Shown: positions 1 to 64,000 of the stretch, one piece after another | Layout of the letters: every line of letters starts with the position of its first letter | Numbering within the stretch: position 1 is the stretch's first letter | Origin: Acidobacteriota bacterium | GTDB taxonomy: Bacteria; Acidobacteriota; Thermoanaerobaculia; Multivoradales; UBA5704 | Assembly (NCBI GenBank): GCA_040005235.1 | Contig: JBDTZG010000016.1 | Coordinates: 36,066 to 100,065 of the forward strand | DNA: 64,000 bases | Direction: 5' to 3' | Made by a program: the position numbers and the translations under genes | Notes under the pieces: model-generated | Database searches by the model: none | What the model was told of the DNA's origin: nothing | Seen by the model: the letters and a program-made list of their open reading frames with translations, nothing else

Positions 1-239
1 ACGTCCGAGAGTCCCTCAATGTTGATCCAGGTGACGCTGTCGCGTTCCTTGTAACCGAACGCATCGTCGATTCGGTCGAGACGGCGCTCCTCGAAATGGT
101 TCGGTCCGTAGTCGATTAGTGTGATTTTGACCGGCCCCGTGCCGTCGGGAGAGGGCGTGAGAACGCCTGGGGCGCTGCCCGGCCGGAAGTTTTCGCGTTT
201 GAGGGAGGAGCGGCGGCTTTTGGATCGGGATCGCGACAT
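1..239 (-). CDS. corA: Magnesium/cobalt transporter CorA, N-terminal part (runs off the window start)
   Basis: Not in the ORF track. Hand translation from ATG at 239: MSRSRSKSRRSSLKRENFRPGSAPGVLTPSPDGTGPVKITLIDYGPNHFEERRLDRIDDAFGYKERDSVTWINIEGLSD; PG-x-x-PG, ITLIDY and VTWINxxGL are typical of the CorA N-terminus. Confidence 0.85.
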   Translation of the reverse strand, partial: MSRSRSKSRRSSLKRENFRPGSAPGVLTPSPDGTGPVKITLIDYGPNHFEERRLDRIDDAFGYKERDSVTWINIEGLSD

Positions 240-248
240 GCGATGAGG

Positions 249-857
249 CTATACCAACGGATCGCCGGGCAGAGGGAGAATAAGTTCGGCCATCTCGTCG
301 ACGGGTGGCGGCGGTGCAGCCGGGAAATCCTCCGCGGGCGGCGGCGCAAACGGCGACCGGGGCGCGCTCACGGTCGGACGATCGGCGGCGAGCCGGTTCT
401 GGGTCTGGCGGATTGCGGCGACCAGCTCGTCGAACACCCGCCGGGCCTTGCCGTGCCGGGGGCCGAAACGCATGCGGGTCCAGGTGCGGCGGCTCTGGAT
501 CGAGATCACCCAATCGGGTAGCAGAAAGCCGAGGACCGTAAAGACGATCGTCGGAGCCACGATCCCGAGCGCGATGGTGCCGCCGGTCCAGCTGGAGACC
601 GCGGCACCGACCGATCCGAGCAAAAGCCCGAGTAGACCGAAGGCGACGACCGAGCGGTAGTTGCGGCCCCGGTGAAGCGTCGCCAGCACCACCTCCTCGA
701 ACAACACCCGATGGCGGGTGATGCGGTAGAAGCTCGACGTGTCGACTTCGAGCGCCTCGCCGCGCCGGTAGACGCGGATCCGCTCGACCAGGCTCGCATC
801 TCGCGCGAGCAGGCGCCTTTCGGGCACCTCGCCCGGCGCGATCGGCTCGGCGATCAT
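249..857 (-). CDS. Hypothetical membrane protein (about 202 aa, two TM helices, Pro-rich tail)
   Basis: C-terminal part of ORF 249..1478; ATG at 857 overlaps the upstream TGA (ATGA); hydrophobic VVAFGLLGLLLG...IALGIVAPTIVFTVLGFLL. Confidence 0.7.
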   Translation of the reverse strand: MIAEPIAPGEVPERRLLARDASLVERIRVYRRGEALEVDTSSFYRITRHRVLFEEVVLATLHRGRNYRSVVAFGLLGLLLGSVGAAVSSWTGGTIALGIVAPTIVFTVLGFLLPDWVISIQSRRTWTRMRFGPRHGKARRVFDELVAAIRQTQNRLAADRPTVSAPRSPFAPPPAEDFPAAPPPPVDEMAELILPLPGDPLV

Positions 858-1516
858 TTCTTGCCTCCGCCGAGCGCCGCGACGCCGGCCGCCCCGGCGA
901 ACATCATGGCGATAAGCGCGAGGCCGAACAGCGTCAGGAATACGCCGAGGACGATCGCGAAAATCGGTCCGCCCCGCCCTCCGGCCTCGCGCCAGGCGCG
1001 TTTCTGACGCAAGCCCTGGACCGCGAGGGCGACCGCCGCGGGGCCGAGGACGATCCCGAGGCAGCTGGTGAGCCAGCCCAGGATCGCCAACGAGACCGCG
1101 AGACCCGAGGCGTCGAAGAAATGGACCTCGACCGCGGTGAACGAGCCTTCGCGGCTCAGGCGGTCGAAGCAGTCGGGGCAGAGCTCCTGGCCCTCCAACG
1201 GAATGCGGCAGAGCTCGCAGATGAAGACGCCGCAGCGCGAGCAAGTGGCGACTGCGGCGTGGTGGGGGTGCCGGGCGCACGGCGTGGCCCCGGCGGCGGG
1301 CGCCGGACCCGCGGCGAACGTGACGGCCGGACCGCTCGCGAAAGCGGCCTCCGGAAGCCGCACCACCGGTGCGGGAGGGGAAAAGGCGACCGCTTCGAAC
1401 GAAGTGCCACAGGCGGCGCAGGTCTCTTCGTCCGGTCGGTCGGTGAACTCCGGCAGTGCCGCCCGGCAGCGCGGGCATTGCAGCGGCCGGGGAGGGTAGG
1501 CGGTGCTCAGGGCCAA
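854..1516 (-). CDS. Zn-ribbon plus B-box-like zinc finger membrane protein with DUF4190-like TM hairpin
   Basis: CPRC...CAAC, then CARH-x8-CSRC-x4-CELC-x9-CPDC; C-terminal SLAILGWLTSCLGIVLGPAAVALA; TTG start at 1516 overlapping the RDD gene end (start uncertain). Confidence 0.7.
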   Translation of the reverse strand: MALSTAYPPRPLQCPRCRAALPEFTDRPDEETCAACGTSFEAVAFSPPAPVVRLPEAAFASGPAVTFAAGPAPAAGATPCARHPHHAAVATCSRCGVFICELCRIPLEGQELCPDCFDRLSREGSFTAVEVHFFDASGLAVSLAILGWLTSCLGIVLGPAAVALAVQGLRQKRAWREAGGRGGPIFAIVLGVFLTLFGLALIAMMFAGAAGVAALGGGKK

Positions 1517-2139
1517 TCGACCACCCGGGTTTTGGCCGCCATGTCGTGGATGCAGGTCCGCTCCGCGCCGAAGGCGGTCAGGTAGTTGATGATCCCCAGG
1601 CACGAGAGGAACCCGAACCCCTGCTGGACGACCGCGCGGGTCCAGGCCTGGCCGGGACGCACGTCGCTGCCGTCAGGAGAGACCACCTTGAGACCGATGA
1701 TCCGCTTGCCAATCGTCTGGCCGCTCCGCGCGATCTGGATGCCGTAATAGAGGATGCCGGCGACGAACCCGAAGCCCATCAGGACCAATTGCAGGATCAG
1801 CTGCGCCCCCGCGAACAGGCCGTCGTTGGTTCCCGGCTTCATCATCCCGCGCGGAATCAGCACCGCGAACATGACGACCATGGTGATCACGGCGAGCGGA
1901 ATGGCGAGGATCAAGCCATCGAGGAACAGCGCGCCGAATCGGCGGCCGATCGAGGCGAGGCGAAGTTGGCCGACCGCCGGAGCGGTCCCGGCGCGCAGGT
2001 CGAGCAGACGTTGGACCTTGCACTCGGCGCAGAAAGCCTGGCCGCCCAGCTCGACGTAGCAATCGGGGCAGAAGGTATTGCCGCAACGCGCGCAGTGGAC
2101 CAGGCCGTCCTCTACGTTCGGGTGATTCCTGCAAGGCAT
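1507..2139 (-). CDS. RDD-family membrane protein with N-terminal B-box-like zinc finger
   Basis: MPCRNHP...CARC...CPDC...CAEC; ASIGRRFGALFLDG, GQTIGKRIIGLKVV and IHDMAAKTRVV RDD motifs; GGAG before ATG 2139. Confidence 0.9.
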   Translation of the reverse strand: MPCRNHPNVEDGLVHCARCGNTFCPDCYVELGGQAFCAECKVQRLLDLRAGTAPAVGQLRLASIGRRFGALFLDGLILAIPLAVITMVVMFAVLIPRGMMKPGTNDGLFAGAQLILQLVLMGFGFVAGILYYGIQIARSGQTIGKRIIGLKVVSPDGSDVRPGQAWTRAVVQQGFGFLSCLGIINYLTAFGAERTCIHDMAAKTRVVDWP

Positions 2140-2279
2140 GATGAGGCTCCCGTCCGAGCGAATCGAACGATCCGCAAAGCTTCCGTGTCTATTCCAGCCG
2201 AAGGACCCGGATATGCTATCAGACACCCGAAGAGCGGACCGGTGTGACGGCCAGGCGCAGGAGGCGCCAAAACGACCGC

Positions 2280-2582
2280 ATGACCTCGACCCTTAGAACC
2301 TCCGGACCGCAGACCTGCGCCTATCACCCCGAGCGTCCGGCGCATGCCCTCTGCGTGTCTTGTCGCAAGCCGCTCTGCCGCGGCTGCGCGACGCCGTGGG
2401 AGGGGATTTTTCTCTGCGCCACCTGTCTCGCCGCCCGGCGTACGGCGGCGGAGGGGAGGGGGTCGTTTTGGGGTTGGGCGAGGCTGGCGCTGGGGATCGC
2501 TCTCGCGGCGGCTCTCGCCATATTTCTGGGCGCCTGGATGTCCGGTCTTTGGGCCGAGCTGCTGGCCGGAGCCGGCTCGTGA
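2280..2582 (+). CDS. Small B-box-like zinc finger protein with C-terminal TM helix
   Basis: CAYHP...CVSC...CRGC...CATC followed by LALGIALAAALAIFLGAW. Confidence 0.75.
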   Translation: MTSTLRTSGPQTCAYHPERPAHALCVSCRKPLCRGCATPWEGIFLCATCLAARRTAAEGRGSFWGWARLALGIALAAALAIFLGAWMSGLWAELLAGAGS

Positions 2583-3424
2583 GAGAGCGCCTGGGATTGG
2601 GCGAGCTGCTCGATCGAGCCGCGAACCTGGTCGCCCGCGAGCTGCCCGAACGCACGGCGCTTTGCGTGCTCGCGGTCCTCCCTTGGCGGCTGCTTCAGGT
2701 CTGGTGGCTCCATCGGCTGATCGAGATCTCCGCCGCCGCCACGCAGCATGGACGTTACCTGGTCTCGCTGTCGCTTTGGACCGTCGCCGCCCTGCCGCTC
2801 GCGTTTTGGGGGCGGGCGCAGCTCGCGCGCGGCTGTTCGATCGCCCTATCCGGCGAGGACGCTTCGCTCTCTCGCTCGCGCTTCGGCTTGCCGTGGCGTG
2901 CTTACGTCGCCGGTCTCTACGCGGCGCTGGTCGCCGCGGCGCTCTATCCGGCGATCGGTTGGATGATCCTCACCCTGCCGTTCATCACCCTCTATTCCGG
3001 GCTCGCGGCGGCCACGGCGCCTTACCAAGAGAGGCCGGGCCTCTGGGCGCCGCTCGGCACCGCGGCGCGCGGGTTCGGCTCGCCGCGGCTGCTCGCCGGT
3101 CTCTGGTTCACCGCAGGGGTCGGCGTGTTGATCGCCGCGATCCAGCTGTTCGTGGTGTTTCAGCTCGGCCTCGCGGCGGTGCAGACGGCGTTCGGGCTGT
3201 CCGACGTCTGGTGGGAGCGGACGCTGTCGCTCGACAACCGACTGTTCGTCCTGCTCCTCCTCGCCGGGGCGTGTCTCGCGGTCGAGCCGTTCTGGATCGC
3301 CGGCCTGTCGATCGTCGTCCAGCGCGGCCGGGCCCGGGCGAGCGGCGACGACCTCGCCGGATGGATCGCGGAGCTGGCCGAAGCGGACGCGACGGCCCGG
3401 GCCGAAGCGGAGAACGCCGCATGA
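2579..3424 (+). CDS. Multi-pass membrane protein of the MoxR-associated cluster
   Basis: GTG at 2579 overlaps the upstream TGA; LGLGELLDRA start; about six hydrophobic segments; stop overlaps the next ATG. Confidence 0.75.
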   Translation: MRERLGLGELLDRAANLVARELPERTALCVLAVLPWRLLQVWWLHRLIEISAAATQHGRYLVSLSLWTVAALPLAFWGRAQLARGCSIALSGEDASLSRSRFGLPWRAYVAGLYAALVAAALYPAIGWMILTLPFITLYSGLAAATAPYQERPGLWAPLGTAARGFGSPRLLAGLWFTAGVGVLIAAIQLFVVFQLGLAAVQTAFGLSDVWWERTLSLDNRLFVLLLLAGACLAVEPFWIAGLSIVVQRGRARASGDDLAGWIAELAEADATARAEAENAA

Positions 3425-4512
3425 GGCCAAGGCACTCGCTCGCGGCCTTTCTGACCGGCATTCTGGGAATCCTCGGTCTGTTCGCGATGGGGTCGTTCAC
3501 GCCGGCCCACGCCGCGAAGATCTCGGTGCCGGAGTACCGGGAGCGGTTGCTCGGAATCCGCGTTCAAATCGAGGCGGGAGATTGGGCGGGCGCGGCGCTC
3601 GCCTCCCGCGGACTGCTCGGCGACCGGGTGGCGATTCCGCGCGCCGCCGAGGAGGTGGCGCCCGATGGCTCGTTGCTCGGACCGATCGGCCGCGCGACCA
3701 ACCTCGCCGAGGCGCGCGGCCCCGGAGGCGAGCACGTCCGCCGCCTGAACCGCCTGACCGCAGAGCTGGCGAGCGCCGAAGGCGACGCGGCCGGCGGACC
3801 GATCGTCGCCGACCGGGCCAAGCTGGAGCGCCTGCGCGCGCAGGAAAAGCTCGCCGACCTGCCCGAAGGCGGCGCGCTGCCGAAAGCGAGCGTGCCCGAA
3901 GGGACGATCGACGCGCTCACCGATTTCTTCGCTCCGCTCACCCGGGTGTTGCGGGCGATCGGCCGGAAGATCCTCGACTGGCTCGACCGTATGTTCGAAG
4001 CGGGCAAGAAACCCAAGGGGGACGGGGCGGTTTCCACCCTGGCGATCGCCATCGCCGTGGTGATCGCGCTCGCGTTGGCCGGCGCGGCGATCCTCTACGT
4101 TCGGCGCCGCCGGAAGGGGGTAGCACCTGGCTCGCCCGACGAAGCGCCGGCGCCGCCCGCGGCGGACGACGATCCGCTGTCGCGCGAGGTGAACGAGTGG
4201 GAGCGCTACGCCCGCGAGCTGGAGCGGGCCGGGCGCACGCGCGAGGCGGTACGCGCCTGGTATCACGCGGTGCTGGTCGCCCTCTACCGGACCGGTTTCG
4301 TCCACTACCGGCGCGGACGGACCAATTGGGAGTATGTGGCGTCGCTCGCGCCGACGCTTTCGGTGCGCCCGGGGTTCGCCGATCTCACCCGGCGGTTCGA
4401 GCGCGAGTGGTACGGCCGCGACGAGAGCGACCTGGAAGCGCTGGCCGCGGCGGCCGAGGTCGCGGGCGGTTTGCTCGGAGAAGTTCGCAGCCTCGCGGGG
4501 AGCCCCGGTTGA
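3421..4512 (+). CDS. DUF4129 domain protein (signal peptide, one TM helix)
   Basis: MRPRHSLAAFLTG...AHA signal; C-terminal REAVRAWYHAVL...GRTNWEY...FEREWYG pattern. Confidence 0.85.
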   Translation: MRPRHSLAAFLTGILGILGLFAMGSFTPAHAAKISVPEYRERLLGIRVQIEAGDWAGAALASRGLLGDRVAIPRAAEEVAPDGSLLGPIGRATNLAEARGPGGEHVRRLNRLTAELASAEGDAAGGPIVADRAKLERLRAQEKLADLPEGGALPKASVPEGTIDALTDFFAPLTRVLRAIGRKILDWLDRMFEAGKKPKGDGAVSTLAIAIAVVIALALAGAAILYVRRRRKGVAPGSPDEAPAPPAADDDPLSREVNEWERYARELERAGRTREAVRAWYHAVLVALYRTGFVHYRRGRTNWEYVASLAPTLSVRPGFADLTRRFEREWYGRDESDLEALAAAAEVAGGLLGEVRSLAGSPG

Positions 4513-5807
4513 GCCGACGCGCGACCCTCCTGGTGGCAGCCGCGATCGGGGCTTACGTACTCGCCACGCTCGCCTGGGTCGCGGGCGACAAGCGTGCCGA
4601 GCGCTCGGCGTTCGAAAACCCCGGATCGAGCCTCGACCGCACCGCCTCCGGAACTTCGCTCGCGCGCGCCTTGCTGGCCGACCGCGCGGGCAAAGCCGGC
4701 AAAGCCGAAGTATTGCTCCGTCGGGTCGATCTCGAAGAGCTGCCGGCCGACGCCGTGGTCTTTCGCATCGGTCCGCCGGTGGCGCCGTTCCTCGGTCGGT
4801 GGACCGAGGAAGAGGAGGGCTCGAAAAAGGGCGACAAGCCCAAAGGCGGCGTCGGCGACGGAAAGAAAAACGAAGGCGACGGGAAGAAAGGCGACGGGAA
4901 AGGCGAGGGGAAGAAAGGCGACGGCGACGAGGGTGAGGAGGACGACGAGGAACCGGTCCATCCGGATCCCTTGCTCACCGACGGCGAAGAAGCCTGGGTG
5001 CAGGCGGGCGGGAGGCTGGTGCTCGCGGTGGGGTCGGGCTACGGGCCGCTCGAGATCGTCGACCTGCCGCAGAAGGCCCGCGTCTCGAAAGTCTTTCCGC
5101 TTTGGCCCGGCGTCCGCCGGATCGAGCCGAACCCTCCGCGCGCTCTTTCGGGAGATCCGCTGGCGCTCGCAAGCACCGTGTTTCTGGCCGGCGAAAAGCC
5201 GCTGGTCGCCCGATTGAGACTCGGGCGCGGTGAGGTGATCCTGCTCGCCTGCCCGGAGATCTTTGCCAACGATCGGCTGGCGAAAGGCGACCACCTGGCA
5301 CTGCTCGAAGCGCTCGCGGGGCCGGCCGGCGCGCGGCCGATCTATTTCGACGAGCGCGCCCATGGGCTCGAACGGCAGCGGGGAACGCTGTCGATGCTCA
5401 CGGATTGGGGTTTCGGACCGGCGCTGCTGCTCGGGTTCCTCGCCGTGCTCGCCGCGTACTGGCGCGCGCGTTCGCCCTTGGGGCCGCCGGAGCGCGACGA
5501 CCCTGACCTTAGAAGCGACGCGGTCGATCTGGTCGACTCTCTCGGCGAGCTGTACGACCGCGCTCTCCGTCGGGTCGATGCCCTACGAGTTCATTACGAC
5601 AATCTGGTCCGCACCGTCGCGGCCGAGACGGGGCTTTCGGGCACTGCGCTCGGCGCGCGGATGGCGCTCCTGCTTCCGGGATTTTCGCCGCCTGCCGTCG
5701 GGGCCGCGGAGATCTCGCGCGAGGAGCTTCACCGCCAATTGCGGATCGTTAACGTTGCGTTCGGGAGGATCGATGTCCGAGAACACAGAACCAAGCGCCG
5801 AGCCTAA
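4509..5807 (+). CDS. DUF4350 domain protein
   Basis: TTG overlaps the upstream stop; N-terminal TM; SSLDRTASGT, WVQAGGRLVLA, GRGEVILLA..IFAN, IYFDE; K/G/D/E low-complexity insertion. Confidence 0.8.
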   Translation: MSRRATLLVAAAIGAYVLATLAWVAGDKRAERSAFENPGSSLDRTASGTSLARALLADRAGKAGKAEVLLRRVDLEELPADAVVFRIGPPVAPFLGRWTEEEEGSKKGDKPKGGVGDGKKNEGDGKKGDGKGEGKKGDGDEGEEDDEEPVHPDPLLTDGEEAWVQAGGRLVLAVGSGYGPLEIVDLPQKARVSKVFPLWPGVRRIEPNPPRALSGDPLALASTVFLAGEKPLVARLRLGRGEVILLACPEIFANDRLAKGDHLALLEALAGPAGARPIYFDERAHGLERQRGTLSMLTDWGFGPALLLGFLAVLAAYWRARSPLGPPERDDPDLRSDAVDLVDSLGELYDRALRRVDALRVHYDNLVRTVAAETGLSGTALGARMALLLPGFSPPAVGAAEISREELHRQLRIVNVAFGRIDVREHRTKRRA

Positions 5808-6849
5808 GGCGATCGAGGAAGCCCGGGCGGCGGAACCCGCCGTTGGGGCGGACGCGCGGGCGGAACCCGCAGTAGCCACGTCCGCCCTTTCGGCTGAAAC
5901 CGCGCGGGTCTCCGAGCGCTTCGCCGCGCTTTCCGCCCAGCTCGATCGCGTGGTGATCGGCCAGGGGAGGGTGAAGGAGCAGCTGCTCGCCTGCCTGCTC
6001 GCGGGCGGCCACGCGCTGCTCGAAGGGGTCCCCGGCACCGCGAAGACGCTGCTCGCGCTCGGCCTGTCGCGTCTGCTCGGCGGACGCTTCCGGCGCATTC
6101 AGTTCACCCCCGATCTGATGCCCGCGGATCTTTTGGGCACGAACATCTTCAATCCCAAGACCCAGGAATTCGACTTCCGCTCCGGGCCGATCTTCTGCGA
6201 CCTGCTGCTCGCCGACGAGGTGAACCGCACACCGCCGCGCACCCAATCCGCGCTGCTCGAAGCGATGCAGGAACGGGCTGCGACGATCGACGGCGAGCGG
6301 CGGCCGATCTCGCCGGTATTCCTGGTCGTCGCGACCCAGAACCCGATCGAGTTCGAGGGGACCTATCCGCTGCCGGAAGCGCAACGCGATCGCTTTCTGC
6401 TCAAGATCTCGATCGAGGTCCCTAACGCGGAAGAGGAAACCGCGGTGCTTGCCGCCTACGCCTCCGGCCATCGGCTGCATGAGGAGGTGGCGAATCTTCA
6501 GCCGATGATGTCGATTTCGGAGCTGGTCGCCGCGCGCCAGCTGGTATCGGAGCGGGTGCGGGTCGAGCCGGCGCTGCTCTCCTACATCCAGCGCGTGGTG
6601 GCAAAGACCCGCGATCACGAATCTGTCCAGATCGGAGCCGGCCCGCGTGCCTCGCTCGCGCTGCTCGACGTGGCCCGCGCCATCGCCCTCCTGCGCGGGC
6701 GCGATTTCGCCACGCCGGACGACGTCAAGGAAATGGCTGAGCCGGTACTCGTCCACCGGGTGATCCTCACCCCCGAGGCGGAGATGGAAGGCGTGCGCCT
6801 CGCCGACCTACTGCGCAGGATCTTCGAGCAGGTGGAGGTCCCGCGCTGA
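5773..6849 (+). CDS. moxR: MoxR-family AAA+ ATPase
   Basis: GGAGG then ATG 5773; HALLEGVPGTAKT (Walker A), RIQFTPDLMPAD, LLADEVNRTPPRTQSALLEAMQE, ATQNPIEFEGTYPLPEAQRDRF. Confidence 0.95.
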   Translation: MSENTEPSAEPKAIEEARAAEPAVGADARAEPAVATSALSAETARVSERFAALSAQLDRVVIGQGRVKEQLLACLLAGGHALLEGVPGTAKTLLALGLSRLLGGRFRRIQFTPDLMPADLLGTNIFNPKTQEFDFRSGPIFCDLLLADEVNRTPPRTQSALLEAMQERAATIDGERRPISPVFLVVATQNPIEFEGTYPLPEAQRDRFLLKISIEVPNAEEETAVLAAYASGHRLHEEVANLQPMMSISELVAARQLVSERVRVEPALLSYIQRVVAKTRDHESVQIGAGPRASLALLDVARAIALLRGRDFATPDDVKEMAEPVLVHRVILTPEAEMEGVRLADLLRRIFEQVEVPR

Positions 6850-6920
6850 AATCCGCGGCGCTCCCCGGGCCGATCAAGCCGCGCGGCGGATGGCGGCCGA
6901 CGCCGCGGGCGATTCGGGCG

Positions 6921-8226
6921 GTGGGCCTCGCTGCGGGCGTGGCCCTGCTCGCGCCCTGGCAACCCTGGCTCGCCGGGGTCGCCGCGTTCGCGGCGCTCGG
7001 CGTCGGACTGCTCGCCTTGCGCGAGCGTTCCGTGCTGAAACGCTTCGCCTTCGTCGCCGAGCGGCCCGAGCGGTTGGTGCTGTCGCTCGGTGAAGACGAG
7101 CAAGTGCCGCTCGCGATCCACGTGCGGAATGTTCGCGAGGGGCTTGCCGGAACGAGTCTCACGCTCCGCCTGCGCCAGCTTTGGCCCGATCTGATCGACC
7201 GACGGGCGAGCGCGGCCGACGCGGTCGTGCCGCTACGGGCGGGTTCCGTCTCCGCTGCTTTCGAGCTGCCGGTGCGGGCGGTGAAGCGGGGGAACGCGAC
7301 GCTCCGCGCACCCTGGCTCTCGGTGAGCCGCGACGGCTGGATCGAGCGAATTCTGGAAGTGACAGAGCAGGAGGGGGAGGAATCGTCGATCACCGTCCTG
7401 CCGAGCTTGCTCGCCGTCCGCCGGATGCGCCGCGAGCTCGATCGGATGTTTCTTTCGGGACTCGGCTCGCGCGCCGCGCCACGGCTCGGCAAAGGGCGAG
7501 ATTTCGACCGTCTGCGCGAGTACGTTGCGGGCGATGATTTGCGCGACGTGGCGTGGAAATCGACCGCCAAGCACGGCAAGCCGATCACCCGCGAATACCG
7601 GCTCGACCGCGCGCAGGACGTGCTGATCTGTGTCGACCGAGGCCACCGCATGGCGGCGCGGGTGGGGCCGCTCACCAGGCTCGATCACGCCGCGAACGCC
7701 GCCGTGCTGCTCGGTTCGATCTGCGACCGGATGGAGGATCGCGTCGGCTTCCTGGGGTTTGACGACGACGCCGATGCGAGCAGCGGCCCCACCAGCCTCG
7801 GCCAGGGCCGCGGGATGGCCCACCTGCGCGCGCTCACCGCCCGCGCCGCCGAGATCCGCACAGCCGACCGGCCGACCGATTACCTGGCGCTCGCCGCCCA
7901 CGTCCGGCGCCGGTTGAAGACCCGGTCGCTGGTGGTGATCGTGACCGTCCTTCCCGAGCTGGACGAAGAGCGCACCCTGGCCCGCGCGGTGGCCCAACTG
8001 ATGCCCAAGCACGTCGCGGTGGTCCTCACCTTTGCCGATCCCGCACTCGAGACGCAAGCGACCGCCCTGCCGACCGAAAAACCCGATCTCTGCCGCGCAC
8101 TCGTCGCCCGTGACCTCTGGGTCGAACGCCGCCGAACCCTCGCCGACCTGCGCCGCCGGGGAGCCCTGGTGGTCGAGGCGCCCCCGGGCGACGCGGGCAT
8201 CGAGGCGGTGAACGCTTATTTGGAGG

Positions 8227-8249
<23 letters not shown>
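6921..8249 (+). CDS. DUF58 domain protein (MoxR partner)
   Basis: GRDFDRLREYVAGDDLRDVAWKSTAK motif; immediately after moxR; exact start uncertain. Confidence 0.9.
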
Positions 8250-10947
<2,698 letters not shown>

Positions 10948-10957
10948 GAGGAGAACA

Positions 10958-12484
10958 CTACGCCCGATCGACCGCCCGTTGTATCAAAACCAACGCGCCT
11001 CCGCAGCACAACCCCGCGAGCCCCAGCAGTGCCATACCCCCGAACCCTCCCGGGTTCTCACCGGCAAGCAGCGCGCCTCTCCAGGCGTCGACGGTGACCG
11101 AGAGCGGATTGAACCGGGCAATCGCCGACAACCAGTCAGGCATCACGCGATGCGGCACCAGCGCGGTGCTGGTGAAGAAGAGCGGCATGTTCACCAGATG
11201 GACGAACGTCGCCATCCCCTCCTGCGAACGGGTAACGAAGGCGAGGATCGAGGAGAGCGCGGCGAAGGCGGCGGCGAAGAGGGCTAGATAGAGGAGGGCG
11301 ATCGCGGAGGCCGCCGGAGCCCAGAGGAGGTGGGCACCGAGGAGGCGGGCGAGGAGGAGGACGACGAGCGCCTGCACCACCAGGCGCGCCACGTCGGCCG
11401 CGAGCTTACCGGCCAGGATTGGGGCGGGGCCTGCCGGTGCGGCGAGAAGGCGGGGGAGAAATCCGGTTTGGAGGTCGCGAATCCAGCCGATGCCGGATTG
11501 CGAGGCGCCGAACAGGAGGGTCATCACGCTCACTCCCGGCGCCAGGTAATCGAGATAGGTCGTGTGGCCCGATGGGTCGAGCTGGAAGCGGTGGAAGAGA
11601 AAGCCGAAAAAGAGCATCCAGATCAGAGGCTGGCCGAGCGAAAAGGTGAGCAGGACCGGCCGGCGAAGGACGGCGCGGGTGGTGCGGCGGGCGACGGCGC
11701 GTACGGCATCGAGGGGGAGAGCCGTGTGGCCGGTGGACCTGGTGGCGAAACGGTTCGGCTGGGGTAGGGGCGAGGCATGCCTCGCTCCTACGACCTGTTG
11801 ATCGATCCACCCCTTCTCCAGCACCACCACCCGATCCGCCGCTTCGGCCGCGACGTGATCGTGGGTTGAGATCACCACGGTCACTCCGCGCGCCGCGCGC
11901 CTGCCAAGCTCTTCCCAGAGCATCGCCGTGCCTTCGGCGTCGAGGCCGGCGGTCGGCTCGTCGAGCAGCAGCAGGGCGGGGTCGTGGATCATCCCGGCCG
12001 CGAGATGCAGCCGGCGCTTCTGTCCTCCGGACCAGGTGGCGACGGGCCGGTCGAGCGGCTTTTCGATGCCGAAGGCGGCGGCGATCTCGGCGATCCGTGT
12101 CGCGCGGCGGGCGTGTGGCACGGCGTGGAGCGCGGCGATCAGGTCGAGCGTCTCGCGGCCGGACATCTCGGGATCGAGCGCGAGGTCCTGGGGGACGAAC
12201 CCGAGATCGGCTCGGAGCTCTTTCTGTTCCAACCTCCCCGCCTTTGCGGGCTCGTCCACTCCGAGCACCGTAACCGTTCCCGCACTCGTCGCCAGGCGCC
12301 CGGCGAGAATGCGGAGCAGCGTACTCTTGCCCGCGCCGTTCGGTCCGAGCAGCGCGGTGACCGTGCCGCGCGGCAGGTCGAGGTCGAGGTCTGTGAGGGC
12401 GGCGACGGCGCCGAAATCCTTCCGGACGCGGCGGAGGGAGGCCGCGAGGTCGGAGGGTTTCGGCGCCGATTCTTCAGTCGGCAT
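10958..12484 (-). CDS. ABC-2 type exporter with ATPase and permease fused in one polypeptide
   Basis: GPNGAGKST, WSGGQKRR, LLLLDEPTAGLD, STH, then a six-TM ABC-2 permease (MPDWLSAIARFNPLS). Confidence 0.9.
   Translation of the reverse strand: MPTEESAPKPSDLAASLRRVRKDFGAVAALTDLDLDLPRGTVTALLGPNGAGKSTLLRILAGRLATSAGTVTVLGVDEPAKAGRLEQKELRADLGFVPQDLALDPEMSGRETLDLIAALHAVPHARRATRIAEIAAAFGIEKPLDRPVATWSGGQKRRLHLAAGMIHDPALLLLDEPTAGLDAEGTAMLWEELGRRAARGVTVVISTHDHVAAEAADRVVVLEKGWIDQQVVGARHASPLPQPNRFATRSTGHTALPLDAVRAVARRTTRAVLRRPVLLTFSLGQPLIWMLFFGFLFHRFQLDPSGHTTYLDYLAPGVSVMTLLFGASQSGIGWIRDLQTGFLPRLLAAPAGPAPILAGKLAADVARLVVQALVVLLLARLLGAHLLWAPAASAIALLYLALFAAAFAALSSILAFVTRSQEGMATFVHLVNMPLFFTSTALVPHRVMPDWLSAIARFNPLSVTVDAWRGALLAGENPGGFGGMALLGLAGLCCGGALVLIQRAVDRA
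11764..11791. repeat. GTAG-type REP-like palindrome inside the ABC gene linker
   Basis: GTAGGGGCGAGGCA-TGCCTCGCTCCTAC: 28-bp inverted repeat with one mismatch; encodes VGARHASPL on the coding strand. Confidence 0.75.
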
Positions 12485-13322
12485 GAATGATCGTACCGAC
12501 GTGCTCGCCCGCGAGCGCTTGGGCGAGCCGCTCGGGGTGGAGGCCGTTGATGATCTGGAAGCTCTTCACCAGGCGCGCGCGGGGGAGCAGGTCGAGCAGC
12601 ACCTCGTCGAACGGCAGGGTATCCAGGTTCTTGGCGCGCAATTCGGCGACGCTAATTTTCGGGATGAACTGCGCGTTCGAGTGGGTCTTCGGATCGGCGT
12701 CGTAAAGGCCGTCAACGTCTTTGACCAGGATGACGTTGGCGCAGCCGAAGCATTCGGCGATCAGATAGGTGCCCGCGTCGGTCCGGTGAGGTGGGATGCG
12801 GCCGATCTCCGGCGGGTGCTCCCAGATGGAGTACGGGGGATCGCCGTTGAAGATCACGCCGGGCGCCGAATGGAGGAACAGCGGCAGCAGATGGCCGAAC
12901 ATCTCGGGCGGGATCGCCACCACGCCGAGCGGCGACAGCAGCGCGCCGAGAATGTGCGCGTTGCCGAGCGCGTCGGCGATCGACAGCTGGGCGAGCACGC
13001 CGGTCGGCAGCCCCAAGTCGATGCCGATCGAAAAGACGTGGCGGGAGCGGACGCCGCCGCCGGTCGAGAGGATCAGCTTGTGGGTCTTGAGCACGTCGCC
13101 GAGCACGGTGACGAGCCCCGGGAGCGCCGCGGCGCCGCGATCGACGATCGAACGCCCTCCGATCTTCACCACGTGGGCTTCGGGCAGCATGCGCACGAGC
13201 GTCGCGCGGCCTTCGGTTCCGGCGACGACGTCTTTGTCGATCAGGCTCTCGCGCATCAGCATCGAGGCGAGGTGGTGGCGGGCGTCGGCGGGGTGGGTCG
13301 GGTGGGTCGGATCTTCGTACAT
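12474..13322 (-). CDS. mosA: Molybdenum storage protein alpha-like subunit (amino-acid kinase/UMP kinase fold)
   Basis: HHLASMLMRESLIDKD, VVKIGGRSIVDRG, GGVRSRHVFSIGIDLGLP, IPPHRTDAG, LAGEHVGTII recall Azotobacter MoSto subunits; tandem with the beta-like gene. Confidence 0.78.
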   Translation of the reverse strand: MYEDPTHPTHPADARHHLASMLMRESLIDKDVVAGTEGRATLVRMLPEAHVVKIGGRSIVDRGAAALPGLVTVLGDVLKTHKLILSTGGGVRSRHVFSIGIDLGLPTGVLAQLSIADALGNAHILGALLSPLGVVAIPPEMFGHLLPLFLHSAPGVIFNGDPPYSIWEHPPEIGRIPPHRTDAGTYLIAECFGCANVILVKDVDGLYDADPKTHSNAQFIPKISVAELRAKNLDTLPFDEVLLDLLPRARLVKSFQIINGLHPERLAQALAGEHVGTIIHAD

Positions 13323-13353
13323 AGGGAGTCTGCCTCTTTTAGTCCATCAAAAG

Positions 13354-14178
13354 TCAGGCCACCGAAATCAGGGTGCCGACGTCTTCGCCGTCGAGGGCGC
13401 GGGTGAGGTTGCCGGGGACCAGGCCATTGATCACGCGGATCGATCTCATGTGGACCGCCCGCTCCATCAGGTCGAGCACGGCGCGTTCGACGACCAAATC
13501 GCCGAGATCGAGGGCTTTTAGCTCGGCCACCGTGATCTTCGGGATGAACTTCGCGTTCTTGTCCTTCTTCGGGTCGGCGGTATAGAGGCCGTCCTCATCT
13601 TTGACATAGATCATCGAGCGCGCGCCGAACACTTCGCTCACCAGATAGGCGCCGGTGTCGGTGCGGTGCGGCGGGATGCGACCGATCGCAGGGTTCTGCT
13701 GCCAGAAGGTATAGGGCGGCATGCCGAAGAAGACCGCGGCGCGGCGCTCGGCCAAAAACAGCGGCAGCTGGGGAAACTGCGCCGGCTCGATGAACGGGAT
13801 GCCGTGGCGGGCGAGCAGGTAGTGGATCATCCGCGCGTTCTGCATGCTGACGAACGTGCCGAGGACGCTCATGACTCCCGTCGGTAGGCCGAGATCGAGC
13901 GCCACGCTATAGGCGTGACGGGCGCGGGTGCCGGCTCCCGTGCCGATGATCATCCGATGGCGGGGGAGGTTCGCCACGACCTCTTCGAGGATCGGGAACA
14001 CCGCGGCGCGTCCGCGGTCGATCATGCTCTGGCCGCCGATCTTCACCACGTTCGCTTCGGGCAGGATGCGCTCGACCGGCCCGATCGTCTGGCGCATCAG
14101 ATCGCGGTCGGAGAGCGATCCCGCGACAAGGTTTTTGCCCAATTCGGTGAGCAGATCTCCGCTCAACGCTTCCGTCAT
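13354..14178 (-). CDS. mosB: Molybdenum storage protein beta-like subunit
   Basis: RILPEANVVKIGGQSMIDRGRAAVFP, GTGAGTRARH, GMPPY, VKDEDGLYTADPK, NGLVPGNLTRAL. Confidence 0.82.
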   Translation of the reverse strand: MTEALSGDLLTELGKNLVAGSLSDRDLMRQTIGPVERILPEANVVKIGGQSMIDRGRAAVFPILEEVVANLPRHRMIIGTGAGTRARHAYSVALDLGLPTGVMSVLGTFVSMQNARMIHYLLARHGIPFIEPAQFPQLPLFLAERRAAVFFGMPPYTFWQQNPAIGRIPPHRTDTGAYLVSEVFGARSMIYVKDEDGLYTADPKKDKNAKFIPKITVAELKALDLGDLVVERAVLDLMERAVHMRSIRVINGLVPGNLTRALDGEDVGTLISVA

Positions 14179-14978
14179 TCGATGTCTCCGCGCGGAGGAA
14201 GGCGAACCCCCGCGATCTCGTAGGTTTCATTCGAAGGGTAACCCAAGTCGAGCGCGCCGAAGCGCTCGCGGGCGTAGGTTTCGATCTCATCGAGCAGCTC
14301 GTTTTGCAGATTCGGGCCGACCTCGTGCCCGCCGAGCCCGGATTTGCCGCGCCAGGAGGCGAGGATCGCGGCAGGGCGCTCTTCGGTTTCCCAGGTCGCC
14401 ACGGTTTGCACGGCGAGGTCATCACCTTCGGGTAAGTCGCTCCGCAGCGCTTGGCGCACCGATTCGAGAACCGCGCGATGTCCCGCTCTGCCGCCGCGCG
14501 CCGCGAAGCCGCGCGTTCCCAGGAGGCGCTGCAGTTCGCGCCTCAGTTCGCGGCGGACGCCCCCCTCCGGCCTTTCGACCCGGCCGACGGCGAACACGGC
14601 ACCTCGGGAGTTGGCGAGGCGGGCGACCTCGCGGACGAGATTTTGAGGGTCGAGCAGATGCGCGGCGCGTGAGGCGAAGATCAATCGGGCCGATCTCGGC
14701 CGCAACGGCCAGGGCTGCGAGGCGTCGGCAGCGATGCGCGGCGCGCGGGAGCGATGGCCGAACCGGGCGAGCATGCCGACCGACAGATCGAGCCCGACAT
14801 AGGGCGTCTGCGAACCGGCGAAGAGCGCCGCACCGATCTGGCCGGTACCGCAGCCGATTTCGACGACCCGGCCGCCATTGGCGAGCGCCGAAAGATGGCT
14901 CCCAATTGCAGCGACCGCCGCGTCGGGCAATCCGGCGCGGCGGTCGAAGGAAGAGGCTTGTGCATCGAAGTGAACGAC
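14175..14978 (-). CDS. Class I SAM-dependent methyltransferase
   Basis: VVEIGCGTGQ, GLDLSVGML, ADA motifs; stop overlaps mosB ATG; frame extends upstream of the TTG at 14930 as VVHFDAQASSFDRRAGLP after AAGGAG (start uncertain). Confidence 0.85.
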   Translation of the reverse strand, partial: VVHFDAQASSFDRRAGLPDAAVAAIGSHLSALANGGRVVEIGCGTGQIGAALFAGSQTPYVGLDLSVGMLARFGHRSRAPRIAADASQPWPLRPRSARLIFASRAAHLLDPQNLVREVARLANSRGAVFAVGRVERPEGGVRRELRRELQRLLGTRGFAARGGRAGHRAVLESVRQALRSDLPEGDDLAVQTVATWETEERPAAILASWRGKSGLGGHEVGPNLQNELLDEIETYARERFGALDLGYPSNETYEIAGVRLPPRGDIE

Positions 14979-15004
14979 GACTCCTTACCGGCAGGTCGCC
15001 GTTC

Positions 15005-17158
15005 CTAGTTCTTGCACTGGGGCGAGGCCGGCGTGGTCATCGCGCAATTGTCCGCGGTTCCCCCCGGTACCGTGGCGCCCCACAGCGGAGCCGCCTGGTT
15101 CGGGCAGGTGGTCTGCACGCTCACCATCATGCCGCGGTCTTCGTGGCCGAGGAAATGGCAGTGGATCACGTACTCGCCGGTGAAATCGAGGAACCGGCTG
15201 CGGGTGACGATCGAGCCCCAAGTGAGGCAGCCGCACACCGACTGCTGGCCCGGCACGGTGGTCTTCCATTGGCCGTTCCACGTTGCGCCCGCGTTGGTGC
15301 AGACCGTCGGGCATTTCACTTTGGCGTCGTCGTTGCTCCAGATCGGCCCGGCGTTGACGTCGGTCGGCGTCGTCGCCACGGAAGGCAGCGGGAACGTGTC
15401 CCACCAGATCCAAGGCGGGTCGAGGGGCTTGCCGTTCTGGGAGATGATTTGGTACGGGTTGGTGTGGATGTGGAACGGATGCTTCGGCCGCGAGCTGTTC
15501 TGTACCGTCCACTGCTCGGCCTTCCCCAGCGTCATCGTATCGTCGACGCAGGTCGGATCGAACTGCTTGTTGTTGATGAAGAAGGCGTTCTGCTGTTTGC
15601 CCTGCACGCCCGTCATGCTGAACAGGATCGTGCGGTCGTTCCCGATCTCAGACGTCTGAATGTCTTTGAGGAACGGCGGCATCGGCGGCCATTGCGCCTG
15701 GGTGGGGTAGGTCATCGGTTTCGGAGTGCCGACGACATTTACGGTGAGAAGTGGCGGCTTCGTGACGGTCGCGGCGGCGGTGGAAAGCGCGGCGGAGAGC
15801 CCCTTGAGCGAACCTTGAAGCAGCTGAGTCTTTCCGCCCTGGGGCGCGGCCCGGAGATTTTGTAGTAGACCCTTGCGCTGAACGTCCAGCCGGGCTTTGA
15901 TCGCCGGATCGAGCTGGCCGATCACGTCGTAGGTCAGGAGATGGAGGCCCGAAGTCATGGGCGCCTGGACCAACAGGTCGACGCGATTGCCGGGCGACAG
16001 GACCATGTTCTGGACGCCTTGGGAGATCAGCGGCTGGCTGCCGTAGTTTTCGGGCGCGAACTGCACGCCGTCCTGGGCGATCTGCTTTAAAATCGGTGCC
16101 GATCTCGTTTCAAAGCCGATCGTCAGCTGGGCCGATGACTGCATCGTTTCGTTAACCAGGCGCCAGCGCTGGATCTCGCCCGGACGCATGGTGATTATGG
16201 GATTGGCCTGGCCGTTGATCAGCGGCGAAGGCGGTGCGTAGGTAGGGTCTTTCTCGAAGAAGTTCAGCTCGTTGTCCAGCTGCTGGACCACCAGCAACTT
16301 CTCGTCCAGACCGCCCGATGGTTTGAAAAAGCCGTTCAGCCAATCGTCGAAAGGCCCGTGGATCAAAAGGGCGCCGCCCATGCCGTTCAGCAGCTGGAGC
16401 GCCACCGCGCCGTGTTTGTGCGGGTGGTACCAGTGGGTGCCTTCGGCCTGATTTGAGGGGAACGGGTTGATCGAGTACTGGTAGGTGCCGGTGGCGGCGA
16501 GGCCGCGGCTGTGGGCGTGAACCATGCTGCCGGCAGGAGTGCCCTCTGGCGCCAGATCGAGCAGCACGTAGTCCTGCGGCGCCTGGGGCGAAACGTGGGT
16601 GCCATGGAAGTGCAGGTTGGTGTTGTTGTCGCCATGGAAGCAGGCGGGGAACGTCTCTTGCGGACAGCCGTTGGCACAGGTAGAGGGGCAGGGCTGGCCC
16701 GCTGCCGGGCAGCATTCTTTGTTGCTCGCAGAACAGGCCGAATCGCAAGGGCCGCCCGTGCTGGGCAGCACCGGCAGCTGATTGACCAGCAGGATCTTCA
16801 ACGCGTCGCCGTCGCTCGACGTCGGGGTGGTGGCGCGGCGCACGCTGAACGTGGGGCCCGGGGTCGAGAAGATCAGCTGGGTGCTCCCCGGCTTGGCCGG
16901 GAAGCCATAGGTGCGCAGCTTCATCGACTGCATCTGCCAGGTGGTTGTCGCGTTGTCGAACACCGGCACGCAGGGGTTGTCCTTCATCTGCACGACCAGT
17001 GTGGTGGAGAGGATGTGGTTGGGGTCGGCGGTCAGCACCGTGGGCTGCTTGAGAGGTTGCAGCTGGGCCGGCCCGCAGGGCGTCTGGGCGCGGGCGGCAC
17101 CGGTGAGAAGAGCCAACAGGAATACGGCGGGGACGGCGAAACGTAAGCGTTGGATCAC
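15005..17158 (-). CDS. Secreted multicopper oxidase with Cys-rich insert and MVL-type mannan-binding lectin insert
   Basis: GGAGG then GTG 17158; signal ...LLTGAARA/Q; copper motifs NLHFHG, WYHPHKH, HPFHIH, HCHFLGHEDRGMM. Confidence 0.9.
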   Translation of the reverse strand: MIQRLRFAVPAVFLLALLTGAARAQTPCGPAQLQPLKQPTVLTADPNHILSTTLVVQMKDNPCVPVFDNATTTWQMQSMKLRTYGFPAKPGSTQLIFSTPGPTFSVRRATTPTSSDGDALKILLVNQLPVLPSTGGPCDSACSASNKECCPAAGQPCPSTCANGCPQETFPACFHGDNNTNLHFHGTHVSPQAPQDYVLLDLAPEGTPAGSMVHAHSRGLAATGTYQYSINPFPSNQAEGTHWYHPHKHGAVALQLLNGMGGALLIHGPFDDWLNGFFKPSGGLDEKLLVVQQLDNELNFFEKDPTYAPPSPLINGQANPIITMRPGEIQRWRLVNETMQSSAQLTIGFETRSAPILKQIAQDGVQFAPENYGSQPLISQGVQNMVLSPGNRVDLLVQAPMTSGLHLLTYDVIGQLDPAIKARLDVQRKGLLQNLRAAPQGGKTQLLQGSLKGLSAALSTAAATVTKPPLLTVNVVGTPKPMTYPTQAQWPPMPPFLKDIQTSEIGNDRTILFSMTGVQGKQQNAFFINNKQFDPTCVDDTMTLGKAEQWTVQNSSRPKHPFHIHTNPYQIISQNGKPLDPPWIWWDTFPLPSVATTPTDVNAGPIWSNDDAKVKCPTVCTNAGATWNGQWKTTVPGQQSVCGCLTWGSIVTRSRFLDFTGEYVIHCHFLGHEDRGMMVSVQTTCPNQAAPLWGATVPGGTADNCAMTTPASPQCKN

Positions 17159-17339
17159 GTTCGTTTCCTCCCAAGGCCGCCGCCGGGAAGCGGGGTCAAC
17201 GAGCCTCCGGCGGCAGGGTTGATCAGACGGTGAATTCAAGGCCGAGGCTACACCCGGAGTTGCGCGAGGTCAAACGACAACTAGAGGATGCAAGAGCTAC
17301 TTGCCGGTCCGCTCTCCTGCGGCATACCATCCCCGCCTC

Positions 17340-18554
17340 ATGGCGGACAACGAGCCGAAATCCGAGCCGCGCGGCGACCGAGAGCTGGTGCCGCGACTGG
17401 ACGATCAGGGATATACGGCCGAAGCGCTGGGCCTACGCCGCGCCTGGGTGGAGGAGCGCACCGGAACGCAACTCGCGGCCATCGGCGGTGGCGCGATTCC
17501 CGCCGAAAAGATGCGCGGCAACATCGAAAACCCGATCGGCGAGGCGCGTGTGCCGCTCGGCGTTGCCGGGCCGCTGGTGATCCACGGCGAGCATGCGAAA
17601 GGCGCCTTCTACGTGCCTTTGGCGACGACCGAAGGCGCCTTGATCCGCTCGTATGAAAGGGGAATGGTCGCGATCTCGCGCTCGGGAGGCGCCACGGCTC
17701 GGGTGCTCGCCGACGAGAACCGTGTGTCGCCGATCTTCCGCTTTCCCGACGTCGCCGCGGCGGCCGGTTTCGTTCGCGCCCTTCCCGAGCGATTCGCCGA
17801 GCTGGCCGCGGCGGCCGAAGCGACCACCCGCCATGGCAAGCTTCTGCGGATCGAGCCGCAGCTGCTCGGCCGGAAGGTGATCCTGCATTTCGTCTATTCG
17901 ACCGGCGACGCCCACGGCATGAACATGATCGTCAAGGCGACTGACGCGGCCTGCCGCCGGCTCGCGCCGGAGACCGAGGGTTACTTCATCTTCAGCGGCG
18001 CCGAATCGGAAAAGCACGCGAGCGGCTCGCTGCTCGCGGGCGGTAAGGGCAAGCGGGTGACCGCGGGCGCTCTGCTGCCGGCCCGGGTGGTTCGAGCCTA
18101 TCTGCATGCGACGCCGGAAGCGATGGTCGAAGTCTGGCAACACACTGTGCTCGGACATCTCCAGGCCGGGGTGGTCGGCTACAACGGGCACTTCGCCAAC
18201 GGCCTGACGGCCCTCTTCATCGCCTGCGGCCAGGACGTTGCGAATATCGCGAACGCCGCCGTCGGCGTGGGGCACTTCGAGCGGACGGCGTCCGGCGATC
18301 TCTACGCCAGCGTCACACTCCCTTCGCTCACCGTCGCGACCGTCGGCGGCGGCACGGGGCTCGGCACCGGCCGCGAATGCTTGGAGATGCTCGGCTGTTA
18401 CGGCGCAGGCAAGGCGAAAAAGCTCGCCGAGATCGCGGCGGCGCTGGTGCTCGCGGGCGAGCTGTCGATGGCCGGCGCGATCGCGAGCGGCGAGTTCGTC
18501 CAAGCGCACGAAACCTACGGCCGCAACCGGCCCCTTCCTCCAGAGGCGTCGTGA
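17340..18554 (+). CDS. hmgA: Class I HMG-CoA reductase-like protein
   Basis: NIENPIG, VPLATTEG, TGDAHGMNM, ACGQDVA, TVGGGT, LAGELS and C-terminal AH catalytic His. Confidence 0.88.
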   Translation: MADNEPKSEPRGDRELVPRLDDQGYTAEALGLRRAWVEERTGTQLAAIGGGAIPAEKMRGNIENPIGEARVPLGVAGPLVIHGEHAKGAFYVPLATTEGALIRSYERGMVAISRSGGATARVLADENRVSPIFRFPDVAAAAGFVRALPERFAELAAAAEATTRHGKLLRIEPQLLGRKVILHFVYSTGDAHGMNMIVKATDAACRRLAPETEGYFIFSGAESEKHASGSLLAGGKGKRVTAGALLPARVVRAYLHATPEAMVEVWQHTVLGHLQAGVVGYNGHFANGLTALFIACGQDVANIANAAVGVGHFERTASGDLYASVTLPSLTVATVGGGTGLGTGRECLEMLGCYGAGKAKKLAEIAAALVLAGELSMAGAIASGEFVQAHETYGRNRPLPPEAS

Positions 18555-20062
18555 AGCGCCGCTTCCGCGGCCTGCGTACCGCTCCTGATTCCCATTACGA
18601 CGCGATCCTGATCGGCTCCGGAGTCGGCGGCCTGGTCGCCGGCAACCTTCTCGCCCGCGCTGGGATGAAGGTCCTCCTCGTCGAGCAGCACTATATGGTC
18701 GGCGGCTATTGCAGCACCTTCCGACGCGGCGGCTACACGTTCGACGCCGCAACCCATTTCTATCCCCTGCTCGGCAACCCGGACACGCTCACCGGACGGC
18801 TGCTCGGCGAGCTGGGGGTGACGACCGGCTGGGTGAAGATGGACCCGGTCGACACGTTTCACTTTCCCGACGGTTCCCGCTTCGAAGTGCCGGCCGATCT
18901 GGCCGGCTATCAGGCGAAAGTGAAGGCCGAGTTCCCCGAAGAAGCCGCGGCGCTCGATGGCTTCTTCGCCGAGGTGAAAGAGGTCTATTTCCTCGGCCTG
19001 CTCCACTATTTCCGCGGCAAGCCGATCGCCCAGATGGATCGCCTAATGAAAGTACGCGACCTCACCTTGCGCCAGGTGCTCGACGCGCGCTTCCGCGACC
19101 GCAAACTCAAGCTCCTGCTCGCCGCCGACTGCCCCCATTGGGGCTCAGCCCCAGGGCGCACCTCGTTCGTCTTCGATTCGATGCTCCGGCTCTCCTACTT
19201 CCTAGGCAACTACTACCCAAAAGGGGGCTCCCAGGCGTTCGCCGACGAGCTGGCCCTCCGCTTCGAAGAGCAAGGAGGCCACCTGCTCACCAGCGCGCAG
19301 GTTCGACGGATTCACCTCGAGCAGGGAAGGGCGAAAGGGGTCGATCTCGAAGTCCTACGCGGACCGGTGAAGGCGCACTTTCCCGGTGGCCGAATCGCGA
19401 GCGACGTGGTGATTTCAAACGCCGATCTGCTCCAGACCCTGGAACAGTTGGTCGGCCCGGAGCACCTCCCTCCCGAGATGCTGGCGGAGACCCGCTCGCT
19501 CCGCCCGACGTTTCCCTGCTGGCTCACGCACCTGGGGCTGGTCGACGTTTCGAACGAGGAGCTGGAGCGGGTTCAAGGCTACTACTGGGACGGCTGGGAC
19601 ATGGACCGCGTTGGGGTCGACGCGCTGCGCTTCAAGCTGTTCGCGCCGACCCTCTACGAGCCGGAAATGGCGCCGCCCGGCGGTCAAGTGTTGATCATCC
19701 AGAAGGTGTTGGAGATGGACTACGCGAAGGTCGAGGACTGGCCACGCCACAAGGCCGAGATCGAGGCGTTTCTGTTCGGTCACCTGGAGCGGCTGATGCC
19801 GGGGATCGGCAAGAAGATCGTGGTCCGCACCAGCGCCTCGGCGCAAACCTCCTACCGCTTCACGCTCAATACCCAGGGCGCCATGCTCGGCTGGGAGATG
19901 TCGCCCGATCAGTTGGGGGACGGCCGGCCGGCGATCGAAACCCCGATCGAAGGACTCCACTGCGTCGGCCACTGGACCCGTCCCGGCGGCGGCATCACCC
20001 CGGTGATCGTCTCGGCGCAGCAGGTGGCGCAGAGGGTTCTGGCGGGCGGCGGCGGAGACTAG
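18551..20062 (+). CDS. Phytoene desaturase-family FAD-dependent oxidoreductase
   Basis: GTG overlaps the HMGR stop; YDAILIGSGVGGL, VGGYCSTFRRGGYTFD, YPKGGSQAF, GLHCVGHWTRPGGGI. Confidence 0.88.
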   Translation: MKRRFRGLRTAPDSHYDAILIGSGVGGLVAGNLLARAGMKVLLVEQHYMVGGYCSTFRRGGYTFDAATHFYPLLGNPDTLTGRLLGELGVTTGWVKMDPVDTFHFPDGSRFEVPADLAGYQAKVKAEFPEEAAALDGFFAEVKEVYFLGLLHYFRGKPIAQMDRLMKVRDLTLRQVLDARFRDRKLKLLLAADCPHWGSAPGRTSFVFDSMLRLSYFLGNYYPKGGSQAFADELALRFEEQGGHLLTSAQVRRIHLEQGRAKGVDLEVLRGPVKAHFPGGRIASDVVISNADLLQTLEQLVGPEHLPPEMLAETRSLRPTFPCWLTHLGLVDVSNEELERVQGYYWDGWDMDRVGVDALRFKLFAPTLYEPEMAPPGGQVLIIQKVLEMDYAKVEDWPRHKAEIEAFLFGHLERLMPGIGKKIVVRTSASAQTSYRFTLNTQGAMLGWEMSPDQLGDGRPAIETPIEGLHCVGHWTRPGGGITPVIVSAQQVAQRVLAGGGGD

Positions 20063-21021
20063 CTTCCGAGGCCGAGTTCATCGATCGAGCTCACTTCCAA
20101 GATCCGATCAGTGAATCCGCCCAACTCATCCAGAGAGGAGATGGCTTCGATCCGTCGCCTAGTCGCGGGCGAAACCGCTCCAAAGCGCTGCCCGATTTGG
20201 CGGAGGAGGGTGGAGCGGAGGCGTTCAATGCCCTTCTCCATTCCTTTCTCCATTCCCCTCTCCATCCCCTTCTGGAGCCCCGCTTGCTCGTATTGCGCTT
20301 GCATCCGATCGGCCCATGTCAGTTCCATCGCTTCGACCTCCGGAGTAGGTTCGGCGGCGCGAAGGGCTGCGTATTCCGTTGCCTCGCGACCCGCCAATTG
20401 TAGATACGTTTCGACACAGTTGGTCAACAGGAATTTCTTCGCCTCGCCGATTCGGGACGAGGCGATTTTCCTCTGTAGCGCGAGCTTGAGGCGAGCCCTG
20501 CCCAGCTTGCCAGGAAGAGCCAGCGAGGCGAGCGCCCAGGCCAGCGGCTCGGGGCGATCCAGGAGAATCTCGGCCGGCATGCGGGAGAGGCCGAGAGATA
20601 GGAAACGGAAGCGGTGGATCTCCTCGTCGAACGCCTGCTCGGCGCAGACGGTCCATTGGGCCCCGGGTGGGCCGCCTCTCAGAAAGACGACGATCGAGAC
20701 CACGGGCCGAGCGTAGTACAAGCAGATCTGGAACGAATAGCGCCAGAGCCTGCGGCTGATCGAGGTGCGGAATTGGCGCTCGATCTCTACGTGGACCAAC
20801 GGTTTGCGCTCGCCGGAGCCGCTGGGAATCTCGGCGAGGAGGTCGGCCTCCCGGCGCCGGCCTTCCGGTAGGTCGTGAAACACCTCCTTGTCGAGAAATG
20901 TGATGGCTCGCAATCCGAAGTCTTCGGCGAGGCGGCTCGCCAGGCCGGGGTCGGCCAAGCGAACGAGCTCTGGGAAGAAAGCTCGAAACAGGTCTTTGAA
21001 CATCTGATCGTGGCGGTTCAT
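20059..21021 (-). CDS. Rpn/YhgA-like PD-(D/E)xK nuclease with DUF4351-like C-terminus
   Basis: HDQMFKDLF, ADLLAE, VHVEIE; GLQKGMERGMEKGMEKG repeats; LLRQIGQRFG...IEAISSLDEL. Confidence 0.85.
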   Translation of the reverse strand: MNRHDQMFKDLFRAFFPELVRLADPGLASRLAEDFGLRAITFLDKEVFHDLPEGRRREADLLAEIPSGSGERKPLVHVEIERQFRTSISRRLWRYSFQICLYYARPVVSIVVFLRGGPPGAQWTVCAEQAFDEEIHRFRFLSLGLSRMPAEILLDRPEPLAWALASLALPGKLGRARLKLALQRKIASSRIGEAKKFLLTNCVETYLQLAGREATEYAALRAAEPTPEVEAMELTWADRMQAQYEQAGLQKGMERGMEKGMEKGIERLRSTLLRQIGQRFGAVSPATRRRIEAISSLDELGGFTDRILEVSSIDELGLGS

Positions 21022-21159
21022 GGCGGTGGACGCCCTCCTACCGCTCTAAAGACGCGAATCACCCCCTGACTCTTGATGGTTCGGCGTAATTCGTTCGAAT
21101 TCCTCGGCTAACCCGGCCCGGTGCTATCGTTTCGGGCCACGAACCGGAGGGAGCCTCAA

Positions 21160-22107
21160 ATGCTGCGCCCCCTGCTGTCGATCGGAGGGATTTTGTTCGC
21201 CACCGCTTGCGCCGCGACCGCACCGCCTGCTTCGAAACCTCTGTCGGAGGTGCCGAAACCGGCTCTCCCGGAAGTTTCTGCCGCGATCGGATCCGCATTG
21301 GCCGGTGCCAAGGGAACCACCGCGGTCTCGTTCTACGACCTCGCCACGGGGGAGACCGCCGGGCGCGAGGAACACCGGCGGTTCCACGCCGCGAGCACGA
21401 TGAAGGTTCCGGTGCTGGTCGAGCTGTTCCGGGCGATCGATCGGGGGGAAATGGCACTGGACCGTCCGGTCCCGGTGAAGAACGAGTTCAAGAGCCTGGT
21501 GGACGGCTCGCCGTTCAGCCTGAACCAAGAGGAGGACGGCGACCCGGATCTTTACGCGGCGGTGGGGGAGAGCCGGGCGCTGGGCGAGCTGGCGCGGCGG
21601 ATGATCCAGCGCAGCTCGAACCTTTCGACCAACCTGCTGATCGAGCTGCTGGGCGCGAAGCGCGTGACCGCCGCGATGCGAGAGCTGGGTGCCAGCGAGA
21701 TCGAAGTCCTACGCGGGGTGGAAGACCAGAAGGCGTTCGATGCCGGGTTGATCAACTCGACGACCGCCTATGATCTCCAAGTCATCCTGCGCGCGATTGC
21801 CGAGAAGAAGGCGGTCTCAGGGGCGGCGAGCGCGGCGATGATCGAGATCCTGGAGGGCCAAGAGTTCAAGGAGAAGATCCCGGCGGGCCTGCCTCCTGGA
21901 ACGCGGGTGGCTAACAAGACCGGCGACATCACGGGCATCCACCACGACGCGGCGATCATTTTTCCTCCGGGGCCGCCGGGCCGGGCGCCTTACGTGCTGG
22001 TGGTGCTCACGGAAGGGTACCCGAGCGAAGAAGAGGCAGATGCCTCGATCGGGGCGGTCTCGAAGGCGGTATGGCAGGCGGTACAGGCGGGCGCAAGCTC
22101 ACGATAG
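21160..22107 (+). CDS. Class A beta-lactamase-related serine hydrolase, lipoprotein
   Basis: Lipobox-like FATAC; AASTMK (SxxK), SSN, NKTG, HDAA. Confidence 0.88.
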
Positions 22108-22159
22108 AATCCGCAGAACCCTGGGAGGTACCCTCCCTTTAGACCCGAACGAGGGACGC

Positions 22160-23227
22160 ATGAGCTTGAAGCCGATCGACAGCATCGTGGGCCACCTGGG
22201 TGCCGACGCGGACGACCTCCTCTCTTTCACCTGCAAGGGCATCCCCAAAGAGATGCTGACCCTTCCGGGTCCCGATTACATCGACCGGGCGTTCGCGCTC
22301 TCGGACCGGAAGACCCAGGTGCTGGTGAACCTCGGACGGCTCTATGGCACCGGCCGGCTCGCGAACACGGGGTATCTGTCGATCCTGCCGGTCGATCAAG
22401 GCATCGAGCACTCGGCGGCGGCTTCGTTCGCGCCGAACCCGATCTATCTGGAGCCGGAAAACATCGTCAAGCTCGCGATCGAGGGGGGCTGCAACGCGGT
22501 CGCCTCGACGGTTGGCGTTCTCGGGGCGGTCGCCCGGAAGTACGCGCACAAAATCCCGTTCATCGCCAAGATCAACCACAACGAGCTGCTCACTTACCCG
22601 AACAAGGCGGAACAGATCCTGTTCGGCTCCGTCGAGCAGGCCTGGGAGATGGGCGCGGCGGCGGTCGGCGCCACGATCTACTTCGGTTCGGATGACGCCT
22701 CTCGCGAAATCGTCGAGATCGCCGAGGCGTTCCGGCATGCGCACGAGCTGGGGCTCGCGACCGTCCTCTGGTGCTACACCCGGAACAACGCTTTCAAGAA
22801 GGACGGCGTCGATTACCACACCGCCGCCGACCTCACCGGTCAGGCGAACCATCTCGGCGTGACGATCCAGGCCGACATCATCAAGCAGAAGCTCGCCACC
22901 TTGAACGGTGGCTACCCCGCGATCGGCTTCGGCAAGACCAGCCCGAAGATCTACGGCGAGCTGGTCACCGACCATCCGATCGACTGGAACCGCTGGCAGG
23001 TCGCCAACTGCTACCTCGGCCGGATAGGACTGATCAACTCCGGCGGAGAATCCCAAGGCGCCGCCGACCTCGCCCACGCAGTCCGCACCGCGGTGATCAA
23101 CAAGCGCGCCGCAGGCTGCGGCCTGATCTCCGGCCGGAAAGCCTTCCAGCGCCCGATGGCCGAAGGCGCCGCGCTGCTCATGGCGATTCAGGACGTGTAC
23201 CTGTGCGACGAGGTGACGGTGGCGTAA
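22160..23227 (+). CDS. fbaB: Class I fructose-bisphosphate aldolase (DhnA/FbaB type)
   Basis: [49 protein letters not shown]. Confidence 0.95.
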
Positions 23228-23251
23228 GGGGTGGGGCAGGGAGCTGGCCCG

Positions 23252-23385
23252 ATGCCCAGAGCTGACATCTACTGGATACCTGGCCCATGGCTGGGACGCT
23301 TGGCCATCGTGCCCCGTCCCCGGGGTAGTGACTGGCTCGGGGACGAGGCGCGGGCTTGGCGGGATGCCGGACTCTCGGTCATTTG
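23252..23385 (+). pseudogene. Truncated N-terminus of a small tyrosine/dual-specificity phosphatase
   Basis: MPRADIYWIPGPWLGRLAIVPRPRGSDWLGDEARAWRDAGLSV resembles this family's N-terminus; no HCxxGxxR catalytic loop follows. Confidence 0.6.
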
Positions 23386-23548
23386 GCGCCGGGGGTCGTT
23401 GGTGCGCTGGAGACGCCCCGACAGCCAGCACCCGGGTAGGTCTGTGGTCGCGTCCTGGGGCGTCTCTACCCCCTGCAGTGCCTCCGAGCAGGCGCGTAAA
23501 CCCTGATAGCCTTGGCGCCTTCCGGTCTTTCGGAGGAGGCGCGCCGCG

Positions 23549-26449
23549 ATGAATCTCCCCACCCTCGCTTCTCAGGTCGTCGAAGCCCTGGCTCCGGCGT
23601 TGCCGCTCCTGCTCGGCACGGCGGGAGCGATCGGTGGATCGGTGGCGAAGGAGATCGGAAAAGACGTCTGGGAGAAGGGGAAACAGATCTGGGGCCGCGT
23701 CGGCGGCACGATCGAAGCGAGCCCTGCGGCTAAGGAGATCGCACAGGAGCTGGCCGCTGATCCCGAGGACGCCGACCTCAAGAGGCAGCTGGCCGACCGG
23801 CTCGCGCGGCTGCTTGCAAAGGACGAGGCGCTCGCCACTACTCTCGCCGCTTGGGCCAGCGAGAGTGTCGTGGTGCAGAACCAGGGGTCCGGCCCTGCGG
23901 TAGCCGCCGCCACGAAGGGCATCGCGGCAGGTCATGACCTCGTCAATATTCAGACGGTCAACGTCTATCTAACCACCATCAACCGCGAGCTTGCCGCCGT
24001 CGCTCCGGCGGTCGATCTGGAGCAGGGGATGCGGCGTTATCAGGCGTATCTCCTGTCGCGGCACACCCACCTCGAATTTCGCGGCATGGGCGTCGACCGC
24101 CTGGTGCTCAAGCTGCCGCTCACGGAAGTCTACGTGCCGGGCCGCGCGCGGGTGCGGGCTCCCGAGGGGGACTCGTGGACGCGAATCGCGGCACGCCTCC
24201 GGGGTCGCGAGCCGGGCGCTGAGGACGTCGAATCGATGGGGGAGCGAGGTCGCCCGGCCGAGCTGCTCGATCTGTTGAAAGACAAGGCCGGGCTCGTACT
24301 GCTCGGCGATCCGGGGGCGGGCAAGTCGACGTTCTTGAAGTTCCTCGCGCTCAAGGCCGCGCGCGGTGAATCCGAAGAACTCGGTCTCGGCCTTCGGCTG
24401 CCGCTGCTCGCCCCGCTCGCGGCGTATGCCACGCGCCTTGGCGGGGAGCCGGGCTTGAATCTCCAGTCTTTCCTCGCCGAGCAGCTCGCCGAACAGGGGG
24501 TGCAGGTCAACGCCGCGCGCCTGCTCGCCGAGGGGCTCGGCAAGGGGCGAATGCTGATCCTGCTCGATGGCCTCGACGAGGTGGCGGACGAAAAGCTGCG
24601 CCACAAGGTAGCCGCGCGGGTGAAGGACTTCTTCTGCGCGGTCCAAGGGGACGGCAACAAACTGGTCGCGACCAGCCGGATCGTCGGCTATGCCGAGGCG
24701 CGGATCGAAGCGGAAGGCCTGGGCGAAGGCACGCTGGTCGATTTCGACGACGACGAGATCGAGGCGTTCGTGACCCGCTGGACCGCGGCGGTCGAACGCG
24801 CCGCGCGGGGCGAGGGCGATGCCGCGACCTTCGACGCCGAGCGCGAACGCACGGGACTGCTGGCGGCGATTCGTCGCGACTCCGGCGTCGGGCGCTTGGC
24901 CGCAAATCCGCTCCTCCTCACCATTCTCGCCCTGATGAAACGCCAGGGGGTGGAGCTGCCCGAGCGGCGGGCGGAGCTCTACTCAACCTACGTCCGCGTG
25001 CTGATCCACCAATGGAATCTCGCGCGTTCGCTCTCGGGCGAAGCGGTCGCCGGTCTCGACGTGGGCGAAACGCTTCGGGTTCTCGCCCCGCTCGCGCTCT
25101 GGATGCAGGAGACCTCCGGCGCGCGCGGCATGGTTACGGAAGAGGCGTTGCAAGGGGAGCTGCGCCGCCTCTTTGCCGATGAGCCCGATCCGGCGCAGGC
25201 GGCGGCGCGCTTTCTATTCGACGTGCGGAAGGACACCGCGCTCCTGATCGACCGCGGAGGCAAGACTTTCGGCTTCATCCACCTCACTTTCCAGGAGTAC
25301 CTGGCGGCGGTCGCGCTGGTCCAAACCGCGCAGATCGAGCTACCGCCGCTGGTCGAAGCGCTCGCGGCCCGAGTCGGCCAGCCGGAGTGGCTGGAAGTGA
25401 TTCGTTTGGCCATTGGCGATCTCGCGCGCGATCGTCCCGAAGCCGCGGGGCGGATGAGCGAACAGATCCTCGAAAGCCGACCCGGTCCGCCGGGCGAGGC
25501 CGAGATCTTTGCCGGCCTCGCGGCGCTCGACATCGGCCGCAAGGGTCTCCCCGCCGCCTCGCGCGAACGCGCGGTCGGCGCGCTGCTCTCGACCCTGCGC
25601 GACGACGAGCGAGTGCCGGCCGGCATCCGCGCCCAGGCGGGCGAAGTGCTGGCGGATCTGGGCGACCCGCGCCCGGAGGTGACGACGCTCGCCGGAATGC
25701 AGTTCTGCCGGGTGCCGGCGGGTCCATTTCGGATGGGGAGCGAAGAGCGCGACGAGGATTCTTACTTGGACGAGCGGCCGCAGCACGATCTCGACCTTCC
25801 CGAGCCGTACGAAATCGGGCGCTTCCCGGTCACGGTTGCGCAGTTCGCGGAATACGTCGTGCGAAGCGGCAACCCTCCCGGCGATCCGGACGCTTTGCGC
25901 GGCGGGGTGAACACTCCCGTCGTCTGGGTGAGTTGGCACGGGGCGACCTCCTTCTGTCGCTGGCTCACCGAAACATGGCGGGAGGAAGGGAAGTTGAAGG
26001 CGGACGGGCAGGTGCGCCTGCCGTCGGAAGCGGAGTGGGAAAAAGCTGCGCGGGGCGGCTTGGTCAACAATCCGGCGCCGACGAGAAATTACCCCTGGGA
26101 GGGGGCCTTCGATCCGAACCGGGCTAATTGCAACGCCACGGAGATCGGGAGACTGAGCGCGGTGGGCTGCTTCCCCGGTGGGGCGAGCCCGCACGGAGTG
26201 GAGGAGCTGGCGGGGAATGTGTGGGAGTGGACCCGGAGCGTTCGGGCCGAGAAGTTCAGCTACCCCTACGTGCCTGGCGACGGTCGGGAGGACCTCGAAT
26301 CTCCCCTTCAGGTGGTGTTGCGCGGTGGGGCGTTCCTCGATCGGCCGAGGGTCATCCGTTGTGCCGTTCGCGACTGGGGCGAACCTGACGGTCGCTACGA
26401 CGGTGTCGGGTTTCGTATCGTGGTGTCCCCGTTCCTCTCTGGCCTCTGA
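23549..26449 (+). CDS. STAND/NLR-like protein 1: Bell-like helical domain, amyloid-like motif, NACHT NTPase, FGE-sulfatase (C-type lectin fold) domain
   Basis: GGAGG RBS; LLGDPGAGKST, LILLDGLDEV, NPLLL, FIHLTFQEYLAA; GDPR; RLPSEAEWEKAARG, GNVWEW, VLRGGAF, GFR. Confidence 0.92.
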   Translation: MNLPTLASQVVEALAPALPLLLGTAGAIGGSVAKEIGKDVWEKGKQIWGRVGGTIEASPAAKEIAQELAADPEDADLKRQLADRLARLLAKDEALATTLAAWASESVVVQNQGSGPAVAAATKGIAAGHDLVNIQTVNVYLTTINRELAAVAPAVDLEQGMRRYQAYLLSRHTHLEFRGMGVDRLVLKLPLTEVYVPGRARVRAPEGDSWTRIAARLRGREPGAEDVESMGERGRPAELLDLLKDKAGLVLLGDPGAGKSTFLKFLALKAARGESEELGLGLRLPLLAPLAAYATRLGGEPGLNLQSFLAEQLAEQGVQVNAARLLAEGLGKGRMLILLDGLDEVADEKLRHKVAARVKDFFCAVQGDGNKLVATSRIVGYAEARIEAEGLGEGTLVDFDDDEIEAFVTRWTAAVERAARGEGDAATFDAERERTGLLAAIRRDSGVGRLAANPLLLTILALMKRQGVELPERRAELYSTYVRVLIHQWNLARSLSGEAVAGLDVGETLRVLAPLALWMQETSGARGMVTEEALQGELRRLFADEPDPAQAAARFLFDVRKDTALLIDRGGKTFGFIHLTFQEYLAAVALVQTAQIELPPLVEALAARVGQPEWLEVIRLAIGDLARDRPEAAGRMSEQILESRPGPPGEAEIFAGLAALDIGRKGLPAASRERAVGALLSTLRDDERVPAGIRAQAGEVLADLGDPRPEVTTLAGMQFCRVPAGPFRMGSEERDEDSYLDERPQHDLDLPEPYEIGRFPVTVAQFAEYVVRSGNPPGDPDALRGGVNTPVVWVSWHGATSFCRWLTETWREEGKLKADGQVRLPSEAEWEKAARGGLVNNPAPTRNYPWEGAFDPNRANCNATEIGRLSAVGCFPGGASPHGVEELAGNVWEWTRSVRAEKFSYPYVPGDGREDLESPLQVVLRGGAFLDRPRVIRCAVRDWGEPDGRYDGVGFRIVVSPFLSGL
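26315..26428 (+). repeat. Candidate DGR variable repeat VR1
   Basis: 114 bp colinear with 29189..29302; differences concentrated at codon positions 1-2; identical 3' block. Confidence 0.65.
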
Positions 26450-26507
26450 GCTCTGGGCCCTCTGTTCTCTGGCGGGCACTTGCGGAAACCCCACCCGCCC
26501 TTCGACC

Positions 26508-26518
26508 TTGCTAAACTG
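26508..26518 (+). promoter_or_regulatory. Extended -10-like element TTGCTAAACTG upstream of NLR 2
   Basis: TGn-TAAACT; the same 11-mer occurs at 29372..29382. Confidence 0.45.
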
Positions 26519-26551
26519 AGCGCTCATCCTTGTTCAGGGAGCGCGGAGGCC

Positions 26552-29338
26552 GTGACGAAAAGAGCAGAGCCCGACGGGACCGACCTCGTACGCTCGGCGC
26601 TCGCGGCGCAGGGGTACTCGGAAGAAAAGATCGCGGAGATTCTCGCGGGTCTGGGTGGCGCGCATGCGAAGGCGGAAAGCCAGAGCGCCGTGTCGCAAGG
26701 GGGTGGCGCCGCCGCGACCGATCACGGCATCGCGGTCGGGGGTGACGTTCATGGCGGCATGACCGTGGTGCAACCCGGAGTCTCCGGCGCGCCGACCGGT
26801 AAGACTCTGGACGAGGCGTACCTCCGCTATCTCTGCGCCGAAGTGAGCCGGGTCACCCTGTCGCAGATCGATTCTTCGGTCGAAGGCGCCGATCCGCTCG
26901 CGAAGTTTGAGCTTCACGCGGTCTATACCGCTTTGCTGACCACGACTCCTCGCGGCAAGCCGGGACGCGAGATGCCTGCCCCATCGATGTTGGATCGTGG
27001 AGTGCGCTCCCTGTCCGCGCTCGAACTGCTCGACCTGCACCCGCGGTTGGTTCTACTCGGCGATCCGGGTTCGGGCAAGAGCACGTTCGTCCACTTTGTG
27101 GCGCTCTGTCAGGCGGGGGAGCGAGTCGGCGCCCCCTGGCCGGATCTCGGCGTGCTCACCGCCCCCGTTCCCGGGGAAGAGAAGGTACAGCCCTGGCGGC
27201 ACGGCACGCTCGTGCCGGTGCGAGTGATCCTCCGTGACTTTGCGGTCGATGGCCTGCCGGCGCTCGGGGAGAAGGCAACGGCAGAGCACCTCTGGCAGTT
27301 CATCGCAGGCAGCCTCGCCGCGGTGGGGGTCGGCGACTACGCGCCCCGGCTGCGAGATCGACTCCTTTCCGAAGGCGGGCTCGTGCTGCTCGACGGTCTG
27401 GATGAAGTCCCGGACGCTGCGGGCCGGCGGTTGCAGATCCGCGAAGCGGTGGAGAGCTTCTCAGGGTTGTACACCAAGTGTCGGGTTCTGGTGACCAGCC
27501 GGATCTATTCGTACCGCAGCCAGGGTTGGCGCCTTACAGGCTTCGAGGAAGCGGAGCTGGCGCCCTTTTCCGACGCGCAGATCGAGCGCTTCGTGAAGGA
27601 TTGGTACGCCCACGCGGCGAGCCGCGGGCGCGGCAGCGCGGAGGATGCGGAGGGCCAGGCGCGCTTGTTGGTCCAAGAGATCGAAGGAAACCCCCGCCTG
27701 CGCGGTTTCGCGGAGCGACCACTATTGCTGACGTTGATGGCGAGCCTGGCGCGGGCGCGCGGCCGGGGCTTACCGGATCGGCGGGCGAAACTCTACGAGC
27801 AGGTGGTCGAGCTGCTACTGGACCTGTGGGAATGCGTTCGCTATCAGAAGGACAAGGAGGGAAAATACCGCCTCGTCCAGCCCAGCCTTTCCGATTGGTT
27901 GAAGACCGACCGTAGCGCCGTGCGGGAAGTGCTCGAAGATCTCGCCTTCGAGGCGCATTCCGCGCAAACCGCCGCCGAGGGTACGGCCGACATCGCGGAG
28001 AAAGACCTGGTGGCTCGGTTGGTGAAGCTCGCCGGGAGCGAAGAGGTCAGCCAGAAACAGCTGGTCAAGTTTCTGAGCGAGCGTTCGGGGCTCTTGATCG
28101 CACGCGGCGTCGAGGTTTTCACCCTGCCGCACCGAACGTTTCAAGAGTACCTAGCCGCCTGCCATCTGACTCGCGGCTCGTTTCCCGATGAGGTGGCGGA
28201 GCTCGGCCGGCAGGACCCCGACCGCTGGCGGGAGGTCGTACTCCTTGCCGCCGCAAAAGCCGAAGAGGGAACGGTCGCCAACGTCTGGACGCTCGCCCGG
28301 AGCCTTTGTTCGGTCGATCCGGAGTCCGCGGAGTCGGAGCTGCCAGACGCCTTGGGCGCATTCTTGGGAGGTCTCGCCTTGGTCGAGTCTCCCCGGGCGC
28401 TGGGCCAGGTAGGGCGACAGAATCGCGATCAGCTCGAACGGCTGCGCCGCTGGCACATCCATTTGCTCGGAGACGAGCGCTTTCCGGCCGTGGAGCGCAC
28501 GGCGGCGGGGACGACGCTTTGGGCGCTGGGCGATCCGCGTTTCAATGAGGAGACGTGGTTTCTGCCGAAGGATCCGCTGTTGGGATTCGTGGAGATCCAG
28601 GAGGGCAATTTCCGCATGGGGGAGGACGCCGGGCTGCACGAGGTCTTTCTCCCGACCTTCTACATGGCGCGTTGGCCGGTGACGGTGGCGCAGTTCCGGG
28701 CGTTCGCGGTGGCGGCACAATACGAAGGGGTGCCGAAGGAGTTCTTGGACCGTCCGGGAAGCGATCCTGTCGTGTCGGTAAACTGGCACGACGCCTTGGC
28801 GTATTCGCGTTGGCTGGGGGGGCGTTTGCTGGCCGAGGCGGAGAAGAAAAAAGCGTCTGGGTGTGGAGACGAGGAGCGCGAGCGGGCATTCTGGCAAGGT
28901 CTGGCATCGGGCGACCTGTCGGTGAGGCTGCCGTCAGAAACGGAGTGGGAGAAGTCGGCGCGGGGCGTCGCCGGTCTGACCTACCCATGGGGCGAGAGGC
29001 ATGCGCGGAATCGGTCGAACGATTACGATTCAGGGGTAGGGAAGGTGAGTGCGGTCGGCTGCTTTCCGCGTGGTGCGAGCCCGTACGGGGTGGAGGATCT
29101 GGCGGGGAACGTGTGGGAGTGGACCCGGAGTGTTTGGGGCGAGAAGTTCAACTACCCCCCCGTGAAAGGTGACGGAAGGGAGGACCGAGTATTGCGCGGC
29201 GGGGCGTTCAACGATCTCCCCTGGTTCGCCCGGTGTGCCGTTCGCCACAGGTACGCTCCCGCCGACCGCAACGGCAGTGTCGGGTTTCGTATCGTGGTGT
29301 CCCGTTCCGATCTGGCCTCTGAGTTCTCTGGATTCTGA
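26552..29338 (+). CDS. STAND/NLR-like protein 2: N-terminal amyloid-like motif, NACHT NTPase, FGE-sulfatase (C-type lectin fold) domain
   Basis: GGAGG then GTG 26552; LLGDPGSGKST, LVLLDGLDEV, RPLLL, LPHRTFQEYLAA; GDPR; RLPSETEWEKSARG, GNVWEW, VLRGGAF, GFR. Confidence 0.92.
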   Translation: MTKRAEPDGTDLVRSALAAQGYSEEKIAEILAGLGGAHAKAESQSAVSQGGGAAATDHGIAVGGDVHGGMTVVQPGVSGAPTGKTLDEAYLRYLCAEVSRVTLSQIDSSVEGADPLAKFELHAVYTALLTTTPRGKPGREMPAPSMLDRGVRSLSALELLDLHPRLVLLGDPGSGKSTFVHFVALCQAGERVGAPWPDLGVLTAPVPGEEKVQPWRHGTLVPVRVILRDFAVDGLPALGEKATAEHLWQFIAGSLAAVGVGDYAPRLRDRLLSEGGLVLLDGLDEVPDAAGRRLQIREAVESFSGLYTKCRVLVTSRIYSYRSQGWRLTGFEEAELAPFSDAQIERFVKDWYAHAASRGRGSAEDAEGQARLLVQEIEGNPRLRGFAERPLLLTLMASLARARGRGLPDRRAKLYEQVVELLLDLWECVRYQKDKEGKYRLVQPSLSDWLKTDRSAVREVLEDLAFEAHSAQTAAEGTADIAEKDLVARLVKLAGSEEVSQKQLVKFLSERSGLLIARGVEVFTLPHRTFQEYLAACHLTRGSFPDEVAELGRQDPDRWREVVLLAAAKAEEGTVANVWTLARSLCSVDPESAESELPDALGAFLGGLALVESPRALGQVGRQNRDQLERLRRWHIHLLGDERFPAVERTAAGTTLWALGDPRFNEETWFLPKDPLLGFVEIQEGNFRMGEDAGLHEVFLPTFYMARWPVTVAQFRAFAVAAQYEGVPKEFLDRPGSDPVVSVNWHDALAYSRWLGGRLLAEAEKKKASGCGDEERERAFWQGLASGDLSVRLPSETEWEKSARGVAGLTYPWGERHARNRSNDYDSGVGKVSAVGCFPRGASPYGVEDLAGNVWEWTRSVWGEKFNYPPVKGDGREDRVLRGGAFNDLPWFARCAVRHRYAPADRNGSVGFRIVVSRSDLASEFSGF
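29189..29302 (+). repeat. Candidate DGR variable repeat VR2
   Basis: Ungapped alignment with 26315..26428; retains AAC and AGG codons where VR1 has CTC, TAC and TGG. Confidence 0.65.
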
Positions 29339-29371
29339 ACTCTTGCCCTCTGTACTCTGGCGAGTGGCACT

Positions 29372-29382
29372 TTGCTAAACTG
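29372..29382 (+). promoter_or_regulatory. Extended -10-like element TTGCTAAACTG upstream of the Bell-like gene
   Basis: Identical to 26508..26518; 36 nt before ATG 29419. Confidence 0.45.
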
Positions 29383-29418
29383 TTGGTATCCACTTTCACA
29401 CGGTGCGGGAGATGCGTA

Positions 29419-29907
29419 ATGGAAGGCATGGATCTCAGTTTGATCGCCCAAGCAACGATCGCGGTTCTCGGCCCCCTCGTCGGCCAGCTGTTTTCGGTCG
29501 GTGGCGAGAAGGCGGTCGAGGCTGCGGCGGGGAAGTTCGGCGAGGGCATGTTCGAACGGGCGAAGGCGGCGTTGGGCAAGCTCGGCAAGAAGGCCGAGGC
29601 CAAGCCGGGCGCTCCAGAGGCCGCGCGGGCGGTGGCCGAGACACCGGACGACACTTACGCGCAGGCGGAGCTGGTGCTTCACCTGAAGAAGATCCTTGCC
29701 GCCGATCCGGATCTGGCGGCGGAGCTGGAGCAGATCGTCCGGAAGAGCCCGGCGGGGAATGTGATGATCGCGACCGCCACCGATCGCTCCGCCATCGGAC
29801 AGGGGGGCGGTGCGGCGGCGGCGGGCGGCGGTATCGCGATCGGTGGCAACGTCTACGGCGGCGCGCGGTTCGATCGCGACGAAGAAGGCGGCGGCGGCAA
29901 GCGGTAG
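29419..29907 (+). CDS. Small Bell-like helical effector with C-terminal amyloid-signalling-like motif
   Basis: Helical domain aligns by eye with the NLR 1 N-terminus (PDDTYAQAELVLHLKKILAADPDLAAEL vs PEDADLKRQLADRLARLLAKDEALATTL); C-terminal SAIGQGGGAAAAGGGIAIGGNVYGG. Confidence 0.85.
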   Translation: MEGMDLSLIAQATIAVLGPLVGQLFSVGGEKAVEAAAGKFGEGMFERAKAALGKLGKKAEAKPGAPEAARAVAETPDDTYAQAELVLHLKKILAADPDLAAELEQIVRKSPAGNVMIATATDRSAIGQGGGAAAAGGGIAIGGNVYGGARFDRDEEGGGGKR

Positions 29908-29924
29908 CAGGCGAGCTGATTTCA

Positions 29925-30344
29925 GCGCTTGCCCCGCACAATTCGGCCGATGACTTGTGCGATTCCGCGATTGACGTGTGCGAAAACGCCGTCACAGCGC
30001 ACGATTCCGGCGCTGATTTTTACAGGACGGCCGTCGGCGAGGGGTCGCGAGGCGTCGAAAATTGGATTCCTGCCGTCCACAAGGGGTTCTCAGCCGTCGA
30101 CGCGTGCAGGCCGGCCGTTCCTTTGTGCGAGTTTCCCGTTCGCAAGGCCTCGCGAGCCGCGAAAAATAGGTCGGCAGCCATCGATTCGCACATGTTTCTC
30201 GCTGCCTTGTGCGAAATTTTGGTTCACCGATCGTTGTGGGCGGCAGAAATCCCATTGGCAGCGGCGTACGAGGGACCGGCGACGGACGACGCTCGTGTGG
30301 CGGCGGTTGAAATCCTGTCGGGGGCGACCGAGACGGGATCGTGA
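29925..30344 (+). repeat. Degenerate tandem array, 21-bp period, about 20 units
   Basis: Units in phase start with GCCGTC/GGCGTC/GCCGTT/GCCATC-like anchors; recurring in-phase sub-words TGTGCGA, TCGCGA, AGGGGT. Confidence 0.8.
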
Positions 30345-30472
30345 GCGGTCGGCGATCTACCGAATACCGGGGACGGTTTTATCGTGGGGCATGATCCTCT
30401 TCGCGCCCGGACGGCGCCTACTCTAACGAGAAGGCGAAATCCTTCGTCCTTCTGAAGAACAGGGGACCGTCC

Positions 30473-30661
30473 ATGAAATCGAAGCGCGACAAGAAGCTGG
30501 CCTTGAGTGCAGAGACCGTACGCCGCCTGAACAACTTCGAAATGGCCGAGGTGGCGGGCGGAATCACCTCGATCTGCACCGCCAACCCCAACGCCGGCTG
30601 TACGACGTCGGACCACTGTACCGAATCCTGCGGCCCGATCTCCGTCTGCATCTGCCGTTGA
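30473..30661 (+). CDS. RiPP precursor, lanthipeptide-like (double-glycine leader)
   Basis: Leader MKSKRDKKLALSAETVRRLNNFEMAEVAGG; 32-aa core with 6 Cys, 5 Thr, 4 Ser; AGGGGA RBS. Confidence 0.8.
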   Translation: MKSKRDKKLALSAETVRRLNNFEMAEVAGGITSICTANPNAGCTTSDHCTESCGPISVCICR

Positions 30662-30770
30662 CCCTATCGAGCGAGGGTGCTGGACGGACGGAACCGAGCC
30701 GTCCGGCGCCTTCGCGAACCCGTCCTCTACGCCGGGGTGGCCCTCCTCGCTGTGCTATAAATTCGCTCCC

Positions 30771-31637
30771 GTGACGCGTCTTGGAGACCTCGAGCTGGCC
30801 CTGGTCGGCGATGGAGAGTTTCGCCTCGACGGCGGAGCCATGTTCGGGGTCGTGCCGAAAGCGCTCTGGGCGTCGATGAAGGTGCCGGACGCCGACAACC
30901 GCATCCGCATGGCGACGAACTGTGTGCTGGTCCGGCGGGGGAGCGACCTCCTCCTGATCGACACCGGGATCGGCGACAAGCACAACGCCAAATTCGGCGA
31001 GATCTACGACCTAGACCCCCACGCCGTCCGCCTGCCAGAGGCGATCCGAGGGGCCGGTTTCGAGCTTTCAGACGTCACCCACGTCCTGCTGTCGCACCTC
31101 CATTTCGACCACTGCGGCTGGAACACCCGCCGCAACCCGGAGGGCCGGGTCGTTCCGACCTTTCCGAACGCCCGCTATTGGCTGAACCGGGGGGAGGTCG
31201 AGCACGCCAGGAACCCCAGCGAGCGCGACCGGGCGAGCTACTTTCCCGACAACTGGGAGCCGCTGTTCGAGGCGGGCCAGGTCGAGCTGTTCGACGACGA
31301 GGCCGAGCCGATGCTGGGGGTCCGCGCCGTGCGCGCCCCGGGGCATAACGCGGACATGTGCATCGTTCTACTAGATGGCGGAGTCCCCGACGGGGTCCCG
31401 CAACGTGCCGTGTTCTGGGCCGATCTGGTGCCGACCGTCGCCCACGTGCCGCTCCCCTGGATCATGGCTTACGACCTCTATCCGCTGACGACGCTGGAAA
31501 ACAAGAAGAAGTGGCTGCCGCGCGCCTCGGAGGAGAATTGGCTCTGCATCTTCGAGCACGATGCCGAAACTCCCCTCGCCCGCCTGGCCTCGGACCGGCC
31601 GGGGCGTTTCCGCGTCGTACCTGTCGCGGCTCCTTGA
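30771..31637 (+). CDS. Metallo-beta-lactamase-fold hydrolase (YtnP-like)
   Basis: FRLDGGAMFGVVPK, LIDTG, SHLHFDHCG, PGH, WIMAYDLYP, FEHD. Confidence 0.92.
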   Translation: MTRLGDLELALVGDGEFRLDGGAMFGVVPKALWASMKVPDADNRIRMATNCVLVRRGSDLLLIDTGIGDKHNAKFGEIYDLDPHAVRLPEAIRGAGFELSDVTHVLLSHLHFDHCGWNTRRNPEGRVVPTFPNARYWLNRGEVEHARNPSERDRASYFPDNWEPLFEAGQVELFDDEAEPMLGVRAVRAPGHNADMCIVLLDGGVPDGVPQRAVFWADLVPTVAHVPLPWIMAYDLYPLTTLENKKKWLPRASEENWLCIFEHDAETPLARLASDRPGRFRVVPVAAP

Positions 31638-31643
31638 TCTACC

Positions 31644-31678
31644 GATTCCAGATTCCCGATTCGACATTCCAGATTCCT
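31644..31678 (+). repeat. Short heptamer tandem repeat (GATTCCA-like, five units) upstream of lpdA
   Basis: gattcca gattccc gattcga cattcca gattcct. Confidence 0.6.
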
Positions 31679-31689
31679 CCGGAGACCCC

Positions 31690-33105
31690 ATGGCGCCAAA
31701 TACCCCGGCCAAAATTCAAGATAGCTTCGATCTGATCATCCTCGGCAGCGGCCCCGGCGGGTACGTCGCCGGCATTCGCGCCGGTCAGCTGGGTTTGAAG
31801 GTGGCGGTGATCGAGAAGGACCCGAAATTCGGCGGCACCTGCCTGCACCGCGGCTGCATCCCGACCAAGGCGCTCCTGCACACCGCCTCGGTGCTCGACG
31901 AAATCCGCGAAGCGGGCAGCATCGGCATCGACGTCGGAGAGCCGAAGCTCGACATCGGCCGCGCCCAGGAACGCAAGCGCAAGGTGGTGGACAAGAACGC
32001 CCGCGGCATCGAGTTCCTGTTCAAGAAGAACAAGGTGACCGGCATCCAGGGCTTCGGCCGGATGGTCGGCCCGAATCAGGTGGAGGTGGCGGGCGCCAAC
32101 GGCACGGTCGTCTACGAGGGCAAGCACATCATGATCGCGACCGGCTCGGTGCCGCGCGACATTCCGATCGCCCCCTCGGACGGCGTGCGGGTGCTCAATT
32201 CAGACCACATCCTGGAGCTGCAGAAGGTGCCGCAGAGCCTGGTCGTCCTCGGTGCCGGAGCTGTGGGCACCGAGTTCGCGTCGATCTACACCTCGTTCGG
32301 CACCAAGGTGACGCTGATCGAGATGCTGCCGCGCGTCCTGCCGATCGAAGACGAAGAGGTCTCGGCCGACCTCGAAAAGATCCTGCGGAAGCGCGGGATC
32401 GAGATCATGACCAACACCAAGATGCTCTCCTGCGAGAAGACTGAGACGGGCGTCCGCCTGGCGCTCGAAGGGGGGAAGAAAGATCAGATCGAGGCCGAGA
32501 TGCTGCTGGTCGCGGTCGGTCGGAAGCCGGTGACCGAAAACCTCGGGTTCGAGGCGCTGGGGGTGGAGATCGAGCGCGGCTACGTCAAGATCAACCCGTT
32601 CATGCAGACCGCCGTGCCGCACATCTACGCGATCGGCGACGTGGTTAACACGCCGTGGCTCGCGCACGTCGCCTCGGCGGAGGGCATCCTCGCCGCCGAG
32701 CACATCGCGGGCAAGCCGGTGCGGCCGATCAACTACGATCGGGTCCCCTCCTGCACCTATTGCGATCCGGAGGTGGCGAGCGTCGGCTTGACCGAGGCCA
32801 AGGCGAAGGAGCGCGGCTACGAAGTCCAAGTCGGCAAGTTCCCGCTCTCCGCGCTCGCCAAGGCGTCGATCCTCGGCCGGCCGGAAGGGTTCGTCAAAGT
32901 CGTCCGCGACAAGAAGTACGACGAGATCCTCGGCGTCCACATCCTCGGCGCCCACGCGACCGACCTGATCGCCGAAGCGTGCGTCGCGCTCCAGATGGAG
33001 GGGACGGACGAGGAGCTGTTCCGCACCATGCACGCGCATCCGACGCTCTCCGAAGCGGTGATGGAAGCGGCCCACGCCGCCCACGGCCAGGCCATCCATT
33101 TCTAG
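31690..33105 (+). CDS. lpdA: Dihydrolipoyl dehydrogenase (E3)
   Basis: GSGPGGY, GGTCLHRGCIPTK, GAGAVGTEF, YAIGD, HAHPTLSE. Confidence 0.96.
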   Translation: MAPNTPAKIQDSFDLIILGSGPGGYVAGIRAGQLGLKVAVIEKDPKFGGTCLHRGCIPTKALLHTASVLDEIREAGSIGIDVGEPKLDIGRAQERKRKVVDKNARGIEFLFKKNKVTGIQGFGRMVGPNQVEVAGANGTVVYEGKHIMIATGSVPRDIPIAPSDGVRVLNSDHILELQKVPQSLVVLGAGAVGTEFASIYTSFGTKVTLIEMLPRVLPIEDEEVSADLEKILRKRGIEIMTNTKMLSCEKTETGVRLALEGGKKDQIEAEMLLVAVGRKPVTENLGFEALGVEIERGYVKINPFMQTAVPHIYAIGDVVNTPWLAHVASAEGILAAEHIAGKPVRPINYDRVPSCTYCDPEVASVGLTEAKAKERGYEVQVGKFPLSALAKASILGRPEGFVKVVRDKKYDEILGVHILGAHATDLIAEACVALQMEGTDEELFRTMHAHPTLSEAVMEAAHAAHGQAIHF

Positions 33106-33123
33106 GGCGGGAGGAGCTTGCCG

Positions 33124-34248
33124 ATGTCAACGACAGGTAAATCCTTCGGGTCGCTTCATCCGGAATCCCCCAAGGTCGAGCGGCTGGCCGAAACTCGCCT
33201 TTCGCGCGAGCTCCAGCTCGATCTCTATCGCCTGCTGCGCCTCACCCGCATGGTCGAAGGGCGGCTCGGCAACCTCTACCGCCAGAACAAGGTCGTGGGC
33301 GGCCTCTATACCAGCCTGGGTCAAGAGGCGACCGCCGTCGGCTCCGCCTATGCGCTCGAAGAGGGCGACTTCATCGGTCCACTGATCCGCAACCTGGGCT
33401 CGATGCTGGTCCGGGGCGTCCTGCCGCGCGAAGTGATGATGCAGTACATGGCGCGCGGGCTCTCGCCCACCGGCGGCAAGGACGGCAACACCCACTTCGG
33501 CGATCTCGCCCGCGGCATCGTGGCCCCCATCTCGATGCTCGGTTCGGTGATCCCGGTGATGGCGGGCGTGGCGCTCGCGGCGAAGTTGCAGGGCCGGCCG
33601 GCGGTCGCGCTCACCTACATCGGCGACGGCGGCACCTCGACGGGCGATTTTCACGAGGGGTTGAATCTCGCGGCGGTCCTCGAGGTGCCGTTCGTCCTGA
33701 TCGCCGAGAACAACGGCTACGCCTATTCAACACCCACCGCGCGGCAGATGAAGATCAAGCACATCGTCGCCCGCGCCGCCGCCTACGGCATCCCGGGCGA
33801 GATGGTGGACGGCAACGACGTCCTCGCGGTCTACGAGGTGACGAAGAAGGCGGTCGAACGCGCGCGCGCCGGGGGCGGGCCGACTCTGATCGAGGCGAAG
33901 ACCTTCCGGATGAAGGGGCACGCCGAGCACGACGACGCGGGCTACGTGCCGCCGGAGCTGTTCGAGCAGTGGCGGAAGAAAGACCCGATCGACCGCTTCG
34001 AGCGCCACCTGCTGGGGCTCGGCCTCGCGACGCCGGAAGATCTCCAGAACATCGTCGCCGAGATCGACCGCGGGCTCGACGCCGAGGTCGATTTCGCGCT
34101 CGCCTCGCCGATGCCGCCGCCCGAGCGGGCGCTCGAAGGGGTTTACGAGCCCGATCCGGCGTCCGGCCTGGGAACGATCCTGCCGGATGCACCGCCGGTG
34201 AATGCCCTGAATGCCCTGAACGCGCAGAATGGGGGAGCCGCCCGATGA
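33124..34248 (+). CDS. 2-oxoacid dehydrogenase E1 alpha subunit (pyruvate or branched-chain type)
   Basis: GQEA, GDGGTSTGDFHEGLN...ENNGYA TPP motif, VDGND, RMKGHAEHD. Confidence 0.93.
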   Translation: MSTTGKSFGSLHPESPKVERLAETRLSRELQLDLYRLLRLTRMVEGRLGNLYRQNKVVGGLYTSLGQEATAVGSAYALEEGDFIGPLIRNLGSMLVRGVLPREVMMQYMARGLSPTGGKDGNTHFGDLARGIVAPISMLGSVIPVMAGVALAAKLQGRPAVALTYIGDGGTSTGDFHEGLNLAAVLEVPFVLIAENNGYAYSTPTARQMKIKHIVARAAAYGIPGEMVDGNDVLAVYEVTKKAVERARAGGGPTLIEAKTFRMKGHAEHDDAGYVPPELFEQWRKKDPIDRFERHLLGLGLATPEDLQNIVAEIDRGLDAEVDFALASPMPPPERALEGVYEPDPASGLGTILPDAPPVNALNALNAQNGGAAR

Positions 34249-35237
34249 GCCACCCGGCGACCACCACCTCCCAGACCTATCTCGAAGCGATCCGCCAGGG
34301 AATGTGGGACGAAATGGAACAGGACGAGCGGGTTTTCCTACTCGGCCAGGACGTCGGCACCTACGGCGGCGCGTTCCGCGTCACCGCGGGATTCCTCGAT
34401 CATTTCGGCCCGCAGCGGGTGATCGACACGCCGATCTCGGAATCGGGCATGGTCGGCGCCGCGATCGGCGCCGCGATGCTGGGCCTCCGACCGATCGTCG
34501 AGATGCAGTTCATCGATTTCATCTCCTGCGCCTACAACCAGATCATCAATTTCGCCGCGACCTGCCGCTACCGCTGGGGGCAGAGCGTGCCGATCGTGAT
34601 CCGCGGCCCGTCGGGCGGCAACATCCACGGCTCGGCGTTCCACAGCCAGAACCCGGAGAGCTACTTCCAACACACCCCGGGCTTGAAGATCGTCGCTCCA
34701 TCGAGCGCGATCGACGCCAAGGGGCTGATCCGTGCGGCGATCCGCGACCCGAACCCGGTCCTCTTCTTCGAGCACAAGTACCTCTACCGGCGGATCAAGG
34801 AAGAAGTGCCCGACGGCGACTGGATCGTGCCGATCGGCAAGGCCCGCCTGGCGCGCGCCGGCCGCGACCTGTCGATCGTGACCTACGGTGCTATGCTCCA
34901 TGTGGCTCTGGACGCCGCCTTAGCCCTCGAATCCGAAGGTATCGAGATCGAGGTTCTGGACCTCCGCACTATCAAGCCGCTCGACCAGGAGGCGATCCTC
35001 GCGACCGCTCGGAAGACGAGTCGAGTGCTGGTTTTGACCGAGGAGCAGACGACCGGATCGGTCGCGGGAGAGGTCGCGGCGCGAATCGGCGAGCTGGCTT
35101 TCGGCTTCCTCGACGCCCCGGTCACTCGGTTCTGCTGCCCGGATACTCCCGTGCCGTTCAGCCCAACGATGGAAGAGTTTTACTTGCCCAACGCCGAGAA
35201 GCTGGTCGCCAAGGTCCGCGACCTGCTCCGCTACTAG
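34245..35237 (+). CDS. 2-oxoacid dehydrogenase E1 beta subunit
   Basis: ATGA overlap; DTPISE, EMQFIDF, HSQ, PGLKIVAP, FFEHKYLY, DLRTIKPLD. Confidence 0.94.
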   Translation: MSHPATTTSQTYLEAIRQGMWDEMEQDERVFLLGQDVGTYGGAFRVTAGFLDHFGPQRVIDTPISESGMVGAAIGAAMLGLRPIVEMQFIDFISCAYNQIINFAATCRYRWGQSVPIVIRGPSGGNIHGSAFHSQNPESYFQHTPGLKIVAPSSAIDAKGLIRAAIRDPNPVLFFEHKYLYRRIKEEVPDGDWIVPIGKARLARAGRDLSIVTYGAMLHVALDAALALESEGIEIEVLDLRTIKPLDQEAILATARKTSRVLVLTEEQTTGSVAGEVAARIGELAFGFLDAPVTRFCCPDTPVPFSPTMEEFYLPNAEKLVAKVRDLLRY

Positions 35238-35294
35238 CTGCTCGTCAGCGCCGACACCGGTCCGAGATCGAGCTTAAGACCACGGAGAAGGATA

Positions 35295-36746
35295 ATGGCA
35301 ACTGAAGTCGTGATGCCCCAAATGGGCGAGTCGATCGCCGAGGGAACGATCACCAAGTGGCTGGTGAAGGTGGGAGACAAGGTCGAACGCGACCAGCCAC
35401 TGTTTGAGATTTCGACCGATAAAGTCGACGCGGAGATTCCGAGCCCGGCGTCCGGTGTGCTCACCGAGATCCTGAATCAAGAGGGCGAGACGGTCGCGGT
35501 CAACAAGGTCGTCGCGATGATCGGCGGGGCCGACGCCCCGGCCGCTGCGGCCGCCCCGGCTGCTGCAACTCCGGCGGAAGCGCCGACGGCGGCTCCGGCT
35601 CCCGCGGCAGCTCCTGAACCGGCTCCCGCGCCTGCGGCCGCACCGGCCCCGGCCCCGGCAGCCTCCGCTCCGGCTCCTGCCGCAGCTCCGGCTGCCGCGC
35701 CGGCCTCAGGTGCTCCAGCCACGGAAGCGGATCGCCTGCGGACCTATTCGAGCCCGCTCGTCCGCAACATTGCGGCGCAGGAGGGAGTCGATATTTCGAC
35801 GATCTCCGGCACCGGCACCCACGGCCGCGTGACCAAGGACGACATCCTTTCGGTGGTCGAAGCGAAGAAGTCGGGAGCCGCTGCCCCCGCTCCCGCACCG
35901 GCCGCGCCGCCTGCCGCTCCTGCGGCAGCCCCCGCCGCCGCCGCAGCGGCCGTTTCGCCCGCGCAGGCTCCGGCGCCCGCCCAGCGGCCGACCGGCGGCT
36001 TTTCCGTCGCGGCCTACGGCCCGAACGAGAACGTCGAGATCGAGCCGATGTCGAAGATCCGGCAGATCACGGCGGCGCACATGGTCTACTCGAAGGCGAC
36101 CTCGGCCCACGTGACGACGGTCTTCCACGTCGATTTCTCGAAGATCGCGAAGCTCCGCGCCCGCGCGAAAGACGGCTTCTTCAAGAAAGAGGCGACGAAG
36201 CTCACCTACATGCCGTTCATCTTCAAGGCGGTGGTCAACGGCCTCAAGATGTACAAGCAGGTGAACGCCTCGATCGACGGCACGAACATCGTCTACAAGA
36301 AGGACATCAACCTCGGCATGGCGGTCGACCTCGGCCACGGCCTAATCGTCCCGGTGATCAAGAAGGCCGACCAGCTCTCCTTGGTTGGCCTCGCCAAGAC
36401 CGCCAACGACCTCGCCGACCGCGCCCGCACCAAGAAGCTCAAGCCCGAAGAAGCCTCGGGCGGCACCTTCACGATCACCAACCCGGGAGTTTTCGGCAGC
36501 CTCTTCGGAACCCCGGTGATCAACCAGCCCCAAGTCGCGATCCTCGGCGTAGGAGCGATCGAAAAGCGCCCGATCGTCATCACCGACGAAGACGGCAACG
36601 ACAACCTCGCGATCAAGACCATGTGCTACCTGGCGATCACCTACGACCACCGCCTGGTCGACGGAGCCGATGCCGACCGCTTCATGCTGGAGGTCAAGCG
36701 GACGATCGAAGAGGACGCCTGGGGCGAGCTGGAACCGTACCTCTGA
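35295..36746 (+). CDS. 2-oxoacid dehydrogenase E2 (dihydrolipoamide acyltransferase)
   Basis: One lipoyl domain (EISTDKVDAE), Ala/Pro linkers, E3-binding GTGTHGRVTKDD, GGTFTITN, YDHRLVDG. Confidence 0.94.
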   Translation: MATEVVMPQMGESIAEGTITKWLVKVGDKVERDQPLFEISTDKVDAEIPSPASGVLTEILNQEGETVAVNKVVAMIGGADAPAAAAAPAAATPAEAPTAAPAPAAAPEPAPAPAAAPAPAPAASAPAPAAAPAAAPASGAPATEADRLRTYSSPLVRNIAAQEGVDISTISGTGTHGRVTKDDILSVVEAKKSGAAAPAPAPAAPPAAPAAAPAAAAAAVSPAQAPAPAQRPTGGFSVAAYGPNENVEIEPMSKIRQITAAHMVYSKATSAHVTTVFHVDFSKIAKLRARAKDGFFKKEATKLTYMPFIFKAVVNGLKMYKQVNASIDGTNIVYKKDINLGMAVDLGHGLIVPVIKKADQLSLVGLAKTANDLADRARTKKLKPEEASGGTFTITNPGVFGSLFGTPVINQPQVAILGVGAIEKRPIVITDEDGNDNLAIKTMCYLAITYDHRLVDGADADRFMLEVKRTIEEDAWGELEPYL

Positions 36747-36780
36747 GACAAGAAGGCAGGTAGATCCCTGGAAGTTCGAA

Positions 36781-36809
36781 AGGCCCGGCGGTGACGCCGG
36801 GCCTTTTTT
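36781..36809 (+). terminator. Intrinsic terminator of the dehydrogenase operon
   Basis: AGGCCCGGCG-GTGA-CGCCGGGCCT followed by a T run. Confidence 0.85.
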
Positions 36810-36826
36810 CGGGTCGCGCGACGTCG

Positions 36827-39607
36827 CTACGGCCGGAGCGCCCAAAGCTCGGTGCCGGCCTCGGCGTCGTACCAAGGGAAGAAGATCCTCTCTCCGGAGC
36901 GAACGAAGTCTCGGAGAACGGCGCTGGAGTACAGAGGGAGGCGGCGCTTCGTCCCTGCGGGCGTACCGTCGGTGTCCCAGATGCCCGTGTCGGCCGCGAA
37001 GGCCAGGCGACCGCCGAGCACGGCGACCGCCGAGGCGGCGACCAGCCTGCCGTTCGGAAATTTCTGAGTGCGTGTGCCTACGGCGGTTCCGTCGGTCATG
37101 TAGAGCCGGCCGTCTTCGCCGAAGTAGACGACCCGGTTGCCCCAGACGATCGGCGCCGTTTCGAACTTGAGCCCCACCGTGGCTCCCGGCTGAAGGCCCG
37201 AGCCATTGCTCGACACGAAGCCTCTAAAGTAGGGAATTTCGTAGAAGACCAGCACCCGGTTGGCGAGCGCGATGATCGCGACCTCCCGCGTCGGACCGTA
37301 CTCATTGGAGGGCAGGTCGGCGACTTTCCGGGTGCCCGCTTCGGTCAGATCCGAAATCCAAAGTGCCGGTTGGGTGCCGATCTCCGACTGTTCGCCCGAG
37401 ACGAAGAACAGCTTGCCCTGCACCTCCACCACTTCGCTCGACAGCTCGGAGAACGGGGCGACGAGCGCGGGATAGACTTCGGCGAGGTGCCGCGTGCCGC
37501 CGATGGTGCCGTCCGAGACCCAGGGCTCCAACCCCCCGAGTTCGTCCGCGGCGAGGAAGGCGATCCGCCCCCGGACCTCGCGCAACGGCCCGCGCTCCCC
37601 GAAGGGAAAGGGACGCGGGTTCGCGAAGTCGGTCAGGCGGAGGGTGCCGGTCACGCTGCCGTCGGACGTCCACATCTCGGTCCCGTGGACACTGTCCGTC
37701 GCGATGAAGAACAGCCGCCCGCCGACGACGCGCACCCGGTCGATATACCGTAGCTCTCCCAAGGTCAGGCTGAACGTGCCCTCGGCAGTGCCGTCGCTGA
37801 TCCAGAGGTCGCTCGACGGGTCGGCTTCCCGACGAGACAGGACCAAACGCCCTCCCAAGTCGTAGCTCGCCAGGCCGTGGGTAAACACGTCGTTCCGCAC
37901 GGCGAAACGAGAGACGAGCGCGGTACCCTCCGTGCTGCCGTCCGAGACCCAGAGCTCGGTCTCCGCTCCGCCGTTCGCGGATGCGAAGAAACACCGGCCG
38001 CCAGCCGGCATCAGCTGCTCCGGGAACGAGCCGCCGTCCTGGTCGGGCTCCACATCCGCGATCAAGGCGGTGCCTGCGACGGTACCGTCGGAGACCCAAG
38101 GTTCGTTGCCATGGTCGGCGTCGTTCAGGCCGAAGAACGCGCGCCCTTCGACGACGACCCCGGGCCGCGGGTCGAAAAGGCTGTCCGAGGGGCCTTGGTT
38201 CACGAGCAACCGGGTGCCTGCGGCCGTGCCGTTGCTCGTCCATAGGTTGGGGAAGCCGACAGGACCGGTCACGCTAAAGAAGACCCGACCGTCGCCGGCA
38301 TAGAAGCCGCGCGGACTCGAGGACAAGGCTCCAGGAACGATATCTTTGACCCGGCGGGTGCCGTTCGGGGTGAGGTCACTGAGCCATAGCTCCTCGCCGC
38401 CGGTCGCTCCGGTGCCGGCGAACCAAATTCGGTTGCCGTCCGCGGCCCCCAGCTCTCTCACCCCCGAGCACGGACCGGGGCAGACGTCGATGCCGCGCGT
38501 TCCCTCCGGCCGGCCGTCGCTCACCCAAAGCTCGCGGCCGTGTGCCGCGTCTCCGGCCACGAAGGCGATGCGCGAACCGGCGACGAGCCGCCGCGGATCG
38601 ACCTCGGACGGGCCAAAGGAAGCGAGCTTTCGGGTCCGCGCGGTCGTACCATCGGTCACCCAGAGCTGGCGCTCGGCGTCTTGCTCGGCCTCGAAGAAGA
38701 AGAAGGTATTAGAGCCGGCCGTCGTGAACGAGCCGAGCAGCGACGAGGAGGCAGTAAATGGCGGACCGCCCATGACCTTGGTTCCCTGCGCCGTGCCATC
38801 GCTCCCCCAGAACCGGAATTGGTCGTCCAGATCCTGCGTGAGGAAGACCAATCGCGAGCCGGCCACACCCGCGGCCACCGGAGATCCTCCGACGGCCGCC
38901 ACCGTACGCGTCCCATTCGCGGTGCCGTCGCTGGTCCAGAGCGAGCCCCCGGTGAAGAACCAGAGTCGATCGCGAAACCAAACGAGGTTCCGCGGTAGGG
39001 AACCGAGGAAGCCCGGATCGATATCCTTCACCCGACGGGTGCCGGCCACGGTCCCGTCACTGGTCCAAAGCTCGTTTCCTGCCACGGTGTCGAAGTCACC
39101 GAACGAAAAATAGAACCGGCGAGGACCCGCTGCCACGACGTCACCTTCTTCGATCGGATAGCCAATCATCCTCCCAAACGCGTGCGTGCCGGCCACGGTT
39201 CCGTCGGTGATGTACATCCGGCAAAGCTGATCCAGGTCGCATCCAGTGAAGAACAGCAGCTCGCCGGCCGCCACCATATTCAGAATCGAATATTGATTGT
39301 TCAAAAGCCGGACCGTGCCCGCCGCGGTTCCGTTGGTGCTCCACAGGCCCAGTCCCTTGACGTACGCCGTGAACAGGGTGCGCCGGCCGACCCGGACGAA
39401 ATTCCGGGGTCTCGAACTGCCGCTGTGAAACGTCGGATCGACGTCCGCAACGCGGTACGGCTGTAAGGCTCGCGCGGCCGGAGCCAGCGGGAAGGCGTGA
39501 GCGAGGACGAGGATCGAGAGAAAAAGGACGGTCGATGGGCGCAATGCGGGCTCCGGTCGGCCGCTCAGTTCGTCGGCCTGATGAAGAGAAGGCGGGGTTT
39601 GATTCAT
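36827..39607 (-). CDS. Secreted ELWxxDGT-repeat protein
   Basis: More than ten LW(T/V/I)(S/T)DGT repeats (ELWTSDGT, ELWVSDG, EPWVSDGT); hydrophobic signal region; start uncertain. Confidence 0.9.
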   Translation of the reverse strand: MNQTPPSLHQADELSGRPEPALRPSTVLFLSILVLAHAFPLAPAARALQPYRVADVDPTFHSGSSRPRNFVRVGRRTLFTAYVKGLGLWSTNGTAAGTVRLLNNQYSILNMVAAGELLFFTGCDLDQLCRMYITDGTVAGTHAFGRMIGYPIEEGDVVAAGPRRFYFSFGDFDTVAGNELWTSDGTVAGTRRVKDIDPGFLGSLPRNLVWFRDRLWFFTGGSLWTSDGTANGTRTVAAVGGSPVAAGVAGSRLVFLTQDLDDQFRFWGSDGTAQGTKVMGGPPFTASSSLLGSFTTAGSNTFFFFEAEQDAERQLWVTDGTTARTRKLASFGPSEVDPRRLVAGSRIAFVAGDAAHGRELWVSDGRPEGTRGIDVCPGPCSGVRELGAADGNRIWFAGTGATGGEELWLSDLTPNGTRRVKDIVPGALSSSPRGFYAGDGRVFFSVTGPVGFPNLWTSNGTAAGTRLLVNQGPSDSLFDPRPGVVVEGRAFFGLNDADHGNEPWVSDGTVAGTALIADVEPDQDGGSFPEQLMPAGGRCFFASANGGAETELWVSDGSTEGTALVSRFAVRNDVFTHGLASYDLGGRLVLSRREADPSSDLWISDGTAEGTFSLTLGELRYIDRVRVVGGRLFFIATDSVHGTEMWTSDGSVTGTLRLTDFANPRPFPFGERGPLREVRGRIAFLAADELGGLEPWVSDGTIGGTRHLAEVYPALVAPFSELSSEVVEVQGKLFFVSGEQSEIGTQPALWISDLTEAGTRKVADLPSNEYGPTREVAIIALANRVLVFYEIPYFRGFVSSNGSGLQPGATVGLKFETAPIVWGNRVVYFGEDGRLYMTDGTAVGTRTQKFPNGRLVAASAVAVLGGRLAFAADTGIWDTDGTPAGTKRRLPLYSSAVLRDFVRSGERIFFPWYDAEAGTELWALRP

Positions 39608-39740
39608 AGGGCTCCAGACACGCACCCCGCTTAGAGGTGTGACCTTTAGAAGTGTCATTGTACTAGGTCGGCGGCGAGGAGCGCCCTGTTGGCCGGGGTG
39701 AGACGTCGAGGGAGACCGCCTGACCTGCGTCGCTCTTGCG

Positions 39741-40799
39741 TCAGCGGACGCGGGGGAAGAGGTCGATCACCTGGAGCTTCTCGATACCGACCTGAGAGTT
39801 GCCGTGAACGACGAAGATCTTGTTGTGAGCCCCGGCGAGGGCCAAACCCTGCTGGCTGGTATACGAATACTGGGGGGTCTCGTCGTCCGGAGCATAGACG
39901 GCGAAAACAACGCCGCTCTCGGCATCGAACTCGTAGAGCAGATCGTTCGAAGAATCATTGCCCGGAGCGAGGAACACGGTGCGTCGCTTGGTCGAGAGGG
40001 CGACCGCCGTCGGGTAGGGACCGGTGGACCAGAGCTGTCCGTTTTCAAACGAGGGCGTCGGATAGACCAGGAGGCCATAGGGCGCGCCGCTCGCGACGAA
40101 CAGCCGTGCGGGATCAGTCGAGACCACCATGTCCTGAAGATTCGCGATCGACGTCACGAAGACGCTCAGCTGGGAGAGGAAGATCGGCGCCGCGGCGTAC
40201 TCGACGTCCCAGAGATAGATGGGACTGATCGACAGCCCGCGCTCGCCGAGAAAGAGCCGGCTCCCGCTCTCGTCGGTGCGGAGCAGAGGAAAGTAGAAGG
40301 GGTGAGGGCTCGTCGGATCGTGAAAGGAGGTAAGCACGGTCTGGATTTCGGGATCGAAGACGTAGATCAGAGTGGAAGGAGAAAAGCCCGGTTTGTTCGT
40401 GTTGACGCCGACGAAAAGGGCGCCGGAGCGGTGAAACGCGATCGAGACGACGGAGCCCTTGACGCCGAGAGGCAATGGGTAGTCTCGATACACTCGGGTT
40501 TGGGTGTTCAGAATGCCGACGAAGGGGCCGGCCGCGACGGCCACCCTCGATCCGTCGAGGCTCACGGCGAGGTCCCAGACGCGATCCGCGACCGCATACC
40601 GCGCGGTGACCTCCTCAGTTCGGCTATCGACGACCGCCAGTTGCTGCGCCGCCAAATCCGAAAGATAAAGTTCGGGCAGGACAGGATTGGCGACGAGCGG
40701 TCCCAGAGACTGGCTCGTCGAGCCTTTCACCCAACGGGCGGAGACCGCCGCGGGAATCGAGAGGAGAATGACGAAAGCGAGAGTTGCTCCGCGGCGCAT
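39741..40799 (-). CDS. Secreted YncE-like beta-propeller protein
   Basis: GGAGGG RBS; signal MRRGATLAFVILLSIPAAVSA; blade motifs DLAVSLDGSRVAV, TGPYPTAVALS. Confidence 0.7.
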   Translation of the reverse strand: MRRGATLAFVILLSIPAAVSARWVKGSTSQSLGPLVANPVLPELYLSDLAAQQLAVVDSRTEEVTARYAVADRVWDLAVSLDGSRVAVAAGPFVGILNTQTRVYRDYPLPLGVKGSVVSIAFHRSGALFVGVNTNKPGFSPSTLIYVFDPEIQTVLTSFHDPTSPHPFYFPLLRTDESGSRLFLGERGLSISPIYLWDVEYAAAPIFLSQLSVFVTSIANLQDMVVSTDPARLFVASGAPYGLLVYPTPSFENGQLWSTGPYPTAVALSTKRRTVFLAPGNDSSNDLLYEFDAESGVVFAVYAPDDETPQYSYTSQQGLALAGAHNKIFVVHGNSQVGIEKLQVIDLFPRVR

Positions 40800-40943
40800 G
40801 GTCCATCCCTCCAGGTCCCTCCGAGCGGCTGCCGGAAGGCACCGTCCTGCGGCGGGTTGACCGCAATCTAGCGGCAGCCGCCCCTTGGGTCAAGGGCGGG
40901 GCGACGCTCCTGGCCCGGGCGTTTGCGCCGAGCTCGATCCCAT

Positions 40944-40972
40944 TTGACACGTCTGCATCCGAAGCGCATCAT
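40944..40972 (+). promoter_or_regulatory. Sigma70-like promoter of vapBC, probably leaderless
   Basis: TTGACA-17 nt-CATCAT, then 7 nt to ATG 40980; overlapped by a TGCAT...ATGCA inverted repeat (possible operator). Confidence 0.6.
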
Positions 40973-40979
40973 CATGCAT

Positions 40980-41174
40980 ATGAGAACGACGCTAAATATC
41001 GACGAGCAGCTTCTGGAGAAGGCTGCGCAGCTGACCGGCGTCAGCGAAAAGACGGCGCTCGTCCGCTCTGGCTTGGAGGCGCTCATCGCGCTGGAGAGCG
41101 CGCGACGGCTGGCGAGGCTCGGCGGTACGGAGAAGGATCTCCGTGCGCCTCCTCGCCGCCGTAGCTCCGCCTGA
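40980..41174 (+). CDS. vapB: VapB-family antitoxin
   Basis: MRTTLNIDEQLLEKAAQLTGVSEKTALVRSGLEALI...RRLARLGG; stop overlaps toxin ATG. Confidence 0.9.
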   Translation: MRTTLNIDEQLLEKAAQLTGVSEKTALVRSGLEALIALESARRLARLGGTEKDLRAPPRRRSSA

Positions 41175-41560
41175 TGGTTCTGGTCGACACGTCGGTCTGG
41201 ATCGACCACCTTCGGCAGGGCAACCAGAGGCTGGCTGATTTGTTGATCGCGGGCCGGGTCGTCTGTCATCCCTTCGTCATTGGCGAGGTTGCGTGCGGCA
41301 GTTTGCGAAACCGTGCCGGAATCTTGGGGTTGCTGGCAGCCTTGCCTTCGGCTCCGATGGCCACTCATGAAGAGGTACTTGGGCTTCTCGCCTCGGAGCG
41401 GTTGTATAGCCGTGGCTTGGGTTGGGTCGATGTCCACCTACTTGCTTCCGCGCGTCTTTTGGCTTGCACCTTATGGACATTGGACAAGACCCTTGCGGCG
41501 GTGGGGGCAGCAGCGCCCGCCACTAACCCCGAAGACACGATTGAGCAATCCGAAACTTGA
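41174..41560 (+). CDS. vapC: VapC PIN-domain toxin
   Basis: MVLVDTSVWIDH, HPFVIGE, GLGWVDVHLLASA, LWTLDK. Confidence 0.92.
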   Translation: MVLVDTSVWIDHLRQGNQRLADLLIAGRVVCHPFVIGEVACGSLRNRAGILGLLAALPSAPMATHEEVLGLLASERLYSRGLGWVDVHLLASARLLACTLWTLDKTLAAVGAAAPATNPEDTIEQSET

Positions 41561-41640
41561 ACCGCGCAGGCGTTCTCAGGATCGCTTCGTGAATCGGACC
41601 GCGATTTCAAAGCTCGCCAGCGGCCGTATATTGCGCCGCA

Positions 41641-41898
41641 ATGGCCTGCGGGGTCGGGTCGGTCTATTTCGCGATCGTCGCCGCCTGGATCTGGAGCGAA
41701 CGGCCTTCCGCAATCGACATCGGCCGGCATACGTTCTCCGGCCGGCTGGTCGAAATCTTCGGCCCGGATTGGGCGCGGTCCTCGGGAGTTGGCCTCTTCG
41801 CCGGCCTGGCATTGATCATGGCCTTTGCTGCCGGCCTGCTCGAAAGTCGGCTGTTGCATCGGGGTTCAAGGGCTCGAAGCAGTCGAGCGCGCGGATGA
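41641..41898 (+). CDS. Small two-TM membrane protein (5' end possibly degraded)
   Basis: VYFAIVAAWIW and GVGLFAGLALIMAFAAGLL; similar to the next, frameshifted ORF. Confidence 0.5.
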   Translation: MACGVGSVYFAIVAAWIWSERPSAIDIGRHTFSGRLVEIFGPDWARSSGVGLFAGLALIMAFAAGLLESRLLHRGSRARSSRARG

Positions 41899-41967
41899 TC
41901 TAGGCGACGTGTAGAATTCCGGACAATCGATCTTGTCTTGCAATCTTCCCCGCCGACCGAAGCCGTG

Positions 41968-42322
41968 ATGAAACGCGAATCCAAGGGCCAAGGCGTGGAC
42001 GGCCTCCAGTTCTTCGTCCGGGCTGTCTTCGCGTTTTTCACTGCCTACGCTGCGCGCATCACCTGGCAGAGGCCGTTGGCTGGGTTTCCCTTGACCGGCC
42101 ATCGCTCGGCTGCCGGGCTGGTGCCCTTGATCGGCGCAGAGGGCGGGATGGCTCGTCGATACGTTCGGGTCGGTCTCGGCTCGTCCCGCGGGCATCGCGA
42201 TATTCGCCGGTTTGACGCTCGCGCTGATCGTCGGCGTCGGCTTCGAGATGCGTAGGCTCCGAAACTTCTGGCGCGTACCCAAGCCCGGCAAGCCGGTCCG
42301 CAGCGATTATCCTCCGTCTTGA
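41968..42322 (+). pseudogene. Frameshifted paralogue of the preceding small membrane protein
   Basis: First frame gives [14 protein letters not shown]; a second frame from about 42146 gives [33 protein letters not shown], matching GRLVEIFGPDWARSSGVGLFAGLALIMAF. Confidence 0.55.
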
Positions 42323-42615
42323 ACCGTGGGCGTGGGGGAAAGCTGCGCCTCGGCCAACCTGGCCAACGCTTCTTCGAGCGCCTCGATGCGGATGGGTTTC
42401 AAGAGGTGATGGTGAAACCCCGCCTCCCGCGAATCTTTGGAAATCCGATTCCTGGCCGTACCCGGTGAGGGCGATCAGGTGGATATCGACGAGTCCGGGG
42501 AGGTTGCGCAACCGGGATGCCAGCTCGTAGCCGTCCATCACCGGTAAGCCGATGTCGAGCAGGGCCGCATTCGGCAAGAAATCGGCGGCGATTTGAAGGG
42601 CGGCCGGCGCGTCAG
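42307..42615 (-). pseudogene. Response-regulator receiver domain remnant, 5'-truncated and frameshifted
   Basis: [20 protein letters not shown]...[12 protein letters not shown], then a shifted frame [13 protein letters not shown]. Confidence 0.8.
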
Positions 42616-42618
42616 GGC

Positions 42619-42659
42619 GGCCCGCTCGGAGGGAGGGAGAGCCTCCGTTCGAGCGGGCC
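42619..42659 (-). terminator. GC-rich hairpin just 3' of the first giant gene
   Basis: GGCCCGCTCG...CGAGCGGGCC 10-bp stem; no clear U tract. Confidence 0.45.
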
Positions 42660-42671
42660 GGCAGGGTGGGA

Positions 42672-45600
42672 CTATTCGATCTCGAAACCCATCAATGAAA
42701 CCGGGGTGGTCGTGACGGCGTTGGTGTTGTTGGCCATGTTCGGGTCGAATTCATTGGCGGTGACCATCGCCGTGTTCGCCACCGATCCGCCGACCGTCTT
42801 GGTCACCGTCAGGTCGACCGTGATGCTGCTTCCTCCCTCAATGCTCCCGAAGGAGCAGGTGACGGTCGTCGTTCCCGAGCAGATCCCCGGCGAGCTCGGC
42901 ACGGCGGAGACCAAGGTGACTCCGGCGGGTAGGGTGTCGGTAATGATGACGCCGTTGGCGCTGTTGATGACGCTGGCGGGGCTCAAGTTCGTGGCGACGA
43001 TGACGTAGTGGAAGTTCAAACCGACGGCCACCGGTTCCTGGGTGGTGATCTTGGTCAGGGCCATGTCGGCAAAAGCCGCCGACGGATTGAGGACCACACT
43101 CGCCGCGTCGTTGCCGGTGACTAGATCTTGTTCGGTCGCCGCGGTCTTGGTGAACGTCTGGATCACCGTCGCCGCCACCGTGTTCGTCATGGTGAGCGAG
43201 AGCGTCGCCGATGCGCCCGCGGCGAGCGTTCCGATGCTCCAGGTTCCGGTACCCGGGGTGTAGGTCCCCTGGGACGGGCCGGAAGAGACGAAGCTGAGCC
43301 CCGCGGGCAGATTGCTGTTGAGGCTCACCCCGGTAGCGGTCGAAGGTCCGGCGTTCCTCGCCGTCACCGTGAAGACGACGTTCTGGCTGACAGCCGGCGT
43401 GCTGTTGTCGACCGTCTCCGAAACCTGAATGTCGATCAGCGGCATTCCGTTCAAATTCACCGCGGCCGTGTTGTTGCTGCCCTTGGTGTCGCCCCCGCTC
43501 TGGCCGGTCGAGGTGGCCTGGTTCACCTGCGACTGCACACGGTTGACCGTCGCGGTCAAGGTGAGGGTTGCCGTCGCGCCGTTGGCGAGCGAGCCGATAG
43601 TCCAGATCCCCGTGCCGCTGACGTAGCTTCCGGTGGACGGGGTCGCCGAGACGAAGGCCAGGCCGACCGGTAGCAGGTCGTTCACTTGGACGCTGGTCGC
43701 ATCCGACGGGCCGTTGTTGGCCGCGGTGATCGTGAAGATGATGTTCGTCGCAAGCGGCGGTGCGGCGTTGTCGACGCCCTTGCTGATCGCGATGTCGTTA
43801 CGGACCACCAGCGTGTCGGTATCGGTCGAGGTGTTGTTGCCCGGGGTCGGGTCGGAGTTGGGACCGGTAACCGTCGCCGTGTTCGAGAGCGAGCCGGTCG
43901 CCGAGGAGGTGATCGAGCAAACGGCGGTGTAAGTGACCGAAGCGCCGGTCGGCAAGGTCGCCGCGTCGCTGATGTTGCCGGAGCCTACCGAGGTGCAGAC
44001 GCCGCCGCCCGCGCCGACGCAGGTCCAGTTGCAGGTGAGCGAGGCATCGAAGGTATCGGCCACCGTCGCGGTGGAGCTCGACGGCCCCGCGTTGCTCGCC
44101 AGGATCGTGTAGGTGGTGGTGCCGCCGGGGGTGGCGGTGAGCGTACCGTCGCTCTTGCCGATCGAGAGGTCGGACGAAGCCGCCAGGGTGTCGGTGTCGG
44201 TCGCACTGTTGTTGTCCGGCGTCGGATCAGTGGACACGCCGGTGACGGTCGCCGTGTTGATGAGAGAACCGGTCGCCGAGGGCGAGATCGAGCAGGAAGC
44301 CGTGTAAGTGACGGAACCGCCCGCGGGCAGGGTCACCGACTGGTTGATGTTGCCGGAGCCGGAGGCGGTGCAGGTGCCGCCGCCCGCGCCGACGCAGGTC
44401 CAGGTGCAGGTGAGCGAGGCATCGAAGGTATCGGCCACCGTCGCCGAGGTATTCGACGGCCCGGCATTGCTCGCCGTGATCGTGTACGTGGTGCTGCCGC
44501 CCGGGGTATAGGTCGCAACACCGTCGGTCTTGGTGATCGAGGCATCTGCCGAAGCCGTCAACGTGTCGACGTCCGTGGCGCTGTTGTTGCCCGGGGTCGG
44601 GTCGGTTGCGGCGCCACCCACCGTCGCCGTGTTGGAGAGCGAACCGGTGGCCGCGGCCGAGATCGAGCAGGAGGCAGTGTAAACGACCGAGCCGCTGCTC
44701 GGCAGAGTGACCGAATCATTGATGTTGCCGGAGCCCGAAGCGGTGCAGGTACCGCCGCCCGCGCCGACACAGGTCCAGGTGCAGGTGAGGGTGGCGGGGA
44801 AGGTGTCGGCCACAGTGCCGGTGGTGTTCGACGGCCCGGCGTTGCTGGCCGTTATCGTGTAGGTCGTGCTGCCGCCGGGAGTTGCCGTCGCCACGCCGTC
44901 GGTCTTGGCGATCGCGAGGTCGGCCAAAGGCGTCAGGGTGTCGGTGTCGGTCGCACTGTTGTTGCCCGGCGTCGGATCAGTGGCCACGCCGGTGACGGTC
45001 GCCGTGTTGATGAGGGAACCGGTCGCCGAGGGGGAGATCGAGCAGGAAGCCGTGTAAGTAACGGAACCGCCCGAAAGCAGGGTCACCGACTGGTTGATGT
45101 TGCCGGAGCCGGAGGCGGTGCAGGTGCCGCCGCCCGCGCCGACGCAGGTCCAGGTGCAGGTGAGCGAGGCATCGAAGGTATCGGCCACCGTCGCCGAGGT
45201 ATTCGACGGCCCGGCATTGCTCGCCGTGATCGTGTACGTGGTGCTGCCGCCCGGGGTATAGGTCGCAACACCGTCGGTCTTGGTGATCGAGGCATCTGCC
45301 GAAGCCGTCAACGTGTCGACGTCCGTGGCGCTGTTGTTGCCCGGGGTCGGGTCGGTTGCGGCGCCACCCACCGTCGCCGTGTTGGAGAGCGAACCGGTGG
45401 CCGCGGCCGAGATCGAGCAGGAGGCCGTGTAAACGACCGAGCCACCGGCCGCCAAAGTTGCCGCGTCGTTGATATTGCCGGAGCCCGAGGCGGTGCAGGC
45501 GCCGCCGCCCGCGCCGACGCAGGTCCAGGTGCAGGTGAGCGAGGCGGGGAAGGTGTCGGCCACCGTGGCGGTGGTGTTCGACGGCCCGGCGTTGCTGGCC

Positions 45601-48600
45601 GTCATCGTGTAGGTCGTGCTGCCGCCGGGGGTCGCGTTGGCCACACCGTCGGTCTTGGTGACGCTCAAGTCGGCCGAAGGCGTCAGGGTGTCGATATCCG
45701 TCGCACTGTTGTTGCCCGGGGTCGGGTCGGAGGCGGCGCCCGTGACCGTCGCCGTGTTGGAGAGCGAACCGGTGGCCGCGGCCGAAATCGAGCACGAGGC
45801 CGTGTAAACGACCGAGCCGCCGGCCGGCAATGTTGCCGCGTCGTTGATGTTGCCTGAGCCCGCGGCGGTGCAGGCGCCGCCGCCCGCGCCGACGCAAGTC
45901 CAGGTGCAGGTGAGGGTGGCCGGGAAGGTATCGGCGACCGTACCGGAGGTGTTCGACGGCCCGGCGTTGTCGGCCGTAATCGTGTAGGTTGTGCCGCCGC
46001 CAGGGGTCACCGCGGTGATGCCGTCGGTCTTCGTGATCCCGAGATTCGCCGAGGCTGCAAGGGTGTCGGTATCCGTCGCGCTGTTGTTGCCCGGGGTCGG
46101 ATCGGTGGCAGCTCCGGTCACCGTCGCCGTATTGGAGAGCGAACCGGTGGCGCCCGCCGAAATGTTGCACGAGGTGGTGTAGGTGACCGACCCGCCAACC
46201 GGCAAGGTCACCGAGTCGCTGATGTTGCCGGCGCCCGCCGCCGTGCAGGTGCCGCCGCCCGCGCCGACGCAGGTCCAGATGCCGGTGAGGGTGGCCGGGA
46301 AGGTGTCGGCCACCGTGGCGGTGGTATTCGACGGCCCGGCGTTGCTCGCCGTGATCGTATAGGTCGTGCTGCCGCCGGGGGTCGCGGTCGTCACTCCGTC
46401 GGTCTTGCTGATCACTAGATCGGCCATGGCGGTCAGGGTGTCAGTATCCGTCGCGCTGTTGTTGGCGGGGGTAGGATCGCCTGCGACACCGTTCACCGTT
46501 GCCGTATTGGAGAGCGTACCGGTTGCCAAGACCGAGATCGCGCACGAGGCCGTATACGTGACCGATCCGCCGGCAGGCAGGGTCACCGCATCGCTGATGT
46601 TTCCGGAGCCCGCAGCGGTGCAGGTGCCGCCGCCCGCGCCAACGCAGGTCCAGGTGCAGGTGAGGATGGCGGGGAAGGTGTCTGCCACCGTCCCGGTCGT
46701 GCCTCCCGGTCCTGCATTCGAGGCCGTGATCGTGTAGGTCGTGCTGCCGCCGGGGGTGGCAGTCGTCACTCCGTCGGTCTTGGTGACGCTTAAGTCGGCG
46801 ACCACCTCATCCGCGCCGATGGACGGCGCCGTCAGCGAACGGGTGTCGTTGTCGATGTCGACGGTCACACCGGCGATCGGAACGCCCGCCGAGGCCAGCG
46901 TGCTGGTCGGCTGCAGGTGAAGGTCGTTGTTGGTGAGGTAGGGCACTGCGGCCGTAGAGGCCTGCGACGCGTTGTCGTTCGTCCCGGCCGGCGACAGCGT
47001 GCTCGAATAGGCCGCGAGAGCCGCGAGAGTGGTGAAGAAGTTGGTCCCCGCCGTGGTTCCGGCCTGGCCTACGCCTTGCCGTGCGGCGTCGGTGCCGAAG
47101 AAGTAGGCGTTGTTGTTCCAGGTGAGGTTCATCGCCGACGTGCCGCCGGACGGCAGGAACGCGGAGACGTGGGCAATCGAGGTCGTGCCGCCGGTGATGT
47201 TGTTGGCGAAGATGTTGTCGCGCACATCGCAGCCGGTGGAGGTCGTGGCGACCAGACCGAACGCCGCCGTCAACAAGCTGGTGGCCGCCGTGCCGGGCAG
47301 CGCGCCGTAGAGGTTCACGGAGTTGAAATAGATTTTGTGGCCGGTGCCCGCTCCGACGCGAATGCCGAACACGCCGAAGGTGGTCGAAAAGGCGCCGCCG
47401 CCCGTCATGTTGAAGCTGACGTTGCTGACGAAGTTGTTCTTGACGGTGATGTTGTTGCCGCCGCTGAGGTCGATCCCGTAGGCACCGAAGGTTCCGGTGC
47501 TGGTGTTGATGATGCCCTGGACGTTGTTCTTTTCGATCGTCAGATCGGACGTCGCGCCGGACACCGCGATGCCGCGCACCGCCGACGTCGTCGGCGTTCC
47601 GTTGCTCGAGATGTCGCTCACGTTGTTGCCGGTGATGACGTTGTTCGTCGACGCGACGCTACTCGTCACGTTGATGCCGATCGGCGTGAACGTGCTCGTG
47701 CCGGTGTAACCGATCCCCGAAACCGTATTGCCGGAGACGGTCGCGTTGATCGTGCCGGTCGCGAGCCAGATGCCGACGTCGCTCTCGTCATTGGCCTTGT
47801 CGATGTTGCCGACGGTATTGTTGGAGACCGTCGCGCCATTTACGCCCTGCATGTAGAGGGCCACATCGCGGATGGCGTTGGCGCCGCTCGTGTTGACCTT
47901 GTTCTGGGTGTAGACGAGGTTCGAGCCGCCTTGCGGCGTCGTGCCACCGGTCGCGAACACGCCGACGAAGGCTTTCTGCACGTCGTTGTTCTGGATCGTG
48001 ATGTTGGAGAACAGGCCCGCGTTGCCCGCGACCGTCGCATCCGAGATGACGACCGCGGAGCTAGTGTTGGCCCCGTTGATCACCACGCAGTTCTTCAAGG
48101 TGTCGTTGGTGATTGGCGTGGCACCGACCGAGCCGAAGAGCACGACGCTCGGGGACGTGACGCTGGTGTTGGTGATCGTCAGGCTGCGATCCGTGCCAGT
48201 GCCGCCGATCGAGCCGTCGATCGTGACTCGGCTCGAGCCGTTCATGCGAATCAGTGCGCCGGCAAAGGCGCCTGTGATCGCCCGGGCGACGCCGGTCGGA
48301 TAGATCTTGACCGTGAAGTTGCTGCCCGCCGGCTGCTCGGAGAGCGCGTTCAGGCCGTTCGTACCGTCTTCGCCCACGACCAAGTCGCCGGCGATCTGGA
48401 TCTCGACGTTGCCGGTGGCGACGCCGATGTTGATGGCACCGAAGATGCCGGTGGCGCCGGTCAATGTCGGGAAATCGCAACCCGAAGCGCAAACCGTCTT
48501 GATCCCGCTGATGGGCGCTGAGATGAGATAACTGTTCGGCGTAGTGGGGGGTGTCGCCGCCGCCGGCGGGTTGGCCGTGAAGCCGCCAGCGCCCGCGACC

Positions 48601-51374
48601 GGATTCGTGGTGACGTTCGGTGTCGCCGCTCCGTCCTGAGCCGCTACGTAGTATTGAATCGTGTCGCCCGTGGTGACGCTGCCGCCCGCCACCAGCGCGT
48701 AATTGATCGTGAAGGTGTAGCTGCCGCCACCGCCGGACGTTGCTTGAGTCGAGGCCAAGGCTCCGGCGATTCCTTTGCGGAAATAGATCACGGGGAGCCC
48801 GACTCCGGTGGTGGGCACACCGCTGCCGACGTCCGTGATGGTCGCCGGGAGAGTGCGGTTGGAGGTGCTGGTCGTATTGCCGAGGGGCGTATACGAAATG
48901 ATCGGCGGAGCGAAATCGATGCCGTTGAAGTTGCCCGCGTCCGCGCCGATATCGGTGGGCGTGAAGCTGGCGCGGGTCTGCCCGTCGAAATCGTCCGTCA
49001 CGCCGACATCCGTGCCGTTGGCTTCGATCACCGTCACGTTGGTCGGATGGATATGGAGATCGGGCGTGGCATTGGTCGGGTCGTTGTACTGAGGATTGCT
49101 CTCAAAGCTGGCCGCGTCCTGGCCGACGGCAGTTTTCCATGCGGCCAGATTCGGCACGTCCAACGAGTTGAAGAAGCCGAAGTTGGCGCCCGTGCCGTTG
49201 GCAAAATAGACGTTATTGTTGATGGTCAGGCCGGCGGGATTGGGAGCCGTGCCGTTGATCTTCACGGCGTAGTTCTTGCCCGTCGCGCCGCCGTTGCTGC
49301 GGGCGTTCCAAAAGATGTTGTCCCGGAAGCTGCGGGTGTTTATCGTCTGAGTGCCGTTGAAGGCGTAGGAGGCGCCGGTGCCGGCGGACGGACTGCCGCC
49401 GATGTAGACGCTGTTGTGGAAGAAGCTGTTCGTGCCGAGCGCCTCGTTGATGCCGTTGATGCCGGTGGTGCCGGCGTTGGTCGCGGCCGCACCGATCGCA
49501 TTGGCAGTGCCGGCCCCGATCGCGATCATGTTGTTGCGGTAGATCGTCGTGCCGCCTGCCACCCGGATGCCGTTGACTTCAGCTACCGTGCTGTTGGTCG
49601 CCACGGTGAGGCCGTAAATCAAGTTCCGCTCGACCAAATTCGCCGTGGCTCCGGTGAACTGAATGCCGGTGACGACCGACGCTCCGGCCGCGTTGGTATT
49701 CGTCAGGTTCGCGATCGTGTTTCGCGACAGGGTGTGGGTCGGCGTGGCCGTCGCAATGCCGATGCCGATCACCGAAGCCGCGGTCGTCGTACCGGTGCCG
49801 ATATTGGTGGTCAAATTTCTGACTGTGTTCGAAGTGAACAGAGCCGGCGCAATTCCTGTAAACATGCCCTCGACCTGCGAAGCCGTTCCTGTCGCACTGA
49901 GTTGGATCGAGTTGGCGACCGTGCCGCCAACATTGTTGGAGGTCGCCGACCAAGTTGTTGCAGAGGCGGTATTGGCTCTCATCCCAAAGACAACGAAAGT
50001 ACCTGACGCCGCGAGGTTCGTGACCGAAATGCCACCGACGTTGTTGCTATTCGACGTCCAGGCATTCGAGCTGAAATTGTAAATGCCGTAGATGTCGGTG
50101 GCCGTCGTGGTCGTCGTCGAAAGCGTCAATGAACCTGTGACCGATTGGCTGCCGATGGTGTTGCCGTTCGTGATTCCGTTGCCTTCTTGAAACAAGATAC
50201 CGATAAATGGGCTACCCGTGGAGGTGCCGGAGCTGGTTACCCCGGTCATGCTAACCGCTGCCACGGTGTTGTTGTTCACGTTCGTGGTGGTTCCGGCGAT
50301 GATTCCGTTGAACAGAATGCCGATGAATCTACCGGTCGAACCGGTTAAGGTATAGACACCGGTCTGCGTGTTGGACGCAAACCCGACGATGTTGCCGGTG
50401 ATGGTGAAGGCTTGCGCTCCGCTGGTGGCGGTCGTGCCTTGGATATTGATCGCGTTGTGCAGCGCCCCGGTGGTCCAGGTGCGAGTGCCCGTCTGGTAGA
50501 ACCGGTTGTTGGTGATCGACCAGGTGTTGCAGCCGGCGTTGGTCGCGATGCCCGCGCTGGTCACCGCCGCGCCGAAGTAGTCGAAAATATTGTTGTTGAT
50601 GATGATGATGCCGCTGTTGCCGATTGCCATCGTCGTGGTCGAACCGTTGCCCAGGATGGCCTTGCTCGGCAGGTTCGCGCCCGCGGGAGCGATGTCGTTG
50701 TTCGAGATCGTGTTGTTGTCGTTGCCGTTGGCGGTCACAGCGTCGGTGGAAAAGAAGATCGTCCCGCCGTTGGTTGCAACCGACGCAGAGGACGAGCCTT
50801 GAAGGATCGAATTGGTGATCGAGTTGTTCGTGGCTCCGCCGATGAACCGGATCGTCGATGTGCCCGAGGTTGCCGAGGCGGTCGTGTTGGCGATCGTGAG
50901 CGAATTGCCGCCGGTCTTCAGGCCGTCGATCGTGACGTTGTCGGCGCCGTTGAAATCGATCAGCGGACTGCCCGCGGCGATCGCCCCGGAGATCGTTCTC
51001 GCCGCGCCGCCGGTCGGCGAGATGGCGATCGTGGTGTAGACGGCGGCTCCCGCGCCGCTCGCGTTCAGGACCGCTGGCGCCGCCTCGGTGGTGTTGCCGC
51101 TGATGCCAATGGTGATCGTTGCCTGGTGGGTGCCAGCGTTGATGGCGTCGAAGGCGCCCTTGAGCGTCGTGTAGCTCGCGGCGAGAGTGCCGGCCGTGGC
51201 GGTTACGTTGACCTGGGCCGAGGCGAAGGAGGCCCCGAACAGCGACAAGACGAAGAAGCTCACCCGAAGGGCCAGGTGCCGCGGCGGTGCCGCCGCCCTG
51301 GGGCCCCTGCGGAATGCGCCTGAGATGTGAGGATAGGACTCAACGGCCGCGGCCGAGCGAACAGTGGAGATCAT
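42672..51374 (-). CDS. Giant secreted surface protein A (about 2900 aa): Asn/Thr/Gly-rich beta-helix-like regions plus 11 DUF11-type repeats
   Basis: GAAAGG then ATG 51374; signal ending ASA/Q; eight ~125-aa DLxITKTDG...CTWTC...[13 protein letters not shown] repeats plus three other DUF11-like units; ends [12 protein letters not shown]. Confidence 0.92.
44327..45425. repeat. Identical 349-bp direct repeat (44327..44675 and 45077..45425)
   Basis: Identical by line comparison at a 750-bp offset, equal to two 375-bp repeat units. Confidence 0.85.
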
Positions 51375-51577
51375 GGCGCCTTTCTCAAAAGACGTGGCTG
51401 ACGTTTTGTCGCCCCGGTGGATCGGACGGCCCTCGCCCTCTGTGGGACGAAAACCACCCGGCACGGTGACCGCGGCGGACCCCTACACGCGCGATTCGGT
51501 TGTAATGAAACACGGCAAGGATATAGCAGATCGGGAGGGCGCCACAGGGGAACTCTGGGTAGCCTCCGAAACGCGAA

Positions 51578-51603
51578 CCGCCGGGCCCTTTCGGACCCGG
51601 CGG
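51578..51603 (-). terminator. Hairpin 3' of the second giant gene
   Basis: CCGCCGGGCCC-TTTC-GGACCCGGCGG, near-perfect stem. Confidence 0.5.
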
Positions 51604-51636
51604 CGCGCTTCGAACGGCTGTAGTACGCCTACTTGA

Positions 51637-54600
51637 TCATTCGACTTCGAAGCCCATCAGCGTCACCGGCGTGGTCGTGACGGCGTTGGTGTTGTTGGCC
51701 ATGTTCGGGTCGCTCTGGGCGCCCGTGACCATGGCCGTGTTCGCCACCGACCCGCCGACCGTCTTGGTCACGGTCACGTCGATGGTGGCGCTGGTCCCTC
51801 CGACGAGCGTACCCAAGGTGCAGGTCACCGTCAGCGTCCCCGAGCAGCTCCCTTGGCTCGGCACGGCCGACACCAGGGTGACTCCGGCCGGCAGGGTGTC
51901 GGTCACCATGACTCCGGTGGCAGACCCGGCGCTCAAGTTCGAGACCAGGATCTCGTAGTTGAAGTTGAGGCTCACGCCCACCGGTTCCTGAGTGGTGATC
52001 TTGGTAAGGGCCAAGTCGGCGAAGGGGGCAGACGGATTGAGCACGACGCTCGCGGCGTCGTTGCCGGTGACCAGGTCCTGCTCGGTGGAAGCGGTCTTGG
52101 TGAACGTCTGGGTCACCGGGGTCGCCACCGTGTTGGTCATCGTGAGCGAGAGGGTCGCCGTCGCTCCCGAAGCGAGCGTTCCGACGCTCCAGGCGCCGGT
52201 GCCCGGGGTGTACGTCCCCTGCGACTGGGCGGAGGTGACGAAGGTAAGGCCCGCGGGGAGGCTGCTGTTGAGGATCACCCCGTTGGCGGTTGAGGGTCCG
52301 TTGTTCTTCGCCGTGACCGTGAAGATGACGTTCTGGCTCACGGCCGGGGTGTTGTTGTTGACCGACTCGGAAACCTGGATGTCGATCAACGGCAGGCCGT
52401 TCAATACCACCGCGGCAATGTTGTTGCTCCCCTTCGTGTCCACCTGGGCCTGGCCGCTGGTCGTCGCCTGGTTCACTTGGCTCTGAGCCCGGTTGACCGT
52501 GGCGGTCAGGGTGAGAGTCGCCGTGGCGCCGTTGGCGAGGGAGCCGATGGTCCAGACTCCCGTGCCGCTGACGTAGCTGCCGCTGGACGGGACCGCCGAG
52601 ACGAACGCCAGGCCGACCGGCAGCAGGTCGTTAATTTTGACGCCGGTCGCATCCGACGGGCCGTTGTTGGTCGCGGTGATCGTGAAGATGACATTCGTCG
52701 CGAGGCCCGGAGACGCGTTGTTGACGCTCTTGGCGACCGCGATGTCGGACTGGCCGACGAAGGTGTCGGTGTCGGTCGCGCTGTTGTTACCCGGGGTCGA
52801 ATCGGTGGCGGCACCGGTGACCGTCGCCGTGTTGACGAGCGAGCCGGTCGCCGAGGCCGAGATCGAACACGAAGCGGTGTAGGTGACCGAACCGCCCGAA
52901 GGCAGGGTGACCGCCGCGTCATTGATATTGCCGGCGCCCGCGGCGGTGCAGGTTCCGCCGCCCGCGCCGACGCAGGTCCAGGTGCAGGTGAGGGAAGCGG
53001 GGAAGGTGTCGGCCACGGTGGCCGTGGTGTTCGACGGCCCGGCGTTGCTCGCCACGATCGTGTAGGTGGTATTGCCGCCGGGAGTCACGGTCGTGACGCC
53101 GTCGGTCTTGGTGATCCCGAGGTTGGCCGACGCCGCCAGGGTGTCGGTGTCGGTCGCGCTGTTGTTGCCCGGCGTCGGATCGGCGGCAACCGTGGTGACC
53201 GTCGCCGTGTTGGAGAGCGAACCGGTGGCGCCGGCCGAGATCGAGCAGGAGGCCGTGTAGGTGACGGAACCACCCGAGGGCAGAGTCACCGAGTCATTGA
53301 TGTTGCCCGCGCCTGCGGCGGTGCAGGTGCCGCCGCCCGCGCCGACGCAGGTCCAAGTGCAGGTGAGCGAGGCTGGGAAGGTGTCGGCCACGGTGGCCGA
53401 GGTGTTCGACGGCCCGGCGTTGCTGGCCGTGATCGTGTAGGTCGTGCTGCCACCCGGGGTGTAGGTCGCAACACCGTCGGTCTTGGTGATCGAGGCATCG
53501 GCCGAAGGCGTCAACGTATCGGTGTCGGTCGCGCTGTTGTTGCCGGGGATCGGGTCGGACGCCGCGCCGGTGACGGTCGCCGTGTTGCTGAGCGAGCCGG
53601 AAGCAGCGGCGGAGATCGAGCACGAGGCGGTGTAGCTGACGGAACCGCCGACGGGCAGGGTCACCGCGTCGCTGATGTTGCCGGCGCCCGCGGCGGTGCA
53701 GCTGCCGCCGCCCGCACCGACGCAGGTCCAGGTGCAGGTGAGAGAAGCGGGAAAGGTGTCGGCCACCGTGCCCGTGGTGTTCGACGGCCCGGCGTTCGTG
53801 GCTGTGATCGTATAGGTCACGCTGCCGCCCGGCGTCGCGTTGGTGACGCCGTCGGTCTTGGCGATCGAAAGATCGGACGAGGCCGCCAGCGTGTCGGTGT
53901 CGGTCGCGCTGTTGTTGGCGGGAGTCGAATCGCCGGCCACACCGGCAACCGTCGCCGTGTTGACCAGCGTGCCGGTCGCCGAAGCCGAGATCGTGCAAGA
54001 TGCCGTGTAAGTGACCGACCCGCCGGAAGGCAGAGTCGCCACGTCACTGATGTTGCCGGCTCCGGCTGCGGTGCAGGTGCCGCCGCCCGCTCCAACGCAG
54101 GTCCAGGTGCAGGTGAGGGAGGCGGGGAAGGTGTCGGCCACCGTTCCGGCCGTACCGCCCGGTCCGGCGTTGCTCGCCACGATCGTGTAAGTGACGCTGC
54201 CGCCCGGAGTCGCGGTGGTGACACCGTCGGTCTTGGTGATCGAAAGGTCGGCCACGATTTCGTCTGCGCCGATCGACGGCGTCGTCGCCGAACGGGGTTC
54301 GTTGTCGATGTCGGTGGTGACGCTCGCGATCGGCACGCCCGCCGTGGCGAGTGGACTGGCCGGCGAAAGGTGCAGGTCGGTCGCGGTGAGGAAAGGTACG
54401 GCGCCGGTCGAGGCCTGCGAGGCGTTGTCGTTCGTTCCGGCGGGGGAGAGCGTACTCGTATAGGCGGCCAGAGCAGCCAGGGTGGTGAAGAAGTTGGTGC
54501 CCGCCGTAACGCCCGCCTGGCCTACGCCTTGCCTCGCCGCGTCGGTGCCGAAGAAGTAGGCGTTGTTGTTCCAGGTCAGGTTCATCGCCGACGTTCCGCC

Positions 54601-57600
54601 GGAAGGCAGGAAGACCGAGACGTGCGCGATGGAGGTGGTGCCGCCGGTGATGTTATTCGCGAAGATGTTGTCGCGCACGTCGATGCCGGTTTGGGCGGTC
54701 GTGCTGATCGAGAACGCCGCCGACAAGAGGCTCGTGGTCGCCGTTCCCGTATGCGGCCCGAACAGGTTGACCGAGTTGTTGTAGACCTTATGGCCGGTAC
54801 CCGCTCCCAAGCGGATTCCGACCACTCCGAAGTCAGGGCTGAAGGCGGCACCGCCGGTCATATTGTGGTTGACGTCGCTGATGAAGTTGTTCTTGATCAC
54901 GGCATCGTTGCCGGCGACCACATCGATGCCGAAGGCTCCGAAAGTGCCGGTGTTGTTGTTGATGATGCCCTGGATCTTGTTGCTCTGCACCGTTACCCCG
55001 TTGCTTTGGACGGTCATTCCGCGCAGGCCGGTACTTCCGGTCGTGGACAGGTTGGTGACGGTATTGCCGCTGAAGTTGTTGTTCGCCGCGGCGAGCCCGG
55101 AAGATTCCCGCATGCCGAACGGCGCGAATGCGGTCGTCAGGGTCATGCCGAGGTTGTTCACCGTGTTGCCGGAAACCGTCGCATTTCCGGTGCCGGTGGC
55201 CAGCCAGATGCCGGTGTCGTTCTCTCCCTCGACGTTGCTGAAGTTGCCCACGGTGTTCTGGCTGACCGTCGCGCCGAGGACCCCCTGCATGTAGAGGCCG
55301 ACGTTGCGGATCGCATTCGCACCGCTGGTAGTGAGCGTGTTCTGGGTGTAGACGAGGTTCGAACCGCCCTGCGGCGTCGTTCCGCCGGTCGCGAACACGC
55401 CGACGAAGGCTTTCTCTACATCGTTGTTCTGGATCGTGATGTTCGAGAACAGGCCGGCGCTGCCCAGCACCGTCGCGTCCGAGATGACGACCGCGGAGCT
55501 GGTGTTGGCGCCGTTGATCACGACGCAGTTCTTGAGCGTGTCGTTAGTCACCGGTGTCGCGCCCACCGAGCCGATCAAGACGACGCTCGGGGTCGTGACG
55601 CTGGTGTTGGTGATCGTCAAGCTGCGATCGGTGCCGACGCCGCCGAGCGAACCGTCGATCGTGAAGCGGCTGGCGCCGTTCATGCGAATCAAGGCGGTGT
55701 TTGCGGCACCGGTGATCGCGTGCGCCACGCCGGTGGGATACATCCTGACGGTGAAGTTGCTGCCCGGCGGCTGCTCGGAGAGCGCGTTCAGGCCGTTCGT
55801 GCCGTCTTCACCCACCACCAGATCGCCAGCGATCTGGATCTCGACGTTGGCGGTGGCGACGCCGTCGTTGATCGCTTTGAAGATGCCGGTGGCGCCGGTG
55901 AGCGTCGTGAAGTCGCAACCGGATGCGCACACGGTCTTGATGCCGGCGATGGCGGCCGAGATCAGATAGCTGTTCGGCGTCGTGGGAGGCGTCGCCGCCG
56001 CCGGAGGATTGGCCGTGAAGCCTCCCGCACCCCCGACCGGATTCGAAATGACGTTCGGCGTCGCCGCTGCGTCCTGAGCGACCACGTAGTACTGGATCGT
56101 GTCGCCGATGGCGACGCTGCCGCCCGCGACCAGCGAGTAATCGATCGTGAAGTTGTACACACCGGTGCCTCCGGAGGTCGCCTGGGTGCTCGAATAGGCG
56201 CCGGCAACTCCCTTGCGGAAATAGATCACCGGCAGCCCGACTCCGGCGGTCGGCACTCCGCTGCCCGCATCCGTGATGGTCGACGAGAGAGCGCGGTTCG
56301 AGGTGCTGGTGGTGTTGCCGAGGGGCGTGTACGTAATGATCGGCGGAGCGAGGTCGATGCCGTTGAAGTTGCCCGCGTCCGCGCCGATGTCCACCGGGGT
56401 CAGGCCGCTTCGGGTCTGGCCGTCGAAGTCGTCCGTCACGCCGACGTCCTGGCCGTTCGATTCGATGACGGTCGGGTTGGTCGGGTGGATGTGCAGATCC
56501 GGCGTGGCGTTGGTCGGATCGTTATACGCCGGATCGCCAGAGATGCTGGCGGAGTCTTGGCCGACCGCGGTTTTCCAGGCGGCCAGGTTGGGAACGTCCA
56601 GCGAGTTGAAGAAGCCGAAGACCGCGCCGGTGCCGTTGGCGAAGTAGACGTTGTTGTTCATCGTCAGGCCGGTCGGGTTCGGAGTCGTGCCGGCCACCCG
56701 CACGGAGTAGTTCTTGCCCGTCGCTCCGGCGTTGCTTCGCGCGTTGAAAAAGACGTTGTCGCGGTAGCTGCGCACGACGGTCACCTGGGTGCTGGCGAAC
56801 CCGTAGGACGGGCCGACTCCCGCGGTGGGGGCGCCGCCGATGTACACGCTGTTGTGGAAGATGTTATTCGTGCCGGCCGCCTCGAAGAGACCGTTGATGC
56901 CGCCGGTCGTCGAGCCGGTGCCGATGGCGTTGGCGATGCCGGCACCCACGGCGATCATGTTGTTTCGATAGACCGTCGTTCCGCCGGCCACCCGGATTCC
57001 GTTCACCTCGGCGGCGGTGCTGTTGCTCGCCGTGGTCAGGCCGTAGATCCGGTTGCGTGCGACGACGTTCGCCGCGCCGCCATTGAACTGGAGTCCGGTC
57101 ACGACGGTGCCCAGCGTGGCGCTCGTGTTGCTCAAGGCGAAGATCGTGTTTTGCGAGATGGTCTGATTTACCGTAGCTGTAATGGAGATACCGATCAGTG
57201 AGGCGGTGGTTGTCGTCCCTGTGCCGTTGTTGCTGGTCAGGTTGCGGATGGTGTTGGAAGTCAATGTCCCGAGCGGGAGGGGTGAGCCGATCCCGACGAC
57301 TTGCGACGCCGCTCCGGTCGAGGTCAAGCTGATCGAGTTCGCGACGGTACCTCCGACGAGGTTCGACGCCGCGTTGAACGCCTTGGCAGCGGCGGTGTTC
57401 GCTCGCATTCCAAAGAGAGTGAAGGTGCCGGAGGCTCCGAGGTTGGTGACGGAAATGCCGCCGACACTGTTGGTGTTGGCCGTCCAATCATCGCTGCTGA
57501 AGTTCTGGATGCCTTCGACCTCGGTCGCGGTGGTCGTAGTGGTAGAAAAGGTCAATGACCCCGTCACACTCTGGCTGCCGATGATGTTGCCGTTGGTGAT

Positions 57601-58797
57601 CATCAGGCCGGTCTGGGCGAGGATGCCGGTGAAGGGGGTGTTCGAGGTCGTGCCGCTCGAGGTGACGCCGGTCATGCTGATGGCGGAGACCGTGTTGTTG
57701 TTAATGTTCGTCACCGTGCCGCCGGTAATGCCGTTGAACACGATGCCGACGAACTTGGCGCCGGCCCCCGCTCCGGTCAGGGTATAGACACCGGTCTGGG
57801 TGCTGGAAGCAAATCCAACGATGTTGCCGGTGATCGTGAACCCTTGGGCCCCGCTGGTGGCGGTCGTGTTTTGAATGTTTATCGCGTTGTGCAGCGACCC
57901 GGTGGTCCAGGTGCGGGTGCCGGTCTGGTAGAACCGGTTGTTGGTGATCGACCAAGTATTGCAGCCCGCGTTCGTCGCGACGCCCGCGCTGGTCACCGCG
58001 GCAGCGAAGTAGTCGAAGATATTGTTGTTGGTGATGATGTTGCCGCTGTTACCGATCGCCATCGTCGTGGTCGAACCGATGCCCAAGATCGCCTTGGAGG
58101 GCAGGGTCGCTCCGACCGGGCCGATGTTGTTGTTCGAGATCGTATTGTTGTCGTTGCCGTTGGTCGTCACGGCATCTGTGGAAAAGAAGATCGTCGCGCC
58201 ATTGGTCGCGACCGATGCCGTGGCCGCTCCCTGGAGGTTCGAATTGGTGATCGTGTTGGTGGTGGCGCCGCCGATGAACCGGATCGTCGCCGTGCCCGTG
58301 GTCGCCGAAACGGTCGTGTTGGCGATTGTCAGCGAGTTGCCGCCGGTATTCAGGCCGTCGATCGTGACGTTGTCGGCGCCGTTCAGGTCGATTAGCGGCG
58401 ACCCCGCGACGATCGCGCCCGAAATCGTGCGGGCTGCGCCTCCCGTAGGGCTGATTCCGATCGTTGTGTAGACGGCCGCTCCGGCGCCGCTCGCGTTAAG
58501 CACTGCGGGCGCCGTTTCGGTGGTATCGCCGGAGATGCCGATGCCGATCGTTCCCTGGTGGGTGCCGGCGTTGATCGCGTCGAACGCCCCCTTGAGCGTC
58601 GTGTAGCTCATTGTGAGAGTGCCTGCCGTGGCCGTGACGTCAACCTGGGCCGAGGCGCCTGTGGCCCCGAGCAGGGCGGACGCTACGAGAATCGCCGGAA
58701 GGACCAGGCGCCGAGCCCAGATCGCGCTGGCTGCCCGGTGGAAAAGATCGATGGCACGACGACCGAGGACTGCCGACGAACGAATGGTTTGAATCAT
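51637..58797 (-). CDS. Giant secreted surface protein B (about 2386 aa), paralogue of A with 7 DUF11-type repeats
   Basis: GGAG then ATG 58797; signal ending ASA/Q; colinear with A; four CTWTC repeats plus three others; ends TTPVTLMGFEVE. Confidence 0.92.
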   Translation of the reverse strand: MIQTIRSSAVLGRRAIDLFHRAASAIWARRLVLPAILVASALLGATGASAQVDVTATAGTLTMSYTTLKGAFDAINAGTHQGTIGIGISGDTTETAPAVLNASGAGAAVYTTIGISPTGGAARTISGAIVAGSPLIDLNGADNVTIDGLNTGGNSLTIANTTVSATTGTATIRFIGGATTNTITNSNLQGAATASVATNGATIFFSTDAVTTNGNDNNTISNNNIGPVGATLPSKAILGIGSTTTMAIGNSGNIITNNNIFDYFAAAVTSAGVATNAGCNTWSITNNRFYQTGTRTWTTGSLHNAINIQNTTATSGAQGFTITGNIVGFASSTQTGVYTLTGAGAGAKFVGIVFNGITGGTVTNINNNTVSAISMTGVTSSGTTSNTPFTGILAQTGLMITNGNIIGSQSVTGSLTFSTTTTTATEVEGIQNFSSDDWTANTNSVGGISVTNLGASGTFTLFGMRANTAAAKAFNAASNLVGGTVANSISLTSTGAASQVVGIGSPLPLGTLTSNTIRNLTSNNGTGTTTTASLIGISITATVNQTISQNTIFALSNTSATLGTVVTGLQFNGGAANVVARNRIYGLTTASNSTAAEVNGIRVAGGTTVYRNNMIAVGAGIANAIGTGSTTGGINGLFEAAGTNNIFHNSVYIGGAPTAGVGPSYGFASTQVTVVRSYRDNVFFNARSNAGATGKNYSVRVAGTTPNPTGLTMNNNVYFANGTGAVFGFFNSLDVPNLAAWKTAVGQDSASISGDPAYNDPTNATPDLHIHPTNPTVIESNGQDVGVTDDFDGQTRSGLTPVDIGADAGNFNGIDLAPPIITYTPLGNTTSTSNRALSSTITDAGSGVPTAGVGLPVIYFRKGVAGAYSSTQATSGGTGVYNFTIDYSLVAGGSVAIGDTIQYYVVAQDAAATPNVISNPVGGAGGFTANPPAAATPPTTPNSYLISAAIAGIKTVCASGCDFTTLTGATGIFKAINDGVATANVEIQIAGDLVVGEDGTNGLNALSEQPPGSNFTVRMYPTGVAHAITGAANTALIRMNGASRFTIDGSLGGVGTDRSLTITNTSVTTPSVVLIGSVGATPVTNDTLKNCVVINGANTSSAVVISDATVLGSAGLFSNITIQNNDVEKAFVGVFATGGTTPQGGSNLVYTQNTLTTSGANAIRNVGLYMQGVLGATVSQNTVGNFSNVEGENDTGIWLATGTGNATVSGNTVNNLGMTLTTAFAPFGMRESSGLAAANNNFSGNTVTNLSTTGSTGLRGMTVQSNGVTVQSNKIQGIINNNTGTFGAFGIDVVAGNDAVIKNNFISDVNHNMTGGAAFSPDFGVVGIRLGAGTGHKVYNNSVNLFGPHTGTATTSLLSAAFSISTTAQTGIDVRDNIFANNITGGTTSIAHVSVFLPSGGTSAMNLTWNNNAYFFGTDAARQGVGQAGVTAGTNFFTTLAALAAYTSTLSPAGTNDNASQASTGAVPFLTATDLHLSPASPLATAGVPIASVTTDIDNEPRSATTPSIGADEIVADLSITKTDGVTTATPGGSVTYTIVASNAGPGGTAGTVADTFPASLTCTWTCVGAGGGTCTAAGAGNISDVATLPSGGSVTYTASCTISASATGTLVNTATVAGVAGDSTPANNSATDTDTLAASSDLSIAKTDGVTNATPGGSVTYTITATNAGPSNTTGTVADTFPASLTCTWTCVGAGGGSCTAAGAGNISDAVTLPVGGSVSYTASCSISAAASGSLSNTATVTGAASDPIPGNNSATDTDTLTPSADASITKTDGVATYTPGGSTTYTITASNAGPSNTSATVADTFPASLTCTWTCVGAGGGTCTAAGAGNINDSVTLPSGGSVTYTASCSISAGATGSLSNTATVTTVAADPTPGNNSATDTDTLAASANLGITKTDGVTTVTPGGNTTYTIVASNAGPSNTTATVADTFPASLTCTWTCVGAGGGTCTAAGAGNINDAAVTLPSGGSVTYTASCSISASATGSLVNTATVTGAATDSTPGNNSATDTDTFVGQSDIAVAKSVNNASPGLATNVIFTITATNNGPSDATGVKINDLLPVGLAFVSAVPSSGSYVSGTGVWTIGSLANGATATLTLTATVNRAQSQVNQATTSGQAQVDTKGSNNIAAVVLNGLPLIDIQVSESVNNNTPAVSQNVIFTVTAKNNGPSTANGVILNSSLPAGLTFVTSAQSQGTYTPGTGAWSVGTLASGATATLSLTMTNTVATPVTQTFTKTASTEQDLVTGNDAASVVLNPSAPFADLALTKITTQEPVGVSLNFNYEILVSNLSAGSATGVMVTDTLPAGVTLVSAVPSQGSCSGTLTVTCTLGTLVGGTSATIDVTVTKTVGGSVANTAMVTGAQSDPNMANNTNAVTTTPVTLMGFEVE

Positions 58798-59168
58798 TGG
58801 CGCTCTCCAAAGAACACGGCGGGGCAGATCGCCCGGATAGAGCGGTTCTCGCCTGCGATTTGGAGAGAGCCCGCCCGGTTGGCGTGGCGAACCCTCCACG
58901 CTCGAGTCTGTCGAACTGACTGGATAACGACCGGAGGTTAGCAGATCTGAATTGCGTTTGCCCTGGGAATTAGGGTGGGCCTGCGGCTACAGGAATTGCG
59001 ACTTCTCTGGGCCCCGCCCGTCATCCCAAAGCCCGCGCGCTTCACGGCATCAGACCGCGCTTCGCAAGGCTACGAAAGACCGCCTGCTAGCGGCTCGCCG
59101 AATCGTCCGACGAGCACGATATTCTTAGGCCTCGACCTTTGAACCGCCCTCGGGAGGAAGAGAGAGTG

Positions 59169-60605
59169 ATGACGGAACGTTCGATCGCCGAGGAAGTCCT
59201 CCGCCCCCGGAGCTCTCTCCCGCGCACCGCCTTTGCCTACCTCGCAATGTTTGGCGCTGCGGTGGGCCTCTTCCTCTGGCTCGCGGAGCAGGGAGGTTCT
59301 CTCGTCGCACCCGCTCCGGCGGCCGGCGTACCGCAGTTTGGAGGAGGCGGCCCCGCGGGCATCAACACCCTGCTTCACGTCCTGCTGGCGCTTGCGGTGG
59401 TCTTGATCACGGCCCGTGCGGTCGGCGCACTGTTTCGCCGCCTCGGCCAGCCGCCGGTGATCGGCGAGGTGATCGCCGGCATTTTGCTCGGTCCCTCCCT
59501 GCTCGGCTGGCTGGCCCCTTCCGCCTATGAGTTTCTCCTGCCCATGAGCATCGCCCCTCACTTGGGAGTGCTGGCGCAGATCGGCGTCATCTTGTTCATG
59601 TTCCTGGTCGGCATGGAGCTCGACACCGGGACGCTGCGCCACGGTACGCATTCGACGATCGCGATCTCGCACGCCAGCATCGTCGTGCCGTTCCTGCTCG
59701 GGTCGACGTTCGCCCTATGGCTCTACCCGCGCTACTCGACGAGCGATGTGCCCTTCGTCGTGTTCGCCCTGTTCCTCGGCGTGTCGCTTTCGGTGACCGC
59801 GTTTCCGGTGCTCGCCCGAATCCTCAACGATCAGAACCTACACCGTACGCCGCTCGGCACTCTGGCGCTCACCTGCGCCGCGGTCGATGACGTCACCGCC
59901 TGGTGCCTCCTCGCTTTCGTGGTGAGCGTCGCCAAGGCACAGCTCGGCAGGGCGGCGGTCACCGTGGTCTTGACGCTCGTGTTCATCGCCGTCGTCCTCT
60001 TGTTCGCGCGACCGCTCCTCTTGCGTCTGGTCGAGCGCGTGGAACGCGAAGGCCGGTTGACGCAGACGCCTACGGCGCTGCTGTTCATCGCCCTGCTGCT
60101 TTCTTCGCTCGCCACCGAGAGCATCGGGATTCACGCGCTGTTCGGTGCCTTTCTCCTCGGTGCGGTGATCCCGCACGACAGCCGGGTCGCCAAGGACCTG
60201 GCGAAACGCATCGAAGATCTAGTAATCATCTTCCTGCTGCCGGCCTTCTTCGCCTTCACCGGAATGCGCACCCAGATCGGCCTCGTCCGGGGTGCGAGCG
60301 AGTGGGCCGTCTGCGGGGCGATCGTTCTCATCGCGACTTTGGGGAAGTTCGGAGGGAGCTACGTTGCCGCTCGTCTGACCCACATCCCATGGCGCGAGTC
60401 GGCGGCCCTTGGGGTCCTGATGAACACCCGTGGCCTGATGCAGCTGATCGTGCTCAACATCGGTCTCGACCTGAAAGTCCTGTCGCCCCAACTGTTCGCG
60501 ATGTTCGTGCTGATGGCAATCATCACCACACTGATGACGGCGCCGATCTTGGAGCGGCTGATCGGTTCAAAGGCTAAGGCAAGGAGAGATCCCGCGCTCC
60601 CTTGA
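59169..60605 (+). CDS. Cation:proton antiporter (CPA2/Kef-type membrane domain)
   Basis: GQPPVIGEVIAGILLGPSLLG, FMFLVGMELD, TAFPVLARIL, AAVDD, LMNTRGL. Confidence 0.93.
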   Translation: MTERSIAEEVLRPRSSLPRTAFAYLAMFGAAVGLFLWLAEQGGSLVAPAPAAGVPQFGGGGPAGINTLLHVLLALAVVLITARAVGALFRRLGQPPVIGEVIAGILLGPSLLGWLAPSAYEFLLPMSIAPHLGVLAQIGVILFMFLVGMELDTGTLRHGTHSTIAISHASIVVPFLLGSTFALWLYPRYSTSDVPFVVFALFLGVSLSVTAFPVLARILNDQNLHRTPLGTLALTCAAVDDVTAWCLLAFVVSVAKAQLGRAAVTVVLTLVFIAVVLLFARPLLLRLVERVEREGRLTQTPTALLFIALLLSSLATESIGIHALFGAFLLGAVIPHDSRVAKDLAKRIEDLVIIFLLPAFFAFTGMRTQIGLVRGASEWAVCGAIVLIATLGKFGGSYVAARLTHIPWRESAALGVLMNTRGLMQLIVLNIGLDLKVLSPQLFAMFVLMAIITTLMTAPILERLIGSKAKARRDPALP

Positions 60606-60693
60606 CCCATCTGGAACGATCCCCGCCCCACGGACCTTGCACCCCGGCCCGGGAGCGGACTGCCCCGTGGATTTACCTGCTCTACTGGTCCTC

Positions 60694-62241
60694 ATGAATC
60701 CGATCTCGCGGCGGCTATTCGTCTATGCGGTGCTCCTCGTGCCCCTTTTCGCGCTCGGACTCGCGCCGCGTAACGCCGCCGCGCCGGTGGCGTCCGGAGT
60801 CGGCGGAGTCGGCGGTGCCGCCGGTGAGTCCCGGCCGAACGTCGTCCTGCTGGTTACGGACGACCAGGACCTGCTGCTCGGTTCGATCGATGCGATGCCC
60901 CATCTGCGCGAGCTGCTGATCCGGCAAGGCACCACCTTTTCGCAAGCCTACGTTCCGCTTTCCCTCTGCTGCCCGTCGCGGGCGACGATCCTCACCGGCC
61001 GCTACACCCATAACCTCAAGGTCTACACCAACTTCCCGCCCGATGGCGGCTTCCTTCGCTTCCAGGCCTTGGGACATGAAGAAGCCACTCTGGGCTTCGT
61101 CCTGCATCGGGCCGGATATCGCACGGCGCTGGTAGGCAAATATTTGAACGGCTACCCCAACCCCGAAGACCGGACCTGGGTGCCGCCCGGCTGGGACGAA
61201 TGGGTGGTGCCCGCGGCCGGCAGCCCCTATTTTCAGTACAACTACACGCTGAACCAGAACGGCACGATGGAGCCGCACGGTCGGGAAACTACCGACTACC
61301 TGACCGATGTCCTGGCGCAAAAGGCGAACGACTTCGTCACCCAGGCGGCCGCGGACGGCGTTCCCTTCTTCCTCTACCTGGCGCCCTACGCGGCGCACAA
61401 GCCTTGTCCGCCGGCCCCGCGGCACGCGGCGCTCTTTCCGGGGGTCCAAGCGCCGCGTACCGCTTCGTTCAACGAGGCCGACGTGCACGACAAGCCGAAT
61501 GCGATTCGCGGCCGGCGGCGGCTCGACGCCGGACAGATCCGCTCGTTGGACAGCCTCTACCGTAGACGCCTGCAGAGCCTCCAGGCGGTCGATGAGGCCG
61601 TCGCGGCCCTGGTCGCGACGCTCACCCGGACCGGCCAGCTCGCCAATACCTACTTTTTCTTCACCTCGGACAACGGCTTCCACCTGGGGCAGCATCGTCT
61701 CTCGGACGGCAAGTACACCTCCTACGACGAAGACGTCCGCGTACCCCTCGTCGTGCGCGGCCCCGGCGTGTCGGCGGGCGAGATCGCCGATTCCTTCGTG
61801 GAGACCGTCGATCTCGCGCCGACCATCGCTCAGCTCGCAGGAACCCACATGCGGGTAACTCCCGACGGACGCTCGTTCGTTCCCCTTCTTCGCGCGCCCC
61901 GCCAACCGCCGGCCGGCTGGCGGCAGCTGGTGTTCCTGGAGCAATTCCATTTCGACGACTCCGGGGAAGGGGACCTGGGGGAAGGCCTCCTCGAACCTCG
62001 CGACGAGCCGGTGGATACCGAGCACGTCACCCACCTCGGCCTGCGCACCGCCACCTACAAATTCGTCGAGTACGGAACGGGGGAGCTGGAGTACTACGAC
62101 CTTGTCAACGATCCCGGCGAGCTGAAAAACCAGGCTGGCACCCTAAGCGCGGCGCGGCGACGCCGTTTGAGCGAAAGGGTCCACGCCCTCGGCGCCTGCC
62201 GACGAGGCGTCTGCCGCGCTCTTGAGGCGGAGCTGCCGTAG
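60694..62241 (+). CDS. Secreted sulfatase (N-acetylglucosamine-6-sulfatase-like)
   Basis: RPNVVLLVTDDQD, LCCPSRATILTG (formylglycine motif), GKYLN, FTSDNGFHLGQH, YYDLVNDPGEL. Confidence 0.93.
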   Translation: MNPISRRLFVYAVLLVPLFALGLAPRNAAAPVASGVGGVGGAAGESRPNVVLLVTDDQDLLLGSIDAMPHLRELLIRQGTTFSQAYVPLSLCCPSRATILTGRYTHNLKVYTNFPPDGGFLRFQALGHEEATLGFVLHRAGYRTALVGKYLNGYPNPEDRTWVPPGWDEWVVPAAGSPYFQYNYTLNQNGTMEPHGRETTDYLTDVLAQKANDFVTQAAADGVPFFLYLAPYAAHKPCPPAPRHAALFPGVQAPRTASFNEADVHDKPNAIRGRRRLDAGQIRSLDSLYRRRLQSLQAVDEAVAALVATLTRTGQLANTYFFFTSDNGFHLGQHRLSDGKYTSYDEDVRVPLVVRGPGVSAGEIADSFVETVDLAPTIAQLAGTHMRVTPDGRSFVPLLRAPRQPPAGWRQLVFLEQFHFDDSGEGDLGEGLLEPRDEPVDTEHVTHLGLRTATYKFVEYGTGELEYYDLVNDPGELKNQAGTLSAARRRRLSERVHALGACRRGVCRALEAELP

Positions 62242-62341
62242 GGCCGTAGGGGGGCGGGGGGCGCGCGAGCTTAGACCGCCGAACACCACGCTGCAGCTGC
62301 CGCGGGCGGCTTTTCACGAAGACCTCGGATAGGATGCGACC

Positions 62342-62554
62342 ATGAAAGTCCGGGTCTACACGGACACCTCAGTCCTGGGTGGTTGCGAGGACGAAGAGTT
62401 TGCCGAGCACTCCGTCCGGCTCCTTGAGGGCTTCATCAGAGGTGAGTTCGTCGTCAACTTGCAGCGGATCCATGGCTACAACTCCGTGAACCTGCGCAGG
62501 GGCTACCCGATGATCGAGATCCGGACGCCACGAGAGGTATTGTCAGATGAATAA
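62342..62554 (+). pseudogene. PIN-domain toxin with a large in-frame internal deletion
   Basis: N-terminal RVYTDTSVLGGCEDEEF joined directly to C-terminal VNLQRIHGYNSVN...IEIRTPREV; only 70 aa, central DAxH/SWNF core missing. Confidence 0.75.
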
Positions 62555-62714
62555 GACCGAGAAGAAATTCGACGCGGTTGCGATGATGCGACCAGCCCGA
62601 GACAAGCTCTCGGCAAAGATCGAAGGTATGACGTTGGAAGAAGAGTTGAAGTGGCTTTCTTCACAGGAGGTCTCGGATCCGTTCTTGAAGCGCCTTCGAG
62701 ATCGTGCTGCCTGA
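62547..62714 (+). CDS. Small (55 aa) putative antitoxin/partner of the PIN gene
   Basis: Below the ORF-track cutoff; GAGG RBS; MNKTEKKFDAVAMMRPARDKLSAKIEGMTLEEELKWL...; overlaps the PIN gene 3' end. Confidence 0.7.
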   Translation: MNKTEKKFDAVAMMRPARDKLSAKIEGMTLEEELKWLSSQEVSDPFLKRLRDRAA

Positions 62715-63002
62715 CGGGCTAAAGATTCAAGCTGCCGATGCTCGCGGTCTTCCTCGTTTCGTCCAAGAGAGCGCTGTGAGGAATCGATGAGCAGAGAAGG
62801 ATTCGAACTTGCCAGCTGCCCGGTCTGCGAGGAGAAAGTCTATCCGCCGGATGCGATGCGGAAGATCCAAGAGGCCTCGCCCGCCTATCCGAAACCGGTC
62901 GCGCCGCCAGCCGTGCGGCGGCGGCCTCTTCGAAAATCCGCGTGAGGCCAGGAATGTAGGCGCCTCGGGTTTCGCGATCCGGCTTCGACGGAATTCTCGC
63001 GT

Positions 63003-63945
63003 TTGAAGACAGAGATGCGCGCAGCTCCCTTCCCCGAGACCTCACCCACCGCTTTCGACAATGCCGCATCGTGGGCCGAACGGCGAGGCCTCGACCGCGG
63101 CTCGTTTTCGCGAGCCCTCGTCAGTACCATCGCTCGGCCGGTGCGGGCCGCCCGAATTCGCCGCCAAATCGTCAGGCGACGCTTCGCAGAGGAGGTCGCC
63201 GCCGCGGACTCCGACCGTGATTTCCATGCTGCTCGGGAGCAACCGACCGACCCGTGGAGCATGATCCCGGCGCAGCTCAAGGCCCGCACACTCTCCGTCG
63301 GGAGCTGCTTCCGCTGCCACGGCTCCCGCCAGATCGTCTGCCTGGATTGCGGCGGCAGTCTCCAAGCTCCTTGCTCCGCCTGCCACGGCTCGGGTCGGGA
63401 TATCTCACTCAAAACCGGGCGTTCCATCCAATGCCGTAGCTGCCGCGGAAGCGGGTCGCGACGCTGCCGTCGCTGTCACGAAGGCGAGCACCTTTGCGAT
63501 GTCTGCCTAGGCAACGGTCAAATTGAGCGTTGGCTGAAAATCGTCGAAGAAACCAGCGAGCAGAAAGTGGTCGCGGGTGAGCCTGCGATCGTGGAGCGGC
63601 TCGAAAGAAAAGACCTGACACCGATCCGGGTCCTGACTTCTTGGGCCGGTCCTCCCTCCGACGCTCCCACGGAAATCCGCGACCTCTTGCTCCACCCGGA
63701 CCTTGCGACCCCGCTGGCCGAGAACGAAAGAGTTGCCAGAGTTTACGTCGAGGTGTTCGGCAGCGAGGAAATCACCTATCGCTTCCAACAGTTTGGCCGC
63801 AGCGGCGAGTTGAAGCTCTTCGAGGGGTCACCGGAAGTGATTGCCTCTTCAGACGCGAGCGCCGTGTATCTCGACGGAGCTCGCTTCTTGGAGCGGCGAC
63901 CTGGCTGCCCTTGTTCGCCGGAGGATTTTTCGTCGCTCTCTTCGC
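63003..63945 (+). pseudogene. DnaJ-type CxxCxGxG repeat zinc-finger protein, probably disrupted
   Basis: CFRCHGS, CLDCGGS, CSACHGSG, CRSCRGSG, CRRCHEG, CDVCLGNG; frame runs into the IS-like end; start unclear. Confidence 0.6.
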
Positions 63946-64000
63946 TGTCACCGATCACCCTAAATTCCCCCCGTGCGATCACCTAAAAATCCCCCCCTCC
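63946..64000. mobile_element. Probable terminal end of an IS21-family element
   Basis: Begins TGTCA, then two direct repeats GATCACCCTAAATTCCCCC (63953) and GATCACCTAAAAATCCCCC (63977), 24 bp apart. Confidence 0.65.

What the first reader, a model, noticed from the sequence alone, without database searches (positions are those of the whole stretch)
23549..29907. Candidate immune locus combining hypervariable lectin-fold NLR sensors with amyloid signalling to a Bell-like effector
Seen: three co-oriented genes. NLR 1 is helical domain + Gly/Ala motif + NACHT + FGE; NLR 2 is Gly/Ala motif + NACHT + FGE; the small gene is helical domain + Gly/Ala motif. Known: bacterial NLRs signal to adjacent Bell-domain proteins through shared amyloid motifs (BASS), mostly described with TPR/WD40-type sensors, and FGE/C-type-lectin domains are the classic DGR targets. 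Inference: sensors diversified by a DGR detect a ligand, oligomerise via NACHT and template amyloid assembly of a cell-death effector, with both all-in-one and two-component architectures in one locus. I cannot confirm this combination is undescribed.
Basis: partly seen in the sequence, partly recalled or inferred. Interest (0 to 1): 0.92.

Follow-up and report, generated by a model that had tools for sequence, protein, structure and literature searches.

The report
NLR sensors with Bell-like death effector
Two tandem NACHT immune-receptor-like genes with lectin-fold sensor ends sit beside a small helical protein that shares a short glycine/alanine-rich motif with them, which looks like a bacterial cell-suicide defence switch whose sensor tips were once rewritten by a retroelement that relatives still carry.

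Summary
NLR1 (23549-26449) is helical domain + Gly/Ala motif + NACHT + FGE-sulfatase (C-type-lectin fold). NLR2 (26552-29338) is motif + NACHT + FGE. The small gene (29428-29907) is helical domain + motif.

The helical domain belongs to a large family: 2,653 cluster representatives, mostly 130-165 aa. It has every describable Bell-domain trait. The motif behaves like a BASS-type amyloid signalling motif: it sits on the effector C-terminus and the NLR N-terminus of adjacent genes, and partners resemble each other more than non-partners. Linkage of the small gene to NACHT-FGE genes recurs in related Acidobacteriota genomes.

The DGR inference is only half right. This genome has no template repeat and no DGR reverse transcriptase. 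Three relatives carry a DGR (RT + TR, adenine-specific TR/VR mismatches) inside the homologous locus. The window's two sensor tips differ exactly where a same-genus TR has adenines, so they are fossil variable regions.

Amyloid formation, toxicity and defence are untested. No fold match to solved structures was found, and no Bell or BASS profile was available. Each part is published; I found the combination in no main text searched. Verdict: new variant of a known kind, moderate interest.

The parts
23549..26449 (+). NLR1, all-in-one: Bell-like helical domain + motif + NACHT + FGE/CLec (966 aa)
   Evidence: ORF; translation; Pfam; coordinates checked
23549..23863 (+). NLR1 N-terminal Bell-like helical domain (aa 1-105)
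   Evidence: 32% identity to the small protein's helical domain, E 2e-7; row of profile alignment A3
23870..23968 (+). NLR1 diverged Gly/Ala motif (aa 108-140)
   Evidence: Aligns with the NLR2 motif; orthologous NACHT1-type NLRs carry GSGAIAQ...GHD(I/L)VN at this place
24296..24787 (+). NLR1 NACHT NTPase (Walker A aa 253, Walker B aa 336)
   Evidence: Pfam PF05729 39.8 bits; motifs
25706..26422 (+). NLR1 FGE-sulfatase / C-type-lectin-fold sensor
   Evidence: Pfam PF03781 E 2.5e-45
26333..26416 (+). NLR1 fossil variable region (28 codons)
   Evidence: Differs from the NLR2 tip at 17 of 26 positions where the same-genus TR has A, against 6 of 58 elsewhere; raised third-position identity
26508..26518 (+). 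Conserved TTGCTAAACTG element about 34 nt upstream of the NLR2 start
   Evidence: 2 matches in the window against 0.08 expected; the 10-mer lies about 25-40 nt upstream of small-gene or NLR starts in relatives' loci
26552..29338 (+). NLR2, two-component receptor: motif + NACHT + FGE/CLec (GTG start proposed; ORF opens at TTG 26480)
26666..26758 (+). NLR2 N-terminal Gly/Ala motif
   Evidence: 19 of 31 identical to the small protein's C-terminal motif, E 6e-8
27026..27613 (+). NLR2 NACHT NTPase (Walker A aa 194, Walker B aa 301 of the ORF from 26480)
   Evidence: Pfam; motifs
28586..29296 (+). NLR2 FGE-sulfatase / C-type-lectin-fold sensor
   Evidence: Pfam PF03781 E 4.2e-43
29207..29290 (+). 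NLR2 fossil variable region (28 codons)
29372..29382 (+). Second copy of TTGCTAAACTG, upstream of the small gene
29428..29907 (+). Small Bell-like protein (159 aa from ATG 29428; alternative starts 29419 and 29383)
   Evidence: Homologues; alignment
29428..29763 (+). Small protein helical domain
   Evidence: AF2 with 115 sequences: helices 3-22, 30-34, 39-58, 62-71, 76-92, 94-106; block pLDDT 66-95 over aa 1-110
29770..29862 (+). Small protein C-terminal Gly/Ala motif
   Evidence: pLDDT below 50 in the monomer model

Best explanation
This is a Bell/BASS-type NLR cell-death locus with lectin-fold sensors. Its ancestors were served by a diversity-generating retroelement that this genome has lost.

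Shown:
- Two paralogous NACHT NTPases end in an FGE/C-type-lectin-fold domain.
- A 159-aa protein, and the N-terminus of NLR1, carry the same roughly 110-aa helical domain. It begins with a hydrophobic helix that has an acidic residue at position 2.
- All three proteins carry a roughly 30-aa Gly/Ala/Val-rich motif. It lies at the C-terminus of the small protein and just upstream of NACHT in the NLRs.
- The arrangement recurs in relatives.
- Motif partners resemble each other more than non-partners.

Inferred mechanism:
1. The lectin-fold tip binds an invader-derived ligand.
2. NACHT oligomerises and brings the N-terminal motifs together as a cross-beta nucleus.
3. This nucleus templates the same fold in the small protein's tail.
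4. The change frees the N-terminal hydrophobic helix of the Bell-like domain, which attacks the membrane and kills the infected cell.
5. NLR1 carries its own executioner in cis. Its retained motif could also recruit the free effector.

The sensor tips are frozen former DGR variable regions, so the repertoire here is fixed at two specificities.
For: - Architecture: Pfam and Walker motifs.
- Shared domain and motif.
- Family size: the helical-domain profile finds 2,653 cluster representatives at E<=1e-3 and 1,217 at E<=1e-10. Of the 149 of the best 150 that I read, 115 are 200 aa or shorter.
- Long hits: of 10 tested, 4 are NACHT+FGE and 2 are NB-ARC+TPR, the canonical Bell-NLR fusion.
- N-terminal signature: D or E at position 2 in 107 of 111 sequences; Kyte-Doolittle mean 1.68 for aa 3-22 against 0.09 for aa 1-110.
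- Fold: all-alpha with a disordered tail.
- Tails of family members include a RHIM-like IQVGQ type, an SGERSVAIGGNVSGSTIxTGD type and this locus's GSGAIAQGxGAVAAGxGGIAVGGDVxG type.
- Synteny: of 10 relatives' loci with a full-length free small gene, 7 have an adjacent NACHT-FGE gene, 2 have a truncated remnant and 1 has none in 18 kb.
- Partner specificity: the cognate score sum is 515, against 398 +/- 31 over all 40,320 permutations; 6 permutations reach it.
- DGR in relatives: the RT carries LPIGNLTSQFW and YVRYVDDLL. The TR/VR core shows 13-16 mismatches at A of 21-26 A positions, against 0-1 at the other 58-63 positions.
- Fossil VRs here. No TR and no DGR RT in this genome.
- Published frame: Dyrka preprint (passages and section 9) and the Bab/Agp preprint (sections 4 and 8).
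Against: - No experiment or predictor of amyloid propensity was available.
- The motif is richer in Ala and poorer in Asn/Gln (5% together) than the BASS composition described in the Dyrka preprint.
- Foldseek found no PDB match for the helical domain: 0 of 21 listed matches at E<=0.001, best E 2.7, TM<=0.27. The profile search of PDB sequences found nothing significant.
- No Pfam, NCBIfam or PADLOC model recognises the small protein. PADLOC gives only P-loop-level hits for the NLRs.
- Homology to the published Bell profile could not be tested.
- Partner ranking fails in 2 of 8 loci (L035, L039).
- The flanks are housekeeping genes, not a defence island.
- NLR2 has a 1-nt deletion near its 3' end that changes the last residues.
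- Truncated copies in relatives show that the family decays readily.
Confidence: 0.6

Rival explanations
1. Same wiring, but the shared motif is an ordinary homotypic adaptor in the sense of the 'effector-associated domain' principle. It would pair receptor and effector as a stoichiometric complex, for example a beta-solenoid or glycine-zipper contact, without prion-like amyloid templating.
For: Kaur 2021 describes STAND-FGS proteins whose N-terminal EAD recurs on separate effector proteins, often with DGRs, without invoking amyloid (passages). The motif here is Gly/Ala-rich and poor in Asn/Gln. One family member's tail weakly hits YadA_head repeats at E 0.013. EAD10 matches 2 of 115 family members.
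Against: The motif is short (about 30 aa), disordered in the monomer model, and sits exactly where BASS motifs sit. It shares its helical-domain family with RHIM-like IQVGQ tails, and RHIM-like BASS3 motifs formed fibrils in the Dyrka preprint. No Pfam EAD family matches the three proteins at E<=1.
Confidence: 0.2
2. The locus is not anti-phage. It would serve self/non-self or kin recognition, or another signalling role, in an aggregating soil bacterium, using the same NLR-to-Bell wiring.
For: Fungal counterparts act in allorecognition, and Bell/NLR pairs are enriched in multicellular bacteria (Dyrka preprint). The flanks are housekeeping genes. PADLOC finds nothing.
Against: Bacterial NACHT proteins, and one Bell-related amyloid pair, protect against phage (Kibby preprint; Bab/Agp abstract and section 4). 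The locus sits in different neighbourhoods in different genomes and turns over fast, as defence genes do.
Confidence: 0.1
3. The locus is a decaying relic. After loss of the DGR the sensors are no longer maintained, and the genes are on their way to pseudogenes.
For: No TR or RT. A 1-nt deletion changes the NLR2 C-terminal tail. Truncated or frameshifted homologues occur in relatives L037, L038 and L045.
Against: All three ORFs are full length with intact Walker motifs. The motif pair NLR2/small is the best-matched of the 8 pairs, score 92. Loci without an RT but with an intact NLR-then-small pair are common in relatives: L034, L036, L039.
Confidence: 0.07
4. The small helical protein is a DGR accessory factor (Avd-like) left behind when the RT was lost, not an effector.
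For: In three relatives it lies directly after the RT. Avd proteins are small helical bundles (recalled; Kaur 2021 mentions the four-helical accessory protein).
Against: It is homologous to the N-terminal domain of the NLRs. It occurs beside NLRs without any RT in 7 of 10 relatives' loci. It belongs to a family of thousands that also fuses to NB-ARC-TPR. It shares its tail motif with the NLR N-terminus. It has no Pfam match at all.
Confidence: 0.03

Closest known systems
Bell-domain / BASS amyloid-signalling NLR gene pairs (Dyrka et al. 2020; bioRxiv 10.1101/2020.01.06.895854; passages and section 9 read)
   Same: A small protein of about 100 helical aa with a hydrophobic N-terminal helix and an acidic residue at position 2. 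A short C-terminal motif repeated at the N-terminus of an adjacent, collinear NACHT/NB-ARC protein. Rare all-in-one fusions of the helical domain to an NLR.
   Different: The sensor is an FGE/C-type-lectin fold, not TPR/WD. The phylum is Acidobacteriota; the preprint's Bell alignment does list one Granulicella sequence. The motif is Gly/Ala-rich, and its BASS class could not be assigned because the logos are in figures. The small gene lies downstream of the NLR here. The all-in-one NLR keeps a motif copy.
Bab/Agp (BASS11, 'Babybell') abortive-infection system of E. coli (Ibarlosa et al. 2024 preprint; abstract and sections 4 and 8 read)
   Same: A small helical executioner with an N-terminal hydrophobic helix and a C-terminal amyloid motif shared with the adjacent sensor protein. 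The proposed mechanism is release of helix 1 on templating.
   Different: The sensor there is TPR-GreA/B-C-PIN, not an NLR. Babybell is about 80 aa. No sequence or fold match was obtained here.
STAND NTPase-FGS conflict systems with EAD adaptors and DGRs (Kaur et al. 2021 eLife, PMC8195603) and DGR clade 5D targets (Dore et al. 2024 PNAS, PMC10907252); passages read
   Same: NACHT/STAND + C-terminal FGS/CLec sensor. Duplicated targets. The N-terminal module is repeated on a separate effector protein. In relatives the DGR RT and TR lie in the locus.
   Different: The adaptor/effector here is Bell-like plus a BASS-like motif, not EAD1/2/7/8, bDLD3, a peptidase or TIR; no Pfam EAD matches. [quoted passage not shown] This genome lacks the DGR.
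Bacterial NACHT antiphage proteins (Kibby et al.; 2022 preprint, passages read)
   Same: A NACHT core. FGS is listed there as one of two 'antigen receptor-type' C-terminal domains.
   Different: None of the three proteins reaches a PADLOC or NCBIfam defence model beyond the P-loop. No tested bNACHT with this exact architecture was seen in the text read.

Membership tests
NLR-like STAND NTPase (NACHT) | NACHT domain above Pfam's gathering score, with Walker A and Walker B | tested here: met
   PF05729 at 39.8 and 32.2 bits against cut-off 26.7; GDPG(A/S)GKS and L(I/V)LLDGLDE
NLR-like STAND NTPase (NACHT) | Tripartite layout: N-terminal effector or adaptor, central NTPase, C-terminal sensor | tested here: met
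Bell domain (Dyrka 2020) | All-alpha domain of about 100 aa | tested here: met
   AF2 model with helices across aa 3-111; block pLDDT 66-95 over aa 1-110
Bell domain (Dyrka 2020) | N-terminal hydrophobic helix with a negatively charged residue at position 2 or 3 | tested here: met
   D/E at position 2 in 107 of 111 sequences; Kyte-Doolittle mean 1.68 for aa 3-22
Bell domain (Dyrka 2020) | Mostly short stand-alone proteins (120-140 aa); rarely N-terminal in NLR-architecture proteins | tested here: met
   115 of the 149 top hits read are 200 aa or shorter. Of 10 long hits, 4 are NACHT+FGE and 2 are NB-ARC+TPR
Bell domain (Dyrka 2020) | Sequence match to the published Bell profile or its seed proteins (e.g. 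ONI86675.1) | not testable with these tools
   No Bell model in Pfam, NCBIfam or PADLOC. Named seed sequences could not be fetched. Cluster look-up of 10 hits gave no names
Bell domain (Dyrka 2020) | Fold likeness to a solved Bell-type or HeLo-type domain | tested here: inconclusive
   Foldseek against PDB: best E 2.7, TM<=0.27. The Bab preprint itself says these folds vary widely in topology. Whether the Bab structure is in the PDB copy is unknown
BASS amyloid signalling motif | Motif of about 25 aa at the effector C-terminus and the NLR N-terminus of adjacent collinear genes | tested here: met
   19 of 31 identical, E 6e-8; the same layout in relatives
BASS amyloid signalling motif | Partner motifs are more alike than non-partners | tested here: met
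   6 of 40,320 permutations reach the cognate sum. The cognate is best in its column in 5 of 8 loci and fails in L035 and L039
BASS amyloid signalling motif | Composition enriched in Q, N, G, V, I and depleted in K, P, L | tested here: inconclusive
   G 37%, V 16%, I 6%, K 1%, P and L near 0, but A 17% and N+Q only 5% (against the text)
BASS amyloid signalling motif | Forms amyloid fibrils and behaves as a prion-forming domain | not testable with these tools
   Needs peptides, or ArchCandy/ASMscan-type predictors, which are not on hand
Diversity-generating retroelement (in this window) | RT of DGR type, plus a TR that differs from the VR at adenines | tested here: not met
   Only the two VR-like ends match each other. 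The only strong RT is group-II-intron-like, and a relative's DGR RT hits it at only 29% identity
Diversity-generating retroelement (in relatives' homologous loci) | RT of DGR type, plus a TR that differs from the VR at adenines, with the VR at the C-terminus of a CLec fold | tested here: met
   3 of 10 loci (G209, G281, G389):
Pfam effector-associated domains (EAD1-11) / HetE-N | Match to the Pfam model | tested here: not met
   No match at E<=1 for the three proteins. EAD10 matches only 2 of 115 family members and HetE-N none. HetE-N was only an ESM-Atlas lead at rank 15

The most novel reading that the evidence does not exclude
In this acidobacterial lineage, NLR receptors whose lectin-fold tips are rewritten by a DGR (an adaptive-like repertoire) are wired to a pore-forming Bell-type executioner through a prion-like amyloid motif of a new Gly/Ala-rich class. 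This would supply the missing effector arm for the 'uncharacterised N-terminal extensions' of DGR-diversified STAND sensors. It would also be the first link between targeted hypermutation and amyloid signalling in immunity. The window would show the end state: after DGR loss, a frozen two-receptor repertoire that still fires the same effector.
Probability: 0.35. Interest if true: 0.8.

Novelty: new variant of a known kind. Interest (0 to 1): 0.55.

Why it matters
Two lines of work on immunity in 'multicellular' bacteria have run apart.

One covers Bell/BASS amyloid signalling downstream of NLRs. It has been described with TPR/WD sensors and shown to work in one E. coli system.

This locus and its relatives put both in one cassette. 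That gives a concrete, testable output (motif-templated activation of a small membrane-targeting protein) for hypermutable sensors.

It also offers a natural comparison of DGR-bearing and DGR-less versions of the same system. The all-in-one NLR that keeps its motif suggests how two-component and fused architectures interconvert.

Tried and rejected
- Complex prediction of the NLR2 N-terminus with the small protein's tail gave 'no answer' (score 0.01, mark 0.32). It counts neither way.
- The first AF2 model, from 17 sequences, was poor (pLDDT 58.8). It was replaced by the 115-sequence model.
- Foldseek against PDB and the profile search of PDB sequences found nothing usable.
- ESM Atlas gave only unnamed clusters of about 139-aa proteins and a rank-15 HetE-N lead, which hmmscan did not bear out.
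- The word-index homologue search with the helical-domain profile returned 20 proteins, almost all unnamed.
- Cluster look-up of 10 representatives gave no organism names or accessions, so the family could not be tied by accession to the published Bell proteins.
- Pfam scan of 7 RHIM-like-tailed members found no RHIM model hit.
- A sigma-70 consensus scan found no promoter in 23200-30800.
- Flank comparison showed no conserved neighbourhood.
- The ORF 29929-30426 reads as non-coding.
- Run X3 held next to none of the stretch, which is no evidence of absence.
- I considered and rejected an active DGR acting in trans from elsewhere in this genome. An unassembled copy among 140 contigs cannot be excluded.
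The following may already list this architecture: Dyrka Table S2 (gene pairs), Kaur 2021 Figure 2 source data, Dore SI Figs S10-S11 and Kibby Table S1.
- 'Not in print' rests on searches, and on term look-ups in the main texts only.

Full report
What is there. Window 23549-29907 holds three co-oriented ORFs. Pfam gives both long proteins a NACHT domain above the gathering score and a C-terminal FGE-sulfatase domain (E 2.5e-45 and 4.2e-43). The small protein matches nothing at E<=1. NCBIfam adds only sub-threshold FGE-fold relatives and a P-loop-level hit to an antiphage NACHT model. Walker A and B are intact in both NLRs. The two NLRs are 34% identical along their length.

Shared parts. The small protein's aa 47-108 match NLR1 aa 31-92 at 32% identity, E 2e-7. 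Its aa 130-160 match NLR2 aa 63-93 with 19 of 31 identical, E 6e-8. NLR1 has a diverged copy of the motif between its helical domain and NACHT. I move the NLR2 start to GTG 26552 and the small gene's start to ATG 29428 or 29419. The flanks are housekeeping genes. Upstream lie an amine-oxidase-like flavoprotein, a beta-lactamase-family protein and a DeoC-type aldolase. Downstream lie an MBL-fold lactonase-like protein and a dihydrolipoamide dehydrogenase-like flavoprotein (Pfam); further ORFs follow that I did not annotate.

The helical domain. A profile of 17 helical domains from this lineage (A3) was scored against 1.84 billion cluster representatives. It found 2,653 at E<=1e-3 and 1,217 at E<=1e-10. 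Of the 149 of the best 150 that I read, 115 are 200 aa or shorter. I scanned 10 long hits. Four are NACHT+FGE, two NB-ARC+TPR, one NACHT only, one another P-loop ATPase, one pentapeptide repeats and one nothing.

In a 115-sequence alignment, position 2 is D or E in 107 of 111 sequences, and a hydrophobic helix follows. AlphaFold2 on that alignment gives an all-helical domain: helices 3-22, 30-34, 39-58, 62-71, 76-92 and 94-106, with block pLDDT mostly 84-95. The tail has pLDDT below 50.

These are the traits by which the Dyrka preprint defines Bell: about 100 aa, helical, a hydrophobic N-terminal helix with an acidic residue at position 2 or 3, mostly 120-140-aa proteins, and sometimes fused to NLRs. 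The C-terminal tails of family members fall into recurrent types. These include a RHIM-like IQVGQ type, an SGERSVAIGGNVSGSTIxTGD type and the type seen here. My sense that the first two correspond to published BASS classes is partly recall, because the logos are in figures that I could not see.

Against membership: no library holds a Bell model. Foldseek found no PDB match (best E 2.7), nor did a profile search of PDB sequences. The Bab preprint notes that Bell-type folds vary widely in topology, so the blank is inconclusive.

The motif and its partners. A class-wide search found the small protein's relatives in 10 of 401 genomes, counting this one, and all 10 lie in the same order. I fetched 17 regions and mapped domains on them. 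Ten relatives' loci have a full-length free small gene.
- Seven have a NACHT-FGE gene directly beside it and co-oriented. In L035 that gene reads in two frames and is cut by the contig end.
- Two have only a truncated NLR remnant (L037, L038).
- One has none in 18 kb (L033).

The NLR N-termini carry the same motif family, with consensus G(S/D)GAIAQGxGAVAAGxGGIAIGGxVxG in the small proteins. For 8 small/NLR pairs, the summed local score of cognate pairs is 515, against 398 +/- 31 over all 40,320 permutations. Six permutations reach it. The cognate is best in its column in 5 of 8 pairs and fails in L035 and L039. The two copies are paralogous segments, so this excess means concerted evolution of partners, as expected if they must fit each other.

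Composition is G 37%, A 17%, V 16%, with almost no K, P or L, but only 5% N+Q. This agrees only in part with the BASS description.

The DGR question. In this genome the VR-like 3' end of NLR1 finds only itself and the NLR2 end. A relative's TR finds only the NLR2 end. PF00078 finds one strong RT on another contig, with YADD and GFDFLGY motifs typical of group II intron maturases, and one 24-bit fragment. A relative's DGR RT hits only that intron-type RT, at 29% identity. Contigs of two metagenome runs cover 25900-29950 with no difference. They may be the assembly's source, and contigs hide rare variants, so this is weak. The locus is therefore not being diversified now, as far as the assembly shows.

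History says otherwise.
- In G209 (same genus), G281 and G389 an RT lies inside the homologous locus, in the order all-in-one NLR, TR, RT, small gene, second NLR.
- These RTs carry LPIGNLTSQFW and YVRYVDDLL. That these motifs are typical of DGR RTs is recalled knowledge.
- A 130-140-nt TR matches the NLR 3' ends at 84-90% identity.
- In the 28-codon core, mismatches fall at 13-16 of 21-26 TR adenines and at 0-1 of the other 58-63 positions.

In the window, third-codon-position identity between NLR1 and NLR2 rises to 0.67-0.80 over the last 100 or so codons, against at most 0.60 (mostly 0.2-0.5) upstream. In the last 50 codons it equals or exceeds identity at positions 1 and 2. The two tips differ at 17 of the 26 positions where the G209 TR has A, but at only 6 of the other 58 (Fisher 5e-7). 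By codon the figures are 13 of 16 against 4 of 12 (p 0.019). They are fossil variable regions of a lost DGR. The homogenised stretch, about 300 nt, is longer than relatives' TRs, so gene conversion may have added to it.

Mechanism. Shown: the architecture, the homologies, the synteny, the partner-specific motif similarity, and the DGR in relatives with its footprint here. Inferred from the published Bell/BASS and Bab/Agp work:
1. Ligand binds at the lectin-fold tip.
2. NACHT oligomerises.
3. The clustered N-terminal motifs nucleate a cross-beta fold.
4. That fold is templated onto the small protein's tail.
5. Helix 1 is released and damages the membrane.

NLR1 would do this in cis. Its retained motif may also recruit the free effector, which is speculation.

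Rivals. They are, in order of weight: a non-amyloid homotypic adaptor (the EAD principle of Kaur 2021), a non-phage recognition role, a decaying relic, and an Avd-like DGR accessory. The last is contradicted.

Comparison with print. NACHT or STAND + FGS sensors are known. So are their DGR diversification, duplicated targets and adaptor-linked effectors. Bell/BASS pairs are described with NB-ARC/NACHT plus TPR/WD. The words FGE, sulfatase, lectin and retroelement do not occur in the main texts of the Dyrka or Ibarlosa preprints or of the 2025 ASM paper. Only two papers in the library hold both 'amyloid signaling' and 'diversity-generating retroelement', and each holds the former only in its reference list. 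I could not see supplements. I therefore rate the locus a new variant of a known kind, not a new kind.

Searches are partly written from my notebook entries.

Noticed in passing
window 30473-30661 (+): A 62-aa ORF with a Cys/Thr/Ser-rich C-terminal half matches NCBIfam NF038153, the class I lanthipeptide leader domain (26.9 bits, cut-off 22, E 4e-6). It lies just upstream of a YtnP-like MBL-fold lactonase gene (30771-31637, below cut-off). No LanB/LanC was looked for.
   Followed up: partly
window 26508-26518 and 29372-29382; L032 8664-8673(-) and 13635-13644(-); L033 8880-8889(+); others: An 11-mer TTGCTAAACTG (2 matches against 0.08 expected) lies about 34-46 nt upstream of the NLR2 and small-gene starts. 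The 10-mer recurs at the same distance upstream of small-gene and NLR starts in relatives. It may be a shared promoter or operator of the cassette. No sigma-70 consensus was found.
   Followed up: partly
window 26428-26473 vs 29301-29346: Similarity between the two NLR 3' ends runs past the stop codons (76%), with repeated CTCTG(G/A) words. Relatives' VR 3' ends share the same SPF..S..* coding end and CTCTGA words. This may be a DGR target-recognition element. It was not folded or tested.
   Followed up: no
window about 29300 (NLR2 3' end): Relative to NLR1 and to all relatives, NLR2 has a 1-nt deletion in a C-run after GFRIVVS. Its last residues therefore read SRSDLASEFSGF instead of the family's SPF(L/S)S(G/D)L.
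   Followed up: partly
window 42672-51464 (-) and 51637-58899 (-): Two giant ORFs (2,930 and 2,420 aa) are built of 375-nt tandem repeats, 12 copies at 60-95% identity. The repeats are DUF11 domains: 11 and 7 stretches in the parts scanned.
   Followed up: partly
window 15005-17239 (-): A multicopper-oxidase-like protein with an embedded MVL mannan-binding domain (E 5e-14).
   Followed up: no
L003 (G000 contig C11, at its end): A group-II-intron-type RT/maturase sits at a contig end. It is the only strong RT in the assembly.
   Followed up: partly
G281 genome: 64 RVT_1 matches, many identical in score (130.9 and 106.1 bits). This suggests a large expansion of group II introns or a similar retroelement in that relative.
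   Followed up: no
L039 9308-13030 (-): The NACHT-FGE gene next to this small gene has an N-terminal extension of about 450 aa. By eye it contains a deviant Walker A (KGGVGRT) like ParA/MinD ATPases. Its motif is the most diverged of the set.
   Followed up: no
L045 (G149 contig C152): The same-genus orthologue of NLR1 (72% identity over aa 63-854) has lost most of its Bell-like domain and is split between two reading frames. This is an example of rapid decay of the cassette.
   Followed up: partly

What the first reader, a model, noticed from the sequence alone, without database searches (positions are those of the whole stretch)
26315..29302. The 3' ends of both NACHT-FGE genes look like DGR variable repeats from an unlinked template
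Seen: 26315..26428 and 29189..29302 align without gaps over 38 codons. I count 17 mismatches at codon positions 1-2 against 8 at position 3, giving 14 amino-acid changes, often with the third base kept (CTC/AAC, GTC/TTC, ATC/GCC, GAC/CAC, GGC/TAC, TAC/AAC, GAC/GGC, GGT/AGT, AGG/TGG). The last 26 nt (GTGTCGGGTTTCGTATCGTGGTGTCC) are identical although the NACHT regions are very divergent. Known: adenine-specific DGR mutagenesis of AAC/AAT template codons gives this pattern between the RGG and GFR motifs. No reverse transcriptase or template repeat is in the window, so these would be remote targets (inference).
Basis: partly seen in the sequence, partly recalled or inferred. Interest (0 to 1): 0.85.

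Follow-up and report, generated by a model that had tools for sequence, protein, structure and literature searches.

The report
Orphaned DGR targets without their retroelement
The ends of two neighbouring NACHT-type sensor genes carry the mutational scar of a diversity-generating retroelement, a known targeted-hypermutation system, but the retroelement itself is not found in this genome, so they are most likely frozen leftovers.

Summary
The 17:8 split is only the neutral 2:1 ratio. The decisive evidence comes from a same-genus genome, G002. It has a complete DGR (bAvd, template repeat, RT with IGNLTSQ) between two homologous NACHT-FGE genes. Laid on that template, 17 of the 25 mismatches fall on its 26 adenines and 8 on its 88 other bases (Fisher p=2e-8). 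So both 3' ends are DGR variable repeats by origin.

The "unlinked template" part is not supported. This assembly (100% complete by markers, 140 contigs) holds no third copy, no Avd and no DGR-type RT, only group II intron RTs. Other signs fit frozen relics. Synonymous divergence between the two repeats is 0.32, against 0.03-0.09 for three of the four within-genome pairs measured in relatives. The GC hairpin downstream of most relatives' repeats is missing. A third paralog is truncated. The array sits in a 6.6-kb island. An unbinned cassette cannot be excluded. The architecture is already published (Doré 2024).

The parts
23549..26449 (+). Gene 1: NACHT-FGE (STAND NTPase plus C-type-lectin-fold sensor), 966 aa, intact
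   Evidence: ORF and translation. Pfam NACHT at aa 250-413 (E 5e-10) and FGE-sulfatase at aa 720-958 (E 2.5e-45). Against the G006 ortholog the gene body has dN/dS 0.165. The exact protein is on record as a singleton 90% cluster.
26315..26428 (+). VR1: DGR-type variable repeat at the 3' end of gene 1. Variable sites span 26336-26402; the last 26 nt are identical to VR2.
26429..26518 (+). Post-VR CTCTG-rich element, stop codon of gene 1, and the conserved leader TTGCTAAACTG (26508-26518) ahead of gene 2. The long GC hairpin found here in relatives is absent.
   Evidence: Sequence. Comparison, fold. The leader matches G006 at 98% over 41 nt and is repeated before both G002 targets (family D13).
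26552..29338 (+). Gene 2: NACHT-FGE, 928 aa from GTG 26552 (the ORF is open from TTG 26480), intact
   Evidence: The 26552 start gives the exact protein on record. It is 63-65% identical to G002 target gA and 57-58% to gB.
29189..29302 (+). VR2: DGR-type variable repeat at the 3' end of gene 2. A 1-nt shorter C-run just after it shifts the C-terminal tail.
   Evidence: the gap in G000_VR2 after GTGT.
29303..29382 (+). Post-VR2 element, stop codon, and a second copy of the leader TTGCTAAACTG (29372-29382). The roughly 47-nt GC-hairpin block present in G006 C359 is missing.
29383..29907 (+). Truncated third paralog: only the N-terminal ~170 aa of a NACHT-FGE-type gene, ending at the island's right edge
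   Evidence: ORF. It is 62% identical to the N-terminus of G002 gB, 59% to gA and 88% to G006 C359. There is no Pfam hit.
23382..29941 (.). 6.6-kb island holding the array. Its flanks lie 0.03-0.6 kb apart in four congeners.
23384..23480 (.). 97-nt palindromic dispersed repeat at the left edge of the island
   Evidence: 29 hits in G000 at E<=1e-6; copies also lie beside VR genes in G006 C319 and G004 C78.

Best explanation
The two segments are variable repeats (VRs) written by a diversity-generating retroelement into the C-type-lectin-fold (FGE-type) sensor domains of two tandem NACHT/STAND NTPase genes. The mechanism is the established one. An RT with Avd copies a template repeat (TR) and misreads its adenines, and the cDNA replaces the VR. 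Codons that are AAC, GAC, GAA or AGG in the template become random at positions 1-2, while the other bases stay fixed.

In this genome the avd-TR-RT cassette is no longer present. The two VRs are therefore relics: each is frozen in one state, drifting by ordinary point mutation, and sits in genes that stay intact.

Shown here: the DGR origin of the pattern; the lack of RT, Avd and TR in the assembly; the island context; and the missing hairpin.

Inferred: that the cassette was lost rather than left out of the bin, and that the genes work as fixed-specificity intracellular sensors of the NLR type, with NACHT as the switch and the CLec domain as the ligand binder.
For: 1. A comparator DGR exists in the same genus. 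In G002 contig C107 (locus L038, minus strand) the order is: NACHT-FGE gene A with VR 11498-11674; a 116-aa bAvd (PF22296, 61.2 bits against cut-off 40; NF033474, 78.7 bits against cut-off 80); TR 10838-11014; a 399-aa RT (RVT_1, 60.7 bits, with IGNLTSQ); then NACHT-FGE gene B with VR 6310-6486. Its VRs differ from its TR at 15/26 adenines each and at 1/88 and 2/88 other sites.

2. The window's VR1-VR2 mismatches hit 17/26 TR-adenine sites against 8/88 others, p=2.1e-8.

3. Across 11 VRs from 5 genomes of the genus, columns at TR adenines hold 3.50 different bases on average and other columns 1.41.

4. VR1 and VR2 share 13 non-A states that differ from the G002 TR. They also share three states in the last 26 nt that differ from G006 and G003. 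This points to a common template in their own lineage.

5. No cassette is found in G000: (best hit 29% identity, the group II RT).

6. There are signs of age. Non-A mismatches between VR1 and VR2 are 8/88, against 3/88 in G002 and 1/88 in G004. VR dS is 0.32, against 0.085 in G002, 0.067 in G004 and 0.03-0.09 for three G006 VRs.

7. An 11-12-bp GC stem with a 4-nt loop lies about 70 nt after the VR in G002 (2/2), G004 (3/3), G006 (2/4, one cut by a contig end) and the G003 orphan (imperfect). It is absent after both G000 VRs, and no plausible copy was found in G000 allowing up to 2 mismatches. Such a hairpin is needed for efficient homing in phage BPP-1 (PMC3240598, passages read).

8. Two runs from one study each hold one contig across 25800-29700 with 0 differences. 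Both proteins are singleton 90% clusters.

9. Decay of this DGR type is seen elsewhere. G046, whose locus lies on a 3-Mb contig, has avd and TR beside an RT that lacks about 134 internal residues.

10. The genes are maintained: gene 1 against its G006 ortholog gives body dS 0.38, dN 0.063.
Against: G000 is a metagenome bin, as the runs indicate, so absence from the bin is not absence from the cell.

G004 (5 VR genes) and G006 (4 VR genes) also lack RT, Avd and TR in their bins. Yet their VR scaffolds are nearly identical (1/88; dS 0.03-0.09). That looks like recent homing and suggests bins in this genus can miss the cassette.

The age signals rest on few sites: 7.5 synonymous differences and 8 non-A mismatches. 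Some of those 8 could be adenines in a template of G000's own lineage.

The hairpin's role is inferred. Its loop (CTTG) and its distance from the VR (~70 nt) differ from the published GRNA loop at 4-34 bp. It could simply be a terminator. G006 C319b lacks it and still has a tight scaffold.

The runs are held only as contigs, which drop rare variants, and they may be the source of this assembly.
Confidence: 0.72

Rival explanations
1. The VRs are live remote targets, and a DGR cassette with a matching template exists in the same cells (on the chromosome, a plasmid or a phage) but was not assembled or binned.
For: Remote targets and action in trans are documented (PMC5758913 and PMC10907252, passages read). 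G000 is a bin. Two sister bins (G004, G006) have freshly homogenised VR scaffolds but no cassette either, so cassettes may be systematically missed. VR1 and VR2 share lineage-specific scaffold states.
Against: The bin is 100% complete by markers. No RT, Avd or TR is in it. Where the cassette was seen in this order (G002, G037, G046, G057) it lies beside or between the NACHT-FGE target genes. Here, one 100-kb contig runs through both targets with no cassette. VR dS is 0.32, about four times that in G002. The hairpin is missing. No variant appears in two runs. The scaffold pattern was not found in the metagenome contig collection.
Confidence: 0.18
2. No retroelement was ever involved. Instead, the 3' ends were homogenised by gene conversion between tandem paralogs, and ordinary diversifying selection on the ligand-binding residues then produced the excess of first- and second-position changes.
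For: The block just upstream of the VR (26150-26314) is also younger than the gene bodies (dS 0.55 against 1.4-1.5) with normal purifying selection (dN 0.13). So some conversion beyond the TR-sized segment is likely. The 17:8 split alone fits relaxed or positive selection.
Against: The mismatches coincide with the adenines of a real TR in a congener (p=2e-8). The same columns are hypervariable in all 11 VRs of the genus, while neighbouring columns are fixed. Homologous gene pairs flank avd-TR-RT in G002, G037 and G057.
Confidence: 0.03
3. The array was never diversified in this lineage. The 6.6-kb island arrived by horizontal transfer from a DGR-bearing donor, with VRs already written and without the cassette.
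For: The island lies between flanks that are adjacent in G001-G004. The G002 DGR locus sits at another site that is empty in G000. A dispersed palindromic repeat bounds the island. The third gene is cut at the island's edge.
Against: G006 shares the same insertion and the same truncated-gene junction, so the island predates the G000-G006 split. Yet orthologous VRs differ at 16/26 adenine sites with dN 0.28 against 0.063 in the gene body. That means writing went on after the insertion in at least one lineage. This is a variant of the main reading (relic VRs), not a contradiction of it.
Confidence: 0.07

Closest known systems
Cellular DGRs that diversify STAND NTPase (NACHT or nSTAND1)-CLec 'antigen sensor' genes: clade 5D of Doré et al. 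2024, e.g. Thiohalocapsa PB-PSB1 DGR 3 (PMC10907252, abstract and passages read)
   Same: Two duplicated target genes, each with a central NACHT, a C-terminal FGE-type CLec domain carrying a single VR, and an uncharacterised N-terminal extension. The congener G002 and the order-level relatives G037 and G057 show target-avd-TR-RT-target.
   Different: In the window's genome the avd-TR-RT cassette is absent, and the two targets abut (gene 1's stop codon ends at 26449; gene 2's recorded start is 26552). The host is an uncultured Thermoanaerobaculia bin (record titles of relatives), not one of the multicellular bacteria that paper stresses. I did not place the RT in that paper's tree.
PB-PSB1 'DGR 1': an incomplete or remote locus whose target shows no diversification (PMC10907252, passages read)
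   Same: A STAND-type target with a VR, no working cassette at the locus, and no observed variation.
   Different: That VR still matches a TR elsewhere in the genome at all non-adenine sites. Here no TR exists in the assembly, and the two VRs differ from each other at 8 of 88 non-adenine sites.
Treponema denticola TvpA and its remote targets (FGE-type CLec variable protein, PDB 2Y3C; remote targets per PMC5758913, passages read)
   Same: An FGE-type CLec fold with the VR in the last ~40 residues. The C-terminal part of gene 1 matches 2y3c_A by sequence (E 2.8e-4).
   Different: TvpA is a lipoprotein-type surface protein with a live DGR in the same genome. Here the CLec domain is fused to a cytoplasmic-type NACHT NTPase and no DGR is present.
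Bordetella phage BPP-1 DGR target site: IMH plus hairpin/cruciform (PMC3240598, abstract and passages read)
   Same: Relatives' VRs are followed by a GC-rich inverted repeat with a 4-nt loop that the TR lacks.
   Different: The stem is 11-12 bp, the loop is CTTG or similar rather than GRNA, and the distance is about 70 nt rather than 4-34 bp. The element is missing after both VRs of the window.
Bacterial NACHT / Avs antiviral STAND proteins
   Same: Tripartite layout: N-terminal extension, NACHT NTPase with a P-loop (GDPGAGKST / GDPGSGKST), and a C-terminal sensor.
   Different: No PADLOC model matches. The best NCBIfam antiphage hit, EruA, scores 38 bits against a cut-off of 1000. A defence role is inference only.

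Membership tests
Complete DGR system in this genome | Reverse transcriptase of the DGR type (motif 4 I/LGxxxSQ; this motif rule is recalled, not from a call) | tested here: not met
   PF00078 in G000 gives two hits. One is the group II intron RT on C11 (TIGR04416, 367 bits against cut-off 300; GIIM; it reads QGAVISP). The other is a group II C-terminal fragment on C35. The G002 DGR RT finds only C11, at 28.6-29% identity.
Complete DGR system in this genome | Template repeat: a non-target copy of the VR with A at the variable sites | tested here: not met
   blastn (word size 7) of both 3' ends against all 140 contigs finds only the two VRs. The G006 VR query finds the same two places.
Complete DGR system in this genome | Accessory protein Avd | tested here: not met
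   PF05635, PF22296 and NF033474 give no match in G000. tblastn with the G002 Avd gives no hit.
DGR variable repeat (by origin) | Differences confined mainly to template adenines | tested here: met
   Tested against the TR of congener G002: 17/26 A sites against 8/88 non-A sites differ between VR1 and VR2, p=2.1e-8. It cannot be tested against the genome's own TR because none is found.
DGR variable repeat (by origin) | Located at the 3' end of a target ORF, in a C-type-lectin / FGE fold | tested here: met
   FGE-sulfatase E 2.5e-45 and 4.2e-43, running to the C-terminus. Sequence matches to solved FGE-fold proteins, including TvpA 2y3c.
DGR variable repeat (functional target site) | GC-rich inverted repeat (hairpin/cruciform) downstream of the VR | tested here: not met
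   It is present after the VRs of G002 (2/2), G004 (3/3), G006 (2/4) and G003 (1/1, imperfect). It is absent after both G000 VRs. No plausible copy was found in G000 allowing up to 2 mismatches. That this element serves homing is inference.
DGR variable repeat (functional target site) | Variation within a population at the A sites | tested here: inconclusive
   Two runs hold identical contigs, but contigs hide rare variants and may be the source of the assembly. The proteins form singleton clusters.
NACHT-CLec DGR target genes (Doré 2024 type) | Central NACHT NTPase plus a single C-terminal CLec/FGE domain, in paired targets | tested here: met
   (both genes). Paired targets flank avd-TR-RT in G002, G037 and G057.
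NACHT-CLec DGR target genes (Doré 2024 type) | RT belongs to that paper's clade 5D | not tested
   No tree was built with the paper's RT set, and its supplements were not seen.

The most novel reading that the evidence does not exclude
In Thermoanaerobaculia the diversifier and its targets have separate fates. NACHT-CLec sensor arrays persist for long periods under purifying selection and move as small islands. The avd-TR-RT cassette comes and goes, and this looks like a 'write, then freeze' cycle in which a once-hypermutable receptor is kept as a germline-fixed one. Of the five VR-bearing genomes in this genus, four lack the cassette in their assemblies, and another family's genome (G046) has a gutted RT. 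If those absences are real rather than binning gaps, orphaned DGR targets would be common. They could be recognised from sequence alone by their NNC-codon footprint.
Probability: 0.3. Interest if true: 0.6.

Novelty: new member of a known kind. Interest (0 to 1): 0.45.

Why it matters
Three points follow.

1. A DGR footprint can be recognised in target genes even when the retroelement is gone. Genome surveys that start from the RT will miss such genes.

2. The case offers a natural comparison between sister species. One has live, diversifiable NACHT-CLec sensors (G002). The other has apparently frozen ones (this genome). That comparison could show what these proposed bacterial 'antigen sensors' do, and whether hypermutation is needed continuously.

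3. It is a caution for annotation. These FGE-sulfatase domains are ligand-binding lectin folds, not sulfatase-maturing enzymes.

The gene architecture itself is already published, so the advance is modest.

Tried and rejected
1. Codon-position ratio as proof. Rejected: 17:8 is the neutral 2:1 expectation.

2. Template search in this genome: none found.

3. Scaffold pattern (VR scaffold with N at the variable sites) in public collections. There were 0 hits in metagenome contigs. There were 3 hits in genome contigs, all VRs already known from G006 and G003. The second metagenome scan that was allowed was not used.

4. Reads. Only Logan contigs were available. Two runs from one study, possibly the source of this assembly, each carry the stretch unchanged. 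A third run holds only short pieces under 95% alike, from other organisms. This says nothing about rare variants.

5. Structure prediction of the FGE domain from a 15-row alignment (A3). No model or fold search was done, so the placement of the 14 variable residues on the lectin surface is untested.

6. Rfam on 23000-30900: no family at E<=0.1.

7. PADLOC: no defence model matches genes 1-3.

8. Atlas search with the N-terminal 235 aa: no hit above the lead level. One structural row points to a large NACHT-FGE cluster, which is a lead only.

9. One deletion removing both the cassette and the rest of gene 3. Rejected as unsupported. G006 shares the truncated junction yet has tightly homogenised VRs, so the cassette outlived that deletion or lay elsewhere.

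10. Hairpin loss as a strict marker of dead VRs. Weakened, because G006 C319b lacks the hairpin but has a tight scaffold.

12. In-frame stops reported for the G037 RT. On reading, they lie upstream of the RT domain in the TR-overlapping leader, so that RT is probably intact. Only the G046 RT is clearly degraded.
Full report
WHAT IS THERE

The window is G000:C138:36066-100065. Two tandem plus-strand ORFs cover the finding: 23549..26449 (966 aa) and 26480..29338. For the second, the protein on record starts at GTG 26552 and has 928 aa. Both carry a NACHT NTPase domain (PF05729) and a C-terminal FGE-sulfatase domain (PF03781, E 2.5e-45 and 4.2e-43). They are 34% identical overall.

CHECKING THE OBSERVATION

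The two segments are 114 nt each and align without gaps. There are 25 mismatches, split 9/8/8 over codon positions, and 14 residue changes. The last 26 nt are identical.

The 17:8 split is not informative on its own, because it is the 2:1 ratio of unconstrained change. Two other results are informative. First, the 3' ends are much younger than the rest of the genes. Third-position identity is about 0.4 along the genes and 0.67-0.80 in the last ~100 codons. dS is 1.36-1.53 in the gene bodies, 0.55 in 26150-26314 and 0.31 in the segment. Second, within that young segment nonsynonymous change is as frequent as synonymous change (pN 0.21, pS 0.25). In the block just upstream it is not (pN 0.12, pS 0.39).

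THE DECISIVE COMPARISON

A DNA search of 60 relatives plus G000 itself (61 genomes) with 26140-26530 found many similar 3' ends in the genus. A PF00078 search of the 8 genomes of the genus put a low-scoring RT right between two such matches in G002.

That locus (L038, minus strand) reads as follows:
- NACHT-FGE gene A with a VR at 11498-11674.
- A 116-aa bAvd (PF22296, 61.2 bits against cut-off 40; NF033474, 78.7 bits against cut-off 80).
- A third copy of the repeat at 10838-11014.
- A 399-aa RT (RVT_1, 60.7 bits, carrying IGNLTSQ).
- NACHT-FGE gene B with a VR at 6310-6486.

The middle copy is a template repeat. It has 26 adenines in the 114 aligned positions, in eight AAC codons plus GAA, GAC, AGG, ATC and CGA codons. 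The two G002 VRs differ from it at 15/26 and 15/26 adenines but at only 1/88 and 2/88 other bases.

I laid the window's two segments on this template. Their 25 mutual mismatches fall on 17 of the 26 adenine positions and 8 of the 88 others (odds ratio 18.9, Fisher p=2.1e-8). By my reading of the codons, 13 of the 14 residue-changing codons coincide with template codons that contain A. The exception is ATC/GCC opposite GTT.

In an alignment of 11 VRs from five genomes of the genus, adenine columns hold 3.50 different bases on average and other columns 1.41. The DGR origin of the pattern is therefore, in my judgement, established.

VR1 and VR2 also share 13 non-adenine states that differ from the G002 template. 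They share three states in the final 26 nt that differ from G006 and G003. So they were written from a template of their own lineage, not from the G002 one.

IS THERE A TEMPLATE OR RT IN THIS GENOME?

None was found. G000 is 6.22 Mb in 140 contigs, 100% complete and 0.33% contaminated by markers.
- blastn with word size 7 finds only the two VRs, and a query with a G006 VR finds the same two.
- PF00078 gives two hits. One, at a contig end on C11, is a group II intron RT/maturase (TIGR04416, 367 bits; GIIM). The other, on C35, is a group II C-terminal fragment.
- The G002 RT protein finds only C11, at 28.6-29% identity. The G002 Avd finds nothing.
- PF05635, PF22296 and NF033474 find nothing.

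The 'unlinked template' reading thus fails its own test in this assembly. However, the runs that hold this DNA are metagenomes, so G000 is a bin, and an unbinned contig cannot be excluded.

CONTEXT

The array sits in a 6.6-kb island (about 23382-29941). The DeoC-side flank and the metallo-beta-lactamase-side flank lie 0.03-0.6 kb apart in G001, G002, G003 and G004. G006 shares the insertion. Conversely, the flanks of the G002 DGR locus are adjacent in G000 on contig C83, about 134 bp apart. So these loci sit at different chromosomal sites in different species.

After gene 2 comes a second copy of a conserved leader (TTGCTAAACTG) and then only the first ~170 residues of a third paralog. That fragment is 62% identical to the N-terminus of G002 gene B, and it is cut at the island's right edge. 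G006 has the same junction.

Across the order, the layout target-avd-TR-RT-target recurs in G037 and G057. In G046 the RT has lost about 134 internal residues. This shows that this DGR type does decay, here at a locus on a 3-Mb contig where assembly is not the issue.

ARE THE TWO REPEATS LIVE OR FROZEN?

Several lines favour frozen.
- Non-adenine mismatches between VR1 and VR2 are 8/88. The figures are 3/88 in G002 (cassette present) and 1/88 in G004.
- VR dS is 0.32. It is 0.085 in G002, 0.067 in G004 and 0.03-0.09 among three G006 VRs. The G000 value is close to the 0.38 that separates G000 and G006 orthologs.
- By my comparison with the G006 and G003 rows, six of the eight non-adenine mismatches are derived in VR1.
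- A long GC hairpin (11-12 bp stem, 4-nt loop) lies about 70 nt after most relatives' VRs and is absent from the TR. It is missing after both G000 VRs. Compared with G006 C359, a block of about 47 nt is cleanly absent between CTCTGG and CGNGTGGC. No plausible copy turned up in G000 allowing up to 2 mismatches.
- In phage BPP-1 a GC hairpin downstream of the VR is required for efficient homing, and similar structures are reported to be general (PMC3240598, abstract and passages).
- VR2's tail has a 1-nt shorter C-run that shifts the last residues.
- Two runs carry the stretch with no difference, and both proteins are singleton clusters at 90% identity.

Other lines count against certainty.
- The counts are small.
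- Some non-adenine mismatches could be adenines in the lost template.
- The hairpin differs from the published consensus in loop and distance, and it may be a terminator.
- G006 C319b lacks the hairpin yet has a tight scaffold.
- G004 and G006 have freshly homogenised VRs but no cassette in their bins, which hints that bins can miss the cassette.

I put the frozen-relic reading at about 0.72 and a live but unbinned DGR at about 0.18.

TIMING

Gene 1 and its G006 ortholog are 86% identical in DNA. The gene body is under purifying selection (dN/dS 0.165). Their VRs, however, differ at 16/26 adenine sites, with dN 0.28. So writing continued after the island was in place and after the two species split, in at least one lineage. 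The cassette's former position is unknown.

HOW IT PROBABLY WORKS

By analogy with published work (PMC10907252 and PMC7159879, passages read), these are NLR-like sensors. The variable CLec domain would bind a ligand. NACHT would act as a nucleotide-driven switch. The uncharacterised N-terminal region would signal or recruit an effector. None of this was tested here. No PADLOC model matches, and the N-terminal region has no confident relatives. In this genome the binding surface would now be fixed.

COMPARISON AND NOVELTY

The gene architecture and its coupling to a two-target DGR are published (Doré et al. 2024). Remote and inactive targets are also described, although there a matching TR still exists in the genome.

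My literature searches were: 'diversity-generating retroelement' with NACHT, with cruciform and with Acidobacteri, and a four-term search on template repeat, variable repeat and remnant. I read only the listings and passages named above. None of them showed a description of DGR targets in Thermoanaerobaculia, or of VRs left in a genome without any cassette. Supplements were closed and may hold such cases.

I file this as a new member of a known kind, with an interesting orphan state that still needs read-level confirmation.

Noticed in passing
window 23384-23480: A 97-nt palindromic dispersed repeat (GGAGACGCCCC...GGGGCGTCTC) lies at the left edge of the island. G000 has 29 hits at E<=1e-6, and each congener has dozens of matches. 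Copies also lie just after VR genes in G006 C319 and G004 C78. It may mediate rearrangement of these arrays.
   Followed up: partly
window 30473-30661 (+): A 62-aa ORF has a leader ending in GG and a Cys/Ser/Thr-rich C-terminal half (ITSICTANPNAGCTTSDHCTESCGPISVCICR). It looks like a RiPP or lanthipeptide-type precursor, and it sits just upstream of a metallo-beta-lactamase-fold gene (30771-31637). It was seen only in the ORF list.
   Followed up: no
window 26508-26518 and 29372-29382; L038 9638-9681 and 14609-14652: A conserved leader containing TTGCTAAACTG precedes each target gene's start, in G000 (before gene 2 and before the gene 3 fragment), G002 and G006 (98% over 41 nt). There is no Rfam match. 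It may be a promoter or 5' UTR element of the family.
   Followed up: partly
L044 8750-8880 (G003:C14): An orphan VR: only the last ~130 nt of an FGE gene, with its post-VR element and an imperfect hairpin, preceded by unrelated sequence. It is 89% identical to a G006 VR. This is another relic of the family in a genome without a cassette.
   Followed up: partly
L072 8640-9335 (G046:C5): A DGR RT next to an intact-looking avd and TR has an in-frame internal deletion of about 134 residues, which removes the region that holds IGNLTSQ in G002. It is a decayed DGR on a 3-Mb contig.
   Followed up: partly
window 29297-29338: Gene 2 has one C fewer in the C-run right after the VR than all the other family members. 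Its tail therefore reads RSDLASEFSGF instead of PF(R/L)SGL, and the gene ends 15 nt later in alignment terms.
   Followed up: partly
window 26150-26314 vs 29045-29188: The ~165 nt upstream of the VR, outside the TR-sized repeat, is also much younger than the gene bodies (dS 0.55 against ~1.5) but is under normal purifying selection. An 18-nt indel lies at the VR's 5' border. This suggests gene conversion between the paralogs, or longer homing tracts.
   Followed up: partly
G000:C11:95123-96143 (L001) and G000:C35 (L002 ~1500-1900): A group II intron RT/maturase runs off a contig end, and a separate C-terminal fragment of another lies on C35. These are the only reverse transcriptases in the assembly.
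   Followed up: yes
G004 (C134, C78, C56, C45, C158) and G006 (C319 x2, C359, C232): Sister bins hold five and four VR-bearing FGE genes respectively, with nearly identical non-adenine scaffolds. Yet they have no TR, Avd or DGR RT. In G006 several contigs end just after a VR. Either these cassettes were lost very recently or they escape assembly and binning.
   Followed up: partly

Follow-up and report, generated by a model that had tools for sequence, protein, structure and literature searches.

Signalling by amyloid templating, from an immune-type receptor to a death executioner, is known in fungi, in some Actinobacteria and Cyanobacteria and in one E. coli antiphage system. Pairs in which an effector with a Bell domain and an NLR share a BASS motif have been described from Actinobacteria, Cyanobacteria, Archaea, Bacteroidetes and Chloroflexi (Dyrka et al., 2020, bioRxiv 10.1101/2020.01.06.895854). 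In these pairs the C-terminal motif of the effector is shared with the N-terminus of an NLR encoded at most 5 kb away and usually collinear with it, an NLR being defined there as a NACHT or NB-ARC NOD followed by C-terminal TPR, WD or similar superstructure-forming repeats. The Bell domain, as characterised in the same preprint, is alpha-helical, spans about 100 aa and has a hydrophobic N-terminal helix with an acidic residue at position 2 or 3, a signature of N-terminal acidic residue and hydrophobic first helix that is also given for HeLo, MLKL and RPW8. It occurs in short proteins and, in some NLRs, as the N-terminal domain; both Bell and HeLo are described free as well as fused to a NOD, and Bell is reported with modular tails, BASS1-10. 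BASS motifs are about 20-40 aa long, rich in G, Q, N, V and I, poor in K, P and L, and have beta propensity; RHIM, PP and BASS3 have a central G-hydrophobic-Q-hydrophobic-G core, and the pairs for which cross-seeding has been demonstrated are 43-56% identical (Dyrka et al., 2020).

Two further groups of systems are relevant here. Bab/Agp (BASS11) is an antiphage abortive-infection pair of E. coli (Ibarlosa et al., 2024, bioRxiv 10.1101/2024.11.07.622273), and conflict systems that combine a STAND NTPase with an FGE/FGS (C-type-lectin-fold) sensor have been described (Kaur et al., 2021, PMC8195603; Dore et al., 2024, PMC10907252). Below we describe an acidobacterial locus with features of each. 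All positions are those of the window, the stretch of 64,000 nucleotides that was analysed.

Results

The locus consists of three co-directional open reading frames on the + strand, encoding two NACHT proteins, NLR1 and NLR2, and a small effector. NLR1 (23549-26449, 966 aa) comprises a helical, Bell-like domain of the effector type (23549-23869), a degenerate copy of the motif (23864-23947), a NACHT domain (residues 250-413, Pfam E 5.2e-10) and an FGE-sulfatase domain (PF03781, residues 720-958, E 2.5e-45). NLR2 (26546-29338) carries the motif in its N-terminal part (26678-26758, located by translation and the motif HMM), followed by NACHT (E 1.2e-7) and FGE-sulfatase (PF03781, residues 703-939, E 4.2e-43). 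Its reading frame is open from a TTG at 26480; the start codon is probably the GTG at 26546, which has GGAG upstream and corresponds to the position at which the L037 homologue starts, and the motif begins about 45 residues further on. The effector (29428-29907, in an ORF of 29383-29907) has an N-terminal all-helical, Bell-like domain (29428-29781, residues 1-118, delimited by AlphaFold2 and the sequence family) and a C-terminal motif (29782-29862, again from translation and the motif HMM). Its candidate starts are the ATG at 29428 (159 aa) and the ATG at 29419 (162 aa), the database copy being 162 aa long, so that a gap of 80-89 nt separates it from the stop of the collinear NLR2 at 29338.

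NLR1 and NLR2 are 34% identical across NACHT and FGE-sulfatase, and in Pfam neither has a C-terminal repeat family (TPR, WD or similar), the FGE-sulfatase domain standing in its place. Genome-wide, the 3' ends of the two genes match each other only, and no template repeat was found. PADLOC 2.0, which includes bacterial NACHT models, assigned none of the three proteins to a family at E<=0.001; the NCBIfam EruA model matched only the surroundings of the P-loop, at 38 bits against a cut-off of 1000, and the effector matched nothing in Pfam, PADLOC or NCBIfam. The genes flanking the locus are metabolic, with no evident defence island and no prophage context.

The sequence-only reading of this DNA had proposed that NLR2 and the effector share an amyloid-like motif of 25 aa. 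Translation of 26684-26758 and 29788-29862, as well as of 23876-23944 in NLR1, reproduced exactly the peptides it had quoted, and 17 of the 25 residues are identical between NLR2 and the effector. The quoted segments belong to a conserved motif that is slightly longer, about 28-32 aa, and reads roughly G[SD]GAIAQGxGAVAAGxGGIA[IV]GG[DN]VxG; the motif pair is 61% identical. The two proteins are otherwise unrelated, as had been claimed, since BLASTP detected no similarity between them outside the motif. The motif itself went unreported by composition-adjusted BLASTP because it is of low complexity, with 11 Gly and 6 Ala in 28 residues.

Within the genome, the match is specific. In ungapped scans of 10,020,574 residues of the same genome (six-frame ORFs of at least 50 aa), the effector 25-mer scored 17 identities with NLR2, followed by a single segment with 13 and seven with 12; in the reciprocal scan with the NLR2 25-mer the values were 17 and, for the runner-up, 11. 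A six-frame HMMER search of the whole genome with the effector returned three matches, namely the effector itself, the N-terminus of NLR1 (E 5.4e-6) and the motif of NLR2 (E 0.0012, 56% identity, query residues 114-147). We also built a motif HMM from 31 instances in other genomes, chosen by eye and excluding the window sequences. Among 66,250 frames it ranked the effector first (28.0 bits, E 4.8e-6), NLR2 second (22.1 bits, E 3.3e-4) and NLR1 third (14.9 bits, E 0.059), ahead of the next real frame at 13.0 bits and the best reversed-sequence decoy at 11.4 bits. As the instances were hand-picked from related loci, HMM scores for those loci are circular and the window scores alone are independent.

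The motif had been described as BASS/RHIM-like. The first half of this comparison is supported by the gene-pair context, which is of the BASS type. The length and composition of the motif lie in the published BASS range save for the abundant Ala. The likeness to RHIM was not supported: the hydrophobic-Q-hydrophobic-G core of RHIM, PP and BASS3 is absent from all three window motifs and from the family consensus, and a Pfam search at E<=0.01 gave no RHIM match.

A periodicity of seven residues runs through the motif, with z scores of 6.4 for Gly, 5.7 for hydrophobic residues and 5.4 for Ala (500 shuffles). The beta-roll repeat YadA_head (PF05658) matched 18 of 128 family members at E<=0.1, all below threshold; the best, P0091, reached 19.3 bits against the Pfam gathering cut-off of 25 (best E 0.0015), and the window effector had no match at E<=0.1. 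Periodicity and matches together fit a putative stacked-beta element. In the AlphaFold2 monomer the effector motif is disordered (pLDDT <50 at residues 121-147).

The remainder of the effector was modelled as helical (AlphaFold2 with 128 sequences, mean pLDDT 76.4; helices at 3-22, 30-33, 39-58, 62-71, 76-92, 94-106 and 108-118), and its family conserves an Asp at position 2 ahead of a hydrophobic first helix. By these features, rather than by direct homology to a named Bell sequence, it is a candidate Bell domain. In fold searches, no match to HeLo, MLKL, Rx-CC or a Bab-like protein rose above noise (best Foldseek E 0.43 and 1.4; best VIA Z 5.8 over 60 residues), and none of 128 family members shares a helical-domain family in Pfam. 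The N-domain profile collected 3,458 representatives at E<=0.001. Among the best 149 of these, 120 are at most 200 aa long and seven exceed 450 aa; Pfam scans of six of the seven showed NTPase domains of the NACHT, NB-ARC or AAA_16 type, accompanied in two cases by FGE-sulfatase and in two by TPR repeats. The tails on this family are modular. Besides the Gly/Ala motif they include a widespread 'ASGERSVAIGGNVSGSTIVTGD'-type ('GERSVAIGG...TGD') tail and types with IQVG or IQIG at the core, among others. Over its second half, the Gly/Ala motif resembles the 'GERSVAIGG...TGD' tail in profile (hhalign probability 92%, E 6.6e-7, 22 columns).

The N-terminus of NLR1 is homologous to this effector domain. 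BLASTP aligned it with effector residues 1-122 at E 2e-10, and profile A2 matched it (G000:C138:59614-59934, window 23549-23869) at E 4.1e-36; since the NLR1 stretch is itself one of the 15 rows of that profile, the independent support is the BLASTP match. A looser copy of the motif had been claimed between the helical domain and NACHT, and it is indeed there, in a weak form that is identical to the effector motif at 10 of 32 positions (31%). On its HMM score by itself, some likelihood of a chance resemblance is left for this copy; in L004, a protein with a clearer motif at the orthologous position (18/33 identical to that of NLR1) suggests that it has been retained. NLR1 is best read as a single-protein version of the pair in which a degenerate motif persists in cis. 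The further suggestion that NLR1 may cross-seed the effector is weakly supported, 31% identity comparing with 43-56% in the published cross-seeding pairs (Dyrka et al., 2020).

In related Acidobacteriota genomes the motif is likewise found at the C-termini of effectors and the N-termini of adjacent NACHT proteins. Among the loci that we fetched, 16 effector-type ORFs terminate in the motif, and for half of them (8/16) the motif also opens a NACHT gene that lies next to the effector in collinear orientation. The order is effector then NLR in five of these pairs and NLR then effector in three, the window pair being NLR-first. The eight pairs come from eight loci, or six once two close relatives are dropped. 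Mean motif identity over the eight is 0.553 for cognate and 0.460 for non-cognate pairs, and the observed cognate identity was reached in 50 of 40,320 permutations, or in 3 of 720 without the two close relatives. The eight loci are related among themselves; in five of them, the NLR motif that best matches the effector is the cognate one. Judged from these comparisons, the motif pairs co-vary across genomes to a modest degree, covariation being a check that the sequence-only reading had proposed. In L050, an insertion of three residues is common to the motifs on the effector and NLR sides. The effector N-domains are only 32-46% identical across loci, and the residues flanking the NLR-side motifs are unalignable between them. 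The motif is carried by NACHT proteins from two distant clades and by one NB-ARC-like protein, and it is also found at the junction of fused forms, namely NLR1 of the window and proteins of L003, L046, L049, L051, L037 and L052. The fused NLR of L037 is the closest relative of the NLR2 core (E 3e-249).

Discussion

We believe that NLR2 and the effector probably form a BASS-type amyloid signalling pair beside an all-in-one paralogue, NLR1, and we give this reading a probability of about 0.72. NLR2 would be the receptor, with the C-terminal FGE-sulfatase (C-type-lectin-fold) domain as sensor and NACHT as oligomerisation switch, and the effector would be the executioner, built from a helical domain of about 118 aa, whose hydrophobic first helix starts Met-Asp, and the C-terminal motif. 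Binding of a ligand would cause NACHT to oligomerise and so bring the NLR2 motifs together. The gathered motifs may then adopt a stacked beta fold, either cross-beta or beta-solenoid, that templates the same fold in the tail of the effector. Clustering or refolding of the effector would free its N-terminal helix for an attack on the membrane, leading to regulated cell death or abortive infection and, we infer, giving the locus a role in defence. NLR1 would follow the same logic in fused form, from helical domain through degenerate motif to NACHT and FGE-sulfatase.

A broader version of this proposal is conceivable, though we hold it only tentatively: across the NLR clade the motif may be a built-in switch as well as an adaptor in trans, so that clusters of these genes would be receptor networks that both share and amplify a single executioner. 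Oligomerisation of the NOD would nucleate the stacked-beta element and activate the attached helical domain in cis, and the nucleated element could also recruit free effectors that bear the motif. The motif is kept in all eight fused forms noted in the fetched loci, NLR1 included, and by eye six of the seven long representatives of the helical-domain family keep a motif between that domain and the NOD, some with another type of tail. A fused NLR, a split NLR and a free effector occur together in the window and likewise in L037 and L049.

Retention of the motif in cis, where templating in trans is not needed, also favours a different and rather unlikely account, in which the motif is a homotypic adaptor without amyloid character. 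It would be a short, soluble beta-roll or beta-solenoid, similar to the YadA head, making a stoichiometric contact between receptor and effector and having no templated, self-propagating fold, comparable to the Death-like or EAD adaptors of other STAND systems; recruitment of effectors by adaptor domains is indeed the model for STAND-FGE systems (Dore et al., 2024, PMC10907252). The sub-threshold YadA_head matches (18/128) and the seven-residue periodicity are in keeping with such a fold. However, every one of those matches scores under the curated cut-off and the window effector gives none at E<=0.1, the monomer model gives the motif no fold, and the layout of the pair and the length and position of the motif are those of motifs proven to form prions and fibrils, as described in the literature cited above.

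It is more improbable still that the likeness is historical rather than functional, the split pair having arisen by fission of a fused gene for helical domain, linker and NACHT (or, in reverse, by fusion), with a Gly/Ala-rich linker that was copied onto both products and has stayed similar because the event was recent or through gene conversion. In favour of this explanation, many fused forms carry the motif at their junction, the fused NLR of L037 is closest to the NLR2 core and the motif is of low complexity. Yet a position-specific pattern has been kept despite the divergence of the effector N-domains and the unalignable NLR flanks, the motif is carried both by an NB-ARC-like protein and by NACHT proteins from two distant clades, and neither cognate-specific covariation nor a shared indel is expected of a passive linker. 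Finally, chance likeness of two Gly/Ala-rich stretches in a high-G+C genome can be dismissed for NLR2 and the effector despite the biased composition and the silence of composition-adjusted BLASTP, as it is refuted by the 25-mer scan (17 identities against a genome-wide runner-up of 13) and by the independent profile, in which the three neighbouring genes take the top three places among 66,250 frames and no decoy exceeds 11.4 bits, and as the motif recurs in eight effector/NLR gene pairs.

If the amyloid signalling pair is correctly identified, the scheme would be extended to an acidobacterial lineage (Thermoanaerobaculia-like) outside the groups in which it has been described, to NACHT receptors with an FGE-sulfatase (C-type-lectin-fold) sensor, to a motif that is Gly/Ala-rich and heptad-periodic, and to fused receptors that retain the motif between killer domain and NOD. 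This retention bears on whether the cross-beta element is a mere connector or an activating switch. In addition, the locus offers a compact test set for gauging the identity needed for cross-seeding, since its single effector can be set against a receptor motif that matches it well (61%) and another that matches it poorly (31%).

The arrangement resembles the pairs of Dyrka et al., 2020, in that the effector ends in a motif of about 25 aa which recurs N-terminally in a NACHT protein encoded next to it and collinearly, the effector domain is also found fused to NLRs and the tails are modular; at 61%, the identity of the window pair is at or above that of the cross-seeding pairs. In contrast to the pairs as described there, the window motif is rich in Gly and Ala and made up of three to four heptad-like sub-repeats, the NLR has a C-terminal FGE-sulfatase domain in place of TPR or WD repeats, the hosts are Acidobacteriota (Thermoanaerobaculia-like MAGs), three of eight pairs including that of the window are NLR-first, and the fused paralogues keep the motif. 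Bab/Agp, as reported by Ibarlosa et al., 2024, is similar in layout: adjacent genes encode a small helical killer and a large sensor that share an amyloid motif, C-terminal in the killer and N-terminal in the sensor, and glycines are proposed as strand breakers. Bab has 109 aa, and the window locus differs from this system in its lack of a prophage or defence-island context.

In fungal HET-S/NWD2 and other HeLo/NLR pairs, too, an N-terminal motif of the receptor templates the C-terminal motif of the effector, a helical pore-forming domain has its N-terminal helix expelled, and split and all-in-one architectures coexist. There is no sequence relation between these and the window proteins, and in the fungal all-in-one forms, as described, effector domain and NOD are joined directly, with no motif kept between them as in the window. 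With the STAND-FGE systems (Kaur et al., 2021, PMC8195603; Dore et al., 2024, PMC10907252) the locus has in common a NACHT/nSTAND NTPase with a C-terminal FGE-sulfatase-type domain, proposed as a sensor of invaders, adjoining duplicated targets, and N-terminal adaptors through which an effector from a separate gene would be recruited. Those systems, as described, have EAD or Death-like adaptors and are often diversified by retroelements, whereas the locus described here has a short Gly/Ala motif in the place of the adaptor and no template repeat.

A Gly/Ala-rich motif shared by an effector and an adjacent NACHT protein

The three genes considered here lie head to tail, all on the + strand as read from their open reading frames. 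NLR1 (23549-26449, 966 aa) and NLR2 each encode a Pfam NACHT domain and a C-terminal FGE-sulfatase domain, and are 34% identical to one another across these domains. The NLR2 frame is open from a TTG at 26480 and ends at 29338; its probable start is the GTG at 26546, closely preceded by a GGAG and in agreement with the start of the homologue in the related stretch L037. Since the database copy of NLR2 (928 aa, 99% identity) fits exactly neither the TTG start (952 aa) nor the GTG start (930 aa), the true start is uncertain by a few codons. The effector gene probably begins at ATG 29419 or 29428 and ends at 29907 (database copy 162 aa), and neither a Pfam scan nor PADLOC and NCBIfam searches found a family for its product.

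The flanking genes are metabolic (amine oxidase, class-A beta-lactamase-like, DeoC aldolase, MBL-fold, dihydrolipoyl-dehydrogenase-like and E1 dehydrogenase components) and, judged from them, there is no evident defence island around the cluster. Two flanking frames, at 21121-22107 (PF13354, E 5.3e-48) and 30771-31637 (PF00753, E 1.2e-13), belong to the class-A beta-lactamase family and the metallo-beta-lactamase fold, respectively, in both cases as a family assignment only. A promoter and terminator scan of 23000-30600 gave nothing scoring above shuffles. The 3' 500 nt of NLR1 and NLR2 match each other at 77% and nothing else in the 6.2-Mb genome; retroelement diversification of the FGE-sulfatase domains was considered and rejected, as no template repeat was found and each of these 3' ends matches only that of the other NLR. 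Elsewhere in the window, 375-nt tandem-repeat arrays at 43771-46885 and 52721-54338 (eight and four copies, 60-95% identical to each other) would encode repeated ~125-aa domains in two large genes, and further long repeats pair 42977-43276 with 51927-52226 and 50341-50640 with 57773-58072.

Four related loci came out of a pattern scan of species-representative genomes, each in a MAG from the Thermoanaerobaculia or Holophagales (Acidobacteriota). When the window's genome and 60 relatives were searched, 21/61 genomes had a match at E<=0.001, as did 18 of the 36 in the window's own family. Among 300 other genomes sampled evenly across the phylum, just three had the N-terminal domain of the effector at E<=1e-5, and none of these (0/3) has the Gly/Ala motif, their tails being of other types. 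Word-indexed protein searches returned 8, 43 and 2 proteins, among which the organism names are Thermoanaerobaculia MAGs only, and all 20 family representatives looked up are metagenomic proteins.

Twenty larger stretches of related genomes, read in all frames, contain 16 effector-type ORFs that end in the motif, the consensus of which is roughly G[SD]GAIAQGxGAVAAGxGGIA[IV]GG[DNS]VxG. For half of these effectors (8/16, counting the window), a collinear NACHT gene lies next to the effector gene, and its protein opens with a short helix followed by the motif. The effector gene comes first in five pairs (L037, L038, L042, L047 and L050) and the NLR gene in three (the window, L041 and L043); the other motif-ending effectors are encoded at the edge of a contig or lack a motif-bearing neighbour within the fetched stretch.

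Several of the fetched stretches depart from this layout. In L055 (G004:C30), an NB-ARC-like protein (P-loop by eye) encoded at 9158-9385 and downstream starts with the Gly/Ala motif; this 19-kb stretch contains no effector gene, and seven effector-type matches lie elsewhere in the same genome. On the minus strand of L048 (G002:C91), a 1241-aa NACHT frame lies directly upstream of a motif-bearing effector gene; its N-terminal ~300 residues are ParA/MinD-type P-loop-like by eye, with a mere remnant of the motif ahead of the NACHT domain. The NLR1 orthologue in L004 (7619-8552) starts mid-helical-domain and its frame is broken after the P-loop region, and L051 (G026:C4) has at least four NLR-type frames and an effector split across two frames; gene decay or misassembly may lie behind both cases.

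In a MAFFT alignment of 34 motif instances, the mean identity of an effector motif is 55.3% to that of its own NLR and 46.0% to those of NLRs from the seven remaining loci; of all 40,320 permutations, 50 reach the observed cognate mean, and with L041 and L042, both closely related to L038, left out, 3/720 do. The cognate NLR is the effector's best match at five of the eight loci, and a three-residue insertion occurs in both L050 partners and is absent from both members of each remaining pair. A lack of covariation, which the sequence-only reading had named as counting against its proposal, was thus not observed; on this alignment the covariation is real but modest, among loci that are related to one another.

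The helical N-terminal domain of the effector

The first ~120 residues of NLR1 are homologous to the N-terminal domain of the effector (BLASTP E 2e-10). A domain profile of 15 sequences, run against 1.84 billion representative proteins, gave 3,458 matches at E<=0.001 and 1,428 at E<=1e-10. Among the best 149 of the 3,458 (the window's protein excluded), 120 are at most 200 aa long, 22 are 201-450 aa and seven exceed 450 aa; six of these seven were scanned with Pfam and comprise two NACHT + FGE-sulfatase proteins, two NB-ARC + TPR proteins, one with NACHT only and one with an AAA_16/NACHT-like NTPase. The domain alignment shows, with few or no exceptions, an Asp at position 2 and a hydrophobic helix after it.

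A model built on 18 sequences reached a pLDDT of only 59.7; with 128 sequences, AlphaFold2 predicted residues 1-118 as all-helical, with block pLDDT mostly 77-96 and usable there, and residues 121-147 as disordered. Neither effector model matched a PDB entry in Foldseek at E<=0.001, and the best VIA-align hit among 48,161 chains, to ribosomal proteins (Z 5.8 over 60 residues), is at a level expected from noise with helical models. No member of the family (0/128) matched a Pfam helical-domain model; HetE-N (PF20701), suggested by 5/30 Atlas neighbours, was rejected, having no match in the genome even at E<=10 and none among the 128 family members. A sequence search of the PDB gave only a weak match (E 5.7e-4), of effector profile positions 34-110 to the C-terminal helices of 7xql, 7kj6 and 7ew8 ('ankyrin repeat-containing protein'), which may be helical-composition noise and is given no weight here.

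Dyrka et al., 2020 describe Bell, a bacterial effector domain, as a helical domain of ~100 aa found in 120-140-aa proteins and more rarely at the N-terminus of NLRs, with a hydrophobic first helix, an acidic second or third residue and C-terminal motifs of ten or more families. The effector domain agrees with that description in size, helicity, first helix, acidic residue, NLR fusion and varied tails. From these features, compared with the published description, we regard the N-terminal domain of the effector as a likely but formally unproven Bell domain.

Character of the motif and its rival readings

Gly makes up 39% of the effector motif and Ala 21%. For each of Gly, bulky hydrophobics and Ala, positive autocorrelation over the 34 instances peaks at a lag of seven residues (z 6.4, 5.7 and 5.4, 500 shuffles), values that are overstated because the motif sequences are related; the motif can accordingly be read as a series of three to four heptad-like units, GAIAQGx, GAVAAGx, GGIAIGG and DVxGG. 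In HET-s and other beta-arch or beta-solenoid amyloids, the strands are short and set apart by glycines, and sequences rich in Gly and Ala, silk crystallites and poly-GA among them, form beta-sheet fibrils with ease. The motif had been proposed to be BASS/RHIM-like, BASS being the bacterial amyloid signalling motif families. The first half of this proposal is favoured by the layout of published pairs, the eight gene pairs and the covariation; the likeness to RHIM is not borne out, as the RHIM core, hydrophobic-Q-hydrophobic-G, is absent from the window motifs. A non-amyloid beta-roll adaptor is a rival reading of such a sequence, and here the YadA head repeat, a beta-roll repeat, gave sub-threshold matches in 18/128 family members (best 19.3 bits versus a cut-off of 25) and no match in the window effector.

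Among the best 149 of the 3,458 domain matches, the tails of the short proteins are modular. The Gly/Ala motif reaches >=25 bits in 16/149 and >=15 bits in 32/149, the lower band also taking in the 'ASGERSVAIGGNVSGSTIVTGD' type, which is very common on short proteins of this family; several further tail types occur as well. Five of seven proteins picked by a regular expression have IQVG/IQIG-core tails; in the other two picks, VQVG in P0080 and IQIG in P0031 lie outside a clear motif. In an HMM-HMM comparison, 22 columns making up the motif's second half align to 'GERSVAIGG...TGD' tails with a probability of 92% (E 6.6e-7), so that the Gly/Ala motif looks like an N-terminally extended relative of this widespread tail type on the same domain. 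The same domain also bears a quite unlike tail, rich in Asn and Gln, in two more genomes of the family, one contig having two copies (L053 3880-4272 and ~980-1355; L054 9022-9414), which illustrates tail swapping within the lineage.

Where the helical domain is fused to NACHT, the motif lies between the two in every such protein of the fetched loci, namely the window NLR1, L003, L046, L049, L051, L037, L052 and the truncated NLR1 orthologue in L004. By eye, a Gly-rich tail motif is also present at the junction of helical domain and NOD in six of the seven long representatives, four of the Gly/Ala type and two of a 'GxxS[VA]A.GG' type, P0097 having none. The rival reading of the motif as a linker left from gene fission or fusion has to be weighed with these junction copies on one side and the covariation of the separately encoded partners on the other.

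The peptides quoted in the sequence-only reading are exact translations (3/3), and its count of 17/25 identities between NLR2 and effector was reproduced. BLASTP with composition adjustment reported nothing for NLR2 versus effector, and the match was therefore tested by ungapped counts, HMMER and profile searches. Against 10,020,574 residues of six-frame ORFs from the same 6.2-Mb genome, the effector 25-mer found NLR2 with 17 identities, followed by 13 (one window) and 12 (seven windows); the reciprocal scan with the NLR2 25-mer gave 17 and a next best of 11. A chance likeness of NLR2 and effector, the weakest of the rivals, is refuted by these scans and by the motif profile below. Six-frame HMMER with the whole effector gave just two matches besides the effector, to the N-terminus of NLR1 (E 5.4e-6) and to the motif of NLR2 (E 0.0012). 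With a motif profile of 31 instances from other genomes, window sequences excluded, the top three among 66,250 frames were the effector (28.0 bits, E 4.8e-6), NLR2 (22.1 bits, E 3.3e-4) and NLR1 (14.9 bits, E 0.059); the next real frame scored 13.0 bits and the best reversed decoy 11.4. The shared motif is thus confirmed. The looser copy reported between the helical domain and NACHT of NLR1 is present where it was placed, and weak; it is real but marginal when taken alone.

Proposed mechanism

The best-supported reading, by analogy, is that NLR2 and the effector would work as published for such pairs. A ligand would be sensed by the FGE-sulfatase (C-type-lectin-fold) domain, the NACHT domain would oligomerise, and the clustered N-terminal motifs would fold into a stacked-beta nucleus. 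The effector tail would be templated onto this nucleus, upon which the helical domain would free its N-terminal helix and damage the membrane. An FGE-sulfatase-type domain has been proposed as the sensor in STAND-FGE systems (PMC8195603, PMC10907252).

Motif identity to the effector is 61% for NLR2 and 31% for NLR1. Experimentally cross-seeding pairs have 43-56% motif identity in Dyrka et al., 2020, a range that NLR2 exceeds and NLR1 falls below. NLR1 had been suggested to cross-seed as well; we believe that it more likely acts via its own fused domain rather than by seeding the free effector.

Comparison with known systems

This kind of system is already known, in the form of Bell/BASS/NLR, Bab/Agp and HET-S/NWD2. 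Among the matches listed in a full-text search, no literature pairs an amyloid signalling motif or Bell domain with Acidobacteriota or Thermoanaerobaculia, and in the accessible portions of literature joining amyloid signaling, NACHT, formylglycine and Acidobacteria, the amyloid term is confined to reference lists or absent. As far as the accessible accounts of published pairs go, the present pairs differ in several respects. The motif sequence probably differs, and an FGE-sulfatase domain, the putative sensor, takes the place of TPR or WD repeats. The pairs of Dyrka et al., 2020 come from Actinobacteria, Cyanobacteria, Archaea, Bacteroidetes and Chloroflexi, whereas those described here are from Acidobacteriota, for which the same text has only a free Bell protein, from Granulicella. 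Dyrka et al., 2020 removed proteins >200 aa to filter out all-in-one forms, in which the effector domain is joined directly to the NOD, and we found no statement on motif retention in such forms in the accessible portions of the literature. In contrast to the published pairs, the NLR gene comes first in 3/8 pairs here, and the motif is kept in the fused receptors.
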